DNA of 64,000 bases from an uncultured delta proteobacterium. Lineage in GTDB: Bacteria; Desulfobacterota; Syntrophia; Syntrophales; Smithellaceae. Position numbers and translations under genes: made by a program. The stretch spans positions 40,209 through 104,208 of the forward strand of contig CAWETF010000003.1 of NCBI GenBank assembly GCA_963812045.1, in the 5' to 3' direction. Of this stretch, positions 1 through 64,000 are shown one piece after another. A model generated the notes under the pieces. It did not search any database. It saw only the letters and a list, made by a program, of their open reading frames with translations, and was not told the DNA's origin. The first letter of the stretch is position 1, and each line of letters begins with the position of its first letter.

Positions 1-54
1 TGCCGAAACCGCGAGGATGGTTAAAATCAGAAATGTAATGAATATTTTTCTCAT
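1..54 (-). CDS. 5' end of a gene running off the left edge; the N-terminus looks like a signal peptide (MRKIFITFLILTILAVSA...)
   Basis: Reverse complement of 1-54 starts with ATG and encodes a K/R-then-hydrophobic leader. Only 18 codons are visible. Confidence 0.3.
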   Translation of the reverse strand, partial: MRKIFITFLILTILAVSA

Positions 55-184
55 CGTCTGCTCCCCTTTTTTTGTTTCATATTAACGCCAATCGATCCGG
101 AAATGCAATTATAATTTGCAATTGACATGCATCTTTAAATTTGTGATAGAAATACAAAATAATATTTTCGAGAAAAGAAAGAAT

Positions 185-775
185 ATGCCCATTGTTTCCA
201 AAGATTTATTTATTCTGGCATCAGAATCTCCCCGACGGCGGGAAATTCTGAAATCCGTCGGTTTGAAATTCAAAATAATTCCGGCCCACGTCAACGAAAA
301 TTACCTTGCTGGAGAAAGTCCACAAGAGCATGTTACAAGACTCTCGCGTAAAAAGGCAATGGTTATTGCCAAAAAATTCCCCAAAGCCTGGGTGCTGGGC
401 GCCGATACAATTGTCGTTATTGACGGAATAATTCTGGGCAAACCGAAAAACAAGACTCAGGCGAAAAATATGCTGCAAAAGCTAAGCGGACGCGAGCATA
501 AAGTGTTTACCGGTTTTACAATTGTTAACACAGCAAACAAAGATTACTCAACAAAAGTTGTTCAATCAGCCGTACGTTTCAAAACGATCAGTCCTGAAGA
601 ACTGGAATGGTATATCGCCTGTGATGAACCCTACGACAAGGCCGGCGGATATGCTATACAGGGAAAAGGCGCTTATTTCATTCAATCAATTCGCGGATCT
701 TATACAAACGTCATCGGACTTCCACTTTGCGAAGTTTTGGAAACACTAAAAAAATTTGAAGCTATCAAATTTTGA
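185..775 (+). CDS. maf: Maf-like nucleoside triphosphate pyrophosphatase (septum formation protein Maf family)
   Basis: ORF 116-775. The internal ATG at 185 gives the typical Maf N-terminus ...LILASESPRRREIL, and GGYAIQG lies near the C-terminus. Confidence 0.85.
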   Translation: MPIVSKDLFILASESPRRREILKSVGLKFKIIPAHVNENYLAGESPQEHVTRLSRKKAMVIAKKFPKAWVLGADTIVVIDGIILGKPKNKTQAKNMLQKLSGREHKVFTGFTIVNTANKDYSTKVVQSAVRFKTISPEELEWYIACDEPYDKAGGYAIQGKGAYFIQSIRGSYTNVIGLPLCEVLETLKKFEAIKF

Positions 776-797
776 GCTATCCGGTGGAATAAATTTT

Positions 798-1490
798 ATG
801 GAAACAAGTATTGCAGCCAATATAAGCACGATCAAACAAAGAATAGCCGCCGCTGCCGCAAGAAGCAATCGCGATCCTGCTTCCGTTAGACTTTTAGCGG
901 TAACAAAAACAGTCCCGCCCCATATCATCGAACAGGCGGTCAACGCGGGATTAACAGCTTTTGGAGAGAATTATGTTCAGGAAGCCAGAGAGAAAATTGC
1001 TGTTATAGGACAACGCGTGCAATGGCATATGATCGGACATCTTCAAACCAATAAGGCAAAATATGTCGTAAATCTCTTCGATTATATCCATTCCGTCGAC
1101 CGCCTGGAACTTGCCGAGGAAATAAATAAAAGAGCCCCTTTGACAGGACGCAAGATAAATATTCTGATTGAAATCAATATAAGCGGTGAAAAAACAAAAA
1201 GCGGCATAACGGCAATCCAATCCATCGATTTGATTAAAGAGGTCTCCGGACTGGAAAATATTTCAGTAAAAGGATTGATGACGATGGCGCCTTACTCCGA
1301 TCATCCCGAAAATTCCCGTCCGTATTTTTCCGAATTAAAAAATCTTCGTGACAAAATCACAAGCGAAGGAATTACCGGAATTCAAATGGAAGAACTTTCC
1401 ATGGGTATGACCGATGATTTTGAAATCGCCATTGAAGAAGGAGCAACCATCGTACGCATAGGCAGAGCAATTTTTGGAGAGAGAAAATAA
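798..1490 (+). CDS. yggS: YggS-family pyridoxal-phosphate-binding protein (PLP homeostasis protein)
   Basis: LLAVTKT (PLP lysine context), [10 protein letters not shown] and [21 protein letters not shown] are hallmark YggS/alanine-racemase-N-fold motifs. The start was moved to METSIAANI. Confidence 0.85.
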
Positions 1491-1536
1491 TAAAAAGCGT
1501 TAAATAGGGGAAGAAAATGATCGTTGTTTTTTATTT

Positions 1537-2691
1537 TCAATTAATACTATTGGGAGTAGTTCTATTATAAATTCTTAAGCAGGCGTCCACAACTGAAGGG
1601 TCATAGGCTACTCCTCTGAACTTTGTTATCTCTTCAATCGCCGCGTCAACTCCCAGCGCCGGCCGGTAAGGCCGATAGGAAGCCATGGCATCAATCACAT
1701 CCGCAACCCCGATAATGCGGGCCTCCAGTGCAATACTGTCTCCCTTTAACCCTCTGGGATAACCTGAACCGTCCATCCGTTCATGATGCTGATAAATAAT
1801 CTCCGCTACTGGATAAGGAAACTCAATATTGACAAGAATATCATTAGCAACTTTACAATGCGTCTTGATGATTTCCCTTTCCAGATTACTTAAAACGCTG
1901 GGTTTGGTCAGTATTTCCGAAGGAACGGATATTTTCCCGATGTCATGAAGCGTGGCGGAAATATAAATGGACGAGATTTGCTCTTCGGTTAATTTCATTT
2001 CTTTGGCAATCCGGCAGGCAATTTTGGCGACCTGATCTTCATGTCCAGACGTGTAAGGATCTCTCGTCTCTACAATCTTAGACAACGTCTTGACGATGCC
2101 ATCCAGAATCAGTTGTGACTTTCGATAACTGTCCTTGAGTTTTTCAGTTTGAGCTAAAAGATCGTTTGTTCTGTCAGTAGCTTTTTTCTCAAGCGTTTTA
2201 TTTAATCTCACCAACTCTTTATTTTTGACCTTGATGAGTTCAATCAGACGCTTATTTTCAGCCAGTATTTCTACTTTGGAAAGCGATTGCTTGATATGCA
2301 GCAGAATTTCTTCTTCATGCCATGGTTTTGTAAAATAAAGATGAACCCCGCCCTTATTAATGGCATCAATGATAGCGTCGGAATCCGCATATCCCGTCAA
2401 AAGGATACGGACGGCATCAGGAAAAATATCCTTGGCTTGAGCAAAAAATTGAACACCGCTCATCTCCGGCATTCTTTGATCGGAAACAATCAGGGAATAA
2501 GGCTTTTGAGACGCACGCAGTATATTCAGACCTTCCATACCGTTGTTCACAGCATGAACTTCATAATCATCATCGGCCAAAATGCGTTTAAAAGCATTGA
2601 GGATTGAATCCTCATCATCTACAATTAATATAGAATGTTTATATTTTGAATATTTAGACAGCCCGGTATCCTCTGCGGAACGCATCAACAT
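1537..2691 (-). CDS. Response regulator with receiver domain, coiled-coil linker and HD-GYP domain (putative c-di-GMP phosphodiesterase)
   Basis: N-terminal ILIVDDE...[10 protein letters not shown]...KP receiver motifs. C-terminal HDIGK and [11 protein letters not shown] form the HD-GYP signature. Confidence 0.85.
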
Positions 2692-2873
2692 GTATTGACT
2701 TCCGATAATTTAAAAGTGTTAAATTATAAAACTATTTTTATATATATGTCAAGATATCATTTATGACACAATGATTAACAGAATAATAATTATTCAAATA
2801 CACCTTAAGTATCTATGCAATTGCATTCAAAAAAGTATTTTGGATACGGTTAGGATATTGGGAGAAAATTTTC

Positions 2874-5687
2874 TCAGGGGAAAATAATTTTCTGTAAAAA
2901 TTGACCTGTTGAAGATTGTTCTTCCTGAGCCACTTTTTCCACCGTACCGGAAACAATAATTCTGCCGCCCCCGGCGCCTCCCTCCGGTCCAAGATCAATA
3001 ACATAATCGGCGCACTTTATTATATCCAGATTATGCTCAATGACGACCATGGTATTGCCCATATCCACGAGACGCATCAAAACATCCAGTAATTTTTGAA
3101 TATCCGCGAAATGCAATCCAATCGTGGGCTCATCCAGAATATAAAGGGTATTGCTGTTTGTTTTCTTGCCCAATTCCCGCGCCAGTTTTATCCTTTGCGC
3201 TTCGCCGCCGGAGAGAGTGGTTGCCGACTGCCCCAGATGAATATAACCCAACCCGACATCACTGAGCAATTGCAGATGCGATCTGATTGAAGGAATATTG
3301 GAAAAAAACTCCAGAGCCTGAGCAACTGTCATGTCTAGAATATCGGCAATATTCTTATCTTTATATTTGATATCCAGCGTATCGGTGTTGAATCGTTTAC
3401 CGTGGCAGACATCGCAGGTCACATAAACATCGGGCAGAAAGTGCATTTCAATCTTTATCAGACCGTTGCCTTCGCAGGCCTCGCAGCGTCCGCCTTTTAC
3501 ATTAAAGCTGAACCTCCCCGGTTTATATCCGCGCATTCTTGATTCGGGAAGATTGGTAAATAAATCGCGGATAAAAGAAAATATTCCCGTATAAGTTACT
3601 GGATTTGATCGCGGCGTGCGGCCGATGGGATGCTGATTAATCATGATGACACGTTCAATATCCCCCAAATCCACGACTTTTTTAATTCTTCCCATTGACC
3701 CATTATACTGATTCAAGCGGCGCGCCATCACCTTATAAAGCGTTTCAATCACCATGGTGCTTTTACCGGATCCCGACACGCCGGTTACCGTCGTAAACAC
3801 TCCCACTGGTATTTTAATATCAATATTTTTAAGGTTGTTTTCACTGGCGCCTTCCAGAAGAATATGTCTGCCGGTAATCGGCCTTCTTTTTAAAGGTAAC
3901 GCTATGGATTCTTTTCCTGATAAATACCTTCCCGTAAGCGAATTATCGCTTTGCAGAATTTCTTCAGGAGTTCCCTGAAAAACTATTTCTCCACCCTGCG
4001 TTCCGGCGCCAGGACCTATATCCACGATATGATCACAGGCCATGATCATATCGGCGTCATGTTCCACAACCAGCACGGTATTGCCCATATCGCGCAGTTT
4101 CTTCAAAGTATCAATCAGACGCAGATTATCTTTTTGATGCAGTCCGACGGTAGGCTCATCCAGCACATACAGAACCCCCATTAATCCGGAACCGATCTGC
4201 GTGGCCAGCCGGATGCGCTGACTTTCGCCTCCCGATAAAGATGATGTGGATCGTTCCAGCGTAAGATAATCCATGCCGACATTCAGCAGAAATTGAAGCC
4301 TGTTTTTTATTTCCCTGATAATTCTTTCCGTAATATTTTTTTCCTGCTCTGATAGTTCCAGTTGTTCGAAAAAATTAAAACAGACGCGAATGGACATTTG
4401 GCAGAGCTCATAAATATTTTTGCCCATAACTGTAACGGCAAGCGTTTCTTTCTTCAAACGCGCTCCACGACACGTATCGCAGGCGCTTAAATCAATATAA
4501 CGCATCAGGTCATTACGGACAGCCACGGACGTTGTTTCTTTCCAACGGCGCTCCAGTTGCTTGATCACCCCTTCAAACGGACGGTGGGTAAAATATCTTT
4601 TATTGGAACGATCATGATAGAATTTAATATTTTCATTAACCGATCCGTAGAGAAGAACTTTCTGGATTCTCTCCGGCAATTTATTAAACGGCGTATTAAC
4701 ATCAAAACCGTAATGGGTGCTCAGCGCATCCAGAATGCTGTAATAATAAAGAGAGTTCCGGCCGGCCCACGGCGCGATAGCGCCTTCCCTCAAAGACAAT
4801 CCGGCATCCGGCACAACCAGATATTCCGTAAAGCGCATGCAGGAGCCCAGACCGTTACAATCAGGACAAGCGCCATAAGGGCTGTTGAACGAAAACATAC
4901 GGGGAGTAAGCGCCGGAAGACTTATTCCACAATCAGGACAGGCATACTTTTCGCTGAAAAGCATTTCTTCGCCATTGACAAGAGCTATTCGCACAAGTCC
5001 GTCCGCACGGCTGGTCGCAATTTCCAGAGAATCACGCAGTCTCTTTCTCACGCCCTCTTTTAACACCAGACGGTCAACAACAAGATCGATATCATGACGC
5101 TTATTCTTTTCCAGAATAATTTCTTCCGCAAGATCTCTGATCTCTCCGTCAATCCGGACGCGCGCGAACCCTTCTTTTTGAAGTTTTTTAAATTCTTTCT
5201 GGAATTCCCCTTTTTTCCCGCGGACAAGCGGCGCCAGAATACTAAAGGATGTATTGGCCGGAAGCGAAAGAACGGCATCAAGAATACTGTCAATTGTTTG
5301 CGATTTAATTTCCCGTCCGCAGCGGTAACAATGACAAACACCCACAGCGGCGTAGAGCAGACGGAAGTAGTCGTAAATTTCGGTGACCGTGCCTACCGTG
5401 GAACGCGGATTATGGCTGGCCGTGCGCTGTTCTATGGCTATCGCCGGCGATAAGCCTTCAATGGATTCCACATTCGGTTTATCCATTTGTCCGATAAACT
5501 GACGCGCGTAAGTGGAAAGGGATTCCACATATCGCCGCTGACCTTCAGCGTATATCGTATCAAAAGCAAGCGATGATTTGCCTGAGCCGCTCACACCGGT
5601 AATAATGACGAATTTATCCCGGGGTATGTCCAGATTGATATTTTTTAAATTATGTTGTGAGGCGCCCCTGATTTTTATCGCATCCAT
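2874..5687 (-). CDS. uvrA: Excinuclease ABC subunit A
   Basis: 937 aa with two ABC ATPase modules ([12 protein letters not shown] / [17 protein letters not shown] / LSGGEAQR) and zinc-finger Cys clusters. It aligns end to end with the UvrA architecture. Confidence 0.97.
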
Positions 5688-5707
5688 ATTTTTCTTTTAT
5701 CAATCTT

Positions 5708-6682
5708 TTACAGCTTTGTTTCGATATGCGACCTTGCGCGAACCGAGGAGATCCATTCATCAAATTTTTTATCCAGTTTCTCATCCTCAATTTTTGCCTT
5801 TATTTCTTCCCGCACCATCGCAATCGGTTTCAAACCGGCACCTTTTTTATCCACGACTTTAATGATATGAAATCCTATACTGGATTCAATTACCTCACTC
5901 ACCTTCTCTACCGGAAGACTGAATGCCGCCGCCTCGACTTCCGGAATAATAGTTCCTCTTTCGATATAACCAATATCGCCTCCCTGCGCCGCCGCAGGTC
6001 CCTGAGAATATTTTGCAACCAGCAAATCAAAAGATTCTCCGCTCATAATAAGTCCGCGCAGGCGTTCAGCTTCATTTTTCATTTTCATTTTCACAGTTTT
6101 GTCCGCGTTAGGTGGAAGCTGCAACAAAAGCTGTTTCATTCTTACGCTTTCTTTACCTTCATATTCCTGACGGTGCTTATTGTAATATTCGCCTATTTCT
6201 TCATCACCCACAATTATTTTATCTTTGACTTCGCGTCGTAACAGCCGCATACGAATCAATTGCGACCTTATCTCTTTTTTAACAGATTCAATGGAGGCGC
6301 CTTCCTTCTCAAGATTTTTCAAAAAATCCTGCATATTCAATTTCTGTTTGGTAACTACGTCCTGAAGCACTGCATCCACATCTGCATCCTTAACGCTGGC
6401 GCTAATACCGGTTTTTTTTGCTTCCTGCTCAATGAGCATATTATCAACCATTCTCTGAAAGAACGCATCTCTCGTTTGTTTGATGACCGCCTCTTTATCA
6501 TTCCCTTTATAGGTATTTTCAATATTTTTGAGATAAGGTTCGAATGCCGAATTAAATTCGTAAAGCGTTATGATTTCATCATTCACCACGGCAACAATTC
6601 TATCTACAACTTCGGCGTAAGCCGGCACGTTCAAAAGCATTATACTCCATAGAATTAAAATACATTTTTGGTAAAACTTCAC
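5708..6682 (-). CDS. Periplasmic SurA-like chaperone / parvulin-type peptidyl-prolyl isomerase
   Basis: Signal peptide (…LLNVPAYA), a SurA-N-like helical region, then a parvulin core (GGDIGYI...GFHIIKV). Confidence 0.75.
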
Positions 6683-6705
6683 AGCGATTCCTCCCCAATT
6701 TGATT

Positions 6706-7713
6706 TTACTTACTTAATCCCTTTGTCTTGATATTTGTTTTTCTTTTAATGACCGCCTTCTTCTTCAATGCTTCCAGCCAGGCGGTGAAAGCAGCATCCT
6801 CTTTCTGCATCCGGATATCAGCAATCACATCTTCCCGGACATCCGCAAAATTTCCGGCTTTTGCGGGCTGGCTCTCCAGAATTTTAAATATATGAAATCC
6901 GTAAGAACTTTGCACAATAGAACTCATCGTGTTAACGGGCATTTTGAAAATAGTCTTATCCAGCGGTTCCGGCATTACCCATCTTGTAATAAACCCCAGA
7001 TCTCCGCCATTTTGAGCTTCCGGACCGATAGACATGGCGGCGGCCACTTTGGCAAAATCTTCTCCGGCCTTTAATTTTTCCACCGCTTTTTGAGCTGTTG
7101 CCCTATCCCGGACAACGATTTGCGCGATTCTTACACGGGATTCCTTTTTATAATTATCGCGATGTTTATTAAAATAATTTTCGGCTTCGTCATCCGATAT
7201 TTTTATTTTGGAATTGACGTCGACGTCGACGAGCTTTTGCAAAAGCATTTCTTTTCTAAAGTCTTCTTTCCATTTTTCATAATTTACATTTTCCCGCGCA
7301 AACAGACTGGTAAAATCCTGTCCGTAATCGTTTTTTATTTCTTTAATTTTATTATCCAATTCAACATCACTTACGGATATATTAAGTTCCTGCGCCCTTA
7401 AGAGCATTATTTTTTCCGTAATCATACCGTCCAGGACTTCTTCTTCGAATCGTTTCTGATAATCAGGTTGATCCAGAAAGTCTTTGGACACCATGTACAT
7501 TTTCTGATCTAAAAGGGACTGATAATCATCGAGATAAATTTTTGAGCCGTTCACAGTGGCAACGTAAGGACGGGAAAACATGTCCATCTTTTCGCAGGCG
7601 ATAATAAGACTCAACACCAGCGCAAATAAAACAGCATACCATTGAAAGGCAATGCTTTGGGGAACCATTCGGACAAAAGAAAAAATTCCGGAATGAAATT
7701 TTGTTTTAATCAT
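6706..7713 (-). CDS. Membrane-anchored parvulin-type peptidyl-prolyl isomerase (PpiD/SurA-like)
   Basis: N-terminal TM anchor, a SurA-N-like region, and the parvulin core GGDLGFI...YGFHIFKI. Confidence 0.65.
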   Translation of the reverse strand: MIKTKFHSGIFSFVRMVPQSIAFQWYAVLFALVLSLIIACEKMDMFSRPYVATVNGSKIYLDDYQSLLDQKMYMVSKDFLDQPDYQKRFEEEVLDGMITEKIMLLRAQELNISVSDVELDNKIKEIKNDYGQDFTSLFARENVNYEKWKEDFRKEMLLQKLVDVDVNSKIKISDDEAENYFNKHRDNYKKESRVRIAQIVVRDRATAQKAVEKLKAGEDFAKVAAAMSIGPEAQNGGDLGFITRWVMPEPLDKTIFKMPVNTMSSIVQSSYGFHIFKILESQPAKAGNFADVREDVIADIRMQKEDAAFTAWLEALKKKAVIKRKTNIKTKGLSK

Positions 7714-7739
7714 AACGTTTTATTATATCCTGCTTATAT

Positions 7740-10700
7740 CTAATGGGCAAGCATCTTTAATAATGCATCAGCCTGCGTCAAAATCTCCTTTTCGGACCCG
7801 CCCTGAATGGGCACAAACAATTTGTAATCCGGTGTAAAACGCAACCCTTTAATTTTCTTATGATAAAGAGTAATAATTTTCGCAGGGTCAACCGGAGATG
7901 AAGCCCTAAAGAAAATATACAAATGTTTGCCGTCATAGCCCATTTTTTTACCCTTCAGGGGCTTAAGGCAATTTCTTATGGTGATTACCTGCAACAAATT
8001 ATCCACTGATCGGGGCAAATCTCCGTAACAATCCTGTAACTCACTTTTAATCTGATTAATTTCTTCATCATTGACGGCCAGAGATATTCTTTTATATAAA
8101 ACCAGCCGCTGATGAACATCCTGCACATACTCTTCCGGGATAAAAGCGGAAATTCCCATCTGAATTTCCGGCAATGAATCTTCTTCAACAATTTCTTCTC
8201 CTTTAATTTCCCGAACCGTCCGCTCCATTAATTCAGTATAGAGTTCATAACCAACAGCGGAAATATGACCTGATTGCGAAATGCCCAGCAGATTCCCGCC
8301 TCCGCGGATTTCCAGATCATTATAAGCTATTCTGAATCCGGATCCGGGCTCGGAAAATTCTTTAATCACCTGCAATCTCTTCATGGCTTCGCGCGAAAGC
8401 ATTGCTCCCCGTGGCAGCAGGAGGTAAGCAAACGCTTCCTGATTGGAACGGCCCACGCGGCCGCGTATCTGATAGAGTTGCGCCAATCCGAACTTTTCGG
8501 CGCGATTGATAATGATTGTATTGGCAGTGGGTATATCCAAACCGGACCCGATAATAGTGGTGCAAACCAGCACTTCACATTCGTGCCGGATAAATCCTGT
8601 CATGGCTTTTTCAATTTCCGCCGGTTTCATTTGACCGTGAACGACCGATACCCTTGCCTGCGGCACCAGACGCTGCACCAGACGAGCAATAGAATAAATT
8701 GAACGCACCCTGTCATGAACAAAGAATATCTGTCCCTGACGCGCCAGTTCTTTCTCTATAGCGGATTTAATCGCGTCTTCATCAAATTCCAAAACATACG
8801 TTTTTATGGACACGCGATCTTCCGGCGGCGTATTAATAATAGACAAATCCCTGATGCCGACCAGCGACAAATGAAGCGTTCGCGGGATAGGAGTTGCCGA
8901 GAGAGTGAGCACATCAACGAGTGTGCGCATCTTTTTTAATTTTTCTTTGTGCGCCACGCCGAAGCGCTGTTCTTCATCAATGATCACCAGTCCCAAATCT
9001 TTAAATTCAACGTCCTTTTGCAACAGGCGATGTGTCCCCACGACAATATCTACCTTTTGGTTTTTCATCTCTTCAATAATTTTCTTTTGTTCTGCAGTAC
9101 TCTTGAAACGATTTAACACTTCCACGCGAACCGGGAAATCCCGGAAACGTCGGGAAAAAGTCTGATAATGCTGTTCCGCCAGAATAGTTGTGGGCACTAA
9201 AACGGCAACCTGCTTGCCGTCCATCACAGCCCGGAAAGCCGACCTGATTGCAACTTCCGTTTTACCGAAACCGGCGTCGCCGCAAATCAGCCTGTCCATC
9301 GGCTTGGAATCATCCATGTCCATATGGATATCTTCAATCGCCTTATTCTGATCCGGTGTTTCTTCAAATTCAAAAGTGGAGCAAAATTCCTCGTAAATCC
9401 GGTCGGGCGGTGCGAAAGATTTCCTCTCCAGGGCTTCGCGGGCGGCATAGATCGCAACCAGTTCCTCGGCATATTCCCGCACCGATTTTTTAACCTTTTC
9501 TTTCACCGCTTCCCACGAAGTTCCGCCCATCTTATCCATCTTCGGCACATAACCGTCCGGTCCGAGATAGCGTTGAATTTTCTCCAGTGAATTAACGGGA
9601 ATGTAGAGTTTGTCGCTGTCCAGATACTCGATAATTAAAAAATCGTTCTCAATCTTGCCCACGGTAATTTTTTTCAATCCACGATAAACACCGATGCCGA
9701 AATCAGTATGAACGATAAAATCATTTTCCTTTAAATCACCGAATGATTTAATAAAGTACCCTTCCCGCGCGGGCCTGACGCGGCGGCGGGGAGCTTTTTT
9801 GACAAAAATTTCTTCTTCACTTAAAAAGACCAGCTTCATTGCCGGTATAATAAAGCTGGTGGAAATTTCACCTTCCAGCAAAACAAGCCAAGAACTCCCT
9901 TCGCAGCGGTCAATAAATTCCAGAACAGATTCTTGAGAAAATAAAATCTCCACAGGCAAGTCGTAGGACAAAAGCAGATGCTTCATTCGTTGAACCGCCT
10001 CCGGAGCCGGACAAAATAAAAAAATCAACATGCCTTCGGACAGCCACAATTTAATCTTTTCCGCGGTCCACCTCAAACACGCGTCTTCCTTAATCTCACC
10101 GGCATGCAATTCTCCCGTGCAAAGATATTGATGAGTTTCAAACGCAATGATGATTGCCGCGTTATCTTTTTCCTGATCCAGATTGAGATCTTCCAGAGAA
10201 ATTTGTCCGAACCTGTCGAGACCGGCCATGATACCGGCCGCGTCAACATAAGTATTTTCTTTTTCCAGATAAAATTTGCCGCTGTTTTTAGTTTTAAATA
10301 ACAACTTGTCGATACTGAGTTCGGCATTGATGATTGACTGATTTACAGCCAGCGGATTATCCAGAATCACCAAAGTATTTTTCGAAAGATAATTAAAAAG
10401 ATTTGACAATTTATCACGTGAAAGCCCACCGCTGTTATCGTACGATTCATAAAACAAGGGTAAAAATATCGGATTGATGGAATTGGTCAAACCGTCCTTC
10501 AGAGAACCCACCAGACGGTTACGAATTTCACGGGATAATGAAAGATCATCTGCCCGCCGCCTGATATTGCGGACGGCCAGTTCCAAAGTGGACGGATTGA
10601 TAATGACTTCACTTGCCGGCGGCACAATGAAAACATCCGTCGCGCTTGTTGAGCGCTGCGAGGAGCCGTCAAACATCCGGATGGATTCGATGTCATCACC

Positions 10701-11297
10701 GAACATTTCCAAACGCAGCGGATTTTTTTCCGCCGGAGGAAATATGTCAATAATGCTGCCGCGGATGCTGAATTCCCCTTTTTCCTCTACCAGACTTTCT
10801 CTTTTATAACCGCCGGACAAAAGTCTGGCGCAGAAATCATCCCGGTTGAGCGTGTCGCCCGCGGAAATGATTTGCAGATAGTTATTAAACTCGGAAAGCG
10901 GCGTCACTTTCTGCATCAAAGCGATTACTGAAGTCACCACGACGGTTCTGGTTTTCATCTGTAAATTGGTAAGCACTTCCAGGCGGGTTAATTCTTCCTC
11001 CTTCTGTAGAGCGAACATGTCGATGGTCAAAAAATCGAGTGAAGGATAATGAAAGACGTGCTTCTCTCCCAAAAACAAAGACAAGTTCCGCGCGAAAGCC
11101 GCAGCTTCTTTTTCTTCCGGACAAACGATAAGCAGAGGCCTCTCCAGTCTGGCATAAAGAAGAGCTGTCAAGAATGGACGTGACGCCCCCTTGAGTCCGC
11201 TGACATTAATCCTTGCAGAGCCTTCATTAATTTGCCGTATGAGATTGCAAAGGGGCTCAATATCTTCCGTAATTTTTTTTGAAATAAGTTTTCGCAC
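7740..11297 (-). CDS. mfd: Transcription-repair coupling factor
   Basis: 1185 aa with a UvrB-homology N-terminus, a CarD/TRCF RNAP-interacting domain, superfamily-2 helicase motifs (GDAGFGKTEVA, DEEQRFG, TATPIPRT, QLYQIRGRVGR) and a TRG-type C-terminus. Confidence 0.95.
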   Translation of the reverse strand: MRKLISKKITEDIEPLCNLIRQINEGSARINVSGLKGASRPFLTALLYARLERPLLIVCPEEKEAAAFARNLSLFLGEKHVFHYPSLDFLTIDMFALQKEEELTRLEVLTNLQMKTRTVVVTSVIALMQKVTPLSEFNNYLQIISAGDTLNRDDFCARLLSGGYKRESLVEEKGEFSIRGSIIDIFPPAEKNPLRLEMFGDDIESIRMFDGSSQRSTSATDVFIVPPASEVIINPSTLELAVRNIRRRADDLSLSREIRNRLVGSLKDGLTNSINPIFLPLFYESYDNSGGLSRDKLSNLFNYLSKNTLVILDNPLAVNQSIINAELSIDKLLFKTKNSGKFYLEKENTYVDAAGIMAGLDRFGQISLEDLNLDQEKDNAAIIIAFETHQYLCTGELHAGEIKEDACLRWTAEKIKLWLSEGMLIFLFCPAPEAVQRMKHLLLSYDLPVEILFSQESVLEFIDRCEGSSWLVLLEGEISTSFIIPAMKLVFLSEEEIFVKKAPRRRVRPAREGYFIKSFGDLKENDFIVHTDFGIGVYRGLKKITVGKIENDFLIIEYLDSDKLYIPVNSLEKIQRYLGPDGYVPKMDKMGGTSWEAVKEKVKKSVREYAEELVAIYAAREALERKSFAPPDRIYEEFCSTFEFEETPDQNKAIEDIHMDMDDSKPMDRLICGDAGFGKTEVAIRSAFRAVMDGKQVAVLVPTTILAEQHYQTFSRRFRDFPVRVEVLNRFKSTAEQKKIIEEMKNQKVDIVVGTHRLLQKDVEFKDLGLVIIDEEQRFGVAHKEKLKKMRTLVDVLTLSATPIPRTLHLSLVGIRDLSIINTPPEDRVSIKTYVLEFDEDAIKSAIEKELARQGQIFFVHDRVRSIYSIARLVQRLVPQARVSVVHGQMKPAEIEKAMTGFIRHECEVLVCTTIIGSGLDIPTANTIIINRAEKFGLAQLYQIRGRVGRSNQEAFAYLLLPRGAMLSREAMKRLQVIKEFSEPGSGFRIAYNDLEIRGGGNLLGISQSGHISAVGYELYTELMERTVREIKGEEIVEEDSLPEIQMGISAFIPEEYVQDVHQRLVLYKRISLAVNDEEINQIKSELQDCYGDLPRSVDNLLQVITIRNCLKPLKGKKMGYDGKHLYIFFRASSPVDPAKIITLYHKKIKGLRFTPDYKLFVPIQGGSEKEILTQADALLKMLAH

Positions 11298-11530
11298 GGA
11301 TTACAACCATACTTTAAAATAATATAACACCAAAACCCATTCTGAATGCAAAATGGCTCTTCAATCCAGAATGGGTGATTTCCAGTGTTTTCTAATCTTC
11401 TTTTCCGGAGAATTCAATGAATAATTTCTTCACCGGAATTTGCCATTAGAAATCAACGCAATATCTGTTGACAACAGTCTTGTCTTTGATAAACTGCGCG
11501 CATAACGCATAAACCAAATGGAGACTCGAC

Positions 11531-12769
11531 ATGATTTCCGTGGAAAAGGCCTTAAAGACAATACTTGTCAATTTCCGGCCGCTCGGCCTGGAAAAAATAA
11601 GTATTCTGCAAGCACGGGAACGGGTCATCGGTGAAAATATTTTCGCTCCGCGCAATATTCCTTCCGCCGATAATTCAGCTATGGATGGTTACGCCGTGCG
11701 CCACACCGACATCAAAGGCGTGACAAAAAATAAACCGCTCAAGCTGAAAATCATAGAAGATATACCCGCAGGCAAAATCGCTCTGAAAAAAATTAAAAAA
11801 GGAGAGGCCGCCCGTATCATGACCGGCGCTGTTATTCCTGAAGGCGCAGATTCTGTTGTCCGTCAGGAAGACGCGCAAAAAGACGGTAAAACCGTCATAA
11901 TTTATACTTCGGCAAGTAAAGGAGAAAATGTCCGTTTTGCCGGTGAAGATGTAAGAGAAGGAAATCTTGTCGTCAAAAAAGGTCATGTTCTCCGTCCCGC
12001 CCACATCGGCATGCTGGCCGCGTTAGGCAAAGCATTTATCAGTGTTTATCAAAAACCGCGTGTGGCGATCATGTCTACCGGAGATGAACTTGTCGATATT
12101 AAAACCAATCCCGGGCCCGGTAAAATAGTCAACAGCAACAGTTATTCTCTGGCGGCGCAGGTTCTGGAATGCGGAGGAATACCGGTAATGCTGGGAATAG
12201 CAAAAGACAAAAAAACGGATCTGCAAAATAAATTCAAAACCGCTCTGGATGCCGACGTGATTATTTCTTCCGGCGGTGTTTCCGTCGGTGATTTTGATTT
12301 TGTCAAAAACGTCATGGGAGAAATTGGCAACGCCATGCATTTCTGGCAGGTGGCCATGCGCCCCGGCAAACCGCTGGCTTTCGGCGCCATCGAAGGCGTG
12401 CCTCTGTTCGGTTTACCGGGCAATCCCGTATCTGCCATGGTTTCCTTCGAACAGTTCGCGCGGCCTTCTCTTATGAAAATGCAGGGGCATAAAAATATTT
12501 TTCGCCGGACGGTTAAAGCCGTCTGCGCTGATGAGATTCAGAAGAAAGAGGGTTTCAAACATTTTATCCGCGCCGTGGTTAAAGAAGAAAAAGGTAAATA
12601 CGTTGTCAGCACAACCGGCGATCAGGGTTCCGGCATTCTGAGATCCATGGTGACGGCCAACGCCTTAATCGTCGTTGGGGAAAATCAAACCCGAATCAAA
12701 AAAGGTGCAACGGTTTCAGTTCAATTGCTCGACGACAGTCTTTTCCGGTCGGATTCATTTCAATTGTGA
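11531..12769 (+). CDS. moeA: Molybdopterin molybdenumtransferase MoeA
   Basis: Typical MoeA motifs: SPxDNSAMDGYAV, RIMTGAxxPxGAD, STGDEL, SGGVSVGDFD, PGNPVSA. Confidence 0.85.
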   Translation: MISVEKALKTILVNFRPLGLEKISILQARERVIGENIFAPRNIPSADNSAMDGYAVRHTDIKGVTKNKPLKLKIIEDIPAGKIALKKIKKGEAARIMTGAVIPEGADSVVRQEDAQKDGKTVIIYTSASKGENVRFAGEDVREGNLVVKKGHVLRPAHIGMLAALGKAFISVYQKPRVAIMSTGDELVDIKTNPGPGKIVNSNSYSLAAQVLECGGIPVMLGIAKDKKTDLQNKFKTALDADVIISSGGVSVGDFDFVKNVMGEIGNAMHFWQVAMRPGKPLAFGAIEGVPLFGLPGNPVSAMVSFEQFARPSLMKMQGHKNIFRRTVKAVCADEIQKKEGFKHFIRAVVKEEKGKYVVSTTGDQGSGILRSMVTANALIVVGENQTRIKKGATVSVQLLDDSLFRSDSFQL

Positions 12770-12780
12770 AGGAGTTTCAC

Positions 12781-14055
12781 ATGAGTCAGAAAAAAATGAA
12801 ATTCGTCGGCAGGAATTCCAAGGATGAAATCATTTCCCGCTTCACAGATCATGTCTCTTCCGGAAAGGCGGAATTTCTCAAGGGAGTGGGTTTTGATTTT
12901 GTTTTCGGAAAGCGCGAAGGCGCTTATGTTTGGGATGCCAATACCGACATGCGGCTGATCAACTGCCATTCGAACGGCGGAGTTTTTAATCTGGGACACC
13001 GCCATCCGGAAATCATCAGCACGCTCGCAGAGGCCTTGAAAGAACTGGACATAGGCAATCATCATTTTATCAGTGAACAGAGAGCGCGGCTGGGAGAGCG
13101 ATTGGCGCAACTAACTCCTGATGGTCTCACATACACGGTATTCGGCGTGGGCGGCGGAGAAGCAATCGATCTGGCCATAAAGCTTGCCCGCGGTTACACA
13201 GGCCGCCAGAAAATTATTTCGGCAATAGGCGGCTATCACGGCCACACTGGACTTGCCCTTGCCACCGGCGACGAGCAGTACCGTGCGCCCTTCGGCCCGA
13301 ACCCGGCCGGATTCCTACAGGTGCCTTTCAATAATAAAGAGGCTCTTTTGAATGCGATCGACGGGGATACCGCCGCTGTCATCTTCGAAACCATACCGGC
13401 CACCTCCGGTATGCCCCTTCCGGACAGCGATTTCTATCGTTTTGTTTCCGAGACGTGCCGGTCGCGCGGATCGCTGTTCATCGTCGACGAGGTGCAAACG
13501 GGGCTGGGACGCACAGGATTGCTCTGGGGGATAGACAACTTTGGAGTAAGTCCCGACATCATGGTCATCGGCAAAGGATTATCCGGCGGGATATATCCGA
13601 TGAGCGCCACGTGCTTTACCAAAGAACTGGAAAGTTTTTTCAATAAAAATCCTTTCATACACGTATCGACATTCGGCGGAGCTGAAGTCGGCTGTCCTGT
13701 GGCCCTGAAGGTTCTGGATATTTCATCAGACCCCGCTTTTCTCGAAAACGTCAACAGCATGGCAGAGATATTCCGCAGAGGTTTCGCCGAGCTAAAAAAA
13801 CGTCATCCGAAAATTCTGGTCGGGCTTCGTCAACTGGGCCTAATGATGGGCATTGAAATGGTTAATGACATGTGCGGACCGATTATGTCCAAAATCTGCT
13901 ACGACAACGGAATCCTTTCCGTGTACGCTAATAATGACAAATGTGTAAGCCAGCTCCTTCCGCCGCTTATCATCGACAGGAACCTGGCCCAGGAAATTAT
14001 TGAACGGGTTGACAAAGCGCTAAAAGAAACTTCACTTCTTCTGAACCTCACCTAA
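12781..14055 (+). CDS. Class-III (fold type I) PLP-dependent aminotransferase-family enzyme; substrate unknown
   Basis: GGVFNLGHRHPE, GGGEAIDLAIKLAR, DEVQTGLGRTG and IGKGLSGG (PLP lysine) are class-III aminotransferase signatures. ATG 12781 is preceded by AAGGAG. Confidence 0.85.
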   Translation: MSQKKMKFVGRNSKDEIISRFTDHVSSGKAEFLKGVGFDFVFGKREGAYVWDANTDMRLINCHSNGGVFNLGHRHPEIISTLAEALKELDIGNHHFISEQRARLGERLAQLTPDGLTYTVFGVGGGEAIDLAIKLARGYTGRQKIISAIGGYHGHTGLALATGDEQYRAPFGPNPAGFLQVPFNNKEALLNAIDGDTAAVIFETIPATSGMPLPDSDFYRFVSETCRSRGSLFIVDEVQTGLGRTGLLWGIDNFGVSPDIMVIGKGLSGGIYPMSATCFTKELESFFNKNPFIHVSTFGGAEVGCPVALKVLDISSDPAFLENVNSMAEIFRRGFAELKKRHPKILVGLRQLGLMMGIEMVNDMCGPIMSKICYDNGILSVYANNDKCVSQLLPPLIIDRNLAQEIIERVDKALKETSLLLNLT

Positions 14056-14070
14056 CCGGAGGAGAAAATT

Positions 14071-15036
14071 ATGCTGAATAAAATCGACCGCGATCTGCTG
14101 CAAAGATTTGAGTATGGTCTCAATCCGCAGAGTCCGGAAACAAGTTTGATCCCGGCACTGATTATTGGTTACGGCGAAATGAGCACTATCTTCGCGATAA
14201 ACGTTCCGGGACAGGAATCTTTTGCCTATAAACGCCTTCCGATATTCCGCACAATGGATGAGATGGATAGCTATGACAAGACCTTTCAGGAATACAACAC
14301 ACGCCTTGGTGATGTCGGTTTGAACATCCCAGCATTCGCCAGCATACAGGTAAAACCGCGCGAAGGAAACATGGTGATCTACAACGTGCAGGCAAGGCTC
14401 GACAGCAGGTCAATCGGCAACCGGCTGATTCATATCCTGCCGGAAAAAGGCGTGATAACGCTTTTCCGGCTAACACTGGCTGAACTGAATAAGGTCTTTA
14501 CCTTCAATGAATCAGGCACGGAAATAAAATTCGGCATAGACGGTCAGATCTCCAACTGGGCAGTTGCCGATTACAGGGAAGATTTAAAAATCGGACCCGA
14601 CACAAAGCTTTATTATATAGACACCAGCACTCCTCTGATGCAGATAAACGGTATTGAACAGCTCAACCCCGAACTTTTTCTGAGAAGCGCTCCGTCATTT
14701 CTGCTCTGGGTAATCAGATTGTTCTTTCTCGAAGGAGTCATGACCAGATATTATGACTTCCGTAAAGTTGTCATTGATCTCATTGCCAATTTCTATAAGG
14801 AACAACTTCCGGAATTTATACCGGCTCTCATCACCGCGGCTAATGATTTCTTTGCGGCAGAGAGGAAAAAATTTAATATTGCCCCCATCACTCCAAAGGA
14901 AGTTGCCGATTACTACAAAGAGGATGCAATGATATGGAGGCTATATCTTGCCCTGCGCAAGATCGACAGATTCCTCCATCTGCGTATCCTCCGAAAGCCT
15001 TATGTTTACATATTACCAGGGAAGATTAAAAGATAA
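14071..15036 (+). CDS. Uncharacterised protein with protein-kinase-like motif order (candidate small-molecule kinase)
   Basis: GGAGGAG RBS 15 nt after the aminotransferase stop. Motifs in order: IGYGEMSTIF (Gly-rich loop-like), FAYKRL (beta3-Lys-like), GIDGQISNW (D-x4-N catalytic-loop-like), YYIDTS (metal-binding Asp-like). The family assignment is unverified. Confidence 0.45.
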   Translation: MLNKIDRDLLQRFEYGLNPQSPETSLIPALIIGYGEMSTIFAINVPGQESFAYKRLPIFRTMDEMDSYDKTFQEYNTRLGDVGLNIPAFASIQVKPREGNMVIYNVQARLDSRSIGNRLIHILPEKGVITLFRLTLAELNKVFTFNESGTEIKFGIDGQISNWAVADYREDLKIGPDTKLYYIDTSTPLMQINGIEQLNPELFLRSAPSFLLWVIRLFFLEGVMTRYYDFRKVVIDLIANFYKEQLPEFIPALITAANDFFAAERKKFNIAPITPKEVADYYKEDAMIWRLYLALRKIDRFLHLRILRKPYVYILPGKIKR

Positions 15037-15087
15037 GGCTGACCTCGGAATCCCTCATATAAAAAGTTTCGCTGATATTTTTGCATG

Positions 15088-15116
15088 TTGACACATTACC
15101 CTTTTGCAGCTAAGTT
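15088..15116 (+). promoter_or_regulatory. Putative sigma70 promoter of selC (TTGACA-N17-TAAGTT)
   Basis: TTGACA at 15088-15093, a 17-nt spacer and TAAGTT at 15111-15116. The mature tRNA 5' end (15124) lies 8 nt downstream of the -10. Confidence 0.45.
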
Positions 15117-15123
15117 TCAGGAT

Positions 15124-15221
15124 GGAAGTGCCAAGGTCACTGGTGGGCCTCCCGGACTTCAAATCCGGTGTGGGGCGCTAAAACCGTCTCAGGTGGGTTC
15201 GATTCCCATGCACTTCCGCCA
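15124..15221 (+). tRNA. selC: tRNA-Sec (selenocysteine tRNA, anticodon UCA)
   Basis: 98 nt. The 8-bp acceptor stem GGAAGTGC/GCACTTCC is followed by GCCA. The anticodon stem-loop is CCGGA-CTTCAAA-TCCGG with TCA central. It has a long extra arm and a GGTTCGATTCC T-loop. The 8-bp acceptor stem plus long variable arm is the bacterial tRNA-Sec hallmark. Confidence 0.9.
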
Positions 15222-15488
15222 TATCTATTCAGAATCATTATATTTAATTTAAATAATGGCTGAACCAAAACTTAACCAAGGACAAGCTTTCTTTCTTATC
15301 CTCATTTTTCAAATTTTTGATTTTATGCTTCTAAGTTACGACCAGTAATCCTGGAAAGATTTTCTAGTTATTTATGAAGTTCTGTTTTAATCCTTTATGA
15401 AATTGGCACATACTTTATTTGCTTGTTGCCGGTAAATTTTCCCGGAGCGCTAAAAGAATAAAATTCTCAGACGTAAAAGAAGCATAAT

Positions 15489-15529
15489 AAGAGGGGCTGA
15501 TCACAGTTGATCAGCCCCTCTTCATTTTT
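15489..15529. terminator. Strong hairpin, potentially a bidirectional intrinsic terminator
   Basis: Perfect 15-bp stem AAGAGGGGCTGATCA / TGATCAGCCCCTCTT (15489-15503 / 15508-15522) with a 4-nt loop. It is followed by CATTTTT on the + strand and a T-rich tract on the - strand. The stop codon of the 99-aa gene sits inside the right arm. Confidence 0.6.
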
Positions 15530-15810
15530 CGAGCAACGATAGCAGCCAATTTTTCTTCCGGCGCATTATTGAGGTCAACAGAATTGCCGGCAACAACAAT
15601 CCACTTGCGGGCGAGATTTTTGAATTCCGGCTTGTCCGCGCAGGCGGTCGGACAGCCGCAGACAAGAATACCTAAATCCCATGGATTTGAAGAATCAGCC
15701 GTTGTAAAAACATATTCCGATGGAAGTAATTTATTTATTTCCTGAACAAGCTTTGTTCTGTCAATGTGCGGGTTACAGCCGCCGCAGTATTTAATGCCAA
15801 TCAATTTCAT
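15511..15810 (-). CDS. Small four-cysteine protein (CGGC ... CGCPTAC), putative metal/redox protein of unknown function
   Basis: 99-aa ORF with normal-looking codon composition and Cys motifs YCGGCNP and VCGCPTAC. No family is confidently recognised. Confidence 0.5.
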   Translation of the reverse strand: MKLIGIKYCGGCNPHIDRTKLVQEINKLLPSEYVFTTADSSNPWDLGILVCGCPTACADKPEFKNLARKWIVVAGNSVDLNNAPEEKLAAIVARKMKRG

Positions 15811-15882
15811 ATTTTGCGTCAGTTCCTATAACTGCAATATAACCTTCATTTTATTTATGCTAAATACAAGAAATGAGCAAGT

Positions 15883-15915
15883 GTCATTACCCGGCTGCGA
15901 CCGGGCAATCCAGAA
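15883..15915. repeat. Short palindromic extragenic repeat, GTCATT-CCGG-type (copy A)
   Basis: GTCATTACCCGGCTGCGACCGGGCAATCCAGAA contains the imperfect hairpin ATTACCCGG/CCGGGCAAT. It is related to the copies at 23411-23448 and 24151-24222. Confidence 0.4.
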
Positions 15916-15918
15916 TTT

Positions 15919-15979
15919 TCGATAGTAATGTCAAACGGTATTATTTGATTTTAATTTGTTATGTCCCCTGAGTTCCTAA
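15919..15979. repeat. Direct repeat R1 flanking the higBA cassette (downstream copy)
   Basis: TCGATAGTAATGTCAAACGGTATTATT matches 16624-16650 at 26/27 positions. A further ~35 nt of weaker similarity ends in CCCCTGAGTTCCTAA. Confidence 0.7.
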
Positions 15980-15989
15980 TTCCAATTTG

Positions 15990-16310
15990 TTATGCCGCAT
16001 GTTTTCCATTATGATCGGTTAATTCATAGCAAAAATTGATTTTTTTCAATTCAGTCCTTAAAATATTTGTTTCCTCTTCCAAATCATAATCATTTTGCAG
16101 ACCAAGCCAGAATTGCGGGCTGTTTCCAAAATATTTGGCAAGCCTCAAAGCAGTGTCCGCAGTAACTCTTCTTTTGCCTTTAATAATTTCCGAAACTCGT
16201 GTTTGGGGAATCTTAATTTCCCTGGACAAACGATAAGCGGTAATATTTAACGGCATCAGAAATTCTTTATCAAGAATTTCACCGGGATGAATGTTGGGAA
16301 GTTTTTTCAT
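15990..16310 (-). CDS. higA: HigA-family antitoxin (XRE-type HTH)
   Basis: IHPGEILxxEFLxPLxITxxxLSxxIxxPxxRVSEIIxGKRxVTADTALRLAKYFGNSPQFWL is the canonical HigA/VapI pattern. It lies directly downstream of higB. Confidence 0.9.
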   Translation of the reverse strand: MKKLPNIHPGEILDKEFLMPLNITAYRLSREIKIPQTRVSEIIKGKRRVTADTALRLAKYFGNSPQFWLGLQNDYDLEEETNILRTELKKINFCYELTDHNGKHAA

Positions 16311-16322
16311 AACCCTCTCCTT

Positions 16323-16604
16323 TTAATGATAATCAGCTATTTCAACATTATGCGCATTTCCATTTATCCATTCAAAACAAATACGCCATTGATCGTTTAT
16401 TCTTATGCTGTATTGACCTTTTCTTTTTCCCTTCAAAAGTTCAAGACGATTCGAAGGGGGTATTTTCAAATCATTCAGTGAAAATGAATTATTTAGCATC
16501 CTCAGCTTTCTGCGTGCTGTTTCTTGTATGTGAGGAGGATATTTTTTTGATATTTCTCCATTCCATATAAGATTCGTCTCTTTTGATTTGAAGGATGCAA
16601 TCAT
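16323..16604 (-). CDS. higB: HigB-family toxin (RelE/ParE superfamily, plasmid maintenance system killer)
   Basis: MIASFKSKETNLIWNG...RKLRMLNNSFSLNDLKIPPSNRLELLKGKRKGQYSIRINDQWRICFEW matches the HigB killer-protein pattern. Toxin-first gene order is typical of higBA. Confidence 0.9.
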   Translation of the reverse strand: MIASFKSKETNLIWNGEISKKYPPHIQETARRKLRMLNNSFSLNDLKIPPSNRLELLKGKRKGQYSIRINDQWRICFEWINGNAHNVEIADYH

Positions 16605-16610
16605 GTTAGT

Positions 16611-16639
16611 ATACTATCGCCACTCGATAGTAATGTCAA
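16611..16639 (-). promoter_or_regulatory. higBA promoter (TTGACA-N17-TAGTAT) with an embedded 8-bp inverted-repeat operator
   Basis: On the minus strand, TTGACA is at 16639-16634, followed by a 17-nt spacer and TAGTAT at 16616-16611. The inverted repeat TACTATCG (16612-16619) / CGATAGTA (16625-16632) lies between the -35 and -10. The ATG A (16604) is 7 nt after the -10. Confidence 0.6.
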
Positions 16640-16686
16640 GCGGTATTATTGGGCTATAATTAAGTATCATGCCCCCGAATTCCTTA
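16624..16686. repeat. Direct repeat R2 flanking the higBA cassette (upstream copy, carries the promoter -35 and half of the operator)
   Basis: See R1. The two copies are 705 bp apart and fill exactly the two intergenic spaces around higBA. Confidence 0.7.
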
Positions 16687-16688
16687 CA

Positions 16689-17330
16689 TTATTCTTTCTT
16701 TTTATTTTTCTTTTCCGACTCCTGTATCGCTAAAGTTATATTTACATAGTTAAACTCGTCCACTGCTTTGGCTAGTGATTTTTGTCCGTTTAAATTTAGG
16801 TGCTTGAATTTATCCTGCATATCTTTTAAAAAATTAAAGTAACCATCAAAGTCCTTTGAATATTTTTTAAATTCAAAAGTCCCGTTTTTAAATATATCTA
16901 ATTGGTCATAGTGTTTTTTGGATTTTTCTCCCCTAATGTAAGTGTCCCACATTACAAAAACGTTTGGATTTTTTAAGTGCATAAGTTTCGGTGCACCTGT
17001 AAACTTAATACCTTCGATTTCTGATAATGAATTATAAATTGTCCGAATGTCATTTTTATAGTTGTCAAAATTAATTGTCTTAAAGTCTTGCCCATTGATT
17101 TTATTAAAATTTGGTTTGAGTGTTTCAAGTACCGTTTTGAAATTATCAATGTCAAATTGTTTAACTGCATAACGAAAAATAGCAAAGTTCCACGTTGTCA
17201 AGATTAAGAGTAGTCCTTCCGTTTCAAAGCCAGAGTCAATTAATTTTTTAGCTAAAGTAAAAAAGTTTGTTCTTCCCTCTCTTTTATCAAAATCGTCCGT
17301 TGTTTTATTAAATATATCAATGTCAATCAT
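16689..17330 (-). CDS. Hypothetical protein, AT-rich, no recognised family
   Basis: ORF 16689-17384. Start taken at MIDIDIF (GGAGA 4 nt upstream). It is Lys/Asn/Phe-rich, and the only notable segment is TGAPKLMHLKNPNVFVMWD. Confidence 0.5.
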   Translation of the reverse strand: MIDIDIFNKTTDDFDKREGRTNFFTLAKKLIDSGFETEGLLLILTTWNFAIFRYAVKQFDIDNFKTVLETLKPNFNKINGQDFKTINFDNYKNDIRTIYNSLSEIEGIKFTGAPKLMHLKNPNVFVMWDTYIRGEKSKKHYDQLDIFKNGTFEFKKYSKDFDGYFNFLKDMQDKFKHLNLNGQKSLAKAVDEFNYVNITLAIQESEKKNKKKE

Positions 17331-17412
17331 TGTGTCTCCATGCATTTTTATAATGATCGGCAAAGAAAAAATCAGCCGGAGCATTAGCGATCAGCTGTAT
17401 TGATTTGTTGAC

Positions 17413-17892
17413 CTACCACCATTTAATTGTGTTTGTTTTAAATTCAAACATCTTTATATTTGGGTCTTGTTTATAATTATTGATGTGTTGTTTGGTCATT
17501 TTCCAACCAGAAGCAGTTTTTCCTTTTGGGAAGATCTCTAATAAATGACTCATGGATAAAATAAAACCATGAAAAGTATCTCCTGCGTCAACAACGATGG
17601 CAAAATAAGGAGCACAACCAAAAGCAATACATGCAGCCTCTGCCTTGGTAAAGTTATCATTGGGGATGCTTACATATTCATCTTCCGAACCTTCAGTACG
17701 GCTTCTACTCTTGACGGAGATGCCCATGATCTCTTGTGTGTGAGGATTACGAGCTATTATGTCAATCCCTGTATGATCCACCGGAGCACATTCGAACCCG
17801 TATTTTGATAGCCAGTACAATACAAGCGTTTCACCAAAGTCGCCTGTGATTTTTGCATGCCTTGTGCTTTTGTTAATTTTCATTTTATTCAT
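17413..17892 (-). CDS. Small PD-(D/E)xK-fold-like protein resembling archaeal Hjc/YraN-type nucleases
   Basis: Motif order GDFGE (helix-1 Glu) ... GIDIIA (beta-strand Asp) ... ISVKSR (x-V-K strand), then a G-x-P-hydrophobic strand, parallels Hjc (AERE...VDLVA...IEVK). The usual acidic residue before V-K is Ser, so catalytic competence is uncertain. Confidence 0.45.
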   Translation of the reverse strand: MNKMKINKSTRHAKITGDFGETLVLYWLSKYGFECAPVDHTGIDIIARNPHTQEIMGISVKSRSRTEGSEDEYVSIPNDNFTKAEAACIAFGCAPYFAIVVDAGDTFHGFILSMSHLLEIFPKGKTASGWKMTKQHINNYKQDPNIKMFEFKTNTIKWW

Positions 17893-17943
17893 CTGGCCAA
17901 AAATATTTATACAGTCTGGAATTCTGGGGACACAACACTTAAT

Positions 17944-19395
17944 TCAGTCCTTAATTCCGGCGATTTCTTTGGCCAGTTTCTTTTTCTGTTCCAAGTTGCC
18001 CTGGCGGGAAATCATGATTCGCTGGGCCTGCGGCGATCCTGCGCCGTGCATGGATTCCGTGCGGTAACCGACCGCGGCCGTGCCCAGAGTAATATTTTCC
18101 ACCAGCCTTAAAATGCGGCAGCGGTCCTCCGTGGGCACCGAGGCGATTCCTTTAAAATATTTTTCGACTATCTTACCGATTTCCGGATGACGCAAATCTT
18201 TTTCCGAGGCCATGGTCACCATCAAACCTCCGGCGATATCTTCGGCCAGTCTGGCGATTTCATAGGGGAACCTGGTGACGTTTTGCTTGCAGACATTGGC
18301 CAGCAACAAATCAATCAGGTAAGTGCCGGAAGCGGTTTTATGTCCCTGCGCCGAGCAGGCAATGCCGCAGGAAAAAAGTGTTTCGTTCAGATGAATCATC
18401 TCAATCAGTTTATCTTTGACGTGAGATGCTTTAGATGCTCCGTTGTAATCGGCGGCCAGAGCGGCCGCGCCGATGAGCACGTCGCCGACGCCGACTTTGC
18501 AGCCGCCATAGCTCTGGCGATGATAACCCGCAAAGCGTTCTACCAGAGCGCCGCTGAATTCGTATTCCCCGCACATCAAAACATTTTCCCATGGGACGAA
18601 TAAATTATCAAAAACCATGAGTGCTTCGTGACCGCCGAACTGCCGGTTGCCGACATCTATTTCACAGCCTTCCAGTTTTCGCGTGTCGCAAGACTGTCTT
18701 CCGTAGATGTAAGAAATGCCATCCGCGTCGGCAGGCGCGACGAAAGAGACGGCGTAATCGGCGTCTTCTTTAGTCATTGCTATTGTCGGCATAACTAAAA
18801 TCCAGTGCGAATTGACGGCGCCTGTCTGATGCGCTTTAGCGCCCCGCACCACAATACCATCCTTCCTTTTTTCCACAACATGCGTGTAAAGGTCGGGGTC
18901 GGCCTGTTTGCTTGGCGGCAGGCCGCGGTCGCCTTTGGGGTCGGTCATCGCGCCGTCAACGACCAGGTCTTCTTTCTGGATCATTTTGAGAAACTTGATA
19001 AAGCGCTCATGATATTTGGTGCCGAGTTTTTTATCCATTTCAAAAGTTACGCTGTCTACGGCATTGATGGCATCCATTCCGACGCATCGTTGAAAACAGG
19101 AACCTGTTTTTTGTCCCAACAGCCGCTGCATTTTTACTTTCTTGACCAGATCTTCAGTGCTTTGATGCAGATGACAAAAGCGGTTTATCTTTTCTCCTGT
19201 CAGATGGGATTTTGCCGTCATCAGATCTTCATGCTCAGGATTTTGAGCCAATGCGTAAGTCATTTTTACGGAATTCATGGATGGTCTGATTATCGGATGA
19301 TCTACCGGATTTTTTACCAGTTCACCCAGCAGATAAACTTTTAAATTCATTTTGCGGAGACTTTCTTCATATTGTTCAGCGGTTTTTAAAGCCAT
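17944..19395 (-). CDS. abfD: 4-hydroxybutyryl-CoA dehydratase / vinylacetyl-CoA delta-isomerase
   Basis: 483 aa with the AbfD-type N-terminus (KTAEQYEESLRKMNLKVYLLGE). C100-x3-C104 (GSCFQRCVG) and a later H-x6-C (HRQSYGGC) match the [4Fe-4S] ligand spacing of Clostridium aminobutyricum AbfD. Confidence 0.85.
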   Translation of the reverse strand: MALKTAEQYEESLRKMNLKVYLLGELVKNPVDHPIIRPSMNSVKMTYALAQNPEHEDLMTAKSHLTGEKINRFCHLHQSTEDLVKKVKMQRLLGQKTGSCFQRCVGMDAINAVDSVTFEMDKKLGTKYHERFIKFLKMIQKEDLVVDGAMTDPKGDRGLPPSKQADPDLYTHVVEKRKDGIVVRGAKAHQTGAVNSHWILVMPTIAMTKEDADYAVSFVAPADADGISYIYGRQSCDTRKLEGCEIDVGNRQFGGHEALMVFDNLFVPWENVLMCGEYEFSGALVERFAGYHRQSYGGCKVGVGDVLIGAAALAADYNGASKASHVKDKLIEMIHLNETLFSCGIACSAQGHKTASGTYLIDLLLANVCKQNVTRFPYEIARLAEDIAGGLMVTMASEKDLRHPEIGKIVEKYFKGIASVPTEDRCRILRLVENITLGTAAVGYRTESMHGAGSPQAQRIMISRQGNLEQKKKLAKEIAGIKD

Positions 19396-19514
19396 TTAGG
19401 AACTCCTCCTTGAATTTTTATTATTGATGTTCACACAATAAAAATAAATTTCTTTAATGTAAACCTAATACTTTGTCAGGCAAATTTCAAGGCCATTCGG
19501 TGGTTATAATGTCC

Positions 19515-19543
19515 TTGACATAAAAGGGGGGACTTCTTATACT
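19515..19543 (+). promoter_or_regulatory. Putative sigma70 promoter for the crotonase/NMO unit (TTGACA-N17-TATACT)
   Basis: TTGACA at 19515-19520, a 17-nt spacer and TATACT at 19538-19543, about 125 nt upstream of ATG 19669. Confidence 0.45.
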
Positions 19544-19668
19544 TCAGCGCCCTGTTTCCGCTTTTTTCATAGTTGAAAATTGTTGTCAGGCAATTGAAAT
19601 AATTAAATATTGCGGCCGTAACGGCCCTCAATAAAATATTCGTAAAAAGGAAAGGAAATAAGAACCAT

Positions 19669-20394
19669 ATGTCTATAATGAATTGGACCAAAGACGAAAC
19701 AGTAGCGATTCTCACCTTGACCAATGGTGAAAACAGGCAAAATCTTGTTTTTTCCAAAACCCTGAATGCCACGCTGGATGAGATCATCGCTGATAAATCA
19801 GTAACGGCCCTGATCATTACTTCCAACGATCCCAAGAATTTTTCCCAGGGCATAGACGTTGATTGGATCATGGGACAAGCGCAGAAAAATGATCATCAGC
19901 CGGTCGTTGATTTTATTAACGAGATGGATGTTGTTTTCAAAAAACTGCTGCTTTATCCGATACCGGTCATAGCGGCAATCAACGGCCATGCCTTCGGTAA
20001 TGGCTCCATATTGTCCTGTGCCTGTGATTTCCGGTTCATGAGATCGGATAAAGGTTTCTTCTGTTTTCCGGAAGTAAATATCGGCATCCCTTTCCGGTGG
20101 GGCATGAACGCTTTTGTCAAAAAGGCTGTTCCTCTGCATATATTGTCGCAGATGCAGTTTAGCGGAAATCGGTATGGCGCGCCGGAGCTGGAAAAGCATA
20201 ACATTATTGTGAAGGCCTGCGCCAATCAGGAAGATCTTATGGCCTCTGCCATCGCCTTTGCTAAGACTTTCCAGAAGAAACGTGGAATCTTCGGTGAATT
20301 AAAACACAGATTGTATGCGGACATTGTCAAAGTGTTGGATTCAGACTATATGCCGCCGACGGCCAAGATAGATTCTCTGGTGATGATGGATTAG
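19669..20394 (+). CDS. Enoyl-CoA hydratase/isomerase (crotonase) family protein
   Basis: The oxyanion-hole region PVIAAINGHAFGNG and overall crotonase-fold length. An AGGAAAGGAAA purine tract precedes the ATG. Confidence 0.8.
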   Translation: MSIMNWTKDETVAILTLTNGENRQNLVFSKTLNATLDEIIADKSVTALIITSNDPKNFSQGIDVDWIMGQAQKNDHQPVVDFINEMDVVFKKLLLYPIPVIAAINGHAFGNGSILSCACDFRFMRSDKGFFCFPEVNIGIPFRWGMNAFVKKAVPLHILSQMQFSGNRYGAPELEKHNIIVKACANQEDLMASAIAFAKTFQKKRGIFGELKHRLYADIVKVLDSDYMPPTAKIDSLVMMD

Positions 20395-20414
20395 AGAATG
20401 TTAACGATTGCAGA

Positions 20415-21422
20415 ATGGAGCAGGTGAAAAAAATGAAAACAGCGATAACTGAAATGTTTGGAATAAAATATCCTATAATCTGCGGAGCCATGATGTGGCT
20501 TTGCAAACCGAAACTTTGCGCGGCCATTTCTAATGCCGGAGGCATGGGAAACCTGACTGCCGGAAATTATTCCTCTGAGGATGAAATGCGTGAAGCCATC
20601 CGGCAGACAAGAAGACTCACCGACAAGCCTTTTATGGTCAATGTGACCATTCTGCCTTCTGTGCACATTACCGCCGAACATCACAGAATGTATTTGCGTG
20701 TTTGCGCTGAAGAAAAAGTTGCCGGTCTGGAAATATCCGGGACACCGCTGGACAAGGCGGTGGGAAAAGAATTTATCGAGCTTTTGAAAAAAGCCGGTGT
20801 GAAAATGTTCCACAAGGTGGGATCGGTACGCCATGCCGTGCATGCCGAGAAGGCCGGCTATGACGGCATTTATGCCGCTGGCATCGAAGAAGGCGGTCAT
20901 CCTCTCAATGATGACGTGACGACAATGGTTCTTACGCCGCGTATTGCCGAAACAGTGAAAATTCCGGTTGTGACTGTCGGCGGTGTTTCCGATGGCCGCA
21001 CTTTTGCGGCGGCCCTTGCTTTGGGCGCTCAGGGAGTGATGATGGCAACACGCTTTGTCGCTTCTCAGGAATGTGAGGTTCATGACAACATTAAACAGGA
21101 ACTTATCCGTCGGCAGGAATATGAGACGGCTCTTATCTGTAAATCTATTGGTCTGCAGGGAAGGGCCATAAAAAATAAGATTGTTGAAGAGGTTTTGGCT
21201 CTGGAAGCAAAAGGCGGCGGATTGGAACAACTCATTCCGCTCATCGCCGGGCAAAGAGTAAAAGAAGCGTGGGAATTCGGCAATGTTGACAACGCTCCCA
21301 TGATGATGGGGCAATCGGTCGGGTTGGTAAAGGATATTCCCACCTGTAAAGAAATTATTGAAAGAATGGTCACGGAAGCCACGGCGGACGTTGAACGCGT
21401 GACGAATATATTAAAGAAGTGA
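20415..21422 (+). CDS. Nitronate monooxygenase / FabK-like FMN-dependent enoyl reductase family protein
   Basis: FGIKYPIICGAMMW...SNAGGMG, GIEEGGH and VGGVSDGR motifs of the NMO (2-nitropropane dioxygenase) TIM-barrel family. Confidence 0.8.
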   Translation: MEQVKKMKTAITEMFGIKYPIICGAMMWLCKPKLCAAISNAGGMGNLTAGNYSSEDEMREAIRQTRRLTDKPFMVNVTILPSVHITAEHHRMYLRVCAEEKVAGLEISGTPLDKAVGKEFIELLKKAGVKMFHKVGSVRHAVHAEKAGYDGIYAAGIEEGGHPLNDDVTTMVLTPRIAETVKIPVVTVGGVSDGRTFAAALALGAQGVMMATRFVASQECEVHDNIKQELIRRQEYETALICKSIGLQGRAIKNKIVEEVLALEAKGGGLEQLIPLIAGQRVKEAWEFGNVDNAPMMMGQSVGLVKDIPTCKEIIERMVTEATADVERVTNILKK

Positions 21423-21541
21423 ATGTAAACAGGGAGCGATTAATAATAAAAAGGAATTATAATAATTAAAGCAGCCGCTTGATCCGGTTGGAAATCGAGT
21501 GCCATATTCCTGAGAAAAAATAGATATCCTGTCTAAACACT

Positions 21542-22645
21542 ATGTATGATTTTGTTGTAGTTGGCGCTGGTTTATTTGGAGCCGTATTCGCCCACGAAGT
21601 AAAGAAAGCCGGCAGAAAAGTTCTGGTTATCGAAAAACGCGATCATATCGGCGGTAATTGCTATTCTTACGATGATCCTGAAACCGGTATTAATATCCAC
21701 AAATACGGTCCGCATATTTTTCACACGCCGGACAAACAAATATGGGATTATGTAAATTCATTTGCCGATTTTAATAACTACCGGCATCGTGTGCTCACGA
21801 CCGCCGGCGGGAAAGTTTATTTCCTGCCGATAAATCTGAAAACCATCAATAAATTCTATAATCTGAATTTGACGCCGGACGAAGCCGCAGAATTTTTAAA
21901 ATCGAAAATATCCGTTATTTCCAAACCGGCGAATCTCGAAGAAAAGGCGATCAGCCTTATCGGCCGGGAACTCTACGAGGCTTTTATCAAAAGTTACACA
22001 ATCAAACAATGGAACTGCGATCCCAAAGACCTCCCTGCCGAAGTGATTGCAAGACTTCCTGTGAGAACATCTTCCAATGATGTATATTACGATGATGATT
22101 ATCAGGGTATGCCTGTTGGAGGATACACACCGATTTTTGAAAAAATGTTTAAGGATATACCGGTGGAGATGAAAACGGACTTTTTTGAAAAAAGGGACTA
22201 CTGGAAATCAGTTGCCGCAACGATTGTTTATACAGGTCCTGTTGACCGTTATTTCAATTATAAATGGGGAAAACTCCACTGGAGGTCCTGCCGTTTTGAA
22301 ATACAAAGAATGCCTCTGGATGATTATCAGGGTATCAGCATCATGAACTATGCCGATGCGGAAGTTCCATATACCAGAGTTCTTGAACCCAAACACTTTT
22401 ACAGTGAAGGAATTAATCTGTCCCGCGGCACGGTTGTGATCAAAGAATATCCGTGCGATGATCCGGAAGAGCCGTATTATCCGGTACGCTTGAAAGCAGA
22501 TCGGGAAATGCTGGCGAAGTATCAGGAAGCGCAGAATCGGGAAAAAGATGTTATCTTCGGAGGCAGGCTTGCCGAGTACAAATACTATGACATGTGGCAG
22601 GTAATCTCACAAGCTCTGCGGCAGGCTGAAAAATATCGCGGATAA
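21542..22645 (+). CDS. glf: UDP-galactopyranose mutase
   Basis: YDFVVVGAGLFGAVFA...VLVIEKRDHIGGNCY, GPHIFHT, YTxKQW, and C-terminal GRLAEYKYYDM are all characteristic of Glf. Confidence 0.9.
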   Translation: MYDFVVVGAGLFGAVFAHEVKKAGRKVLVIEKRDHIGGNCYSYDDPETGINIHKYGPHIFHTPDKQIWDYVNSFADFNNYRHRVLTTAGGKVYFLPINLKTINKFYNLNLTPDEAAEFLKSKISVISKPANLEEKAISLIGRELYEAFIKSYTIKQWNCDPKDLPAEVIARLPVRTSSNDVYYDDDYQGMPVGGYTPIFEKMFKDIPVEMKTDFFEKRDYWKSVAATIVYTGPVDRYFNYKWGKLHWRSCRFEIQRMPLDDYQGISIMNYADAEVPYTRVLEPKHFYSEGINLSRGTVVIKEYPCDDPEEPYYPVRLKADREMLAKYQEAQNREKDVIFGGRLAEYKYYDMWQVISQALRQAEKYRG

Positions 22646-22682
22646 ATTCTTTTTGAACAAGTGAAGTGATTAACTCGGAACA

Positions 22683-23381
22683 CTAGCTGCGGGCAGTTAC
22701 CGCAGCTTCGCCATAAATGTGTTTCATGTCCGGAATTTCAGTTGTGTAATAATGAACCCAGATATATGCGTGGTTGAACAATGCAGCACACAGCGCCGCT
22801 GCTGACGCAAACCATAACGCGGGCACCCAGAAAAAGAGAAAACCGCAAGTGTACATACCGTTGCGTGTATAGCGGAAGATTCCTTCGCGCACAAGCGGGA
22901 GCGTTCGATACTTCTCATCAAAATGATCTATGCCGGAGGCGCGCTTCAAACTGAAGTAACGTAACACCGAATAAAGAACATATGCCGACGCGGCAAGCGC
23001 GATGACAGCGGCAATTCGAAGAAGAATGATATTTGCCGCCAGCGTATCACGATTGGCAATCGCCAGAGCGAAAACAGATAATACTCGTAAAGATCCGAGA
23101 ATGAAAAATAACGAGGCATACACCGGATAGCTCAGATCGCCGAATAACCTGTCCAGTAATCGTCCATGCAGTTGAGTCCGCCAGCAAAACCATATGAAGA
23201 CCTGATGCGCGATAGGAAGTGCGATTGCCAACAAAAACCACTGCGAGGCGCTAATGCTCAAGAACTCTCCGGTCTGCATACCGTCGAAATTCCGGGCCAG
23301 CGCCAAAAATGAGATCAGCAGGGCGAGCGCGCCTGCATGAATCCACTGCCGTTCAAAAATCAGTTTCATTTTAGACATCAC
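22683..23381 (-). CDS. Integral-membrane methyltransferase-family protein (ICMT/PEMT-like)
   Basis: Multi-TM protein with the C-terminal motif GIFRYTRNGMYTCGFLFFW, which resembles the RNPMY motif of ICMT/phospholipid methyltransferases. Confidence 0.55.
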   Translation of the reverse strand: MMSKMKLIFERQWIHAGALALLISFLALARNFDGMQTGEFLSISASQWFLLAIALPIAHQVFIWFCWRTQLHGRLLDRLFGDLSYPVYASLFFILGSLRVLSVFALAIANRDTLAANIILLRIAAVIALAASAYVLYSVLRYFSLKRASGIDHFDEKYRTLPLVREGIFRYTRNGMYTCGFLFFWVPALWFASAAALCAALFNHAYIWVHYYTTEIPDMKHIYGEAAVTARS

Positions 23382-23410
23382 AACACTCCTGATTTAAAAC
23401 TTTCCAAAAT

Positions 23411-23448
23411 TTCTATTCGTTATTCCGGCGAAGGACGGAATCTAGGCT
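23411..23448. repeat. Short palindromic extragenic repeat (copy B)
   Basis: TTCTATTCGTTATTCCGGCGAAGGACGGAATCTAGG aligns with 24151-24189 with a 2-nt indel. It contains the hairpin ATTCCG/CGGAAT. Confidence 0.5.
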
Positions 23449-24029
23449 TTGATTCTGCCATTTTTACCGCAAGTAAAAAGAGCGCTACGGCTTATGCGGA
23501 TTTGGGGATATCCCTTGATTAATAACCCAACGTTCTTTGCCATCTCTATCGCGAGCGAAAAATTTTTCCTGGATACATGTATTAACGGTTCGACTAAAAG
23601 AAACAATCCCTGCGGTTTCATCAGATCATGGATTTCTGAAAAGAATTTTTGTTGATCGGGAACCTCATGCGCCATCCAGAAAGCCAAAATGAAATCAGCC
23701 TTTTCATGAAATCCGATGGAATCCGGACCGGCCAGATGTGTTTTGATTCTTTCCGAGAGGCCTTTCTTTTGAGCGCGTCTCATCAGTGCGGAGAGCATTT
23801 TAGGCTGGATGTCGATAGCGGTGACGCGTCCTGTGTGACCGACAAGCTCGGCCAAAGGTATAGTGAAATAACCCATGCCGGGCCCGATATCAATTGCCGT
23901 ATCTCCTTCGTGAACGTAGGGGCTCAGAATTTTAACCGGATCATGAATGAGTTTGCGGATGGGGTTGTCGAACGTAAAACATAACCACCATGGACAAACA
24001 TGTTTTGCTGTTATTAGTTTTTCTATCAT
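23442..24029 (-). CDS. Class I SAM-dependent methyltransferase
   Basis: Motif I is AIDIGPGMGYFT. The downstream acidic residue (AIDIQ) and overall ~195-aa Rossmann MTase layout also fit. Confidence 0.75.
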   Translation of the reverse strand: MIEKLITAKHVCPWWLCFTFDNPIRKLIHDPVKILSPYVHEGDTAIDIGPGMGYFTIPLAELVGHTGRVTAIDIQPKMLSALMRRAQKKGLSERIKTHLAGPDSIGFHEKADFILAFWMAHEVPDQQKFFSEIHDLMKPQGLFLLVEPLIHVSRKNFSLAIEMAKNVGLLIKGYPQIRISRSALFTCGKNGRIKA

Positions 24030-24150
24030 TCAATGCATGTCCTTAATATACTAATATGGTTGGTATAAGAAAGCTTATAAAATATATTATATTTCTCAAA
24101 GAAATGAAATGCTAAAATAGTGTTTATAATTATTAACCGTCTCATAATAT

Positions 24151-24222
24151 TTCTATTCTCGTCATTCCGGCGGAGGCCTGGATCTATGGTTTTCTGGATG
24201 CCGGATCAGGTCAGGCATGATA
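24151..24222. repeat. Short palindromic extragenic repeat (copy C, full two-arm form)
   Basis: TTCTATTCTCGTCATTCCGGCGGAGGCCTGGATC ... CTGGATGCCGGATCAGGTCAGGCATGAT. The second half is an inverted version of the first. Confidence 0.5.
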
Positions 24223-24314
24223 ATAATTATTAAGCTGAAAATATTACTTTGACTAACAAGCGCCTTCTCCTTATACTTACACAAAAAAAGAAACTCTGTA
24301 TATGGAGGATGTTG

Positions 24315-25700
24315 ATGTCGCAGAAACCCATATCGCAAATGTTGACTCGGTTGAGGGCATTCTTTGCCGCGGGAAAAACAAGGGATGTTCAGTTTCGCAT
24401 TGCCCAACTCAAAAAACTCAAAGATGGCATCCGCAAATACGAAGCGGAGATTATTGCCGCTCTTTATAACGACTTTCGCAAACCGCCTTTTGAATCCTAT
24501 GCGACCGAAATCGGGATTCTCTACACTGAAATTGATCACGCTGTCCGCCATATCCGCTCCTGGTCGCGTCCCCGGTGCGTGGCAACACCTATCATTCATT
24601 TTTTATCCCGTAGCCGTATTTATCATGATCCTTACGGCGTTGTCCTGATTATCAGCCCCTGGAATTATCCCTTCCAGTTGACTATCGCGCCGCTGATCGG
24701 CGCTATTGCCGCGGGTAATTGCGTCCTCATCAAGCCCTCCGAGTTTTCTCCTGCGACATCGGCTCTTATAGCAAAGATGATCGCTGAATTATTCGATCCC
24801 GATTATATGGCCGTTTTCCAAGGTGAAGCGGAAGCGACACAGCAGATTCTGGCAGAAAAATTCGACTATATCTTCTTCACGGGAAGTACGACCGTCGGCC
24901 GGATTATCATGACCGCTGCCGCCCGACATCTCACACCGGTGACGCTGGAATTGGGAGGGAAAAGCCCTTGCATTGTCGATCAGGATGCCCGTCTGGATCA
25001 TGGGATTAAAAGAATCGCCTGGGGGAAATTTTTGAATGCCGGACAGACCTGTATCGCTCCGGATTATGTTCTGATCCACCGGAAAATAAAGGAAGCATTT
25101 GTTGAGGAGATGATCCGGACAATCCATACATTTTATGGCGAAGACCCGATGGAGAGTCCCGATTATGCCAGAATCATCAACGAGCGGCATTTTAACCGTC
25201 TCCTTCATCTTATGGAAAAGGGGCGAATTCTCTCCGGCGGCAATAACCGGAGAAAAGACCTCTATGTCGCGCCAACGCTTATTGATCAGGTTTCTCCAGA
25301 TGATCCGGTGATGCAGGAAGAAATCTTCGGTCCCATTCTTCCCCTGATTGAATATGATGACATTAACGAGGCGATTGCCTTTGTGAATCAGAGGCCGCGC
25401 CCGCTGGCGCTTTATTGTTTTTCTGAAAGCAAGGTAATCCAGGACAGGGTTCTTCGGGAAACATCTTCGGGAGGCGGTTGTATCAATGACACCATCTCTC
25501 ATATCGGCAGTCAGGAACTTCCCTTCGGCGGTATCGGGGAAAGCGGCATGGGCGGCTATCATGGAAAGGCAAGTTTCGACACTTTCACTCATCAGCGGGG
25601 ATTACTATTTCGTTCAAATTTATTGGATATGCCGTTGCGTTATCCACCTTACCGTGGCAGAGTATCTTTATTGAAAGTATTGTTCCGTATTATCCGATAG
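24315..25700 (+). CDS. NAD(P)+-dependent aldehyde dehydrogenase (class-3-like)
   Basis: FTGSTxVGR, ELGGKSP, catalytic-Cys context NAGQTCIAPDY and EEIFGPILP. Start chosen at the ATG after the GGAGGA RBS. Confidence 0.9.
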   Translation: MSQKPISQMLTRLRAFFAAGKTRDVQFRIAQLKKLKDGIRKYEAEIIAALYNDFRKPPFESYATEIGILYTEIDHAVRHIRSWSRPRCVATPIIHFLSRSRIYHDPYGVVLIISPWNYPFQLTIAPLIGAIAAGNCVLIKPSEFSPATSALIAKMIAELFDPDYMAVFQGEAEATQQILAEKFDYIFFTGSTTVGRIIMTAAARHLTPVTLELGGKSPCIVDQDARLDHGIKRIAWGKFLNAGQTCIAPDYVLIHRKIKEAFVEEMIRTIHTFYGEDPMESPDYARIINERHFNRLLHLMEKGRILSGGNNRRKDLYVAPTLIDQVSPDDPVMQEEIFGPILPLIEYDDINEAIAFVNQRPRPLALYCFSESKVIQDRVLRETSSGGGCINDTISHIGSQELPFGGIGESGMGGYHGKASFDTFTHQRGLLFRSNLLDMPLRYPPYRGRVSLLKVLFRIIR

Positions 25701-25758
25701 GAACTTTCTGAATGGTAAACAAAATGCAAATATAAAAAAATATTTAAAGAGGTGCGTT

Positions 25759-26229
25759 ATGGCAGAAAAAACAATTATTCAATTAGGCCAGGCGGCCAAA
25801 AGTTTCACTTTGCCGGATCAATTCGGGAATAACTTTGTGCTTTCCAAAATGAAGGGTCGCCGCGTCTTGTTGTCTTTTCATCCTCTCGCGTGGACGCCCG
25901 TCTGTACGCTGCAGATGCAGTCACTGGAGAAGAACAAAAAGGTATTTGACAAGCTCAATACAATTGCTGTGGGTTTGAGCGTGGACAGTGTGCCTTCAAA
26001 ATCAGCCTGGGCCAAAGTGATAAAGATAAAACAGACAAAGCTTCTGGCGGATTTCTGGCCTCACGGAAATGTGGCCAAAAGCCTCGGACTTTTCAGAGAA
26101 AAGGATGGTATTTCACAAAGGGCAAACGTTATTGTCGATGAAGCAGGAAAGGTTTGTTTTGTGAAAGTCTATCCGATATCACAGCTGCCGGATATAGGCG
26201 AGATTATAACTTTTTTAAAAAATGCGTAG
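25759..26229 (+). CDS. Peroxiredoxin (AhpC/TSA, Bcp-like)
   Basis: FxLPDQxG...LSFHPLAWTPVCTxQ peroxidatic Cys motif, ~156 aa. Confidence 0.85.
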   Translation: MAEKTIIQLGQAAKSFTLPDQFGNNFVLSKMKGRRVLLSFHPLAWTPVCTLQMQSLEKNKKVFDKLNTIAVGLSVDSVPSKSAWAKVIKIKQTKLLADFWPHGNVAKSLGLFREKDGISQRANVIVDEAGKVCFVKVYPISQLPDIGEIITFLKNA

Positions 26230-26290
26230 AGGATGTCTTAGAGAATTACTGATATACTTTCAAAAGAAATATAAATAAGGAGTAAAGGTA

Positions 26291-26578
26291 ATGATTACTT
26301 TAATTGCGACATTAAAAGTGAAGGAAGGGAAGATGGAAGAGGCGATCAATGCTCTGAAAGAGATCGTTCCCAAAGTTAAAGCGAGCGAGCCGGGATGCCT
26401 GGAATATATACCGCACACTGTCCGCGGCGATGACAAAACGATTATTTTTTATGAGAAATACAGCGATAAGGACGCCCTGAAACTGCATTCCGCAAATTTA
26501 ATGAAAAACATGGAAAATCTTTTCCCTCTGCTGGAGCCGGGCATGGATGTCAAAACATGTTCCGAGATTATTACTTGA
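26291..26578 (+). CDS. Antibiotic-biosynthesis-monooxygenase (ABM) domain protein
   Basis: 95 aa with the ferredoxin-like ABM pattern (ITLIATLKVKEGK...EPGCLEY...FYEKYSDKDALKLH). An AAGGAG RBS is present. Confidence 0.7.
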   Translation: MITLIATLKVKEGKMEEAINALKEIVPKVKASEPGCLEYIPHTVRGDDKTIIFYEKYSDKDALKLHSANLMKNMENLFPLLEPGMDVKTCSEIIT

Positions 26579-26879
26579 TTTTCTCCCGGGTCGATGTAGT
26601 TTTGTGAAAATTGCTATTCGAATCTCAGGTCATCAATGGGATTGGACGGAGATGCCTTGCAGGCAAGATAGAATCAGAAGAATGTTCCTGCCGGACCGGA
26701 AAAACTAAACACAGGAAAAACCGACAAAGGCGAAACAACTATCGGCCATCCGGCGATGTGTTATGGCCAGAATTACTTTGACACAAAATCAATTGTCATA
26801 TATTCCCATCACCCCGGAATAAAAAATCTGAAGTGATTTCGGGATTGTCACGCCGGATAATAAATTCGGAGGCACGAGA

Positions 26880-27860
26880 GTGAATTCTAGAAAAGCATTG
26901 CGGTATATCTTGGCGTTTGCGGTGGTGGTTGCCGCAGTATATTTTTTCTATCTGCAATTCAAAAGAAACGCGGATGCCATAAGTTCGTTTCATTTTAATA
27001 TCAATCCTTATTATATTTTTATATCAGTTGTTTTCGGAAGTTTCGCTTTGCTTTCCGGACCCATCGTCTGGCGAATTTTTGTGAATAATTATCTCCAAAA
27101 GAAATTGAGTTATTCTGAAGGCTATACTCTTTATTGCACTTCCACGATGTTTAAATATATTCCCGGCAAGGTATGGACTTATGCGGCGCAAATAGCACTG
27201 ATGTCATCGAAAGAAATTTCCAATGCGGCACTGATATATATTAATTTAGCATCTTTTATCTGTCTTTTGTTTGTTTCGGCTGCGTATGCCTTGTATTATT
27301 ATCTTTTTTATTTGCGATTAGTGACATGGGAAAATGCCGTTTTAATATTTATTCTGTTGATTACGCTTGATTCTGTTTTTATCATTTGGAACAATGTAAT
27401 AATAAATTATCTGATTATTCCTCTGAACAACTTATTAAAAATTAAAATACAACCTATAAAAACGAAAAGAATTGTTTTTATACATGCGCAGATAATTTAT
27501 TTTATCATGTATATCCTTTTGGGAACAGGATTATACTTTTTAGCAAAAGGAATAAACATGGAAATACCATTTAACAACATATTTGCTATATTCGCGACTG
27601 CTGCCATAGCGCTGGCATCGGGTTTAATGGCTTTTTTCAGTATGGGTGGGCTTGGTGTCCGGGAAGGCGCGATGTTTTTTATGTTGAAACAGTTCTCCAA
27701 TATTGAGACTGCCTTGATTCTACCGATTGCGGCGCGTTTGCTGATAACCATTGTTGAACTTTTTATGGGAATTGTCGGAATAATTATAGGTATAAAACGC
27801 GGCTATTTCCCGGAACTGACGAAAAGTCAGCAAAAGGAAATAATGGATGGTAACAATTGA
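26880..27860 (+). CDS. Flippase-like membrane protein (lysylphosphatidylglycerol-synthase TM-region / UPF0104 family)
   Basis: Eight or more TM segments and the family motif GGLGVREG near the C-terminus. GTG start after a GGAGG RBS. Confidence 0.65.
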   Translation: MNSRKALRYILAFAVVVAAVYFFYLQFKRNADAISSFHFNINPYYIFISVVFGSFALLSGPIVWRIFVNNYLQKKLSYSEGYTLYCTSTMFKYIPGKVWTYAAQIALMSSKEISNAALIYINLASFICLLFVSAAYALYYYLFYLRLVTWENAVLIFILLITLDSVFIIWNNVIINYLIIPLNNLLKIKIQPIKTKRIVFIHAQIIYFIMYILLGTGLYFLAKGINMEIPFNNIFAIFATAAIALASGLMAFFSMGGLGVREGAMFFMLKQFSNIETALILPIAARLLITIVELFMGIVGIIIGIKRGYFPELTKSQQKEIMDGNN

Positions 27861-27889
27861 TATTTGAATTTAAATGAGAGGATTTTGCT

Positions 27890-28519
27890 ATGGGACTTAT
27901 ACAATTATTAATAAGAGATCCGCTGGCTTTTGTAGTTCTGTCAGTGTTGCTGTTGTATTCCATAATCTTTCATGAACTGGCTCACGGCTGGGTTGCCTAT
28001 AAAATGGGCGATCCCACTGCTAAATGGCTGGGACGTCTGACACTCAATCCGATCAAGCATCTCGATCCTATTGGAACATTAATGCTTTTGGTTATTGGTT
28101 TCGGCTGGGCAAAACCTGTTCCCATCAATCTGGAGAACATTCCCGGCGATAAAAGACGCAAAGGGCTGATTTTAGTGTCGGCGGCGGGCATTACGGCGAA
28201 CATTATTTGCGCTTTTATCGCCCTTTTATTATTGAAGCTCATTTCTCCCGAGCCTTCCGGGATGGTTGAGCAAGTGCTTTTTCTGCTTGCCCGGATTAAC
28301 CTGATATTGGCCGCTTTTAATCTAATTCCTATTCCACCGCTTGACGGTTCCAAAATACTTATGGGTTTCGCGCCGGAATCAGTAGGGAGAGTCCTTACTC
28401 AAATTGAACCATTTGGATTTTTCATTGTTCTTGGACTGCTCTTTGTGGGCGTTCTTGATCCGGTGATAAATTTCTTTCAATATGTAATTCTGGCAGTTAT
28501 CTCTGTTTTTTTACCCTGA
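27890..28519 (+). CDS. Site-2 protease family (M50) membrane metalloprotease
   Basis: HELAHG zinc motif in TM1 and NLIPIPPLDGSKIL (NxxPxxxLDG) in a later TM. Confidence 0.8.
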   Translation: MGLIQLLIRDPLAFVVLSVLLLYSIIFHELAHGWVAYKMGDPTAKWLGRLTLNPIKHLDPIGTLMLLVIGFGWAKPVPINLENIPGDKRRKGLILVSAAGITANIICAFIALLLLKLISPEPSGMVEQVLFLLARINLILAAFNLIPIPPLDGSKILMGFAPESVGRVLTQIEPFGFFIVLGLLFVGVLDPVINFFQYVILAVISVFLP

Positions 28520-28574
28520 TAAGTGATAAATAATCCCAAAAGATAAATGATTATTAACAGGAGGTAATATTGTT

Positions 28575-29144
28575 ATGATGACCTTTGCTGAATTATTAAA
28601 AAACAGAAGAGCAATCCGTGATTTTCAGGATAAAGAAGTCCCTCTGAAGATTGTGGAGGAAATTCTGCAGGAATCAACACTTGCTCCATCCGCGAGCAAC
28701 GGCCAGCCCTGCCGATTTTCCATCGTTAATTGCAAAAATACCATGAAAGCGCTTTCCGATGAAAGCAAAGCAAACCTTCTTGACGATTTCGCCAAAAATA
28801 AAATATCGCTTAATCCAGCCTATGTGGATGCGCTTAAAGATAAAAAATTTAATGTTTTTTATAACGCTCCCTGCCTGATCTGTGTAATTGGTTCCACCGC
28901 TGTTCATTCTCTGGAAGTGGATTGCGCGCTGGCCGCAAGTTATATCATGTTTTCAGCGGTATCCAGAGGATTGGGCACCTGCTGGATCGCGTTGGGTGCT
29001 TATATCCGTGATCCACAAATGAAAGCTCTGCTGGGAATTCCCGATGGCTGCGAAATCGTCGCTCCGCTTATCATCGGCTATCCGAAAGAAATTCCTGCGG
29101 CTTCGGAGCGGTATGCTCCGCAGATTCTCAGAGTAATCAGCTAA
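28575..29144 (+). CDS. Nitroreductase-family FMN oxidoreductase
   Basis: RRAIRDFQDKEV...APSASNGQP and C-terminal IIGYP motifs, ~190 aa. Confidence 0.8.
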   Translation: MMTFAELLKNRRAIRDFQDKEVPLKIVEEILQESTLAPSASNGQPCRFSIVNCKNTMKALSDESKANLLDDFAKNKISLNPAYVDALKDKKFNVFYNAPCLICVIGSTAVHSLEVDCALAASYIMFSAVSRGLGTCWIALGAYIRDPQMKALLGIPDGCEIVAPLIIGYPKEIPAASERYAPQILRVIS

Positions 29145-29170
29145 TTTATCCATGAGCAGAGGATGCTGCC

Positions 29171-29845
29171 ATGACTTTTAATCTAAGTGACAAAACTAAA
29201 AAAGTGCTGGCTGCCGTAGCTGCGGGCATATTGGGCAATCTGCTGTCTTTTTTGTCCAGCCTTCTGACTCCGATGCAACCGCAGGTGTCCTTTGATTTCT
29301 CGCACCTGGCAACTTTTATTACTGCCATAGCCTTTGGGCCGTTTTACGGCATGCTTGCCGGTGCCATCGGTTCCATATATCCCTACATGCACTACGCCGT
29401 GTTTGGAATTTACGGACCGTTTTTCGGCCTGGCGATAATATTCGGCAAAACAATGACAGGCTTAATCTGCGGTTTGCTTCGAAACAAAATGCCGGTATTT
29501 CTGGCCGTGAACGTTTCGTATATCCCGGAATCGCTCTTTACCTTGGGGTTTGCTCAACTGATGATTTCATTTTTACCCGCCGGACTTATGGACGCGAAAA
29601 TAATTTCCGGCATCATCGTAGAAGGCTGGGTGGAAGTGATTATATTTTCGTTTCTCATTGATACCGTAATGCGTCAAAAGGTTATCGAAACGGCGGTCTT
29701 GATGCTGGAGATATTCATTATCATGTTTCTTGTCCATAAAGAATTCATCAACACATTGCTCATTCTGCTTTTGATCACACTTATCACCATGATTCTTTTT
29801 GAAATCATCAAACCGTTTATCAGAAAACATCGGGGGGGCGAATAA
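29171..29845 (+). CDS. Polytopic membrane protein, function unknown
   Basis: 224-aa ORF with about 6 hydrophobic segments. No family is recognised. Confidence 0.45.
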   Translation: MTFNLSDKTKKVLAAVAAGILGNLLSFLSSLLTPMQPQVSFDFSHLATFITAIAFGPFYGMLAGAIGSIYPYMHYAVFGIYGPFFGLAIIFGKTMTGLICGLLRNKMPVFLAVNVSYIPESLFTLGFAQLMISFLPAGLMDAKIISGIIVEGWVEVIIFSFLIDTVMRQKVIETAVLMLEIFIIMFLVHKEFINTLLILLLITLITMILFEIIKPFIRKHRGGE

Positions 29846-29847
29846 GG

Positions 29848-31515
29848 TTAAAGAACTTCGGCAAGATTTTTTAAACCGGCGGTGGGGTTTGTATGAAAAT
29901 GGAAACGGATGATTCTTCGTCCCGCATCTTTTAGCGCCTGCCAGTCTCCCTGGGCCTGGGCGGCTTTGAGCGCGCCGAAGGTGAGAGAAGATTTTTCCTT
30001 GCCGATATCATCGGGAATATTCACATCCAAAGAGTTGTCCTGTGTCAACTGAATAAACAATCCATTTCCGGAATCGCCTTTGTGCAACTGGCCGGTAGAA
30101 TGCAGATAACGCGGGCCATAGCCGAAAGTAACGGGCAGGGCATACTTTTGTGAAATAATTTCTCGCAAGCGGCTGACTGCGGCGTCGACTTCCGATGAGG
30201 GACTCAAATAAATCTGCAGAGAGATGTAGTCGCCGAACTTCGCTTGTTTTAAAAAATTCGTAAAAGCTTCGGCGGATATTGTGCCTGTGATATTGCCGTA
30301 GATATCGCCCTGCGCTGTGGCAAGAGCAGGTTTTTGCTCCGGCATATTTTTCTTTTCCGTATATTCTGCGATTATCCGGCGGGCATGTTTTTTTGCTGCC
30401 TCCACGCCCGGCTGATCAAAGGGATTGACACTCATAAAATGTGCCTCAACAGCTATTGCCATCTCCCAGATAAACATTTGTTTACCCAGATCGTAATCGT
30501 CATGAATTTTAATCGTAATTACCGGATGACCCGCGTTGACTAAAAATTCTGCTGGGAACGGTTTTACATTTTCTTCATTTTGGAAAATTACAAAAACACG
30601 ATCTTTCCCATAAGCAACGTTATCCTGAAGCGGTTCATCCAAAACGGGCAGGATTCCTTTTCCTTCCTTGCCGGTGCTTTCCGCAATCAGTTGCTCCAGC
30701 CAGTCGCCGAATGATTTCCAGCGCGGCGGGAGGATGAAAGTCAGTTTGTCGCGTCCCGCCTGCGCCAGCGTGCCTAAAGCGGCGCCCAGAGACGCGCCAA
30801 TGGCTAACAGCGTTTCAGTATTTGCAACAACCGTTTGCAGTAATTTTTTCACATCAACGCCAATAATCGCCGCAGGAACTATCCCCGGCAGCGAAAGCGC
30901 CGAATAACGTCCGCCGATATTTGGATTGTTAAGAAAAGTATGATACGCGGAAATGCTTTCCGCAGTTTTAATCAGTTGGCTTCCTTCGTCGGTTATAAAA
31001 ACAAACCGGCTTCCGGCTTTGTTTCCTGATTTTTTATAAGCCAGATTATAAAAATATTTAAAGAGCGAAGTTATCTCCAGCGTTGTTCCTGATTTAGAAG
31101 AAACAAGAAAAATAGTTTTTTCCAGATTAAGGCTTTGAGTAAGTTTAGAAATTACAACAGGATCGGTGGTATCCGCGATGTGCAATTGGGGGCAACCGGT
31201 GCTACTTCCGAATATTTTGCTGAAGACTTCCGCGGCCAGCGAAGATCCGCCCATTCCCAGTAAGACGACATCGCTGATGCTGCCGTTTGTAAGTGGTTCA
31301 ATGGCGGCGCGGATATCGATTATCTTAGCCAGTGTTTCGGCGGGAGCGTCGAGCCAGCCCAGCCGGTTGGTAATCTCATCCGGCGCCGGTTTCCAGACGG
31401 TGTAATCTTTCGCCCGGATGCGGAAAATGATATTATCTGCACGCATTTTCTCCAGAGCGCTGTTTACGGTGTTTTGGTATTCATCCAGAGAATAATTAAT
31501 ATATGTCTCGGTCAT
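29848..31515 (-). CDS. pgi: Glucose-6-phosphate isomerase
   Basis: GMGGSSLAAEVF, SKSGTTLET-like SKSGTTLEI and IGGRYSALS motifs. Start moved to MTETYINY so it does not run into tkt. Confidence 0.85.
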   Translation of the reverse strand: MTETYINYSLDEYQNTVNSALEKMRADNIIFRIRAKDYTVWKPAPDEITNRLGWLDAPAETLAKIIDIRAAIEPLTNGSISDVVLLGMGGSSLAAEVFSKIFGSSTGCPQLHIADTTDPVVISKLTQSLNLEKTIFLVSSKSGTTLEITSLFKYFYNLAYKKSGNKAGSRFVFITDEGSQLIKTAESISAYHTFLNNPNIGGRYSALSLPGIVPAAIIGVDVKKLLQTVVANTETLLAIGASLGAALGTLAQAGRDKLTFILPPRWKSFGDWLEQLIAESTGKEGKGILPVLDEPLQDNVAYGKDRVFVIFQNEENVKPFPAEFLVNAGHPVITIKIHDDYDLGKQMFIWEMAIAVEAHFMSVNPFDQPGVEAAKKHARRIIAEYTEKKNMPEQKPALATAQGDIYGNITGTISAEAFTNFLKQAKFGDYISLQIYLSPSSEVDAAVSRLREIISQKYALPVTFGYGPRYLHSTGQLHKGDSGNGLFIQLTQDNSLDVNIPDDIGKEKSSLTFGALKAAQAQGDWQALKDAGRRIIRFHFHTNPTAGLKNLAEVL

Positions 31516-31525
31516 TATCTCACCG

Positions 31526-33583
31526 TTAGCCGCGATGGAGTAATTCTTCTGCCGCCGCGATAATCTTGTCGGTGGTGAAGCCGAATTTTTCAAAAAGTAT
31601 CGGGGCAGGCGCGGAAGCGCCGAATGTTTCCATTCCGATTATTTTCCCCGTGAGCCCCACATAATGTTCCCATCCCAGTTTGATTCCCGCCTCCACCGCA
31701 ATTCTGGCGGAAACCTGCGTCGGCAAAACGCTGTTGCGATATTCTCGCGTCTGGCGGTCGAATATTTCCCAGCTGGGAAGTGAAACAACCCTTACCTTCG
31801 TGCCTTTTTCCGCAAGTGTGCGGGCAGCCGAAAGCGCAAGAGAAACTTCCGAACCTGTGGCGATTAGAATCAATTCCGGATTGGGAGATGATTCCCACAG
31901 AATATAACCGCCGCGTCTCACGCCGGATGCGGCGTTACATACGCTTCTGTCCAGCACCGGCAGATTCTGGCGGCTGAAAACAAGAGTCGTCGGACCGCTT
32001 GTGTTGAACAAGGTAAAACGCCATGCCTCCAGTGTTTCGTTGGCGTCGGCCGGCCGGATGACCGTCATGTTGGGCACCTGGCGCAGATTCATGATCTGTT
32101 CCACCGGCTGATGCGTTGGACCGTCTTCTCCCACGCCGATGCTGTCATGCGTGAAAACAAAGATCGCGCGCACACCCATCAGCGCGGCAAGACGCATCGG
32201 CGGGCGCATGTAATCGGCAAAAGTCAGAAATGTTGCCGTGTAAGGAATGATGCCGCCGTGCAGGGCCATGCCTATGGCAATCGAGCCCATCGCGTGTTCG
32301 CGCACGCCGAAATGAATATTGCGTCCTTCGTAACCCCACGGGCCGCCAACCATGCCGTGCAAACCTTCCGCGGAAAAAGCAGGGCTTTGAAAATCGCCCA
32401 TGCCTTTGAGCCATGTGAAGCAGGAAGGATTCAGATCAGCCGAGCCGCCGGCAAGTTCGGGAACTTTCGCGGCAAGGGTCTGCATAACGATTTCACCAGC
32501 TTTGCGCGTCGCCACATCTTTTGAACCGTTGGGGAATTCGCTCAGTGCCGATTCCCAATTCTCCGGCAACTCACCGCGTGTGATTCGTTCAAATTCCGCC
32601 GTAATCGCCGGATCTTTGTGTTTGCAGTTATCTAAGTTCTCCTGCCATTGTTTCTCTGATTTTTTTCCGCGCGAAAGCGCTTTGCGGAAATATTTTTGGA
32701 CATCATCGGGAATACAGAAGGGTTCTTCGACCGGCCAGGCGCAATTGTCTTTCGCGCCTCGCAGTTCTTTTTCTCCCAGAGGCGAGCCGTGTGCGTCACA
32801 TGACCCCTGTTTGCCGGGCGCGCCGTAACCGATTGTCGATTGCACGCAGATAAGCGATGGTTTTTCGGTTTCACGCTTGGCTTTCTTGATTGCCCGGTCG
32901 ATGGCGGCAACATCGTTGCCGTCGGCAACTTTTTGCACCTGCCAGCCGTAGGACTTAAAACGAAGCTCAATATTTTCTGTACAGGAAAGCGCCGCGGAAC
33001 CGGCAAGAGTTACTCTATTATCATCATAAAGGACGATTAGTTTTCCCAGACGCAGATGACCGGCTAGCGAACAGGCCTCAGCGATAACGCCCTCCATCAT
33101 GTCGCCATCTCCGGCCATGACATAAGTAAAATGATCAACTAAATTTGCGCCGTCACGGTTGAAACGCGCCGCCAGATGCGCCTCGGCAATCACCATACCC
33201 ACGGCGTTGGCCAGACCCTGACCCAGGGGGCCGGTGGTCACTTCCACACCGGGAGTGTGCTTGTATTCGGGATGTCCGGGTGTGCGGCTTCCCCATTGAC
33301 GGAAATTTTTAATGTCGTCGAGCGACAGAGCATAGCCGGTAAGATGCAGAAGGGCATATAAAAGCATCGAGGCATGACCGGAAGAAAGAACAAACCGGTC
33401 GCGGTCGGGCCACTGCGGATTCTTTGGATTATGTTTCAGGTGCTTTGTCCACAAAGTAAAAGCGGCGGCGGCGGCGCCCAAGGGCATTCCGGGATGACCG
33501 GATTTGGCTTTCTCAATCGCATCCGCGGCCAGAAAGCGGATGGTATCAATGCACTTTTTTTCTAACTCGTTTTTGTCGGACAT
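31526..33583 (-). CDS. tkt: Transketolase
   Basis: GHPGMPLG, DRFVLSx[10 protein letters not shown] and [16 protein letters not shown] are canonical motifs. Length 685 aa. Confidence 0.95.
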
Positions 33584-34070
33584 AAAGTCTCCTTAAAAAA
33601 TAATTTGTACCATTCCTATTTCTTCGGCTAACTTTGTTGGCTGCGTCGTCAGCTTTCTCAACGTATTATCAATACGCCTGCGGAGCCTCCTCCTTGCCGC
33701 CGCGTTATCCTTTGAACTAGAAATGGTATAAAGACATGGAAAATCTACTAACATATTTAAGAATATTTTAAAACTTTTCTTGAAATATATTTTAGATGAA
33801 AAATGTTGTAAAATGAATTTCAAAAGATTATATATTAGAAACAATAGGTTATTGAATATTTATGGCTGGAGAGATAGTGTTGAAACGCCCGGAGCTATAC
33901 AAATCAACCTTTATCAGTATGCCGATAAGTCTATGCAAATTAAATTGATCCAGCTGGATTGTCGGCATATTCATGGTTTTGCCACGGGGTAAAAATATTG
34001 CGGACCGTCCTTAATAACGCTCCAACATCCATACAGAATCTTTTTGATAGAAAGTGATGAAGAATGAGTT

Positions 34071-35594
34071 ATGAAATCCATTAATAAATATATCGGGCTT
34101 TTACTATTTATTTTTGCATTAGTGATAGGTTTCATAAATTATGATCAATACGGCATTGCCTGGGATGAGGCAGCACAACGCGAAATAGGGACCGTCAATT
34201 ACAATTATATTTTTTCTGACAGTAAGGAACTTATGACCCATTTCGGCAGATATTATGGCGTGGCTTTCGAACTTCCTTTAATCATCATAGAAAAGACCAT
34301 GGGGTTTACAGACATCAGAGATATTTATTTAGCGAGGCATTTGATATCGCATATATTTTTTCTAATCGGTGCTTTATGCTGTTTTTTATTAATCGACTTT
34401 TTATATAAAAATAAATTACTGGCTTCAACAGGTTTTCTGCTAATCATATTATATCCGCTGTTGTACGCTCATTCATTTTTTAACACCAAAGATATTCCTT
34501 TTGCCGCAATGTTTTTAATCTGTTTTTATTTGAACGCTGTTGCGTTTAGTAAGCCGGGAATAAGAAATTTTATTTTTCTCGGAATAGGGGTTGGCATCCT
34601 CATAAGTATGAGAATTATGGGCATGCTGTTATTTTGTTGCAATCTGTTTTTCCTGGCAATCGATTTCTTCATGATAAAAGAAGATAAAGAAAGCCGTAGG
34701 AAAATAATCAAATTGTTTTTAACATTTCTTGCCGCCACAGCAATCACATTGTACATCACCTGGCCGTTTTTATGGAAAGATCCAATCACTAATTTTATAT
34801 ATTCGTTTCATAACATGGCTAAATGGCCATGGCAGGGACTTGTTTTGTTTAATGGCCGATTTATCAGATCAACGGAAATTCCATGGAATTACATTCCCGT
34901 ATGGTTTGTTATTACAACACCCATTTATTATCTGCTGGCCGGTTTTGGCGGTATAATTTTACTTTTTATAAATTTTATAAGAAGCCCTTTTCCTTTTTTG
35001 TCAAACACAAAAGAAAGAAATAATCTTCTTTATTTAATTTGTTTTTTCGTTCCTGTTGTGGCTGTAATTATTCTGAAATCCGTACTGTACGATGGATGGA
35101 GGCAGATGTATTTTATTTATCCATCCTTTGCTCTCCTGGCAATATATGGACTGAATTATATACTGCAATTCAAGTTTAAAAGAGTAATCATCTTAATAAC
35201 CTTTCTGTTTTTTGGTTATATAGGTTATTTTATGATTGCCAATAATCCTTTTCAGCATGTTTATTTTAATGAATTAATGAGCACTAAACCGCCGGAATAC
35301 ATAAGAACACATTTTGAGCTTGATTACTGGTGCACGTCATATAAACAATCCCTGGAATACATATTGGAAAATGATAAATCTCCTTTAATAAATATAACGC
35401 CTTATAGCTATAATATTAATATTTTACCTTTTGAAAGCAGAAAAAGAATAAATTTTGTAGAGATCCAATATGCAAAATATTGTATTACCAATTACAGATG
35501 GCACCCCAAAGATTATTCAGGATTGAAACAGCAAAAATGGCATGCTTTCAAAGTAAATAACAATACGATTAATGAAATCTTTAAACTCAGATAG
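34071..35594 (+). CDS. GT-C-fold membrane glycosyltransferase (ArnT/PMT, GT39/GT83-like)
   Basis: 507 aa with more than 10 TM segments. The acidic motif AWDEA sits in the first extracytoplasmic loop, as in polyprenyl-phosphate-sugar-dependent transferases, and there is a soluble C-terminal domain. Confidence 0.55.
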   Translation: MKSINKYIGLLLFIFALVIGFINYDQYGIAWDEAAQREIGTVNYNYIFSDSKELMTHFGRYYGVAFELPLIIIEKTMGFTDIRDIYLARHLISHIFFLIGALCCFLLIDFLYKNKLLASTGFLLIILYPLLYAHSFFNTKDIPFAAMFLICFYLNAVAFSKPGIRNFIFLGIGVGILISMRIMGMLLFCCNLFFLAIDFFMIKEDKESRRKIIKLFLTFLAATAITLYITWPFLWKDPITNFIYSFHNMAKWPWQGLVLFNGRFIRSTEIPWNYIPVWFVITTPIYYLLAGFGGIILLFINFIRSPFPFLSNTKERNNLLYLICFFVPVVAVIILKSVLYDGWRQMYFIYPSFALLAIYGLNYILQFKFKRVIILITFLFFGYIGYFMIANNPFQHVYFNELMSTKPPEYIRTHFELDYWCTSYKQSLEYILENDKSPLINITPYSYNINILPFESRKRINFVEIQYAKYCITNYRWHPKDYSGLKQQKWHAFKVNNNTINEIFKLR

Positions 35595-35627
35595 CACAGG
35601 AAGATCAAGTAAGACAAAATTAAAAAA

Positions 35628-36602
35628 TTAAATTTGTTCTTGCCTGGTTCGTTCTTGTTTTATCCAGTTATAACTTGCCTCAATTCCCTTTCGGAGGCTT
35701 GTTTTTGGAATAAAACAGAAATATTTTTGGAATAAACTATTATCGGAGTCCCTGTTAAAAACACCCACGGGTCCGGGGACATGTTTTATATCCAATTTTT
35801 CTCCGCTTATTTCTATAATTGTTTTTGCCAACTCATTTATGGAAATAGATTTAACCCCTCCCATATTAAAGATAAAAGGTTCTTTTAAATCTTTTATCAT
35901 AATAAGATGTATGCCCTCCAGGTAGTCTGCAATATAGCAGTAATTTCTTTTTTGCTCCCCGTCTCCCCAGATTTCAATACAATCTTTTTTTGTTCCAATG
36001 GCTTCCATGACTTTCCTGCAAATTGCCGCATAAGCCATTTCTCTTCCGTTATTCCAGGTGCACTCCGGTCCATAGATGTTTTGCGGCCTGACAATCTTAA
36101 TATCAATTCCATACTCTCTGTAATATCTGCAAATATGCTCCGCCTGAAGTTTCTCCCAACCGTAAGCGGAATCCGGATCGGCAGGATAAACATCTGTTTC
36201 TTTCATTGGCTTAGCGTCAATTGTATTTTGCTTGTAAGCAGGATAAACGCAAGCAGATGAAGAATACAGATATTTTTTCACTTTATTTTTTCTCACGGCC
36301 TCAAGGGTATACCAGTCGATCAACGTGTTATTATACGTTATCTTCTCTTGATTCTTTGAATCAAATAAGAACCCTGCACCGCCTACATCGGAAGCCATTG
36401 CAAACACCCAATCAATATCTTTTGTTGCAATGAGGCAATTTTTAAAATGTCTTAAATCTGATAACAGGAACTCATCTCCTTCAAATTGACAATCTGAATT
36501 TCTACAATCAACTCCTCTGACCCAATAACCCCTTTTTTTTAGATATTTTACTAAATGATGTCCTACAAATCCGGATGCGCCGGTAACACAAACTCTTATC
36601 AT
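35628..36602 (-). CDS. NAD-dependent sugar-nucleotide epimerase resembling GDP-mannose 3,5-epimerase
   Basis: VTGASGFVGHHL Rossmann motif. SSACVYPAYKQ, YGWEKL (YxxxK), QNIYGP and NGREMAYAAICRK parallel the GME motifs SSACIYPEFKQ, YGLEKL, HNIYGP and GGREKAPAAFCRK. Confidence 0.7.
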   Translation of the reverse strand: MIRVCVTGASGFVGHHLVKYLKKRGYWVRGVDCRNSDCQFEGDEFLLSDLRHFKNCLIATKDIDWVFAMASDVGGAGFLFDSKNQEKITYNNTLIDWYTLEAVRKNKVKKYLYSSSACVYPAYKQNTIDAKPMKETDVYPADPDSAYGWEKLQAEHICRYYREYGIDIKIVRPQNIYGPECTWNNGREMAYAAICRKVMEAIGTKKDCIEIWGDGEQKRNYCYIADYLEGIHLIMIKDLKEPFIFNMGGVKSISINELAKTIIEISGEKLDIKHVPGPVGVFNRDSDNSLFQKYFCFIPKTSLRKGIEASYNWIKQERTRQEQI

Positions 36603-36603
36603 T

Positions 36604-37602
36604 TTAATTTCCCACTTCGTTTGTTGAAAAATATTTTATCTTAAAATAGGCAGATAAATAGGCAGAAGCGGTCAGCCAGCTGACAAACGGATGCAGAATC
36701 CATTCTGTTTTTCCGTCTCTCGCCCATAAGTAAACAGCCTGAATCAGATTTGGAATGAACATTAAGTGCTTCAAAAGACCCCAAACAACTTTTAACTTGC
36801 CCCAGCAGGAATCCGGAATCCAGTGAAAATCTCTATTTTCCGAGCCTTCTTTAAAATAAATACAGGCCCATTTATATTTCTTTTTCGTAAAATTCCACAT
36901 TTTATCTGCAATCAAATGATGAATGGTCGCATTTTTAGGAATAGCTAATTTTGCCAGTCCTTTTTTGGCTAAATTATAGACAACATCTGTATCTTGAGTA
37001 TAACCCCCTATCTTTTTTAAAGTGCTTCTTTTAATAGTAAAATAATACCCTCCTGTTATTGCAAATTTTTCAGGAGTTATATTATAAGTAAAATAATCTC
37101 CTTCATTATTTAATTCTAATGCTTTAAAAGCTAATAGTGCCTCTATTGATTTATCTGCAACAACAGGATCTGTTCCTACTAAACTTAAATATCTATTTAA
37201 TAAACAATCTTCTTTAACAACAGCCAGTCTGCATATAGAAAACCCAATTGTATCATCTTTAATTAGGGGGCTTATCATTTGCCTTGTCCAGTCTTTTTGC
37301 ATAAGCTTATTATCTGAATCTATAAATATTAATATATCTCCTTTTGACTCATGATATCCCTGCCATTTTGCGCCGCCCGCGCCTTCAGGACGTTTGTCGT
37401 TAAATAATATGTGAACCCCTATCTCTTTTAATATTTCAATGGTGCCGTCTTTAGAATATCCGTCCACGGCAATGATTTCTGTTCTTTCTTTCGGGTAATC
37501 CTGTTCAATAATCGCTTGAATGCATCTCCTTATAATAGTTGCATTGTCTTTCGTACATACGATGTAGCTAACACTTGGCCAATCTTTCATTTGTTTGTAC
37601 AA
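36604..37602 (-). CDS. Family 2 glycosyltransferase
   Basis: VSYIVCTKDNA...IIAVDGYSKDGT...FIDSDN (DxD), the GT-A N-terminal pattern. Confidence 0.75.
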   Translation of the reverse strand: MYKQMKDWPSVSYIVCTKDNATIIRRCIQAIIEQDYPKERTEIIAVDGYSKDGTIEILKEIGVHILFNDKRPEGAGGAKWQGYHESKGDILIFIDSDNKLMQKDWTRQMISPLIKDDTIGFSICRLAVVKEDCLLNRYLSLVGTDPVVADKSIEALLAFKALELNNEGDYFTYNITPEKFAITGGYYFTIKRSTLKKIGGYTQDTDVVYNLAKKGLAKLAIPKNATIHHLIADKMWNFTKKKYKWACIYFKEGSENRDFHWIPDSCWGKLKVVWGLLKHLMFIPNLIQAVYLWARDGKTEWILHPFVSWLTASAYLSAYFKIKYFSTNEVGN

Positions 37603-37708
37603 AAAACTCCTTTAACTTATGAGTAACTTGATTACTTAAAATGTTTTTAAAGAATTGGCCATATATTTTTTCTTGCAATTTCTTTTTGATTGAAGCGAAA
37701 AGGACATT

Positions 37709-38938
37709 TTACGCAGAAGTTAATTTTTTCTTCAGGGCATCAATTTCTCTTAAATAAAGCAGCCATGCAATAAACGATATTATCAGGGGACTATATTCCC
37801 AAAAAAGTTGCAGGATAGGAGCTGAAAAATTAGGTGTAGATAGACAAACTAGAATTAGTAACAATATTGCTCCTGTCTTTTTATACGACTTGATAATCAG
37901 ATAAAAAACGGGAAGTACCGCTAAAAGATAAGAATAGTTTTTAAATCGCGGTAAAATAATTATTATTCCTAAACATAAAGTAAAAACAAGAAGTAACTTT
38001 GCTTCCCGATCATTATTCTTTATTAGTTCCCTTAATTTAACCCAGGTCAAAAACGATACGACCGAAACAAATGCCAGATAAATTGAAATAAATAAATATG
38101 ACGGAGCGTCCGGATATATTAATATAATGAATGATCTGAAAAATTCCAGACTGCAGGCAGCGGTTATTCCACCTTCTTTAATGGGGTTAGTTATTCCGCC
38201 ATCTTTGCCTGCGTATGAGAAGAAAGCATTCGCATAATCTCCTGTAAGTTTTGGTTCTATAAAATAGTTAAGCGCCAGGTATGAAATAAAAATTACCACC
38301 GATGAAAGAAAGACCTTCATTTTGTTTTTTGATGGTGAAAATAAAATGAAAATAAGAAAAACCACAGGTACTATTTTAATAGTAGAAACAATGATTATCA
38401 ATAAAGAAAACTTCCAGAGTTTTTCCTGCAGAAAAAAATAAATGGCTGTCCATATTATGAGTTGTTCAAATATTGAAATATTTCCTGAGAATAAATCAAC
38501 AGACATTGCAGCGCCAAACGCCAGAAGGCTGAAATATAAGAATGCAATGAAGTGTTTTTTTTCAAAATATATTTTAGACCAGATGTAATATAAACCGATC
38601 AAAGCCACAAGTTTAATGAATAAGAAAATTGCCGTTGCTGATTCGATATCCAAAATTGCAAAAGGGAAATAGTAATATGTCGCTATCGGGGGATACATAT
38701 AGGGCAATGGCGCAATATTAGTATGAAGAAGGTAAAGTTCTCTTGTATTATAAGGGTTAAGATGATGCATCAAGCATTTTGCGGCGGCATAATATCCCTG
38801 GAAATCCCATAGATAATAAATTCTTTGGTGGAATATATATAAAAATAAGCCGATCAAATAACCGGTAAAAAAAATAAAAAATATTTTCTCAATGGTTTTT
38901 AATGACTTAAAATATTTTAAGAATGAAATCATCTGCAT
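37709..38938 (-). CDS. Polytopic membrane protein, GT87/DUF2029-like putative glycosyltransferase or glycan polymerase
   Basis: 409 aa with about 11 TM segments and the motif PYMYPPIATYYYFPF, which resembles the Y-x-Y-P-P motif of DUF2029/PimE-like GT-C enzymes. Confidence 0.45.
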   Translation of the reverse strand: MQMISFLKYFKSLKTIEKIFFIFFTGYLIGLFLYIFHQRIYYLWDFQGYYAAAKCLMHHLNPYNTRELYLLHTNIAPLPYMYPPIATYYYFPFAILDIESATAIFLFIKLVALIGLYYIWSKIYFEKKHFIAFLYFSLLAFGAAMSVDLFSGNISIFEQLIIWTAIYFFLQEKLWKFSLLIIIVSTIKIVPVVFLIFILFSPSKNKMKVFLSSVVIFISYLALNYFIEPKLTGDYANAFFSYAGKDGGITNPIKEGGITAACSLEFFRSFIILIYPDAPSYLFISIYLAFVSVVSFLTWVKLRELIKNNDREAKLLLVFTLCLGIIIILPRFKNYSYLLAVLPVFYLIIKSYKKTGAILLLILVCLSTPNFSAPILQLFWEYSPLIISFIAWLLYLREIDALKKKLTSA

Positions 38939-38964
38939 TCCGCCGTTTCAACGTTTCTAATACA

Positions 38965-39558
38965 TTACTTAACTGACGGCTCTCCTTTTTTCTGATTCAA
39001 TTTCGGATGCGATACCAACAGATGCCATACAAACGCTTGAAAAACCTCAGAATGAGTTGTAATGGTTTCATTATTAACAGAAGGAACTATCACACACGCA
39101 TCCGCCACCTGCGCCGTGTAACCGCCGTCACGGCCAACCACACCGGTAATTTTAGCGCCAACAGATCTGGCATACTTCAGGGCTTCCACGAGATTCGAAC
39201 TGATGTTTTTTTCAAGGTTACCACCGCCGACAGAAAAGATAAAGACGGCATCCCTGGATGAGAGCCGGCTCGTTTTCAGCCATTCAACAAAGATGGATGC
39301 CCATCCCTCATCATTTGTACGCGCTGTCAATTCGGAGACATTATCCGTCGGGGCATAAGATTCTATCCCGGCTATTTTACGGAAATCATTTACCGCATGA
39401 GAACAATTGGCTGCGCTTCCTCCCACACCGAGAAAAAATATACGTCCTTCATTCTCTTTAACGCTTGCGAGGATATCTGCCATCTTCTCAATCACTTCAA
39501 CATCCAGTTTATTGAGGATACTGATTGCCTCGTTTATATGCTGCTGAGCGTAACTCAT
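38965..39558 (-). CDS. gmhA: SIS-domain sugar-phosphate isomerase, probable D-sedoheptulose-7-phosphate isomerase
   Basis: FFLGVGGSAANCSHAVNDF SIS motif, ~197 aa. The ATGA start/stop overlap indicates translational coupling to the next genes. Confidence 0.65.
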   Translation of the reverse strand: MSYAQQHINEAISILNKLDVEVIEKMADILASVKENEGRIFFLGVGGSAANCSHAVNDFRKIAGIESYAPTDNVSELTARTNDEGWASIFVEWLKTSRLSSRDAVFIFSVGGGNLEKNISSNLVEALKYARSVGAKITGVVGRDGGYTAQVADACVIVPSVNNETITTHSEVFQAFVWHLLVSHPKLNQKKGEPSVK

Positions 39559-40262
39559 GATTCTTCTCTCTCCCTGAAATACTGGATCGTTTCATTCAAC
39601 CCCTTTTGAGAACCGATTTCATAAAATCGTTCGAATACTTCGTGTCCAGCCAATAAACCTTCAACCGAAAGCTCATAATAAATGTCCGCCAAATCGAAAG
39701 GCTGATCAACCGGTACATTTTCAAAAACTGAATACGAGAGTATACCCAATCCGTAGTCAATGTATAACATCTCAGGCCTGGTTACATGTTTGTTGTATTC
39801 AGTAACACAACCATCGTAAAATAAAACATTGCTCTTGTCCCACTGATTGTCATTTTTCAGCACTGTCATCATGGCAGGCTTTTCACTTACCCAAAAATCA
39901 CGCTCAACTGCTTTGAAGTCAATTGGCAAGTAAGAGTCCCCGTAGTAAACAAAAAATTCCTTACCCAAAAGAGGCAAAGCTTTCTTCAATGCACCGCCGG
40001 TACCCAGCAGGCGCGGACCATCCCATGAATAATGTATGTCCAATCCAACATTCGAACCGTCACCGACAAGCGCCTCAACCTGCTCACCCAGATGCCCAAG
40101 ACAAATCACAACACTTTTAACATCTTGTTTATGTAAATATTGAAGTTGTCTTAATATAAAAGGTTTGCCGGCCACATCAACCAGCGCCTTGGGAATTTTT
40201 TCGGTTAGGGGTCTCAGACGCGTCGATAAACCTCCTGCAAGGATTGCAACCGGTATACTCAT
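39555..40262 (-). CDS. Sugar-1-phosphate nucleotidyltransferase, HddC-like (D-glycero-D-manno-heptose-1-phosphate guanylyltransferase candidate)
   Basis: AILAGGLSTRLRPLTEKIPKALVDVAGKPF nucleotidyltransferase signature. It sits between the GmhA-like and HddA-like genes. Confidence 0.6.
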   Translation of the reverse strand: MSIPVAILAGGLSTRLRPLTEKIPKALVDVAGKPFILRQLQYLHKQDVKSVVICLGHLGEQVEALVGDGSNVGLDIHYSWDGPRLLGTGGALKKALPLLGKEFFVYYGDSYLPIDFKAVERDFWVSEKPAMMTVLKNDNQWDKSNVLFYDGCVTEYNKHVTRPEMLYIDYGLGILSYSVFENVPVDQPFDLADIYYELSVEGLLAGHEVFERFYEIGSQKGLNETIQYFREREES

Positions 40263-41239
40263 GCGAACACAACCTTTGTGCCTTCGAAATCAAAGCGAAA
40301 TCGCACTTCTTCAAGTCCCGCGTGTGTCATCGCATGTTTTAGACGATTCCTATCATCGGCATAAAACATGAGAAAACCGCCGCCTCCTGCGCCAACTAAT
40401 TTTCCGCCAAGCGCGCCATTTTTTCGTCCGAGTTCATACCATTTATCAATCTGTGGATTGCTGATGTCCTTTGATCTTATTCGTTTATTTTCCCAGTGCT
40501 CATGCATTATTTCTCCGAACAACTTTGGATTTCCATCTTCAAGGGCTTTTTTACTTTGCAATCCAAGTTCCTTGATGACGTGTAAATTTTTGAGCATATC
40601 TTTATCGGATTTTTCAGAGCGTATTTTTTGATCCTGCAAAATATTACCGGCACTTCTGGAAAAACCCGTAAAAAATAAAAGAAGATTGTCTTCCAAATCA
40701 AATAAAGTATCCGAACTGATCTTGAGGGGTGTTGATTCCACAGAATCATCTTTATTAAAATTGAAGCAAGTCAACCCTCCGTATGCCGCAATATATTGAT
40801 CCTGCTTACCGATAGGTTCTTTTAATTTTTCAATTTCAATTTCACAAGCCAGCTTTGCCAAATCACCGGGCAACAGCAGTTTTCTTTCCTGCATGAATAA
40901 TGCCTTTAACAGTGCCGTAGTAAAACTGCCCGACGAACCTAAGCCCGTGCCGGCAGGAATGTCCGCCAAAGTTGTTATTTCGATCTGAGGCTTTTCCAAC
41001 TTAAGCAATTTAATAGCTTCTCTCAGTATAGGATGCTGCACATCTTCTGCTTTTTCAGCACGTTCAAGTTTTGAGTATTTCAGAAAAATTCCAGGCGTGA
41101 AGGGTTTTATAACCGTCACATAAACATATTTATCGATAGCCGCCGCCATTAGAAAACCGCCATATTTGCGATAATAAGACGGCAAATCGGTTCCACCGCC
41201 ACCAAGCGTGATGCGCAAAGGACTACGTGTTAGTATCAT
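40259..41239 (-). CDS. GHMP-family sugar kinase, HddA-like (D-glycero-D-manno-heptose-7-phosphate kinase candidate)
   Basis: The N-terminus RSPLRITLGGGGTDLPSYY is typical of HddA-type kinases. The GHMP motif PAGTGLGSSGSF and a C-terminal GAGGGGF are also present. Confidence 0.7.
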   Translation of the reverse strand: MILTRSPLRITLGGGGTDLPSYYRKYGGFLMAAAIDKYVYVTVIKPFTPGIFLKYSKLERAEKAEDVQHPILREAIKLLKLEKPQIEITTLADIPAGTGLGSSGSFTTALLKALFMQERKLLLPGDLAKLACEIEIEKLKEPIGKQDQYIAAYGGLTCFNFNKDDSVESTPLKISSDTLFDLEDNLLLFFTGFSRSAGNILQDQKIRSEKSDKDMLKNLHVIKELGLQSKKALEDGNPKLFGEIMHEHWENKRIRSKDISNPQIDKWYELGRKNGALGGKLVGAGGGGFLMFYADDRNRLKHAMTHAGLEEVRFRFDFEGTKVVFA

Positions 41240-41481
41240 TATTAAATTCCTTGCAAATATGCTGAGTAAATTTCAACTATTCATAGGGATCTATTGATTG
41301 ATTATTGATATTTCTACCACATGTTGAAGTAAAATTCCGCATTTTTTATTACGAAATGCACATATGTTTTTCGAAACAGAGAACGTCAACTTGGCGAGCT
41401 ATATTGCTTAACACGCTTTATTCTTTAGGCATCTATTTCTCTCTGCCGTCGAAAACTGGCAAAATGTCGTACAGAAAAAAA

Positions 41482-41510
41482 TTGACATGACATATAAACT
41501 TACTTATATC
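41482..41510 (+). promoter_or_regulatory. Putative sigma70 promoter (TTGACA-N17-TATATC) for the GT2 gene at 41610
   Basis: Hexamers at 41482-41487 and 41505-41510 in an AT-rich divergent intergenic region. AT-rich DNA raises the false-positive risk. Confidence 0.3.
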
Positions 41511-41609
41511 TTCAACTACAAGAAAGTAGCTTTTATTAAAAATACTAAACAAGCTTATGAACACCACCAAGACTAACTTTAAGCATTTGCAATACACTCA
41601 CAACTTTAA

Positions 41610-42332
41610 ATGAAAAAAATATTAGTGGTAGTACCCGTATATAATGAAGAAGAGATTCTTGAAAAGCATGTCAAGATATTACATGATTTTCTATCAGACA
41701 ATTTTTCGCAATATGAATGGGAGATTATAATTGCAGCCACCATATCTAAGGATAAAACTTTTGAGATAGGAAGATCCCTGGAAAGGGAATTGAAGCAGGT
41801 AAAATTTTATGACTGTCAAATAGCCCCTAAAAGCCTTGCCATTAAAATAGCCTGGTTATCCGAAGAAGCCGATATATATTGTTACATGGATATGGATTTA
41901 TCAACAGATATAAAATACACAGTCAATTTGATCAATGCGATAGAACAAGGCAATGATCTTGCAATTGGTTCACGTACATCAGAAGAATCAAAAACCGCCA
42001 GACATTTCATCAGACATTTGATTTCAGTCACATTAATATTTCTGCTTAAATTATTATTTTGTACAAAAATAAACGATTTTCAGTGTGGATTTAAAGCAAT
42101 TAATCGGCAAGTCAGAGATAAAATTTTACCCCAAATGAAATCTTTAAACCACGGGTTTATGGATACTGAACTTTTATTGGTTTCCTTAGATCAGGGTTAC
42201 AAAATAAAAGAAATTCCCGTTAACTGGTGTGATGAACGTAAAAGTAAAGTCAGATTTTTCGGAGCCGTAACCGATGCGCTCTTCAGTATGTTAAGAATAA
42301 AACTTGATTTGAGTCTCGGTAATTATAGATAA
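41610..42332 (+). CDS. Family 2 glycosyltransferase of the polyprenol-phosphate sugar synthase type (DPM1/ArnC/ALG5-like)
   Basis: VVPVYNEEE, YMDMDLSTD (DxD) and QCGFKA are motifs typical of Dpm1/GtrB-like enzymes. It is a 240-aa soluble-type catalytic domain. Confidence 0.65.
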   Translation: MKKILVVVPVYNEEEILEKHVKILHDFLSDNFSQYEWEIIIAATISKDKTFEIGRSLERELKQVKFYDCQIAPKSLAIKIAWLSEEADIYCYMDMDLSTDIKYTVNLINAIEQGNDLAIGSRTSEESKTARHFIRHLISVTLIFLLKLLFCTKINDFQCGFKAINRQVRDKILPQMKSLNHGFMDTELLLVSLDQGYKIKEIPVNWCDERKSKVRFFGAVTDALFSMLRIKLDLSLGNYR

Positions 42333-42336
42333 GGAT

Positions 42337-42654
42337 CTATGTAGTCTCATGATCAAGCCATTTTAAATATTTCCTGCTTCCCTTGATGATCGGCACAGCA
42401 ATAATTTCCGGCGTTTCATAGGGATGCAGTTTTTTTATCGCAGATTCAACCTTATCAAAAAGACTTGCCCTTGTTTTAATCAGGCATAACCACTCAGGTG
42501 CTATTTCCACTTTTCCCTTCCAGCGATATGTGCTTTCAACAGGACCGGTAATTTGCACGCAGGCGGCCAGTTTTTGCTCGACTAAATATTGAGCGATCTT
42601 TTGCGCCTGTCTTTTTGTGTTCGTTGTTGTAGATATTTGAATGTAAGACGTCAT
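42337..42654 (-). CDS. cutA: Divalent-cation tolerance protein CutA
   Basis: 105 aa with LVEQKLAACVQI...STYRWKGKVE...E..L.IKT...HPYETPEI, the CutA1 pattern. Confidence 0.85.
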   Translation of the reverse strand: MTSYIQISTTTNTKRQAQKIAQYLVEQKLAACVQITGPVESTYRWKGKVEIAPEWLCLIKTRASLFDKVESAIKKLHPYETPEIIAVPIIKGSRKYLKWLDHETT

Positions 42655-42674
42655 AAAATCACCATCTATTTAAC

Positions 42675-42796
42675 GACCTTGCAAAAAGCTTCAGAGGCAA
42701 GGCGCGCAAAACCCGAGGAGTGAGGCGTACTTTTTAGTGTACGTCGCAACGACGAGGGTTGCAGCGCAACGCAGCATATGAGCTTTTTCCAGGGTC
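42675..42796. repeat. ~120-nt imperfect palindromic intergenic element
   Basis: Outer arms GACCTTGCAAAAAGCT (42675-42690) and AGCTTTTTCCAGGGTC (42781-42796) are complementary at 14/16 positions. Inner partial complementarity (GCAAAACCCG / CGAGGGTTGC; CGTAC / GTACG) surrounds a TTTTTA centre. Confidence 0.5.
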
Positions 42797-42797
42797 G

Positions 42798-43607
42798 TCA
42801 TTTTTTTACGCACTCGTACATCATTATAGCCGCTGCCTGCGGCAAACTCAAAGAATCGGCCTTGCCGCTTCCGGGGATGCTCCACTTTTCATCGGTCATT
42901 CTTAAAATGGCCTCCGGCAGGCCATGACTTTCATTGCCTAGAATCAGAGCGGCCTTTTTCTGAACCGGATGAGGCAATAAACCATCGCGGACATCAGAGC
43001 CTATAAGAAAAAAGCTTTTATTAATTTCCGGTAATGCCACGGATAAATCAATCTCCGGAATAATTGTCAAATGGAAAATAGTTCCCATGGAGGCGCGCAC
43101 GGCTTTGGGGTTTGTATAGTCCGCCGAGTTGACACTTAATATTATTCCGGTAAAGCCAAACCATCGCGCGCTGCGCATGAGCGCTCCGAGATTACGAGGG
43201 TTGTTGATTGCATGCAAGATTAAAATGTTACCGGAAGTATTTGCGCATAAGGAGGAAATATTCTGCGGCTGCTTTATTTTCACCACAGCCATGATTCCTT
43301 CGGGTTCCCTGTCCTGTCCTATTTTTTGCCACTGGTTACGCGTAAGCTGATAAACGGGAATGTCTTTTGCGGCGGGAAGCGCAAGCTTCTCCCAGTATTT
43401 TACCTTTTCGGGCATAATAAGCAATGCTTCGATCTGCCAGTCGCTCGCCAGTAGTTCTTCAACCACTTTAACGCCTTCGGCTAAAAAAGTCACTTCCTCC
43501 TGCCTCGTTTTAGCATCATTGAGCTTTGCCCATTTTTTAAGCAGTGCTTGCGAAATATTTAAAAATTCAGTCATCATGAAATCCTGATTATTTTTTTCTC
43601 GCGACAA
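42798..43607 (-). CDS. TrmH/SpoU-family RNA 2'-O-methyltransferase
   Basis: SPOUT motifs: NPRNLGALMRSA, LILGNESHGL and SLSLPQAAAIMMYE. The true start may be the internal MMTEF (43577), which removes the overlap with terC. Confidence 0.8.
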   Translation of the reverse strand: MSREKNNQDFMMTEFLNISQALLKKWAKLNDAKTRQEEVTFLAEGVKVVEELLASDWQIEALLIMPEKVKYWEKLALPAAKDIPVYQLTRNQWQKIGQDREPEGIMAVVKIKQPQNISSLCANTSGNILILHAINNPRNLGALMRSARWFGFTGIILSVNSADYTNPKAVRASMGTIFHLTIIPEIDLSVALPEINKSFFLIGSDVRDGLLPHPVQKKAALILGNESHGLPEAILRMTDEKWSIPGSGKADSLSLPQAAAIMMYECVKK

Positions 43608-44514
43608 TCAGCCTTTTCTCCGGCCAGATAAGCGATGCAATAACCGATAATGCTATTACAGAGGCTATTACGGCTAAAGAAACGTAAATATTAATTTTAT
43701 AAATATCGGTAATAAGCATTTTAATTCCCACAAAACCCAGAATGACGGAAAGGCCGTAATGCAGGAAGTGAAACACTTTCATAAGACCGGAAATGGCAAA
43801 GAAAAGAGAACGCAGACCCAAAACGGCGAAAACATTGGAAGTAAAAACGATAAAAGGATCAGTTGTAACAGCTAAAACAGCGGGGATGGAATCAACGGCG
43901 AAAAAAACATCCGTTGTCCCGAGAGCTACAACAACAACCAAAAGCGGTGTGGCGTAGCGCTTGCTGTTGATGATGGTAATGAATCTGTTTTCTGAGTATT
44001 CATGGGAAACCGGCATAAACATGCGGAGCAGTTTTATCATAATGTTTTTTTCCGGATGAACTTCCTGCTGTTTGCCCCGGGCAAGCTGGATAGCGGTAAA
44101 AATCAGAAAGACACCGAAAATATATATTATCCAGTGAAATTCGTTAATCAGAGCGATACCGGCAAAAATAAAAATGCCGCGCATAATTAAAGCTATCATT
44201 ATGCCCCAGATTAAAGCTTTCTGCTCGTATTCGACCGGCACCAAAAAATAACGGAAGAAAAGTAAAAAAACGAAAAGGTTATCGATGCTCAGCGAGTATT
44301 CAATGAGATAACCGGTTAAGAATTCCAACGCTTTCTGATGACCGTAAAAATAATAGATGCCGGTGCAAAAAAGTAAAGCCAGCGCTATCCAGAATAATGT
44401 CCAGTAGAGCGATTCCCTGATTTTTACCGCGTGTGCTCTGCGGCTAAAGACGCCGAGATCCAGCGTCAGCATAGCTAAGATAAATACAGCAAAGAATGTC
44501 CACCACAGAGCCAT
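43588..44514 (-). CDS. TerC-family integral membrane protein
   Basis: EYSLSIDNLFVF and FAVDSIPAVLAV are the paired TerC motifs. About 9 TM segments. Confidence 0.85.
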   Translation of the reverse strand: MALWWTFFAVFILAMLTLDLGVFSRRAHAVKIRESLYWTLFWIALALLFCTGIYYFYGHQKALEFLTGYLIEYSLSIDNLFVFLLFFRYFLVPVEYEQKALIWGIMIALIMRGIFIFAGIALINEFHWIIYIFGVFLIFTAIQLARGKQQEVHPEKNIMIKLLRMFMPVSHEYSENRFITIINSKRYATPLLVVVVALGTTDVFFAVDSIPAVLAVTTDPFIVFTSNVFAVLGLRSLFFAISGLMKVFHFLHYGLSVILGFVGIKMLITDIYKINIYVSLAVIASVIALSVIASLIWPEKRLIVARKK

Positions 44515-44530
44515 GTTATAAATTCCTTTG

Positions 44531-45376
44531 TCACTTCGATGGGACTGAAACTTGCTTGCGCCAGATCAAAATACTTATGCCGGCCATCATCATCAATGCG
44601 CAAAGAACCTGTCCCATGCTCATAAAACTTAAAACGAAACCGAGTTGATAATCGGGCTCGCGGAAAAATTCAATAAAGAAACGCACAAAGCCATAGCCGC
44701 AAATATATGCCCCCAGCAGGAATCCATCAAAACGTTTCTTTTTTCTGATGGACCACAGAAGTATGAACAGAACAATTCCTTCAAAGAGGGCTTCATAAAG
44801 CTGCGAGGGATGCCGCAGTCTCTGTGTGGAATCAAGTGGAAAATACATTCCCCAGGGCATTGTAGTTATTCGGCCGTACAGTTCTCCGTTAATAAAATTG
44901 CCGATTCGGCCAAATGTATAGCCCAGCGGAATGGCCGGGCAAAACATATCAATAAAATGCCAGGGGCTAATCTTGCGTTTGTGGCAGAATATAAGAGTGA
45001 CAATAACGATGCCGATAACCCCTCCATGATAAGACATGCCGCTGAGGCCCACAAATTTAAACCCGTTGGAAAAATCGAAAGGTAAAATTATTTCCAGCGG
45101 ATGCTGGAAATAATAACTGAAATTATAAAACAGGGCATAGCCGAATCGTCCGCCGCAGATCAAACCGAGCATCGCCCAGACAAGATAATCCTGCACGGTT
45201 TCCTCTGTGTATGCATAATTTTCATTTTTTATCCGGTAGAGAGTTAAAAAATAAACAATGGCTAAAGCGACGAGATACATCAGGCTGTAATAGCGCAGTT
45301 GAAATGAACCGATGCTGAAAAGCGCGGGACTGATATGCGACGGTAGGTGCTGCCAGGTATTTATAAAAGATTCCAT
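44531..45376 (-). CDS. lgt: Prolipoprotein diacylglyceryl transferase
   Basis: YGLMYxxA-like N-terminus, GGRxGY, HGGxxG, GRIGNFINGELYG and HPSQLYE motifs. Confidence 0.9.
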   Translation of the reverse strand: MESFINTWQHLPSHISPALFSIGSFQLRYYSLMYLVALAIVYFLTLYRIKNENYAYTEETVQDYLVWAMLGLICGGRFGYALFYNFSYYFQHPLEIILPFDFSNGFKFVGLSGMSYHGGVIGIVIVTLIFCHKRKISPWHFIDMFCPAIPLGYTFGRIGNFINGELYGRITTMPWGMYFPLDSTQRLRHPSQLYEALFEGIVLFILLWSIRKKKRFDGFLLGAYICGYGFVRFFIEFFREPDYQLGFVLSFMSMGQVLCALMMMAGISILIWRKQVSVPSK

Positions 45377-45402
45377 GATATGCTCTTTTCCGGTTTAGAA
45401 TT

Positions 45403-46383
45403 TTAGTATGTATGACCCTTGAGTTCGTCAACATAGAGCTCCGCGCTGTATAGGGCATTGGCTCCGTCACCCGCCGCAGTTATCACCTGCCGGAATTGTT
45501 TTGCCCGACAATCGCCGGCGGCAAATATTCCCGCGGCGGAAGTGCGCATGTTATCGTCCGTTTTGATATAGCCGCCCGCGTCTAGTTCCAGAACATTGCG
45601 AAAAATGCCGGTATGAGGAACTCTGCCGACGAAGATAAAGACGCCCTCCGCGGCAATTTTTTTAATTTCTCCGGTTTGGACGTCGGCCACTTTCACGCCG
45701 GTTACAAAATCCTGACCGGAAACTTCCATCAGTTTCGCCTTCCAGACAAATTCGATTTTCTTTTCCGCAAATGCTTTTTTCTGCAGGATTGCCGCGGCCC
45801 GCAAGCGGTCCCGGCGGTGAATTACGGTAACTTTCCCGGCAAAATGAGTCAGGAATAACGCTTCCTGAATAGCCGTATCACCGCCGCCCACGACAACGAC
45901 ATTTTTGTTTCTATAAAAAGGACCGTCGCAGGTAGCGCAATAAGAAACTCCTCTGCCGGCAAATTCATCTTCACCGGGAACGCCCAGCTTGCTCCACTTA
46001 GCGCCTGTCGCGGCAATAATGCTTAGGGTGCTATAGGATTTATCTTCCACTGTAACGTTCCAGATCATGGGAGCGTCGGCATTTTTTTTAATCTCCGAAA
46101 CATCCCGGGTTATTATTTCCAGCCCGAAATTAAGCGCTTGTTTTTTAAAGAGCTGCATGAGATCGAAACCATTAATGCCATCGGGAATTCCCGGATAATT
46201 TTCGATCAAATCGGTAATGGTTATCTGGCTTACCGTCGCCGCGCCTTCTAAAAGCAGCGTTTTCAGTCCGCTTCTAGCGGCGTAAATGCCTGCCGTGTAA
46301 CCTGCCGGTCCGCCTCCGATAATAATTGTGTCGTAATCATATTCCGGAAATTTTGCTTTGCTCACAAAAGAAACTCCCTTCAT
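45403..46383 (-). CDS. trxB: Thioredoxin-disulfide reductase
   Basis: IIIGGGPAG, redox-active CATCDG, GGGDTAIQEA and AAGDC motifs. Confidence 0.9.
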   Translation of the reverse strand: MKGVSFVSKAKFPEYDYDTIIIGGGPAGYTAGIYAARSGLKTLLLEGAATVSQITITDLIENYPGIPDGINGFDLMQLFKKQALNFGLEIITRDVSEIKKNADAPMIWNVTVEDKSYSTLSIIAATGAKWSKLGVPGEDEFAGRGVSYCATCDGPFYRNKNVVVVGGGDTAIQEALFLTHFAGKVTVIHRRDRLRAAAILQKKAFAEKKIEFVWKAKLMEVSGQDFVTGVKVADVQTGEIKKIAAEGVFIFVGRVPHTGIFRNVLELDAGGYIKTDDNMRTSAAGIFAAGDCRAKQFRQVITAAGDGANALYSAELYVDELKGHTY

Positions 46384-46464
46384 TAATATTGTTTATTTTA
46401 ATCAGGATAAAGGTGATTTGTAAAGACTAAAATATGGATTATCCGTCCCGAAAGCCGCTGAGAT

Positions 46465-47136
46465 TTATTTTATAAAATCTGAAATGTGAGTGTCCAGCCA
46501 GTCTGTCCACGCCTTGATTCCTTCGCCTGTTTTAGAGGAAACTTCAAAGATGGCAATGTCCGGGTTAATACGCTGGACTCGTTCCTTAAGCACTGCCATG
46601 TTGAAGTCGGAAAGCCCCATGTAATCAATCTTATTCACCACGAGCACATTACTCACACTGAACATAAGAGGATATTTCAGGGGTTTGTCGTCGCCCTCGG
46701 GAACGCTCAGGATCATGGCGTTATGAATCGCGCCGGTATCGAACTCGGCCGGGCATACCAGATTGCCCACATTTTCGATAATAATCAGGTCAAAGGCATT
46801 TAAATCGAAAGCAGCCAGTCCTGTGGACACCATGGCTGCATCAAGGTGACAAAACCCGCCAGTCCGCAATTGCACCGCTTTTACGCCCGTGGCCGCAACC
46901 TTTTCGGCATCCACCATGGAATCTATATCAGCCTCAATCACCCCGATCCGGTAACGTCTTCTCAATTGCTCTATCGTTTTCATAATCAGACTGGTTTTGC
47001 CCGCGCCCGGCGAGGCCATCAGGTTGAGCAGATATGTGCGGCTGTTTTTCAATTGGGTTCTGAGTTTGGCAGCCAGGTCCTTATTGTCCGCGAGGATATC
47101 CTCCTTGATTTCGATCAGCCGAACTTCGTCCATCAT
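46465..47136 (-). CDS. hypB: Hydrogenase nickel-incorporation GTPase HypB
   Basis: SPGAGKTSL P-loop, CHLDA, ENVGNLVCPA and NKIDxxxxxxF motifs. Confidence 0.9.
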   Translation of the reverse strand: MMDEVRLIEIKEDILADNKDLAAKLRTQLKNSRTYLLNLMASPGAGKTSLIMKTIEQLRRRYRIGVIEADIDSMVDAEKVAATGVKAVQLRTGGFCHLDAAMVSTGLAAFDLNAFDLIIIENVGNLVCPAEFDTGAIHNAMILSVPEGDDKPLKYPLMFSVSNVLVVNKIDYMGLSDFNMAVLKERVQRINPDIAIFEVSSKTGEGIKAWTDWLDTHISDFIK

Positions 47137-47483
47137 TGTGCCTCCATACTTTTAATAAAATATTCTCTGCCGGCGATAAGCGTTAATTCCTTGCCTCCGC
47201 ACGCAGGGCAGATCACGTCATTCATTTCCGCGGTTTTTACCTGAATTTCTTTTGCACAGTTTGAGCACTTGAGCACTACCGGTGTACGTTCGATTACGAG
47301 GCGTGCGCTTTGGGCAAGAGTGCCTTTGCTGATGTAATCGAAATAACGCTGGAGCCATTCATCCTGCAGATCGCTCAATTCACCAATCGCCAGCGCTATG
47401 CTGAATACGCGGCTTACCTGATTCATGCGTGCATGATTGAGCACAACATCAAGGATGCTTTGTATTACCGGTAATTCATGCAT
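47133..47483 (-). CDS. hypA: Hydrogenase maturation nickel metallochaperone HypA
   Basis: MHELPV N-terminal Ni site and two CxxC pairs (CSNC ... CPAC). 4-nt overlap with hypB. Confidence 0.9.
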   Translation of the reverse strand: MHELPVIQSILDVVLNHARMNQVSRVFSIALAIGELSDLQDEWLQRYFDYISKGTLAQSARLVIERTPVVLKCSNCAKEIQVKTAEMNDVICPACGGKELTLIAGREYFIKSMEAQ

Positions 47484-47627
47484 GGAATGCTCCTGACTAT
47501 ATTTCGAAGTGTTTTTATTATTTCAACATAAAGATATTTTGTAAAGTCCAAAATAAAGCCTTCAATAAATGTTTATTATTCGGCCGGATTATGATAGTAA
47601 TTCACAAACAACAGCAGAGAGTAACTT

Positions 47628-47927
47628 ATGGATAAACTTAAAGGTTCACAAAAAAAATATCTGCGTGCGCAGGCGCATCATCTAAAGCCGCTGGTGATTA
47701 TCGGAGCGAAAGGCCTTACAACCCCGCTGATGAAATCTGTTGACCTCGTCCTGAAAGACCACGAACTCATTAAGGTAAAATTCGGAGAGTTTAAAGTAGC
47801 AAAAAAAGAAATCTCCGGAGAAATCGCGCAGGCAACCAAAAGCGAACTTGTCGGTCTCATCGGCAACATCGCCATCTTCTATCGCCAAAATCCCGCACCG
47901 GAAAAAAGAAAAATAAAAATACCGTAG
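47628..47927 (+). CDS. yhbY: YhbY-family (CRM domain) ribosome-assembly RNA-binding protein
   Basis: LKGSQKKYLRAQAHHLKPLVIIGAKGLT...HELIKVK matches the YhbY pattern. 99 aa. Confidence 0.8.
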   Translation: MDKLKGSQKKYLRAQAHHLKPLVIIGAKGLTTPLMKSVDLVLKDHELIKVKFGEFKVAKKEISGEIAQATKSELVGLIGNIAIFYRQNPAPEKRKIKIP

Positions 47928-48080
47928 AACAGCAATACACTAAACATATACAAACGATACAGCAGCAAAAAATAATCAATGTTTTTTTCAGATGAGCGAA
48001 AGCGAGGAGTCATCTAAAAAATAAAATGTCTCGCTTTACTCGACATGACGAATAAATTCCATTTGGTTCGGGAGGATAAG

Positions 48081-49733
48081 ATGAAAATCAGGAAAATATT
48101 CAGCACAGCATTGTTGATCTTTGGCGCAATCAGCACTCTTATAATTTTTTCAAGTAACGCTTATGCTGACTTAGGCTCCGGGATTGGCGAATTTTATATC
48201 TGGTTTTTAATTATTGCCTCGTTACAGATAGTGCTTCTTATTACATGGTTCATTGTACATATATTATCCAAAAAGAGTTCTATAGCAATACTGATAACTC
48301 GGACTTTTATTGATTTGGCGACGATTATAATCAGTTCAATTTCAATATGGTTTTTTTCTACTACTGCACTCGGCATCCCTTTGGGTTCCGGATTATGGGA
48401 GGCAATATTCAATTCATTGACCTGTTTTAATTATTATAAACTTTCTATTTTAGTCATATTAATTTTATTTATTCTTTATTTTATGAACCAATGGATAATA
48501 TCTCTATCGAAATCCAACCGTATCGTAATTCATTTTTTCCAGTGCATATTTGTAATATTAACCATATTAATAATATTTTCACCGACGTTTGCAGGGCCGG
48601 TTACACGATGGTTTGTAAATCCAGATTCATTAATACGGTATGACGAGCCGTTTTCGACATTAAACAATGCAAAACTATGTGCTGAATGTTATGGTTTTGA
48701 TAAGAAAATAATTTCATTCTATGACTTTGAAATGAAATTGTATGAAAGTTCAGAATATGAGGTGTTGAAACCTATCGAAAAACCCGCCGCACCGCCTATT
48801 ACAGTGCCAGTCACGAATACTCCATCAGCGCCGCAACCTATTGATCAAAAGACCCAAAATCTTTCTACACAAACAGAGAATGATTATGATGTTAACGATT
48901 ATTTAATTCTCCAGGATATTGGTGATTATAAATTAAGAACTTATAGAAATATTTCATTTACAGAAAACAAGCGCATCAACAATAATTATATACTGAAGAT
49001 TGGAGTTGAACCTTTTGAGGGTGGTCATTATATTCCGGATCATAAAGATATAGCTTATATTACGGAATATTCGAGAGAAAGAATTAAAAGACAACCTTCT
49101 GATGATTCAAGATCAAAAAGATTAAGATTTATATGTAATTGCGGTGATGTTGATATAAACATTGTAAGACATATGGGCGGTGAGTCTGACAAATGGCTTC
49201 AACACGAATTAGTTGAAGAATTTATACGGGGAGAAGATGGAAAAGAAAAAATATTAACTACAGATATAAACGGTAATAAAGTATTTACAATGACTAAATG
49301 TGGTTTTGCTCTACAAGATGTTACTTATGGGTGGTTGCATAATAATGTGATCATTAAAATTAAATGTGACAGAGAGATTGGTTACAAGACTACACCAACA
49401 GAAATAATCAGTGCCTATCTCAAAAAGTTTCCTTCAACAATTCAACCAGTGGATATTAAAAAATGGAAACGTGATAGGACGGAATACGAATTATGGCTTG
49501 GCAAAAAATGGATGAAACAGATAAAGAATGCAGAACCGCTAGATGATAAAATTTTAACAATCGCGTTAAAGCACATTTTTCTTTATTTGAATTTTAGAGA
49601 GGAAGAATATGGTAAAAAGGCGATTGATGACAAAAAGAAACTCTGGAAATTATATCTGGCAAAAGATCTCCCGCAAATAAATAAATTTGTCGCTGATAAT
49701 GAAAAGTGGTTGGCACAAGAAGTTAAAAAATAA
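48081..49733 (+). CDS. ORFan membrane protein: signal peptide, about 6 TM segments, Pro-rich linker, ~290-aa soluble C-terminal domain
   Basis: GGGAGG RBS before ATG 48081. Features are MKIRKIFSTALLIFGAISTLIIFSSNAYA, a hydrophobic block, and the linker PAAPPITVPVTNTPSAPQP. No family is recognised. The gene is AT-rich. Confidence 0.5.
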   Translation: MKIRKIFSTALLIFGAISTLIIFSSNAYADLGSGIGEFYIWFLIIASLQIVLLITWFIVHILSKKSSIAILITRTFIDLATIIISSISIWFFSTTALGIPLGSGLWEAIFNSLTCFNYYKLSILVILILFILYFMNQWIISLSKSNRIVIHFFQCIFVILTILIIFSPTFAGPVTRWFVNPDSLIRYDEPFSTLNNAKLCAECYGFDKKIISFYDFEMKLYESSEYEVLKPIEKPAAPPITVPVTNTPSAPQPIDQKTQNLSTQTENDYDVNDYLILQDIGDYKLRTYRNISFTENKRINNNYILKIGVEPFEGGHYIPDHKDIAYITEYSRERIKRQPSDDSRSKRLRFICNCGDVDINIVRHMGGESDKWLQHELVEEFIRGEDGKEKILTTDINGNKVFTMTKCGFALQDVTYGWLHNNVIIKIKCDREIGYKTTPTEIISAYLKKFPSTIQPVDIKKWKRDRTEYELWLGKKWMKQIKNAEPLDDKILTIALKHIFLYLNFREEEYGKKAIDDKKKLWKLYLAKDLPQINKFVADNEKWLAQEVKK

Positions 49734-49839
49734 TTAACTGTGATTTGCAATTTCATTAAAAGCAAATATAAGATAAAATGTAATCAAACGATCTGATAGT
49801 TGAAGTAAAAGAATTGATATCTAGAAACTTGAGGAGCTT

Positions 49840-50160
49840 ATGACATTAGAGTTTTCCAGATATGAAATTAACAGGAAAATAAGGCATATTCTTGTCAGTC
49901 ATAACGCTGATATGACGAAAATAATATATTCCTTTGTCCACAGAACGGTATATTTGAACGGTTCTTTGGTCAAAGAGTCTCACGAAGAGTTCAATATTGT
50001 CATTATCAAAGGCATCATAGCGGAATTAATGAAGCTGCCTCGCGTGCAGAAAGTTCAGTTTGACTTGGATAACTGGCTTATTAACAGTGAACCGGGAGAA
50101 TTAAATATTGTAAAAAAGAAAGGAATAGGGGGGACGCATATACCGAGACATAAGCAATAA
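49840..50160 (+). CDS. Hypothetical 106-aa protein
   Basis: ORF preceded by GAGGAG. No recognisable motif. Confidence 0.4.
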   Translation: MTLEFSRYEINRKIRHILVSHNADMTKIIYSFVHRTVYLNGSLVKESHEEFNIVIIKGIIAELMKLPRVQKVQFDLDNWLINSEPGELNIVKKKGIGGTHIPRHKQ

Positions 50161-50166
50161 CCTTCA

Positions 50167-50571
50167 TTGAATCATATTACGCCCCCGGTATCTGCTATGC
50201 TGTTCAAGGCTTTGGTAACAATTTTGATTTGTAATGCAGTTTTCGTGATTATCTCCATCCCGTTGATTTTGCGCAAAGTGCCTAGAAATATTGTTTACGG
50301 TTTCCGCACGAGAGCCACATTGGAAAATGACTTCGTCTGGTACGAAGCCAACGCTTACTTTGGCAAGCTTTTCTTAATCAGCAGTCTTGTTTCCGCGCTT
50401 CTGATGGTATTCCTTTATTTATCGGATATTTTTCCCATGGAGAATTTTATTAAAACCAGTATTGCTGTGTTGGTTGTTCCCTCAATGGTCGCGGTTTTGT
50501 TGACGTTTAACTATATAAAGAAGTTAAATAAAATTGGCAGGGATGAAGCTAAAAAAAAGAAAACTCCATGA
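50167..50571 (+). CDS. Small membrane protein, SdpI/YhfL-like
   Basis: The sequence PRNIVYGFRTRATLENDFVWYEAN between TM segments resembles the SdpI-family N-x2-G-x-R-T...W motif. The start is a non-ATG TTG. Confidence 0.4.
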   Translation: MNHITPPVSAMLFKALVTILICNAVFVIISIPLILRKVPRNIVYGFRTRATLENDFVWYEANAYFGKLFLISSLVSALLMVFLYLSDIFPMENFIKTSIAVLVVPSMVAVLLTFNYIKKLNKIGRDEAKKKKTP

Positions 50572-50584
50572 GGCCCGGTTTTCT

Positions 50585-51259
50585 TTATGGGCAGGGTTCG
50601 AACTTATATCCAACACTATAGACGGATTGGATTAATGTTGCTTCAGGATCAACTGTTTCGATTTTTCTCCGTAATTTTTTTATGTGACTGTCTATTGTGC
50701 GGTCGCTGACAAAGCGCTCCTCTTGATAAATTTTATCCATAATCTGCTGACGGCTGAAAATATGACCGGGATGTTCGACGAGGATTTTAAGCAGCTTGAA
50801 TTCCACGGCAGTCAATTCCAACTCTCGGCCATGAAGAGTGGCCTGGTAGGTGTGTTCATCAAGAACAAGCCCCTGTGCCTGAAGAGTCTGACCATCAAGG
50901 GTTCGGCGCAGGACCGCCTTGACCCTTGCTACAACTTCACGCGGGCTGAAAGGTTTGCAGATATAATCGTCCGCGCCAAGTTCAAGTCCCAGTAAACGAT
51001 CGATTTCCTCGATCCTCGCGGTTACCATAATGATGGGTACACGGGAAAAAGTCCGGATACTTTTGCATATTTCCATGCCATCGCGTCCGGGCAACATAAT
51101 ATCCAGAATGATCAAATGGGGTTTGTTTTCCCGCACCCAGGTTTCGACCTGTGTGCCTTCGAATAGAGTGAAAACTTCAAAGAGGGAGGCTTTCAAATAA
51201 TCAGCCAGCAGCGCGGCAAGTTTCGGTTCGTCTTCCACAATGAGTATTTTTTCTGTCAC
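50585..51259 (-). CDS. OmpR/PhoB-family response regulator (winged-helix DNA binding)
   Basis: ILIVEDE...LDIMLPGRDG...KPF receiver domain. C-terminal LTAVEFKLLxxL...R..DxHIxxLRRKIE...I.SVYSVGYKF. Confidence 0.9.
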   Translation of the reverse strand: MTEKILIVEDEPKLAALLADYLKASLFEVFTLFEGTQVETWVRENKPHLIILDIMLPGRDGMEICKSIRTFSRVPIIMVTARIEEIDRLLGLELGADDYICKPFSPREVVARVKAVLRRTLDGQTLQAQGLVLDEHTYQATLHGRELELTAVEFKLLKILVEHPGHIFSRQQIMDKIYQEERFVSDRTIDSHIKKLRRKIETVDPEATLIQSVYSVGYKFEPCP

Positions 51260-52686
51260 CGGCGTCCCTCGTAAACAGGTATTTTGATTCGTATTAGTAA
51301 TCCGCCCAGAGGCGATGGGTGCGCTGATATAATTCCGTCATGCGCGTCAACGATTTTTTTGCTTATCGTTAATCCGAGACCGGCGCCACCGGAACTCCTG
51401 TTGCGTGATCCTTCCACACGGTAGAATCGTTCGAATAATCTTTCCATATCATCTGCAGAAACTCCGGGCTTCGAATCCTGAAATTCAATTGTGATGAAAT
51501 CGCCATTGATTTTGGCTGCTATTTCAAGGGTACCCCCCGCATCTGTATATTTCAGGGAATTTTCCAGCAAGTTTGCATAAAGCTGTTTCAGCCGTTCTCT
51601 GTCGGCAAATCCGATGGCCTTCATACTGCCGGGGATATTTTCTTTGAGAGTAATGCCTTTGCGGTCAAACTCCGTGCGATAAGATTGTATGGAATCTCTG
51701 AGAGTTTTTATCAGATCAAGATTCTCCTTATGATAGGTCAATGTGCCAAGATCAGACAGAGAAATCTGGTAGAGATCTTCCACCAGACGTTTCAGCCGCA
51801 ACGTTTCCGCATGAAGGGAGTGAATGGTTTCCGGAGTCGTTTGATGGATGCCATCCAGCAGAGCTTCAATTTCACCCTGGAGCACAGCAACAGGGGTGCG
51901 TAATTCGTGAGAAATATCGGCAATCCATTGACGCCGTTCTTTTTCATGCTTTTCCAATGTCAACGCCATGGCGTTAAAATCACGCGCCAGTTGACCCAGT
52001 TCATCCGTGGATGAGAAAGAAATGCGCGTAGTATATTTTCCAGAGGCAATGTCATGAGTGGCCGCAGCCATCGCCCGAATCGGTTTGACAATTCGCCGCG
52101 CAAGCGGAAATGAAATAATAATAACAATCAGAACCACGCCGGCGGCTCCCAGGACAAGCGCAAGTTTTTGCTGACTGAGGAACCTGCCCTGCATAGGATG
52201 ATGGAAATGCTCCGGTGAAATAAGTCCTACATAACCTGCTTTGTTGCCATGAACAATAATCGGATGCAAATCTATTTTTTCATCCGGAGGGTAAAAGCCA
52301 TAAATTAATTGCTTGTCAGGATTTAAGATGACGAAAGGGTTGGGGGAATGGTTCCCGCGTGGACCCATCGGTGGATTGTCGAAGTGTCGATCTCTATCCT
52401 GTGCAAAAAGCGGGGGACGATCCATCGGAGGTTCGGGAGGTGGCATGGAATCGTCCGGATTCCAGTGCGGCGGTTTGGTTTTTAAAAAATCCCAGTTTTG
52501 ATTTTGTTCGTATTTTTTTCCCAGATCATCCGCAATCTGCACTAATTTTTTTTGCTCCAGATTTCCAAGATACTGAGAAAATCCCCTGTCAATATTCCAC
52601 CACATAATCAATATAAGGAAGAGAATCGCCAAACCGGTAGCGCACAGGATTAATAAAAACAGGCGATAAGTAATTCCCATCTTCAT
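51256..52686 (-). CDS. Sensor histidine kinase (2 TM, Pro-rich periplasmic loop, HAMP, HisKA, HATPase_c), BaeS/CpxA-like
   Basis: H-box ADISHELRTPV, N-box NLLENSLKY and G-boxes DSKPGV / GGAGLGLTI. 4-nt overlap with the response-regulator gene. Confidence 0.9.
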   Translation of the reverse strand: MKMGITYRLFLLILCATGLAILFLILIMWWNIDRGFSQYLGNLEQKKLVQIADDLGKKYEQNQNWDFLKTKPPHWNPDDSMPPPEPPMDRPPLFAQDRDRHFDNPPMGPRGNHSPNPFVILNPDKQLIYGFYPPDEKIDLHPIIVHGNKAGYVGLISPEHFHHPMQGRFLSQQKLALVLGAAGVVLIVIIISFPLARRIVKPIRAMAAATHDIASGKYTTRISFSSTDELGQLARDFNAMALTLEKHEKERRQWIADISHELRTPVAVLQGEIEALLDGIHQTTPETIHSLHAETLRLKRLVEDLYQISLSDLGTLTYHKENLDLIKTLRDSIQSYRTEFDRKGITLKENIPGSMKAIGFADRERLKQLYANLLENSLKYTDAGGTLEIAAKINGDFITIEFQDSKPGVSADDMERLFERFYRVEGSRNRSSGGAGLGLTISKKIVDAHDGIISAHPSPLGGLLIRIKIPVYEGRR

Positions 52687-52861
52687 GGTTGCATTTCACC
52701 TCTAATGCCAGTTTATTGATATAGCGTTTGAGCGTCAAGACTAAAAAGCACAACAGCCAAAAGTCGAAAGAAAGGATTCTTTATACTTATAATCAAAATT
52801 TCTTTTGTTATCGTTTGTTTACCATACATATAACCCCAGATAAGATAAAAACAGTTATCTC

Positions 52862-52914
52862 AAATTTCCTCATTTCCTTCATATTTGTGCCACATTTGAC
52901 TGCTATGATTCGTT
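52862..52914 (+). promoter_or_regulatory. Conserved promoter module 1: phased direct repeat CATATTTG-N3-CACATTTG plus TATGAT -10 (candidate response-regulator box)
   Basis: 46/53 identical to 54991-55043. Half-sites at 52880-52887 and 52891-52898 are 11 bp start to start. TATGAT is at 52904-52909. The module ends 47 nt before the GTG start at 52962. Confidence 0.55.
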
Positions 52915-52961
52915 CTACAGGCAGTTAAGCTGAATATCATGATAAATGAGGAGAGGGAATA

Positions 52962-54953
52962 GTGAAAAAAAATGAAGCACATGGAAGCTCTGTTGAGTTG
53001 TTGCAGAACGTTTCTGACGGGACTTTCAAGAAAGATATAATCAAAAGATACCATAGTACAAACGTAACGGCCGTCGCACTGTTGATATTATGTTTTTTGA
53101 CTGTAATGGGTTGCGGAAGTGATTCTACGGATACTTCAACCGATGCGAACGCCGGCACAACTGCCACTACAACCGTGCTGGGCGTATCTTCTGCGTCGGT
53201 AACTTACGGAACAAGTGTCACATTGACGGCGACGATCACGCCGGCAGCCGCGACCGGAACGGTTACCTTCTATGATGGCACGACATCGCTGGGCACAGCA
53301 ACGCTGAGTTCCGGATCAGCTTCACTGGTGACCAGTACGCTGGCCGTGGGGTCGCATACCATTACCGCTTCTTACGGAGGATCGAGTACCTATGCCATCA
53401 GCACCTCAGGCTCGATAACAGTTACAATTAGCACGTCTTCCGCGACCGCCTCAATCACACTCTCTGCCTCGCCGACTTCGGTTACTGTCGGCAGCGGCGT
53501 TGCGCTTACGGTTGTCGTTTCACCCATCACTTCAACCGGGACCGTAACTTTTTATGATGGATCCAGTATTCTTGGAACAGCCAATCTGATTTCCGGCTCG
53601 GCCACCGCAACCCTGACGACAACGGCATTGGCCGCCGGTACACACACCATTACTGCCGGCTATTCATCGATCACATCGAATTCCGTCAAGGTATCTATTA
53701 CGACTGCCACTGCGGGTAGCTTCACCTCGGGTAGCTCCTGTGGTACCAATGCAGGGACGAGTGCCTATGTGCTCAGCTCAGGGATGCTCATTACCAATGG
53801 CGCTAGTTACTCGACATCTAGCGCGGACCAGAGCGCTATTTGCGTCAATGGTGCGAGCGCTTATCTGACGCTTCTCAATCCGACCATTTCCACCAGCGGC
53901 GCCACCTCGTCAACCGACAACTCCAGCTTTTATGGTTTAGATGCGGCAGTGCTGGATTACAATGGCGGTGATCTTACCATTGACGGTGGTACCATCAGCA
54001 CGACGGGACAGGGAGGGAATAATGTCTTTGCCTATGGAACAGGCACAGTAACGATCAGCAATGCCACGGTGAAGGCTACGGGTGCCAACGGCCACGGTTT
54101 ATATGCGGCCGGGGGTGGCACAATGGTTGTAAACAACGTAACCGCTTCGAGTTCGGGCCAATCCGGTTCTATCGTGGCAACGGATCGCGGTGGCGGCACC
54201 ATCACGATTACCGGTGGCACCTACTTAGCAAGCGGACAACGCTCCGCTGGCATCTATTCTACCGGTGTAGTAACTGCCATAAACGCGACATTTAGCGCAA
54301 CCAACGCTGAGGCCATCGTGATCGAGGGAAGTAATACGGCCACCTTGACCAATTCCATCCTGATCGCAACGTCAAACACAAGTGAACATCGCGGTATCTT
54401 CCTTTACCACAGTATTTCGGGCGATGCTGACAATACGACATGCGGCAGACTGGGCTCATGCTTCACGATGACGGGCGGGTCGTTTACCTATACCGATACG
54501 ACAAACTCCAGTTCCACGGCGACCTCCAACTGCGCCGCCTTTGTCAACTCCAACTCGACGGCGTATTTTTCACTCACTGATGTCACGATAAACAATAGCT
54601 GTCCGACACTGCTGCTCTCAGCGCTTAACTCGAATTGGCCGGAAGCTGGCGGCACCACCACTTTCGAGGCGTATGGTGTAACCTTGAGCGGTAACGTAAT
54701 CGTGGACGCCAATAGCACGGCTGATATCACTCTCTCTTCCAGCGCCAGCGTCGCTTCTATACTTACAGGCGCAATCAATAGCGCGAACTCCGGATCGACG
54801 AAAATGGCGTTGACTCTCGATGCTGCCAGTAAATGGGTGATGACGGGAACATCGTATTTGACTGCTTTAACTGATGCCGATATTTCCTATAGTAACATCA
54901 CCAAGAGTTGTTCTTCCTGTTATGTTTATGTGGGAGGCTCGGTTATTAAATAA
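52962..54953 (+). CDS. Large secreted/lipoprotein: two or three Ig-like repeats followed by a Gly/Thr/Ser-rich parallel beta-helix-like domain
   Basis: Hydrophobic leader ending LTVMGC (lipobox-like). Repeated TVTFYDG(T/S)xxLGTAxLxSGSA...HTITA(S/G)Y units are characteristic of bacterial Ig-like domains. The C-terminal ~400 aa has periodic G-G-x-I/V-T-I/V turns. Confidence 0.6.
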   Translation: MKKNEAHGSSVELLQNVSDGTFKKDIIKRYHSTNVTAVALLILCFLTVMGCGSDSTDTSTDANAGTTATTTVLGVSSASVTYGTSVTLTATITPAAATGTVTFYDGTTSLGTATLSSGSASLVTSTLAVGSHTITASYGGSSTYAISTSGSITVTISTSSATASITLSASPTSVTVGSGVALTVVVSPITSTGTVTFYDGSSILGTANLISGSATATLTTTALAAGTHTITAGYSSITSNSVKVSITTATAGSFTSGSSCGTNAGTSAYVLSSGMLITNGASYSTSSADQSAICVNGASAYLTLLNPTISTSGATSSTDNSSFYGLDAAVLDYNGGDLTIDGGTISTTGQGGNNVFAYGTGTVTISNATVKATGANGHGLYAAGGGTMVVNNVTASSSGQSGSIVATDRGGGTITITGGTYLASGQRSAGIYSTGVVTAINATFSATNAEAIVIEGSNTATLTNSILIATSNTSEHRGIFLYHSISGDADNTTCGRLGSCFTMTGGSFTYTDTTNSSSTATSNCAAFVNSNSTAYFSLTDVTINNSCPTLLLSALNSNWPEAGGTTTFEAYGVTLSGNVIVDANSTADITLSSSASVASILTGAINSANSGSTKMALTLDAASKWVMTGTSYLTALTDADISYSNITKSCSSCYVYVGGSVIK

Positions 54954-54990
54954 CACCGTCGCGTGTATGAAAAGAAAGATCAATTATTTT

Positions 54991-55043
54991 AAATTTTCTC
55001 ATTTCCTTCATATTTGCGTCATATTTGTCTGTTATGATTCATT
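54991..55043 (+). promoter_or_regulatory. Conserved promoter module 2: CATATTTG-N3-CATATTTG plus TATGAT -10
   Basis: Half-sites at 55009-55016 and 55020-55027 (11-bp phasing). TATGAT is at 55033-55038. The module ends 48 nt before ATG 55092. Confidence 0.55.
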
Positions 55044-55091
55044 TCACAAAGTAGTAGAGGATTGTGATCAAATGAAAGGAGCGTGTTGAGC

Positions 55092-55397
55092 ATGAACAAA
55101 TTAATGATCAGTATAATGCTGGTACTTCTTCTGCTGTCGGCGCAGGCGGAAGAAACGAATAGCCCTCCGACGCAACAGCAGGGACGCATGATGAAGCCTC
55201 CGCCGGAAGCGATTGCCGCCTGCACAGGAAAGAGCGAAGGAACTACCGTGCAGTTTACCACTCCGCGCGGGGATACGCTCAAGGGTGTCTGTAAACAGGT
55301 TGACGGTGTGCTGGCAGCTATGCCGCCTGATGGAGGAGCGCCACCGCCGAAAGGCAGCAAACCTGATGAAGGCAATGGCGGACAATCGTCGAATTAA
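55092..55397 (+). CDS. Small secreted Pro-rich protein with two Cys
   Basis: AAGGAG RBS 10 nt upstream. Signal peptide MNKLMISIMLVLLLLSAQA. The mature part is PPPEAIAACTGKSEGTTVQFTTPRGDTLKGVCKQVDGVLAAMPP. Confidence 0.55.
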   Translation: MNKLMISIMLVLLLLSAQAEETNSPPTQQQGRMMKPPPEAIAACTGKSEGTTVQFTTPRGDTLKGVCKQVDGVLAAMPPDGGAPPPKGSKPDEGNGGQSSN

Positions 55398-55434
55398 CTT
55401 TAAAAAAGGGCTTTATTGTAAAGGAGAAAGTATA

Positions 55435-56019
55435 ATGAAAAAAATATTAAGTTGCTTCGTTTTAAGTTTTTTAATTTTGTTTATTGCATTGCAGTTGTCT
55501 TATGCGGAATCAGTTCCCTTAATGGATAAACCGGAAAAGGGTTTTCAGGAAGAGGGTTTCCCTCCGATGATGCCTTCCTGCCCCTGTCCCATGGAACAAA
55601 TGGAAGGGATGCCGGGATTCGGACATTATTTCTGGATGCAGATGGATGAACTTAAGTTTGATGAAAAGCAGAAGGATGCGTTGAAAGAAATTGAAAACGC
55701 CGCCTTAAAGGAATTGATCAGAAAGAGAGCCGATAAGCAGATTGCCGAAATTGAATTGAGGGAACTTCTGGAAAAGGAGAGCGTCGATTTGAAGGCAGTC
55801 GAGGCAAAGCTAAAACAGATTGCGGCCATTAACGCCGAAACGCAGTTGATTGCCATTAAATCAATGGAAAGCATGAAAGCTAAACTGACTCCCGAACAGC
55901 GTCAAATGCTTAAGAAATTAAGACCGATGGAAGATCGAATGAAGCCGCCTATGATGAGAAAGGGAATGCGTGACGAAATGAAAATGCCTCCGCCCCATGC
56001 CGGGGAAAAAGGAGAATAA
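55435..56019 (+). CDS. Periplasmic Spy/CpxP/ZraP-family (LTxxQ motif) stress protein
   Basis: AAGGAGAAAG RBS and signal peptide MKKILSCFVLSFLILFIALQLSYA. It is a helical Lys/Glu-rich protein with LTPEQRQMLKKL (LTxxQ) and an earlier degenerate KFDEKQKDAL copy. Confidence 0.65.
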   Translation: MKKILSCFVLSFLILFIALQLSYAESVPLMDKPEKGFQEEGFPPMMPSCPCPMEQMEGMPGFGHYFWMQMDELKFDEKQKDALKEIENAALKELIRKRADKQIAEIELRELLEKESVDLKAVEAKLKQIAAINAETQLIAIKSMESMKAKLTPEQRQMLKKLRPMEDRMKPPMMRKGMRDEMKMPPPHAGEKGE

Positions 56020-56023
56020 CAAA

Positions 56024-56641
56024 GTGAATGATCAAAGGAGAATTTTTACTCAATTTTTGTTTTGTTTCCTGAGTTTCATGCTTCTGATAGTGGTTGGTTG
56101 CAGCATCAATGATGATACTGCAACGACCTACACTATTTCCGGCGCGGCAACTATATATGGAACTGGAGATTCTCTTGCCAATGTAACAATCAATCTGACG
56201 GGTGCGGCAACCTCCTCTACAGCAACTAACTCAAACGGAGCCTTCAGCTTTACCGGAGCGGCGAATGGGACATATATGCTGACCCCCTCTCTTGCGGACT
56301 ATACATTCAATCCAGTCAGTACCGTAGTCATTATCGACGGAGCAAATATAACCGACACTAACTTTGTAGCGATGTCTACTGGTGGCGCTGACACTTACAG
56401 CATTTCCGGAACGATTACCGGCTACATTCAGTCGGATGTCAAGCTTACGTTAAGCGGTGGTACATCAGGAACGGTAATGACAGCCTCTGACGGAACCTAT
56501 TCTTTTGCGAACGTCGAGGGTGGTAATACCTATATAGTGACGCCATCCCTGTCGGGTTATACTTTTTATCCTGTGTATAGAGAATTTACGATAGGTACGG
56601 AAAATGCTGCTAATATTGATTTTACATCATCATCGGATTGA
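56024..56641 (+). CDS. Lipoprotein with two carboxypeptidase-regulatory-like (CarboxypepD_reg) beta-sandwich repeats
   Basis: GTG 56024 lies 9 nt after GGAG, or the start may be ATG 55997. Lipobox LIVVGC. The unit Y(T/S)ISG...(S/N)xxGxY(S/M)(F/L)...G(T/N)Y...TPSLxxYTFxP occurs twice. Confidence 0.55.
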   Translation: MNDQRRIFTQFLFCFLSFMLLIVVGCSINDDTATTYTISGAATIYGTGDSLANVTINLTGAATSSTATNSNGAFSFTGAANGTYMLTPSLADYTFNPVSTVVIIDGANITDTNFVAMSTGGADTYSISGTITGYIQSDVKLTLSGGTSGTVMTASDGTYSFANVEGGNTYIVTPSLSGYTFYPVYREFTIGTENAANIDFTSSSD

Positions 56642-56836
56642 TTTTTACTTTGAGTGAAAAAATTACTTTGACTTGAAAATAATAAAAGGACGCAGTTAAG
56701 AATTTGAGAGTGTGGCAACCACTGAAAAGGAAGTGATGTTCAATAAAAAACTGCCGCCTCCCTCTTACAGAAAGACTGAAAAAAGGAGATTGACATCATT
56801 ATTAAATTCAACGGCTAAAAGCCTCATCCTTAAAAT

Positions 56837-56908
56837 GGCAGTTGCGGAAAATCCACATATAATTTCATTTTCCCCTCACTAATGAAGTTATATATTTCCG
56901 CAACTGCC
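56837..56908. repeat. 14-bp perfect inverted repeat (GGCAGTTGCGGAAA / TTTCCGCAACTGCC) with a 44-nt AT-rich loop in a 620-bp non-coding region
   Basis: Arms are at 56837-56850 and 56895-56908. The flanking AAAAT/ATTTT extend the pairing if GCCTCC is bulged out. Confidence 0.6.
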
Positions 56909-57264
56909 GCCTCCATTTTTACCATTCAGCCGATATTGATGTAGAGACAATGGGAGAGCTTTTTATCTACGGGTTAGTTGGCGATATTTGATACGGTGGG
57001 GCTGGCTGGCGGCAGTAAAAAACAAACTTTGTACAACCTATGCTTGGCTTGTCAGACAGTGTCCAATCAAGATGTGCCTTGACAATTGTTACACAAAAAA
57101 TAGATTGATGAAGTAGAATAAAAAATAAAGATTACCAGTTGAAAGACGTAACGGTCAAGCTCTCTGGCAATGATGTAGCGCAAGGAAATGACTGCCCGGT
57201 GCAACTTCTTATTAGCCACTAGTTCTAGATAGCTTTATACAAGTTCTTTGGTGTGTATTGACTT

Positions 57265-58056
57265 TTATCCTCCGTACCAACACTTTGGTAGTACAAGAGG
57301 GGAACCCATAGCGTCATTATCACAATCAAGCGGATTCGGAAAATTATTTTGGTACGAAGTCTTTTCCATTCGGTCGTTTCTCAGAAACGTGAACTCCATT
57401 ACTTGAGGGATATCAAGCCCATTTATTTGTAAATGGGATTCGAAGTTGTTTGGGTGGATGTGTATGCAAGAGTGTGTTTCCAAAATTTTTTCGAATGCAC
57501 GTCCAGCCAAGTTAAAGAACGGCCAACTCCAAAGCATATTGAGTGAATGGAACTCTGCGACGATGATTCTAAATCTTTGCATTAAGGCATCGGATGTAGA
57601 TAGAAATACTTCGTACTCATACCCTTCAATGTCGATTTGTAATAACAAATCAGTGTGTTTCTCCAGAAGAGATGAAGCCACCCAATTGTCAAGGGTCGTG
57701 AAATCGTCATTTGATGTGACACCAACGAATTTTTTTGTAAAGTAAAATAGTTCATTCTTAACGGCTGATCCGTCTACAGATTTATCGGCTAGAAAAACCT
57801 TCATACCTAACTCGGCACAATCTTTTTCAAATCCAGAGGCAAAGCCGACCCCAGGAGAGAAACATGCCTGAATCCCCACAAGATCATTAGGAACCAAATA
57901 GCCACCATCACCTTTTGGACCTAAGCGAATAAGCTCTTTGTCGGTGGATAAAGGAGAAAGCTTTTTCAATAAGGATTGAAGCTTTCTCCGATCCGTCATT
58001 GGGGTCGTAAACCTGTTTACTCTGGCAAGAATTTTTGTTAGAAAATTTCTTTTCAT
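57265..58056 (-). CDS. FkbM-family methyltransferase
   Basis: LLQIDIEGYEYEVF matches the FkbM-domain motif (KIDIEGxExxVL). GGGAGG RBS before MKRNFL. Confidence 0.6.
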   Translation of the reverse strand: MKRNFLTKILARVNRFTTPMTDRRKLQSLLKKLSPLSTDKELIRLGPKGDGGYLVPNDLVGIQACFSPGVGFASGFEKDCAELGMKVFLADKSVDGSAVKNELFYFTKKFVGVTSNDDFTTLDNWVASSLLEKHTDLLLQIDIEGYEYEVFLSTSDALMQRFRIIVAEFHSLNMLWSWPFFNLAGRAFEKILETHSCIHIHPNNFESHLQINGLDIPQVMEFTFLRNDRMEKTSYQNNFPNPLDCDNDAMGSPLVLPKCWYGG

Positions 58057-58204
58057 AGGAGAACCTCCCGACAATTCTGATCTGCTCCGAATACTTGTAC
58101 CATAAGTTAAGTTAGGATTCAGGCATTTTTAATATCTCATAAACAGATAGGTTTGATTGTCAGTCTGAGCAAGTTGTCCTCTTGCTCCAGTATGTCGAAA
58201 ATAA

Positions 58205-59137
58205 TTATTTGATTTCTTGAATTTTCTTACACAATCTAACAAATGGGTGTTCCTTTTGCCGCTCAAGCAATCTGATGAAATCCGGTTTGAAGGGTTCCGA
58301 TCGCCAATTAAAATAGCTTCGGTATAACGCATCATCTTTGGATACGGACAGAATGTATCGAGCTAGAGATTCAGGGCTATCCCAATCAGATGCATTTATA
58401 AAACATTTATCACCAGGCGCAAAATCATCTATATTCGGAGCGCCCAGATATATAGGCACGGAACCTGCAATCAATGGATCATAAAATTTTTCGGTGACAT
58501 AGTCTCTTGCAATGGCATTTTCAAATGCTATAGTGAACTTATAATCAGAAATGGTATCCATCTTGGATTGACGTCCCGTATCCTTTTCAAGGATTTTATT
58601 TCGAAGAACCTTTCCGTAAGAATGGACATCCAAGTAATTCATTAAGGTCTTTAAATATTTCAACCGGCCGCTTTTGTGAAAAGAACTTGAAATAAATGCA
58701 CAAACATTTTTTTCATTAGCTTTTTCCGGAACTGTTCTTTTTTGCAAGTCCTTGAGGGTATAATCAAAGTATGGTGTGAAGATATCCGCATCCATATGGT
58801 GGGTCATTGTCAAATCAAAAGAGTTCATGAAAGATGGCTCTCTGAAATGAGAATAATTAACTTCACATTCCATAAACCATGCGACCCATATTTGCCTCCT
58901 TTTTTTCCTTAGACGTTTGTAGCGTAAAGAAATAGGATACATTGAAGGGATATAGCGAAAAATATTATTAAAAAAAGGAGAATGAAGCGAAGGAAGATGA
59001 AATACGACAGCAACGGCATCTTGCATTAACCTTCGATCTTGAGTTAATTCAAATTCCTCTGGAATATCTGCCTTGTTATAGTAAAGTGGCAAATTAAACA
59101 TCGTATTATAGAAAAGAATAATTTGTGATTTTTTCAT
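58205..59137 (-). CDS. GT10-family glycosyltransferase (alpha-1,3/4-fucosyltransferase-like)
   Basis: YKFTIAFENAIARDYVTEKFYDPLIAGSVPIYLGAPNI corresponds to the FucT signature (FxxxFENSxxxxYVTEKxxDxxxxxxIPIYxG). Confidence 0.75.
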   Translation of the reverse strand: MKKSQIILFYNTMFNLPLYYNKADIPEEFELTQDRRLMQDAVAVVFHLPSLHSPFFNNIFRYIPSMYPISLRYKRLRKKRRQIWVAWFMECEVNYSHFREPSFMNSFDLTMTHHMDADIFTPYFDYTLKDLQKRTVPEKANEKNVCAFISSSFHKSGRLKYLKTLMNYLDVHSYGKVLRNKILEKDTGRQSKMDTISDYKFTIAFENAIARDYVTEKFYDPLIAGSVPIYLGAPNIDDFAPGDKCFINASDWDSPESLARYILSVSKDDALYRSYFNWRSEPFKPDFIRLLERQKEHPFVRLCKKIQEIK

Positions 59138-59204
59138 ATTAATCCCTGCATGTGCACAAAATTCCTAATCTTGTCTCCGTAATAACCATTTCTAACGGTT
59201 CTTA

Positions 59205-60350
59205 TTATTCCGGTTCTAATGAATTGATGCACTTTTTTGCGATAAGCGCCGAGTTGAAATTTTGTTTAACATATTCCCTTAATCGCATTCCCTTTTCCTC
59301 GGCGCTTTTTTGATCTTCAAATACCTGACGCATCAATTGCCGGGCATGCGCCAAATCAGGCTCTGCCCACCGTTGGTCAATAGTATATGATTGTCCGCCT
59401 CCTTCACAGCGCACAGGTATCAATTCATATTTCACATGGTAAGATAGATTATACGGTAGGTAATCAAGAACGCCACCGATGCCGGTTATGATTATAGGCT
59501 TGCCCAACCATGCCGCTTCATAGGAGCCCATTCCCCAGCCTTCTCCGCGCCCAAGTGAAACAAAGCAATCGCCCCTTTCATGGAGCCAGGCTATATCATT
59601 GTCGGACATTTCTTCATCCAGAAGAATAACTTCCGGGCCATTCGTTCCCGATCTCATGATCTTTTTGAATGCGTTTGCCGCATTCTCCGGCGCTGATTGC
59701 CACGGCTTGTACCATTTGCGTTTGAATTTTGTAAAATCCTGTTTCCCAGTTTTTATAACAAGGACCACCGATTCATGCGGCCTGAATTCCGACAAAAAAG
59801 CTTTCATCAAAAGCCATGGCGCTTTTCGCTCGCTCCAAACGCCGACGTTATAAAAAACAAATCGCTTGCCCATCCGTTCTATCAGTTTTTTCAGTTCCGG
59901 CGATTGTAAAACCTCCGGGAGCTGCCCCTGAAATTGGGATACGTGCGGCAAAACTTCAATTCTTGTTTGAACACCGCATTCGTGGAAGATCTCCCGATTC
60001 CAGTTGCACGGCACAAATATTCCATCCAGAATATTCAACAGTTCAGGCCAGTGACGGGGAATTTTATCGGTCTCCCAAGTAGTATAGCCCCATATTTTTT
60101 TAGACTTTATATTTTGGTTGCGCTCGAATTTGAGCCAATAAGGATAGTACTCAGGCACCGTATGAATAATGACATTATTATATCCTTCCCCGATCTGCAA
60201 TATCGAATGTGGATCATAGGCGGAAACTCCTGCGACGACAGACACCCAATGCACATTTGCAGCTTCCTGCCGCAGGGCAGAAACCATAGTCCTTGCCGCA
60301 ATGCCGTATCCTGTTGAATCATTTAATCCAATGTACTTTATTGTCTTCAT
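59205..60350 (-). CDS. GT-B fold glycosyltransferase (group 1 / GT4-like)
   Basis: The C-terminal motif GEGWGMGSYEAAWLGKPIIITGIGG is an E-x7-E-type nucleotide-sugar site. Confidence 0.6.
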   Translation of the reverse strand: MKTIKYIGLNDSTGYGIAARTMVSALRQEAANVHWVSVVAGVSAYDPHSILQIGEGYNNVIIHTVPEYYPYWLKFERNQNIKSKKIWGYTTWETDKIPRHWPELLNILDGIFVPCNWNREIFHECGVQTRIEVLPHVSQFQGQLPEVLQSPELKKLIERMGKRFVFYNVGVWSERKAPWLLMKAFLSEFRPHESVVLVIKTGKQDFTKFKRKWYKPWQSAPENAANAFKKIMRSGTNGPEVILLDEEMSDNDIAWLHERGDCFVSLGRGEGWGMGSYEAAWLGKPIIITGIGGVLDYLPYNLSYHVKYELIPVRCEGGGQSYTIDQRWAEPDLAHARQLMRQVFEDQKSAEEKGMRLREYVKQNFNSALIAKKCINSLEPE

Positions 60351-60405
60351 ACTTTCTGTAAGGGACGTTTTTTATGATCTGGCCTATGCTATATTCTGCA
60401 GATTT

Positions 60406-61371
60406 TTATGTAACTGCAAAAGACCTCAATGTATTTGTTCCTCGTCTGTATATTTTCGCCAGATATTTCCTACAGGCAAGCGCTCCATTTTCCAAAATAG
60501 CGTTTGCCCTCTGCAGTTCAAATCGCAAACTGCTATATAGTACACCTTCAGGCAAGAAAGGCCGGGCAAGTTCCGCATAGGCAGACTTGGAAAATCCGAC
60601 ATATTCAGGCGTTAATCTTCCGGCATGGAAATAGGACGTGTCAACCCTTTGACGTTCCCACCACATATGACTCCAAAGGTGAATACTATATACTTCTTCG
60701 AGGTTCAACCAGGGCTTTTCAAAAAGCCCCCGGATTCCATCCTCTGTCCAATCATAAAAAAAGAAGGAGCGTTGTGGTTCCACATGAATCCAATCTGGAT
60801 GTTCCCGGCTCAACCGATAAGGTAAAAACGTGCTGTGAGCGCTCCACGTGCCGTCAAAGCATTTATATGTCCAAGCAAGCAGCAGCTTGGCAAAATCAGA
60901 GTTCGGTGCTCCCATCATCCAGGCATTGCATAGAGATCCTCCCGCTGCTCTGGCTGCCGCCGCCTTCCAGTTTACCTTTTCCATGCCCATGACAAATTCA
61001 TGCTCAAAAAAACGTTTCGGAAGTTCATTAATAAACAAAGTGTCTATGTCGGCATATATTCCGCCATACTTAATCAGTATTTCCAGGCGTGCAATATCAG
61101 ACAAGTGTGCATATCGGTATTTACCAATACCAGCATCATCGTAAAAAAATGAAGAGATAAATTTATCGGGCTCAATTTTTCGCATTTGCAGGTATGGAGC
61201 GATCAACTCCCACCAGTATCCCCATGGCATGTGCTGATAATGAAACATGACAGCATCTGGTTTATTGACATGCAGGCACGAAGCAATGCAAAGATAGTGC
61301 ATTAAATGGAACGGCTTTGTTTGCGGATGAAGTCCAAACACAAAATGAAATATGTGAGGTGTTTTTTTCAT
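60406..61371 (-). CDS. GT32-like glycosyltransferase (sugar-binding region with DXD motif)
   Basis: LSDIARLEILIKYGGIYADIDTLFI is the Gly_transf_sug/GT32 motif. Start taken at MKKTPHIFHF after an AGGAG RBS. Confidence 0.7.
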   Translation of the reverse strand: MKKTPHIFHFVFGLHPQTKPFHLMHYLCIASCLHVNKPDAVMFHYQHMPWGYWWELIAPYLQMRKIEPDKFISSFFYDDAGIGKYRYAHLSDIARLEILIKYGGIYADIDTLFINELPKRFFEHEFVMGMEKVNWKAAAARAAGGSLCNAWMMGAPNSDFAKLLLAWTYKCFDGTWSAHSTFLPYRLSREHPDWIHVEPQRSFFFYDWTEDGIRGLFEKPWLNLEEVYSIHLWSHMWWERQRVDTSYFHAGRLTPEYVGFSKSAYAELARPFLPEGVLYSSLRFELQRANAILENGALACRKYLAKIYRRGTNTLRSFAVT

Positions 61372-61399
61372 GCTCCTAACTCCGGCAAGAATACGGCAA

Positions 61400-62656
61400 C
61401 TATCCTGTCCAGATGCGGTTAATAATTTCTGGACCATATTTTGAAGCTGCAAGGCTGAAAGCCCGGCGTGATATTTCATCAGCAAGCAGATTATCGGTCA
61501 TTAGTCGAATACATGCTTCGGCAAAAAGTCGGGCATCATCTTCAACAAATAAATGGACTCTGTTTTCAACTTCCAGTCCCTCTGCACCTTTGGACGTTGA
61601 TACAACAGGAACGCCATGGGCAAATGCTTCCAATATTTTAATCCTCGTCCCCCCTCCGCCGCGTATAGGAACTACAACAATATCCGCTGCGTCATATTCA
61701 GGACGGAGGTCCTTTACCCCACCTGAAAATTTTATCTCCGAAAAATTTTCTAATTGCTTGGTGCATTTATTTTTTGGAAGAGTTCCGACAACACGCAGAT
61801 GCCATTGCTGCCGGCTTTCTTCTCTAAGGATTGGGACTATTTTATCTGCAAAGAATAATAAAGCATCGGTATTTGGATAGTATCCTATGGTTCCCACAAA
61901 AAGCATTGTAAAAACCTTATTAACCCGATGGTTTCTTGCTCTCTTTGGAATCGGCACGACATTCGGCAGGGCAGTAATAACTTTGCCCGAGAATCTACTT
62001 TGAAGAATATCTCTGTCATGGCGTGAACATGTAAATATTTGATCATATCCAGGTATACTTTTTGTCTCAATATTAAAAAATATTGTTGATTCATTGTTGA
62101 GTCTTGATGCCTGAATAAATTCCTTGTTTTGGGAATGTAATCCGCTGATCGATCTTCGTGTTTCTGATTCTATATCATCAATGTCAATAGAGTAAAAAGA
62201 ATCAAGACCAAGATTTCTTAATATTTCTGCTATTGGATTTAGATAAAGCCTGAATACATGAACTCTGTCAAATTTCATGTTTGCTATCATGGCGAGAGTT
62301 TTATTGTGCCGCAAGTATTTACTGTCGCCTAAATCTACTACAAAGCCAAGATCATCACCTTTGATAAAAAGTTTTATTTTGTCTATAAAAGAGCGATATC
62401 GATGCCATAAGCTGAATTTCCACCCTGAATAATGGTAGCGGCAAATGCAGTCAATGTTATCGCAATATTGTTCTATATTATTAGTGGAACGTGTCGGCCT
62501 TTCAGTGATCTCTCCTGCTACAAGGAGATAGATGGAATATATCCGGCTAAGACTTACAATCTGATAGTATGGTCTCATAGCAAAACCCGGCCCATCAGGA
62601 GAGGGAAGGACTGGAGATATGAAGAGAAGCCTGGGTTTCACTGACTTTGGAGCCAT
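61400..62656 (-). CDS. Group 1 (GT4-like) glycosyltransferase
   Basis: VVPIRGGGGTRIKILEAFAHGVPVVSTSKGAEGLE is the GT-B C-terminal signature. Confidence 0.75.
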   Translation of the reverse strand: MAPKSVKPRLLFISPVLPSPDGPGFAMRPYYQIVSLSRIYSIYLLVAGEITERPTRSTNNIEQYCDNIDCICRYHYSGWKFSLWHRYRSFIDKIKLFIKGDDLGFVVDLGDSKYLRHNKTLAMIANMKFDRVHVFRLYLNPIAEILRNLGLDSFYSIDIDDIESETRRSISGLHSQNKEFIQASRLNNESTIFFNIETKSIPGYDQIFTCSRHDRDILQSRFSGKVITALPNVVPIPKRARNHRVNKVFTMLFVGTIGYYPNTDALLFFADKIVPILREESRQQWHLRVVGTLPKNKCTKQLENFSEIKFSGGVKDLRPEYDAADIVVVPIRGGGGTRIKILEAFAHGVPVVSTSKGAEGLEVENRVHLFVEDDARLFAEACIRLMTDNLLADEISRRAFSLAASKYGPEIINRIWTG

Positions 62657-63597
62657 ATAAAATCACGAATATTCTTTTTAAATATTTTGGTCGGCATAAT
62701 ACCGTATCTATAAAGTCTTTTTCTAAGCAGCAAGGTCGTCATCCTGATACCATAGAGAGGGTTGCTCATCAATGCTGCAATCATGGACAGCGAATACCAG
62801 CTGTTATCAACTATTCTTTTGAATATTATTTTCAGCATAAACTCATGCCAGTGATTTTTGACTTCCATTGAATCTAGAATAGCTTTGAAACATGATGCTT
62901 TTGAGAAAGAGAGGGAACCATCAAGGTTTAATGAACTATTCTTCAAGGTGGTTTGGCCGGGATGTTGTCTTATCCCGACAAATGCATTATCAGTGGTTGC
63001 CAGTGTTTCTATTTTTCCCAGAAGTGAAAACCAGAAGAGTGTGTCTTCGCCATGCCAGATATCTTCTCTGAATCTTAGTGGACCGATAGCCTCTTTTTTG
63101 ACAATGCACGAATCAATAGCAATATGGTTAATAAGCAAAGTGGTAATCGGATCTTTTTTGCATGTTTTCAGATTGATTGCCCCGATTGCGTCTCGGGGAT
63201 AAGAGATTGAACATCCACTTTTAAAACTGACTGCCCTTCCAATAACCATCTCCGCATTCCCTTCAGATCCCGGGCTTGCAAAGCAGGCCTCGATAAAATC
63301 AGGGGAAAGAATGTCATCGTCATCCAAAAATAGTATCCAGTCTCCTTTCGATATTGAAATTCCCAGATTACGTGCATATCCAGGCCCTTTATTTGACTGC
63401 AAACGGACAAGAATAATCGAATCATCAAGAGCCCCCATTCTGGAAAGCTTACTCCATTGTTCTGGGCCGGAACCGTTATCAATTATTATTATTTCCAGCG
63501 CAGGGCATGTTTGGTTCAAGACAGATTTTACTGCTTCTAAAAGAAATGCCGGCCGGTTAAAAGTTGGGATGATAACGGAGACATTAAACTGCCGCAT
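62638..63597 (-). CDS. Family 2 glycosyltransferase
   Basis: VSVIIPTFNRPAFLLEAVKSVLNQT...IIIDNGS...FLDDDD (DxD). Confidence 0.8.
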   Translation of the reverse strand: MRQFNVSVIIPTFNRPAFLLEAVKSVLNQTCPALEIIIIDNGSGPEQWSKLSRMGALDDSIILVRLQSNKGPGYARNLGISISKGDWILFLDDDDILSPDFIEACFASPGSEGNAEMVIGRAVSFKSGCSISYPRDAIGAINLKTCKKDPITTLLINHIAIDSCIVKKEAIGPLRFREDIWHGEDTLFWFSLLGKIETLATTDNAFVGIRQHPGQTTLKNSSLNLDGSLSFSKASCFKAILDSMEVKNHWHEFMLKIIFKRIVDNSWYSLSMIAALMSNPLYGIRMTTLLLRKRLYRYGIMPTKIFKKNIRDFIWLQSQ

Positions 63598-63792
63598 AAT
63601 ATATTTCCATACTAACAGATTCAGAAAATACTACTGCAAGATACCGTAAACCTTTTATATCAAGTCCCTCGCCTTTCTGATTATCGTCCCTCAAATTTTA
63701 CCTCTGTATACTTTTTCTCACGTTGTTTATATGGATCGGTGCTAATGACCTGCCCCGAAAAAATGTACAACAAGTGTGCGTTTATCATATAT

Positions 63793-64000
63793 TTAATGCT
63801 TCTGGACAAGAGCTGCCGCACCGAGAATGGCAGCATTTTTTTCCTTTAATTTTGAGGGCAGGAGCTTAACTTTTCCACGGAAAACAGGGGATAGGTTCTT
63901 TTCAAAAGATCTGAGAGTAGGTTCAAAGATAAATTTTCCGGCCCGTGCAAGTCCGCCCAGCAAGAATATAGCTTCCGGATTCATTATGGCCACCACTTCA
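63793..64000 (-). CDS. C-terminal part of a ROK-family sugar kinase/regulator (gene continues beyond the right edge)
   Basis: NPEAIFLLGGLARAG...LPSKLKEKNAAILGAAAL is the typical ROK/glucokinase C-terminus. The reading frame is open to the window end. Confidence 0.7.
   Translation of the reverse strand, partial: EVVAIMNPEAIFLLGGLARAGKFIFEPTLRSFEKNLSPVFRGKVKLLPSKLKEKNAAILGAAALVQKH

Follow-up and report, generated by a model that had tools for sequence, protein, structure and literature searches.

The island described here lies within a 64-kb window (the whole 64,000-nucleotide stretch of DNA that was analysed) and would encode a counterpart of the polyprenyl-phosphate-mannose pathway that uses heptose. 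We give this reading a probability of roughly 0.55, on the basis of gene context and fold. A sequence-only reading had suggested that a heptose may be passed via a lipid-phosphate carrier to a GT-C transferase, and both comparative gene context and fold now support this. That reading also did not recognise such a route as described; in agreement, we found no published account of a lipid-phosphate-heptose donor, and the known three-component systems carry Glc, Ara4N, GalN, GlcNAc or Man. In the proposed model, a GHMP kinase would phosphorylate C1, a GmhB from another part of the genome would remove the 7-phosphate, and a 240-aa family-2 glycosyltransferase (GT2_240), on the cytoplasmic face of the membrane, would transfer the heptose onto polyprenyl phosphate. 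The likeliest product would be polyprenyl-phosphate-heptose, which a flippase would flip and a periplasmic GT87 protein would use to add heptose to an envelope acceptor. Here we infer the identities of the sugar and the nucleotide, the donor of GT2_240 and the acceptor, and also that GmhB is supplied in trans. The pairing of heptose genes with lipid-carrier transferases in unrelated microbes would represent an undescribed lipid-linked route of cell-surface decoration.

Organization of the island

All eight ORFs of the span were confirmed (Table 1). The earlier gene list was right for the genes that it named, but omitted the epimerase-like gene inside the span. The two ATGA overlaps (40259-40262 and 39555-39558) are visible in the sequence itself, and they are no chance feature because a 4-nt overlap repeats in homologous loci, at 31 of 71 kinase/nucleotidyltransferase junctions and 16 of 63 nucleotidyltransferase/SIS junctions. 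The span is a low-GC island, with 32-37% in the transferase and epimerase genes vs 42.6% in the whole window, and the Logan assembly L001 is 100% identical to window positions 33791-42927. The island has a mosaic structure with two modules. Module A comprises GT2_240 divergent from kinase, nucleotidyltransferase, SIS and GT87 genes and occupies the same chromosomal site in two sister lineages as well, while module B (GT2_332, the epimerase-like gene and GT-C507) occurs only in the window. The intergenic stretch that separates GT2_240 from the kinase operon (GC 31.1%) presumably holds promoters for both directions; a promoter scan of it gave nothing above chance.

Table 1. Features of the island, with positions in the window
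Feature	Position	Strand	Assignment
GT-C507, GT39/GT83-like (PMT_2) GT-C transferase, 507 aa, convergent with the operon	34071-35594	+	module B
GDP-mannose-3',5'-epimerase-like SDR	35628-36602	-	module B
GT2_332, second family-2 glycosyltransferase	36604-37602	-	module B
GT87 (DUF2029, PimE-like) polytopic GT-C transferase	37709-38938	-	module A
DNA homology block to canonical heptose cassette	38940-41291	no strand	blastn
GmhA-like SIS isomerase, distinct subfamily	38965-39558	-	module A
HddC/MurU-like sugar-1-phosphate nucleotidyltransferase	39555-40262	-	module A
GHMP kinase, first operon gene	40259-41239	-	module A
AT-rich divergent intergenic region, 370 bp	41240-41609	no strand	between GT2_240 and kinase operon
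GT2_240, DPMS/ArnC/GtrB-fold polyprenyl-phosphate glycosyltransferase	41610-42332	+ (divergent)	module A

The heptose trio

Every enzyme family assignment made earlier is backed by Pfam, NCBIfam and PDB searches. The kinase (Pfam GHMP_kinases_N and GHMP_kinases_C) has HddA as its best NCBIfam match, at 178 bits against a cut-off of 600, and its best PDB matches are heptose kinases (3k85, WcbL 4usk/4usm and C. jejuni 4n3o; 152-174 bits). It belongs to a family of fixed length (326 aa) and about 75% identity across phyla, and retains 125 of the 127 family-invariant positions. The nucleotidyltransferase (Pfam NTP_transferase) keeps all of its 37 invariant positions, and its PDB matches, confined to the N-terminal half, are MurU (4y7t/8hhd) and HddC (5xhw/6jq8). 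Its NCBIfam scores fall below cut-off and MurU (116 bits) exceeds HddC (88 bits; cut-off 300), which leaves doubt about the nucleotide and even about the exact sugar. We propose that it may be a heptose-1-phosphate guanylyltransferase. The SIS protein (Pfam SIS_2) is a putative sedoheptulose-7-phosphate isomerase, as we propose from its matches: the top four NCBIfam models are gmhA (49 bits vs a 209-bit cut-off) and 12 of 12 PDB matches are GmhA. It retains the GmhA pattern of active-site residues (H61, D94, S124, Q172 and H180), with Asp replacing E65 throughout the subfamily, and keeps 61 of 64 invariants; its C-terminal tail deviates at a recombination breakpoint, where the conserved TKWES motif is lost (W192G). 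Fused NTP-SIS and NTP-HAD genes exist among relatives. The three genes look functional, being intact, coupled, nearly complete in invariant residues and conserved with GT2_240 and GT87.

Recurrent linkage of heptose genes to lipid-carrier transferases

In three distant contexts (L094, L095 and L096-98), relatives of GT2_240 with 49-53% identity come right after kinase-SIS-(HAD)-transaldolase genes; there they share an operon with the heptose genes, a nucleotidyltransferase gene is close upstream, and polytopic or PMT_2 proteins follow or flank them. These contexts are few, close relatives being rare in the contig scan, and not fully independent, as L094 and L096 share further synteny. In about 20 of 80 loci, genes for two further polyprenyl-phosphate GT2 subfamilies, for GtrA and for GT-C proteins border the heptose cassette: a TM-bearing ArnC/PgfS-like GT2 is upstream and co-directional in 18 of the 80, and GtrA is present in 9. 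In L084 the order is AglJ-like GT2, methyltransferase, GtrA, GHMP-NTP-SIS-HAD-TAL and PMT_2, and in L002 a non-orthologous GT87 follows the cassette. The linkage of heptose genes to polyprenyl-phosphate GT2s, GtrA and GT-C proteins is recurrent and independently assembled.

The sister lineages (kinase identity 91%, GT2 identity 81-83%) carry a minimal island of GT2_240, the trio and GT87 only, with GT87 adjoining the SIS gene in both. Since this island holds no other transferases, GT2_240 and GT87 are the sole local candidates for using NDP-heptose there. Base composition splits module A: GC is host-like in the trio (41-46%), and 32-33% in GT2_240 and GT87, like the 30-34% of the loci with GT2_240 relatives. 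This split, together with the cassette identity of the trio, indicates that a heptose-linked GT2 was joined to another heptose cassette by recombination, a history that speaks for functional dependence.

A possible but rather doubtful explanation is that GT2_240 and GT87 form a conventional polyprenyl-phosphate-mannose (or -glucose) synthase and mannosyltransferase pair while the trio supplies other glycosyltransferases in the cytoplasm, for example GT2_332 or the separate cluster at 57-64 kb, their adjacency denoting only a generic surface-glycan island. Characterised DPMS and GT87 (PimE-type) members do use mannose, and the sole PDB sequence match of GT2_240 is P. furiosus DPMS (5mlz). In the window GT2_240 is divergent from the trio and not co-operonic, which counts against the heptose pathway, and together with its unlike GC indicates separate origins; the window also contains other glycosyltransferase genes. 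However, the sister islands offer no other local transferase for NDP-heptose, GT2_240 relatives of about 50% identity share an operon with heptose genes in 3 of 3 sampled contexts, and the same association is seen in three different polyprenyl-phosphate GT2 subfamilies.

GT2_240 and the GT87 protein

The description of GT2_240 as Dpm1/ArnC-like holds at the level of fold. The protein matches Pfam Glycos_transf_2, its D94-x-D96 (DxD) motif is invariant across the family, and its AF2 model (pLDDT 93.6) has ArnC, DPMS and GtrB as the top 23 Foldseek matches (TM 0.73-0.79). The gene has 32.9% GC. We propose that GT2_240 is a polyprenyl-phosphate-heptose synthase. Its lack of TM helices, including C-terminal ones, and the appearance of glucosyl-3-phosphoglycerate synthases from Foldseek rank 24 (TM 0.65-0.72) would fit a soluble product of the heptosyl-phosphoglycerate type (GpgS/MpgS-like), with the GT-C genes unrelated to it. 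We consider this improbable, since every one of those 23 better matches is a polyprenyl-phosphate transferase, with an E-value some four orders of magnitude better, and NCBIfam places PgfS, dolichyl-P-hexose transferase, PpgS, AglJ and ArnC, its best matches and all below cut-off, above GpgS. Moreover, GT-C or polytopic proteins adjoin genes of the GT2_240 family in every examined context, and polyprenyl-phosphate synthases without TM helices are known (the Ppm1 catalytic domain, PpgS and human DPM1).

The partner of the proposed heptose synthase, the GT87 protein, scores 46.8 bits with Pfam GT87 (cut-off 25) and matches the NCBIfam PimE-type mannosyltransferase (E 6e-10). It has eight TM-like segments and a GC content of 31.9%. 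We propose it as a periplasmic heptosyltransferase using lipid-phosphate-heptose.

Excision from a parent cassette and the gmhB gene

The homology block of Table 1 shares 75-80% DNA identity with a ten-gene cassette of Smithellaceae/Deltaproteobacteria relatives (blastn of L082, L002 and L084). Homology breaks off abruptly on either side, at a lower breakpoint where gmhB would begin in the relatives and at an upper one that falls inside the divergent intergenic region. The trio is a cleanly excised piece of this widespread heptose cassette. By tblastn, no remnants of GFO/IDH/MocA, HAD (GmhB), transaldolase, SDR or UGDH were found at the window. In 69 informative relative loci a GmhB homologue follows the trio in 57 and a transaldolase in 41, which, like the gene fusions among relatives, supports assigning the trio to a heptose pathway. 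The earlier remark that the cluster shows no GmhB-like phosphatase extends to the entire 64-kb window (phmmer, validated E. coli GmhB seed, E<=10). This absence is no real objection, because the capsule locus of C. jejuni encodes only GmhA, HddA and HddC and its GmhB is supplied by the LPS cluster (PMC10680097). Least probable of all is that the excision of gmhB and transaldolase broke the pathway and left the trio as a non-functional remnant beside transferases using other sugars: the missing GmhB, the altered SIS tail and a neighbouring GME-like gene without its catalytic Lys217 would fit, but the three ORFs are intact, translationally coupled and nearly complete in family-invariant residues, two diverged sister lineages have kept the arrangement without gmhB, and the GmhB-less trio of C. 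jejuni is functional with GmhB encoded elsewhere (PMC10680097).

Module B

The earlier linking of the heptose pathway to the transferases of the span stands for GT2_240 and GT87, but not for GT-C507 and GT2_332, which have no systematic link to heptose genes. Module B is a later add-on, which may either lengthen the same glycan or work on another GDP-sugar. GT2_332 (Pfam Glycos_transf_2) is absent in both sister lineages, has no TM-like segments, and gives only weak matches in NCBIfam (MftF, GpgS, PglI) and, in its N-terminal part, in PDB. GT-C507 (GC 32.3%) was earlier called ArnT/PMT-like, and its AF2 model (pLDDT 93.1) confirms the GT-C fold, the top 36 Foldseek matches all being GT-C enzymes. 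Its PMT_2 score (22.6 bits) lies under the 26.1 threshold; most homologues have PF13231 and NCBI names them GT39. D32 is invariant and E33 nearly so in this family (WDE, after TM1), and relatives elsewhere have no heptose neighbour genes.

The SDR matches A. thaliana GME (2c59) over its full length (270 bits, E 2.5e-79), and GDP-fucose synthase with 84 bits. It shares C145, Y174 and K178 with GME, but the second acid/base residue, catalytic Lys217, is Met. Position 217 is K in 92 of 100 family representatives and M in none, which casts doubt on canonical double epimerisation. L001 carries the same ATG codon.

Comparison with known systems

Known GDP-heptose systems have the same enzyme types in a compact operon, and in C. 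jejuni NCTC 11168 gmhB likewise lies outside the locus; the heptose kinases of C. jejuni and Burkholderia (WcbL) are among the best structural relatives of the window kinase. In contrast to these systems, the window genes form a distinct, very widespread subfamily below all curated equivalog cut-offs, and their partners are a DPMS-type GT2 and a GT-C protein rather than cytoplasmic transferases with lipid-pyrophosphate or lipid-anchored acceptors.

A DPMS-fold GT2 likewise precedes GT-C enzymes in the actinobacterial route from Ppm1 to GT87/PimE and other GT-C mannosyltransferases, and in the eukaryotic and archaeal route from DPMS to PMT/ALG. As in these routes, an anchor-less DPMS-fold GT2 is paired with a GT-C protein (here GT87), the proposed donor would be manno-configured and transfer across the membrane would be invert-then-invert. 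In contrast to them, the sugar-supply genes physically linked to the GT2 are those of a heptose pathway and not of GDP-mannose, and a Gram-negative, Syntrophales-like bacterium takes the place of an actinobacterium as host.

The pairing of a polyprenyl-phosphate GT2 with a GT-C protein is also common to GtrA/GtrB/GtrC (O-antigen glucosylation), ArnC/ArnE-F/ArnT (lipid A) and PpgS/Rv3632/Rv3779. In contrast to these three-component systems, the island holds no GtrA-like or other flippase candidate, and GT2_240 does not have the two C-terminal TM helices of GtrB and ArnC (TM-score to target 0.55-0.60). Related heptose loci do combine a GtrA-family protein and sugar-nucleotide genes in one block, like the arn operon.

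Organization of the island

We found that every gene listed by the sequence-only reading is present at its coordinates in the ORF listing. The two ATGA overlaps, kinase/nucleotidyltransferase and nucleotidyltransferase/SIS, are legible directly in the sequence. Among homologous loci, a 4-nt overlap occurs at the first junction in 31 of 71 and at the second in 16 of 63; the ATGA overlaps are a conserved trait of this gene family. An AT-rich spacer of 370 bp separates GT2_240 from the kinase operon, and a second assembly of the region is identical across 9,137 nt. Promoter hits in the island were no more frequent than in shuffled sequence, and the terminator/promoter scan gave no clear operon limits.

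Genes of the island, in window positions (numbers in GT2 and GT-C names are protein lengths in amino acids)
Gene	Position	Strand	Source and remarks
GHMP kinase	40259-41239	minus	ORF listing
Nucleotidyltransferase	39555-40262	minus	ORF listing
SIS protein	38965-39558	minus	ORF listing
GT87 (DUF2029/PimE-like polytopic protein)	37709-38938	minus	ORF listing
GT2_332	36604-37602	minus	ORF listing
GME-like SDR	35628-36602	minus	ORF listing; absent from the gene list of the sequence-only reading
GT-C507, 507-aa polytopic protein	34071-35594	plus, convergent with the operon	ORF listing
GT2_240, 240 aa	41610-42332	plus, divergent from the operon	ORF listing

Two sister lineages, which come from a single JGI sample, have a shorter version of the island in the identical chromosomal position, with a kinase 91% and a GT2_240 81-83% identical to those of the window. 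Their gene order is CutA - GT2_240 (divergent) - kinase - nucleotidyltransferase - SIS - GT87 - transketolase - PGI. Since this shorter island holds GT2_240, the kinase-nucleotidyltransferase-SIS trio and GT87, these genes constitute a conserved unit (module A). The remainder, GT2_332, the GME-like SDR and GT-C507 (module B), is an insertion particular to the window's lineage, and may add a further sugar. The cluster had been taken as one unit, of which only module A is conserved.

Enzyme assignments

The Pfam domains agree with those proposed previously for the island proteins. For the kinase, described as HddA-like, the top NCBIfam match is indeed HddA, though at 178 bits it stays far under the equivalog cut-off of 600. 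Its four best PDB matches (152-174 bits; B. thetaiotaomicron 3k85, Burkholderia WcbL and C. jejuni 4n3o among them) are heptose-phosphate kinases, and the next class, fucokinase, follows at 66 bits. We thus predict an HddA-type GHMP kinase with the heptose-phosphate specificity of these best matches.

The likeness of the SIS protein to GmhA is borne out by its SIS_2 domain, by gmhA models as its four best NCBIfam matches and by GmhA as 12 of 12 PDB sequence matches, while its score against the GmhA equivalog model is 49 bits for a cut-off of 209. Aligned to E. coli GmhA, it keeps H61, D94, S124, Q172 and H180, and the catalytic E65 is replaced by Asp throughout its whole subfamily; the residue numbering of the E. 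coli sequence used is in agreement. As to the nucleotidyltransferase, the superfamily was rightly recognized, but the HddC-like label is less secure, as MurU (116 bits, cut-off 250) outscores HddC (88 bits, cut-off 300) in NCBIfam, both under their equivalog cut-offs, and in the PDB it matches MurU and HddC about equally, over the N-terminal half only. At most an indirect hint of a GDP-sugar comes from the GME-like neighbour. Because all NCBIfam scores lie far under the equivalog cut-offs, the trio falls outside the curated orthologue sets and is best described as a predicted subfamily related to the textbook enzymes GmhA, HddA and HddC.

The assignment of GT2_240 as Dpm1/ArnC-like was reinforced by its AF2 model (pLDDT 93.6): the 23 best Foldseek matches of the predicted fold are ArnC, DPMS and GtrB. 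Its sole PDB sequence match is the dolichyl-phosphate-mannose synthase of P. furiosus, and D94-x-D96 (DxD) is invariant in the family. In GtrB and ArnC the GT2 is anchored by C-terminal TM helices, whereas GT2_240 covers the catalytic part only, lacks such helices and has one long helix, residues 216-236, at the end of its model. Polyprenyl-phosphate GT2s without TM helices are known, among them the Ppm1 catalytic domain, PpgS and DPM1. GT87 matches PF09594 over residues 80-319 (Pfam; E 4e-12, 46.8 bits against a 25-bit cut-off), as anticipated, and scores 38 bits against the PimE equivalog model, whose cut-off is 413. No GtrA or ArnE/F-type flippase was found in 33.5-42.8 kb, where at least two TM-like segments occur only in the two GT-C genes; Gtr and Arn systems include a small flippase, while the island shows no candidate.

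In module B, the AF2 model of GT-C507 (pLDDT 93.1) fits the ArnT/PMT-like GT-C class expected for it, all of its top 36 Foldseek matches being GT-C proteins. It remains under the Pfam PMT_2 threshold, and its homologues mostly carry PF13231 and the NCBI name GT39. After TM1, D32 is invariant and E33 nearly so, which fits the acidic motif that GT-C transferases have in their first extracytoplasmic loop. Elsewhere, the genes around GT-C507 homologues are further GT-C paralogues or have housekeeping roles; as no heptose genes are found there, we discarded GT-C507 as a heptose-specific partner. Over its full length the SDR is homologous to GDP-mannose 3',5'-epimerase (GME; 270 bits), which points to a GDP-linked, manno-configured substrate. 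Cys145, Tyr174 and Lys178 are intact, but the catalytic Lys217 is Met (ATG), leaving the GME catalytic pair incomplete. Among 100 family representatives this position is Lys in 92 and Met in none; the second assembly has the identical ATG codon, and a single AAG-to-ATG change would explain K217M. Owing to this replacement the activity is uncertain; the SDR may work poorly or may have taken on another role.

The heptose cassette in relatives

The kinase family is very large, with a constant length of 326 aa and ~75% identity between phyla, homologues at this level being found in Chloroflexota, Burkholderiales, Leptospirillum, Thiotrichaceae, Verrucomicrobiota, Desulfobacterota and Syntrophales. 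This conservation points to a cassette that is often transferred horizontally, to very strong constraint, or to a combination of the two; the nearest named relatives belong to Smithellaceae and Syntrophaceae. Among 80 genomic loci centred on the kinase, the trio is the conserved core. A GmhB homologue follows SIS in 57 of the 69 informative loci (phmmer, validated GmhB seed), usually with a transaldolase next, and a GFO/IDH/MocA oxidoreductase, a short-chain dehydrogenase, a UDP-glucose-dehydrogenase (UGDH)-like enzyme and an NAD-epimerase often lie 5' of the trio. Gene fusions also occur, nucleotidyltransferase-SIS in L037 and nucleotidyltransferase-GmhB in L095 (682-2007), along with ORFs of ~530-550 aa that contain a GmhB domain in L027, L044 and L047. 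Such fusions are Rosetta-stone evidence that the predicted heptose-pathway enzymes work together. Transaldolase is a source of sedoheptulose-7-phosphate. Given the GmhB homologue, the transaldolase and the fusions, the cassette would encode a pathway from sedoheptulose-7-phosphate to an NDP-heptose.

A widespread ten-gene co-directional arrangement (NAD-epimerase - UGDH-like - short-chain dehydrogenase - GFO/IDH/MocA - GHMP - nucleotidyltransferase - SIS - GmhB - transaldolase - GT2) was seen at L082 (5884-14888), L083 and many of L002-L081; we did not find a description of it in the literature. Its four oxidoreductases imply that the product may be a modified heptose or heptose-derived sugar.

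Lipid-carrier transferases beside heptose genes

The proposal that a heptose may travel on a lipid-phosphate carrier gains support from gene contexts beyond the window. Three relatives of GT2_240 (49-53% identity; L094, L095 and L096-98, the last with the NCBI label Pacearchaeota) were sampled, which amount to about two independent lineages since L094 and L096 share extra synteny. In all of them the GT2 lies directly 3' of GHMP-SIS-(GmhB)-transaldolase, with gaps of ~20 nt and the nucleotidyltransferase upstream; the kinases are 46-50% identical to that of the window, every locus has a GmhB homologue, and polytopic proteins, including PMT_2 and a putative glycosyltransferase of the LA_3751/LA_3752 family, are found near the GT2. 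The GT2_240 family numbers ~3,250 members, but when metagenome contigs were scanned with GT2_240 just 5 relatives came up, and none of them was informative.

A different GT2, which has TM helices and resembles PgfS (225 bits) and ArnC (152 bits), precedes the canonical cassette in the same orientation in 18 of the 80 loci, and GtrA stands beside the heptose cassette in 9 of them and also in L084. The kinase of L084 is 86% identical to the window's; upstream of its GHMP-nucleotidyltransferase-SIS-GmhB-transaldolase series are GtrA, a methyltransferase and a GT2 like AglJ and dolichyl-phosphate-hexose transferases, and a PMT_2 GT-C converges from downstream. L002 has GtrA ahead of its cassette, and its transaldolase gene is followed directly by two GT87s that are not orthologous to the window's. 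Across these contexts, heptose-pathway genes have thus become linked to each of three distinct subfamilies of polyprenyl-phosphate GT2s, and likewise to several families of GT-C proteins. By a rough estimate, a genome typically has only a few such GT2s per several thousand genes, so the enrichment is strong when about one locus in four has one no more than 10 kb away.

Large polytopic proteins flank the cassettes as well, including tandem unannotated arrays with 9-11 predicted TM segments. Of 64 polytopic ORFs, a minority belongs to GT-C-type families (TMEM260-like, PMT_2, GT87, DUF6056, YfhO, PTPS_related/STT3) and the majority had no Pfam match. Arrays of three to four paralogous proteins of ~510-565 aa adjoin the cassette in L074 (11409-17833) and L041 (4533-6164 and 12699-16045); two members scanned singly (L074 11409-13028, L041 4533-6164) had no Pfam match. 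The tandem array proteins are candidates for a new GT-C-like family.

Missing gmhB and mosaic origin

As noted from the sequence, the cluster has no GmhB, and phmmer detected no GmhB homologue in the whole 64-kb window. The capsule locus of C. jejuni NCTC 11168 carries genes for GmhA, HddA and HddC, while GmhB (Cj1152) is encoded in the LPS heptose cluster (PMC10680097); by this precedent, gmhB is not needed in cis. DNA homology of 75-80% to the canonical cassettes of L082, L002 and L084 is confined to 41291-38940, from ~50 bp 5' of the kinase start to the end of SIS, and stops about a dozen bases into the gmhB start of the relatives. Remnants of GFO/IDH/MocA, GmhB, transaldolase, SDR or UGDH were not detectable in the window. 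Within the homology block, family-invariant residues are kept at 125 of 127 positions in the kinase, 37 of 37 in the nucleotidyltransferase and 61 of 64 in SIS. The only non-conservative changes of the trio, P168T and W192G, fall in or just before the SIS C-terminal tail beside the breakpoint. Exactly at the breakpoint, the last ~10 residues of SIS (38965-38990) read QKKGEPSVK instead of the conserved QTKWES of the family; SIS has 193 aa in the sister lineages and 199 aa in canonical cassettes.

The island span is low in GC and, by per-gene GC, a mosaic: the trio is host-like (41-46%), the values for GT2_240, GT87, GT2_332 and GT-C507 are 32-34%, and that for the GME-like gene is 37%. The joining of an AT-rich, heptose-associated GT2 to a host-type trio argues that the GT2 may depend on heptose supply. 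Derivation of the window from an L002-like ancestor (SIS-GmhB-transaldolase-GT87) by plain deletion of gmhB and the transaldolase gene was rejected, as the window's GT87 is not orthologous to those of L002. A transketolase and a PGI-like gene (29848-33583, minus) adjoin the island, and in both sister lineages the transketolase comes directly after GT87. Transketolase yields sedoheptulose-7-phosphate, the substrate of the pathway; the neighbouring gene may make up for the loss of the cassette's transaldolase, or its position may be a coincidence.

Proposed route and alternatives

Taking together the domain assignments and gene contexts, we propose that the SIS protein would isomerize sedoheptulose-7-phosphate, the GHMP kinase would phosphorylate C1, a GmhB encoded elsewhere would remove the 7-phosphate, and the nucleotidyltransferase would activate the sugar, probably with GDP, although this nucleotide is unproven. 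GT2_240 would then pass the heptose to polyprenyl phosphate, the lipid-phosphate-heptose would be flipped, and GT87 would move the heptose onto a periplasmic acceptor. We give this mechanism as a whole a probability of about 0.55; the identities of nucleotide, sugar and acceptor are those we infer. D-glycero-D-manno-heptose is mannose plus one carbon, and characterized DPMS-type GT2s and GT87 enzymes are mannose-specific, so a heptose analogue of the polyprenyl-phosphate-mannose route would need a modest change of specificity. It would be of the same type as the three-component Ppm/Arn/Gtr glycosylation, with heptose as the new sugar.

GT2_240 and GT87 could instead be an ordinary polyprenyl-phosphate-mannose or -glucose pair, with the trio supplying other transferases. 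This explanation is weakened by the minimal sister islands, and by the conserved operons. A soluble, GpgS-like product of GT2_240 is argued against by the ranking of folds and by the GT-C neighbours. Nor does the trio look like a non-functional, decaying remnant, given its residue conservation, its persistence in the sister lineages and the C. jejuni precedent.

Extended to the relatives, the polyprenyl-phosphate-heptose route suggests a widespread donor (dolichyl-phosphate-heptose in archaea), made by dedicated DPMS-like GT2s and consumed by GT87, PMT_2 and unclassified polytopic families. The makers would include the ~240-aa TM-less family found here and on contigs labelled Pacearchaeota or CPR/DPANN-like. 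We regard this wider reading as tentative, at slightly less than even odds. If true, many phyla would modify envelope molecules extracytoplasmically with heptose, or with derivatives from the ten-gene cassette. A function would also be provided for the very large and highly conserved kinase-nucleotidyltransferase-isomerase cassette, which spans Desulfobacterota, Verrucomicrobiota, Chloroflexota and candidate-phyla lineages, as well as for several polytopic families now without annotation.

To our knowledge, all characterized heptosyl transfers use ADP- or GDP-heptose directly, in the cytoplasm, as in LPS core, autotransporter heptosylation, capsules and S-layer glycans. Known lipid-phosphate sugars are Man, Glc, Ara4N, GalN/GalNAc, GlcNAc and Araf. 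In line with the view that the route had not been described for heptoses, a literature search that left many subscription papers outside retrieved no undecaprenyl-, polyprenyl- or dolichyl-phosphate-heptose; neither did it retrieve a paper linking GDP-heptose to polyprenol carriers, an absence that, at this incomplete coverage, is no proof. If the proposal is true, polyprenyl-phosphate-heptose would join this short list and extracytoplasmic glycosylation would be extended to heptoses. New heptose pools would also be of broader interest, as heptose metabolites are innate-immune agonists.

Other features of the window

A second glycan cluster (57265-63597, minus) encodes an FkbM-type methyltransferase, a GT10 (alpha-1,3-fucosyltransferase family), two GT4-type transferases, a DXD sugar-binding GT and a GT2; the transferases encoded there are cytoplasmic and could in principle also use GDP-sugars from the island. 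AT-rich patches (32-34% GC) at 48045-49733 (plus) and 16689-17892 (minus) contain one ORF of 562 aa and two others (231 and 159 aa) with no Pfam match; foreign DNA may have been inserted at these places too.

What the first reader, a model, noticed from the sequence alone, without database searches (positions are those of the whole stretch)
50585..56641. Two-component system divergent from a putative envelope-stress regulon marked by a duplicated 53-nt promoter module
Seen: an OmpR-type RR and a HAMP histidine kinase (minus strand) face two plus-strand transcription units. Both units are preceded, at nearly the same distance from the start codon (47 and 48 nt), by a 53-nt segment that is 46/53 identical (52862-52914 vs 54991-55043). 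Each module contains a direct repeat CAYATTTG-N3-CAYATTTG with 11-bp start-to-start phasing, ending 5 nt upstream of a TATGAT -10 hexamer, so it covers the region where a -35 hexamer would normally sit. Established: OmpR/PhoB-family regulators bind tandem direct repeats with about one helical turn of spacing that replace or overlap the -35 element (the pho-box paradigm). Cpx/Bae/Zra systems control LTxxQ-motif periplasmic proteins. Inference: the adjacent RR binds these boxes and co-activates four exported proteins, namely an Ig-like/beta-helix lipoprotein, a small two-Cys Pro-rich protein, a Spy/CpxP-like protein and a CarboxypepD_reg lipoprotein. I do not recognise that combination as a described regulon.
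Basis: partly seen in the sequence, partly recalled or inferred. Interest (0 to 1): 0.6.

Follow-up and report, generated by a model that had tools for sequence, protein, structure and literature searches.

The report
BaeSR-like envelope-stress system with duplicated operator
A Smithella-like bacterium carries a relative of the E. coli BaeS/BaeR envelope-stress sensor next to two promoters with the same conserved regulator-binding box, so this is a new example of a known system, not a new kind.

Summary
The two 53-nt segments are 46/53 identical, and the repeat extends to 73 nt at 81%. Nothing else like them occurs in the 64 kb.

The box has three 11-bp units, not two (consensus nnCCWYATTTS). 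It is followed at fixed spacing by an extended -10 (TGnTAnnnT), and there is no -35.

The regulator's best match by a wide margin is E. coli BaeR (57.7% identity, near-identical recognition helix). The kinase is best matched, over its full length, by the BaeS models.

The box is kept at the orthologous position in Smithella/Syntrophales, Nitrospirota and Planctomycetota genomes. A matrix built only from those loci picks the published BaeR boxes of E. coli mdtA, spy and acrD as the top hit in each region.

The usual layout is the two-component system divergent from a small 2-Cys protein and a Spy-like gene, often followed by a MacAB/OMF-type efflux pump or the CarboxypepD_reg lipoprotein gene. 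Here the Ig-like lipoprotein gene sits between them and a second promoter copy precedes the small-protein operon.

Binding, start sites and the signal remain untested. The uncharacterised 2-Cys protein family is the most original element.

The parts
50585..51259 (-). BaeR-like OmpR/PhoB-family response regulator (224 aa)
   Evidence: Pfam Response_reg + Trans_reg_C. The best NCBIfam model is the BaeR equivalog at 322 bits, against 226 for the next (PhoB), but below the 380 cutoff. The best PDB match is E. coli BaeR 4B09, E=1.5e-79, against 4e-50 for the next. Identity is 57.7% over 220 aa, and the recognition helix DRTIDSHIKKLRRKIE compares with DRTIDSHIKNLRRKLE in E. coli.
51256..52686 (-). 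BaeS-like sensor histidine kinase (476 aa). It has two TM segments, a Pro/His-rich periplasmic domain of about 144 aa, and HAMP, HisKA and HATPase_c domains. It overlaps the RR start by 4 nt.
   Evidence: Pfam. NCBIfam BaeS_SmeS 428.6 bits and E. coli BaeS 418 bits over the full length, against 212 for the next model (WalK); both are below the curated cutoffs of 500 and 603. JGI names close homologues BaeS.
52710..52738 (-). Candidate sigma-70 promoter of the HK-RR operon (TTGACG-17-TAAACT)
   Evidence: Consensus scan. The segment is one of the two strongly conserved islands of the intergenic region in 10 aligned loci and is also kept in the Nitrospirota loci L016 and L018. Function is inferred.
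52847..52919 (+). Promoter module copy 1 (73-nt repeat), upstream of the Ig-like lipoprotein gene
   Evidence: the repeat finder D1, 81% identity to copy 2.
52862..52898 (+). Operator 1: three 11-bp direct units, A 52866-52876 (TTCCTCATTTC), B 52877-52887 (CTTCATATTTG) and C 52888-52898 (TGCCACATTTG)
   Evidence: PWM 51.6 bits; unit consensus from 43 other sites; in register with the E. coli BaeR boxes.
52901..52909 (+). Extended -10 of promoter 1 (TGC TATGAT); no -35 hexamer
   Evidence: In 43 other sites the same positions carry TG in 33, TA in 42 and T in 35. The promoter scan finds no -35 partner. The start site is not mapped.
52962..54953 (+). Exported lipoprotein with two Ig-like (Big_3_5) domains and a repeat-rich C-terminal region of unknown family
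   Evidence: Pfam. No family or PDB match for the C-terminal part. Homologues are found only in L009 at the same position (47-53% identity) and in L087 at another position (51-68% identity in two tblastn segments).
54976..55048 (+). Promoter module copy 2 (73-nt repeat), upstream of the small-protein operon
   Evidence: the repeat finder D1. Its leader after the -10 (TATGATTCATTTCACAAA) matches the leader after the box in L081 and L087, where Spy-like and smallCys respectively are the first gene.
54991..55027 (+). Operator 2: units A 54995-55005, B 55006-55016 and C 55017-55027
   Evidence: PWM 48.0 bits.
55030..55038 (+). Extended -10 of promoter 2 (TGT TATGAT)
   Evidence: Same register as promoter 1.
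55092..55397 (+). Small secreted 2-Cys protein (101 aa) of an uncharacterised family. It is the commonest first gene after the box.
   Evidence: No Pfam or NCBIfam match. 73 homologues, all named hypothetical. Invariant C44 and C67 and the motif PPPEA..AC.GKSEG..V.FTTPRGDT..G.C. First gene at 19 of 43 sites.
55435..56019 (+). Spy/CpxP/ZraP-superfamily periplasmic protein (194 aa) with Met/Cys-rich ends
   Evidence: Pfam Metal_resist 38.6 bits and LTXXQ 24.9 bits, both above their cutoffs. The NCBIfam Spy equivalog gives only 25 bits against a 174 cutoff. CpxP in the PDB gives E=0.5.
56024..56641 (+). Lipoprotein with two CarboxypepD_reg-like domains. It starts 4 nt after the Spy-like stop codon.
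   Evidence: Pfam 45.5 bits. It has its own copy of the box where it is separated from the operon, in L001, L004, L005 and L101.

Best explanation
This is a BaeS/BaeR-type envelope-stress two-component system of a Smithella-like (Syntrophales) bacterium, with two local target promoters.

**Proposed mechanism (inferred).**
- The kinase senses a periplasmic or envelope signal and phosphorylates the regulator.
- The regulator binds head-to-tail to tandem 11-bp units (nnCCWYATTTS, three per promoter).
- These units occupy roughly -50 to -18 and so replace the -35 element.
- Binding recruits RNA polymerase to an extended -10 promoter (TGnTATGAT).

**Predicted consequence.** Two transcription units are switched on together: the Ig-like lipoprotein gene, and the operon of the small 2-Cys protein, the Spy-like protein and the CarboxypepD_reg lipoprotein.

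**Origin of the second copy.** The ancestral arrangement has one promoter, divergent from the two-component system, driving smallCys-Spy-like (plus an efflux pump and/or the CarboxypepD_reg gene). In this lineage the lipoprotein gene lies directly behind that promoter, and a second copy of the 73-nt promoter module serves the displaced operon.

**Shown here:** the homologies, the operator conservation, the match to the E. coli BaeR box, and the gene contexts.

**Inferred:** binding, activation, start sites and the signal.
For: **The regulator and kinase are BaeR/BaeS homologues.**
- RR: the BaeR equivalog is the top NCBIfam hit by about 95 bits, and the top PDB hit is BaeR 4B09.
- Identity to E. 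coli BaeR is 57.7%, and the recognition helix is 14/16 identical.
- HK: the BaeS models match over the full length at about twice the score of any other family.

**The box is phylogenetically footprinted.**
- It is one of the two main conserved islands of the intergenic region.
- It is present at the orthologous place in Smithella loci, in Nitrospirota (L016, L018) and in Planctomycetota (L013).

**Cross-prediction in E. coli.** A PWM built from 14 such modules (window and E. coli excluded) gives as the single best hit in each region:
- 3 kb around mdtA: 10.3 bits.
- 12 kb around spy: 10.8 bits.
- 6 kb around acrD: -5.3 bits.

Each hit is exactly the sequence that matches the published BaeR consensus TTTTTCTCCATDATTGGC.

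**Downstream genes fit a Bae regulon.**
- Non-redundant tally of the first gene after the box at 43 sites: smallCys 19, Spy-like 2, OMF 2, CarboxypepD_reg 2.
- Redundant count of ORFs anywhere in the downstream chains: Spy-like 24, smallCys 12, OMF 10, HlyD-type MFP 7, plus ABC ATPase and MacB permease.
- BaeSR control of spy and efflux pumps, including MacAB-TolC, is documented (PMC2731931; abstract of PMC4498774).

**Promoter architecture.**
- TGnTAnnnT is conserved at fixed spacing after the box, and there is no -35.
- The mdtA box of E. coli ends 54 nt before the start codon, so it must also abut its -10.

**Secondary copies.** Copies of the box precede relocated regulon genes in other genomes (CarboxypepD_reg in L001/L004/L005/L101, a Cthe_2159 lipoprotein in L011, an OMF in L013). 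Promoter-module duplication is therefore a recurrent way of keeping genes in the regulon.
Against: - No binding, start-site or expression data exist for this organism.
- Both proteins score below NCBI's equivalog cutoffs (322 vs 380; 428.6 vs 500), so orthology with functional identity is not established.
- The gene order differs from E. coli, where baeSR ends the mdtABCD operon.
- This window has no efflux pump.
- The Spy-like protein is only a distant superfamily member.
- Unit C would lie in the -35/-10 spacer, an unusual place for an activator.
- Both window boxes carry T instead of the otherwise invariant C at module position 18 (0 of 43 other sites), which could weaken binding.
- The two modules are no more alike (59/73) than each is to orthologous modules elsewhere (57-61/73), so the age and mechanism of the duplication are unclear.
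- The register of a -10-like TACACT after the E. coli spy box may be coincidental. As far as I recall, the CpxR site and the mapped spy promoter lie further downstream; I did not verify this.
Confidence: 0.8

Rival explanations
1. The box is a real operator, but it is bound by a different transcription factor encoded elsewhere. Its position next to the two-component system would then be incidental.
For: No binding data exist. Of the 34 high-scoring sites with enough upstream sequence, 11 are not next to a BaeS-like kinase. A TetR/CecR-type regulator gene sits inside some of the operons (L001, L066).
Against: 23 of the 34 testable sites have a divergent BaeS-like kinase within 900 nt, across three phyla. 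The sites without a kinase are mostly second copies in loci that also hold the two-component system. Tandem 11-bp direct units are the OmpR/PhoB-family signature (established knowledge), not the palindromes typical of TetR operators. The matrix also recovers the E. coli BaeR boxes.
Confidence: 0.07
2. The 53-73-nt segment is a generic interspersed or mobile repeat, or a low-complexity satellite, with no regulatory role.
For: The exact-pattern scan of metagenomes also returned many TTCATATTTCC tandem arrays, mostly from one plant metagenome assembly. One full module (L141) has no co-directional gene.
Against: The satellites lack the flanks (AAATTTCC... and CTGCTAnnAT). All but one (L061, 40.0 bits) score 18-35 bits, against 40-61 bits for the modules, and they show no neighbouring homologue of the locus genes. 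The window holds only two copies. The copies sit at a fixed distance upstream of start codons, about 65-76 nt for smallCys. There are no terminal inverted repeats around them.
Confidence: 0.02
3. The conserved segment encodes or belongs to an RNA element (a leader, riboswitch or small RNA), not a DNA operator.
For: The leaders of 45-75 nt after the -10 are partly conserved among close relatives.
Against: There is no Rfam match at E<=1 in 52500-55500. The strongest conservation lies upstream of the conserved -10, and conservation decays downstream of it. The 11-bp direct-repeat structure is not a hairpin, and no inverted repeat is present in the modules.
Confidence: 0.02
4. The regulator does bind the boxes, but only one of the two window promoters still works. 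The other would be a decaying by-product of the rearrangement that inserted the lipoprotein gene.
For: In L009 the promoter ahead of the homologous lipoprotein gene has lost one 11-bp unit and scores 26 bits, against 61 bits for the operon copy. In L087 the lipoprotein gene has no box of its own.
Against: Both window copies keep all three units and the extended -10, and both score high (51.6 and 48.0 bits). The L009 deletion is exactly one helical turn, which preserves the phasing and looks selected, not decayed.
Confidence: 0.08

Closest known systems
E. coli/Salmonella BaeSR envelope-stress system (targets spy, mdtABCD-baeSR, acrD)
   Same: The regulator is 57.7% identical with a near-identical recognition helix. 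The kinase aligns over its full length to the BaeS models. The operator core (YTCCATAWTTG preceded by a T-rich ATTTC) is shared and is mutually predictable by PWM. Targets include a Spy/CpxP-superfamily periplasmic protein and, in sister genomes, a tripartite efflux pump. At mdtA the box abuts the -10, as it does here.
   Different: The two-component system is divergent from its targets, not at the end of an efflux operon, and has its own conserved sigma-70-like promoter. There are three clean 11-bp units in place of the 18-mer consensus. The first target gene is an uncharacterised 2-Cys protein that E. coli lacks. The pump in relatives is the MacAB (ABC) type, not RND, and is absent from this window. 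The Spy-like protein is Met/Cys-rich and only distantly related to Spy. The host is an anaerobic syntroph.
Acinetobacter baumannii BaeSR control of MacAB-TolC (PMC4498774)
   Same: A BaeSR-type system linked to a MacAB-type ABC tripartite pump, as in the orthologous operons L001, L005 and L018.
   Different: In A. baumannii the link is from expression data. Here it is an operator and operon arrangement in relatives, and the window itself has no pump.
PhoB/pho-box class II activation (OmpR/PhoB family paradigm; established knowledge)
   Same: Tandem direct repeats with 11-bp phasing replace the -35 element just upstream of a -10.
   Different: The sequence motif is different. There are three units reaching to 5 nt from the -10 hexamer, and an extended -10 (TGn) is conserved.
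CpxAR-CpxP and ZraSR-ZraP (other systems that control LTxxQ proteins)
   Same: A two-component system paired with an LTxxQ/Metal_resist periplasmic protein.
   Different: CpxR and CpxA models score far lower (155 and 177 bits) than BaeR and BaeS. There is no GTAAA-N5-GTAAA in the locus. ZraR is an NtrC/sigma-54 activator (established knowledge), whereas this regulator is OmpR-type.

Membership tests
BaeSR two-component system | Response regulator orthologous to BaeR (OmpR/PhoB family) | tested here: inconclusive
   The BaeR equivalog NF007982 is the best hit at 322 bits, about 95 bits above the next family, but below the curated cutoff of 380. The best PDB hit is BaeR 4B09 at 1.5e-79 with 57.7% identity. 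It is clearly BaeR-like; strict equivalog status is not reached.
BaeSR two-component system | Sensor kinase with BaeS architecture (TM, periplasmic domain, TM, HAMP, HisKA, HATPase_c) | tested here: inconclusive
   Domains confirmed. BaeS_SmeS 428.6 bits (cutoff 500) and E. coli BaeS 418 bits (cutoff 603) align over residues 1-470; the next family scores 212.
BaeSR two-component system | Operator resembling the BaeR box (TTTTTCTCCATDATTGGC / TCTNCANAA repeats) | tested here: met
   A PWM from 14 non-E. coli modules places its best hit of each region on the mdtA, spy and acrD boxes. The consensus is quoted from PMC3799227.
BaeSR two-component system | Regulon contains a Spy-type periplasmic chaperone | tested here: inconclusive
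   The target protein passes the Pfam Metal_resist and LTXXQ thresholds. It scores 25 bits against a 174 cutoff on the Spy equivalog and E=0.5 to CpxP in the PDB. It is a superfamily member, not a demonstrated Spy orthologue.
BaeSR two-component system | Regulon contains a multidrug/tripartite efflux pump | tested here: not met
   The window has no pump homologue. OMF + HlyD-type MFP + ABC ATPase + MacB-type permease follow the box-driven operon in L005 and L018; in L001 the first three were seen and the permease ORF was not scanned.
BaeSR two-component system | Induction by envelope-damaging compounds or metals; phosphotransfer from BaeS to BaeR | not testable with these tools
   Needs experiments.
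OmpR/PhoB-type class II activated promoter | Tandem direct repeats at about one helical turn that overlap or replace the -35, with a -10 retained | tested here: met
   Three units at exact 11-bp spacing. There is no -35 partner in the scan. TGnTAnnnT is conserved 2-5 nt after the last unit. The start site is not mapped.
OmpR/PhoB-type class II activated promoter | Phosphorylated regulator binds the repeats and activates transcription | not testable with these tools
   Needs EMSA, footprinting or reporter assays.
CpxAR-CpxP system | CpxR/CpxA orthologues and GTAAA-N5-GTAAA boxes | tested here: not met
   CpxR scores 155 bits and CpxA 177 bits, far below the Bae models. There is no CpxR-box match in 50-57 kb, and window-wide matches are at the chance level.
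Interspersed repeat / mobile element | Many copies, not tied to gene starts, often with terminal inverted repeats | tested here: not met
   There are two copies in 64 kb. Positions upstream of genes are fixed across genomes. No inverted repeats flank the modules.

The most novel reading that the evidence does not exclude
The uncharacterised small secreted 2-Cys protein is the commonest first gene behind the BaeR-type box, in Syntrophales and Nitrospirota loci and in metagenome contigs. It could be a new dedicated periplasmic component of Bae-type signalling, for example a co-sensor or feedback modulator of the kinase, as CpxP is for CpxA. Together with the Met/Cys-rich Spy-like protein it could alternatively form a metal (Cu/Zn)-responsive envelope-protection module specific to these anaerobes.
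Probability: 0.15. Interest if true: 0.5.

Novelty: new member of a known kind. Interest (0 to 1): 0.3.

Why it matters
- It extends the BaeSR/Spy envelope-stress paradigm, including its operator sequence and promoter logic, from Enterobacteria to uncultured anaerobic syntrophs (Smithella) and to Nitrospirota and Planctomycetota. BaeR-family DNA specificity is therefore deeply conserved, or the cassette is horizontally mobile.
- It gives a concrete matrix for predicting Bae regulons in metagenome-assembled genomes.
- It shows that regulon membership is maintained by copying a 73-nt promoter module when genes are rearranged.
- It points to an uncharacterised, strongly conserved 2-Cys periplasmic protein as the core target. 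That protein is the only element here that could yield new biology.

Tried and rejected
- **First Pfam call:** it failed on a wrong reading frame; coordinates were corrected.
- **Strict regular expression for the full module:** it missed many true sites and was replaced by a PWM.
- **Exact-pattern scan of metagenomes:** half the hits were unrelated TTCATATTTCC satellites, which had to be separated by flanks, score and gene context.
- **Source record:** looking up the source contig through the kinase gave nothing on record, and the cluster look-up gave no names or accessions. The organism is therefore assigned only by similarity to Smithella/Syntrophaceae MAGs.
- **RNA element:** Rfam on the region found no match, so this reading was rejected.
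- **Small 2-Cys protein:** AlphaFold gave a confident core, but Foldseek against the PDB gave no match better than E=0.2, so no function is proposed from the fold.
- **PDB sequence searches:** the Ig-like lipoprotein gave nothing and the Spy-like protein only E=0.5 to CpxP.
- **C-terminal half of the lipoprotein:** Pfam at E<=1 found nothing, so the 'beta-helix' remains untested. tblastn of the L011 Cthe_2159 lipoprotein against the window gave no hit.
- **E. coli promoter positions:** I looked for published start sites for spy and mdtA in two papers and found none. I therefore do not claim that the in-register TACACT after the spy box is its -10.
- **CpxR-box search:** only chance-level matches outside the locus.
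- **Promoter/terminator scan:** it is not enriched over shuffles (13 vs 10.4), so its individual hits are used only where conservation backs them.
- **Whole-genome scan:** it could not be done. Only the 64-kb window and about 0.8 Mb of related loci were available.

Full report
**1. Observation**

The two segments 52862-52914 and 54991-55043 differ at 7 of 53 positions (read). The repeat finder extends the pair to 73 nt (52847-52919 vs 54976-55048, 81%).

With two mismatches allowed there are four hits against 0.38 expected (0 of 100 shuffles reach four). The two additional hits are a third unit, CTCATTTC, exactly 11 bp upstream in both modules. TATGAT follows 5 nt after the last unit, and the distances to the start codons (47 and 48 nt) are as stated.

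The gene calls hold:
- an OmpR-type regulator (50585-51259, minus strand);
- a HAMP/HisKA/HATPase_c kinase (51256-52686, minus strand; 4-nt overlap with the regulator gene);
- a lipoprotein with two Big_3_5 Ig-like domains (52962-54953);
- a 101-aa secreted protein without any family (55092-55397);
- a Metal_resist/LTXXQ protein (55435-56019);
- a CarboxypepD_reg lipoprotein (56024-56641).

The 'beta-helix' of the first protein was not confirmed by any search.

**2. What the two-component system is**

The regulator's best NCBIfam model is the BaeR equivalog at 322 bits, with PhoB next at 226 bits. The score is below the curated cutoff of 380. Its best solved relative is E. coli BaeR (4B09, E=1.5e-79), with MtrA next at 4e-50. 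Identity is 57.7% over 220 residues. The recognition helix reads DRTIDSHIKKLRRKIE against DRTIDSHIKNLRRKLE in E. coli.

The kinase aligns over residues 1-470 to the BaeS_SmeS model (428.6 bits) and the E. coli BaeS model (418 bits). These are twice the score of any other kinase family but again below the cutoffs. JGI/KEGG already labels close homologues 'BaeS'.

The nearest genomes are Smithella/Syntrophaceae MAGs, with kinase identity of 72-83% over the full length and 85-88% in two partial matches. The source record itself could not be named.

**3. Comparative genomics of the locus**

A scan of species-representative genomes with the kinase gave 22 loci. tblastn of the six window proteins onto them shows the common layout: RR<-HK, then divergently smallCys -> Spy-like, often followed by the CarboxypepD_reg gene.

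The Ig-like lipoprotein gene lies between the two-component system and smallCys only in the window and in L009. In the metagenome contig L087 a homologue (51-68% identity in two tblastn segments) lies after the CarboxypepD_reg gene instead. The window therefore shows a rearranged version in which the lipoprotein gene took the position next to the original promoter, and the displaced operon carries a second promoter copy.

In L001, L005 and the Nitrospirota chromosome L018, smallCys and/or the Spy-like gene are followed by an outer-membrane factor (OEP), a HlyD-type adaptor, an ABC ATPase and a MacB-type permease. The window has no such pump.

**4. The box is conserved and is a BaeR-type operator**

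The intergenic regions of 10 Smithella-type loci have two strongly conserved islands.
- The first lies next to the kinase start. Read on the minus strand it is TTGACG-17-TAAACT (window 52738..52710).
- The second is the module AWATTTCCTYATTTCYTCCATATTT-nnn-CCAYATTTG-nCTGCTAnnAT.

The same module stands upstream of smallCys in Nitrospirota (L016, L018) and upstream of other genes in a Planctomycetota MAG (L013).

I built a 37-nt matrix from 14 modules, excluding the window and E. coli. It scores the window's two sites 51.6 and 48.0 bits. The next best position in the window scores -2.5, and the best of 20 shuffles -1.3.

The published BaeR consensus sequences are TTTTTCTCCATDATTGGC and TCTNCANAA (quoted in PMC3799227). 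I applied the matrix to three E. coli K-12 regions fetched from the genome. In each region the single best hit falls on the sequence that matches that consensus:

| E. coli region | Size | Top hit | Sequence under the hit |
|---|---|---|---|
| mdtA | 3 kb | 10.3 bits | ...TTCCTCCATTTTTCTCCCTTATTGG |
| spy | 12 kb | 10.8 bits | AAATTTTCTTTTTTTCTCCATAATTGGCGC... |
| acrD | 6 kb | -5.3 bits (weak, but top of region) | ...TTTTTTTCTCCACGATTGGC |

Three independent coincidences of this kind are very unlikely by chance. Together with the conserved recognition helix, they identify the module as a BaeR-family operator.

**5. Anatomy of the operator and promoter**

In 43 distinct high-scoring sites outside the window the module resolves into three 11-bp units: A TTCCTCATTTC, B TTCCATATTTG and C CGCCATATTTG.
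- Units A and B are almost invariant. Unit C is more variable.
- TG occurs at module positions 40-41 in 33 of 43 sites, TA at 43-44 in 42 of 43, and T at 48 in 35 of 43. This amounts to an extended -10 at fixed spacing.
- No -35-like hexamer partners the TATGAT elements.
- The E. coli 18-mer corresponds to the tail of unit A plus unit B.

In L009 the promoter ahead of the lipoprotein gene lacks exactly one 11-bp unit, which keeps the helical phase.

The E. coli mdtA box ends 54 nt before the start codon, so it too must abut its -10. For spy I could not verify the start site, and I make no claim about register there.

**6. Is it a generic repeat?**

An exact-pattern scan of metagenome contigs returned two populations.
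- **Full modules** have the characteristic flanks and score 40-61 bits.
- **Unrelated TTCATATTTCC tandem satellites**, largely from one plant metagenome assembly, score 18-35 bits with one exception (L061, 40.0 bits). They have no neighbouring homologue of the locus genes.

Among 43 non-redundant sites of 40 bits or more (window excluded):
- 23 of the 34 with enough upstream sequence have a divergent BaeS-like kinase within 900 nt;
- the rest are mostly second copies in loci that also hold the two-component system, placed ahead of the CarboxypepD_reg gene, an outer-membrane factor, a Cthe_2159 lipoprotein or smallCys;
- the first downstream gene is smallCys at 19 sites;
- other downstream genes encode envelope or exported proteins, such as NHL/Ig lipoproteins, a further LTXXQ protein, an EF-hand protein and a DUF6515-SH3 protein;
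- one module (L141) has no co-directional gene.

No Rfam family matches the region.

**7. Mechanism proposed**

- Shown: the homologies, the operator conservation and cross-prediction, the promoter anatomy and the contexts.
- Inferred: the kinase phosphorylates the regulator on envelope stress. The regulator binds the tandem units head-to-tail across the -35 region and recruits RNA polymerase to the extended -10, as in PhoB-type class II activation (established knowledge). Both transcription units are induced together.
- The two-component system probably has its own promoter about 125 bp away. Autoregulation is not indicated.
- The signal is unknown. The Pro/His-rich periplasmic domain of the kinase, and the Met/Cys-rich ends of the Spy-like protein (PMMPxC kept in orthologues), hint at metals. 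This is speculation.

**8. The duplication**

The two modules are 59/73 identical, no more than each is to orthologous modules elsewhere (57-61/73). Both carry T at module position 18, where all 43 other sites have C. This points to common descent or concerted change within this lineage. The age of the duplication is not resolved.

Module copies ahead of relocated regulon genes recur in other genomes.

**9. Comparison and verdict**

It works like, and is most probably homologous to, BaeSR with its spy and efflux regulon. BaeSR control of MacAB-TolC is documented in A. baumannii (abstract of PMC4498774).

Strict equivalog thresholds are not reached, the gene organisation differs, and the window lacks a pump. 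I therefore file it as a BaeSR-type system, not as 'the' BaeSR.

The Cpx and Zra alternatives fail their tests.

This is a new member of a known kind, of moderate to low interest. The element with real potential is the uncharacterised 2-Cys protein family: 73 homologues, all named hypothetical, with no Pfam match, a confident small fold and no structural neighbour.

Noticed in passing
window 55092-55397 (+); homologues P0121-P0193: An uncharacterised family of small secreted proteins. The core is about 45 aa, PPPEAIxACxGKSEGxxVxFTTPRGDTxxGxCxxxxGxLxAxP, with two invariant Cys. There is no Pfam or NCBIfam match. The AF2 core has pLDDT about 90 (one helix, three strands) and no PDB fold neighbour at E<0.2. 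One homologue (P0123) carries two tandem copies of the domain. It is the commonest first gene behind the BaeR-type box.
   Followed up: partly
window 55435-56019 (+): The Spy-like protein has a Met/Cys-rich N-terminal stretch (PPMMPSCPCPMEQMEGMPGFGH) and a Met-rich C-terminus. A PMMPxC motif recurs in the orthologues in L001, L005, L009 and L011. Its best Pfam family is Metal_resist. This may indicate metal binding.
   Followed up: no
window 52710-52738 (-): A sigma-70-like promoter, TTGACG-17-TAAACT, lies just upstream of the kinase gene. It is conserved in all Smithella-type loci and in the Nitrospirota loci, and is probably the promoter of the two-component system itself.
   Followed up: partly
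window about 52804-52822: A third, weaker conserved island in the divergent intergenic region (TTTGTTATCGTTTGTTTAC; TTGTTATT...TTAC in orthologues). It lies between the two-component-system promoter and the box and has no assigned function.
   Followed up: no
window 52879 and 55008 (module position 18): Both window operators read TTCAT where all 43 other sites read TCCAT. This is a lineage-specific change in the most conserved core of unit B, and it is shared by both copies.
   Followed up: partly
L009 about 7780-7817 (minus strand of the locus): The promoter ahead of the homologous Ig-like lipoprotein gene has lost exactly one 11-bp unit (26 bits against 61 bits for the operon copy in the same locus). 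The deletion preserves helical phasing.
   Followed up: partly
L141 4833-4880 (+): A full-scoring module (55 bits) with its -10 lies between two minus-strand genes (a response regulator and a hybrid kinase) and has no co-directional ORF. It may be a remnant of a rearrangement, or it may drive an unannotated transcript.
   Followed up: partly
L031, L037, L061, L062, L113 and other contigs, many from the ENA UOVY01 plant metagenome: Tandem satellite arrays of TTCATATTTCC-like units of about 10-11 bp match the exact box pattern by chance resemblance. They are unrelated to the operator.
   Followed up: partly
L013, L016, L018 (Planctomycetota and Nitrospirota MAGs): The regulator is 72-74% identical across phyla while the kinase is only 55-63% identical, and the non-coding operator is 29-32/37 identical to the consensus. 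This suggests either strong constraint or horizontal spread of the cassette.
   Followed up: no
window 50167-50571 (+): An SdpI/YfhL-family membrane protein gene converges on the regulator gene. It occupies the same position in L009 and L081. No role is known.
   Followed up: no
window 50720-50745 (within the RR coding region): The RR coding sequence holds a stretch (TTTATCCATAATCTG; TTTTTTCCATAATTTG in the orthologues) that resembles a single box unit. It is a coding-sequence coincidence, not a full site.
   Followed up: partly
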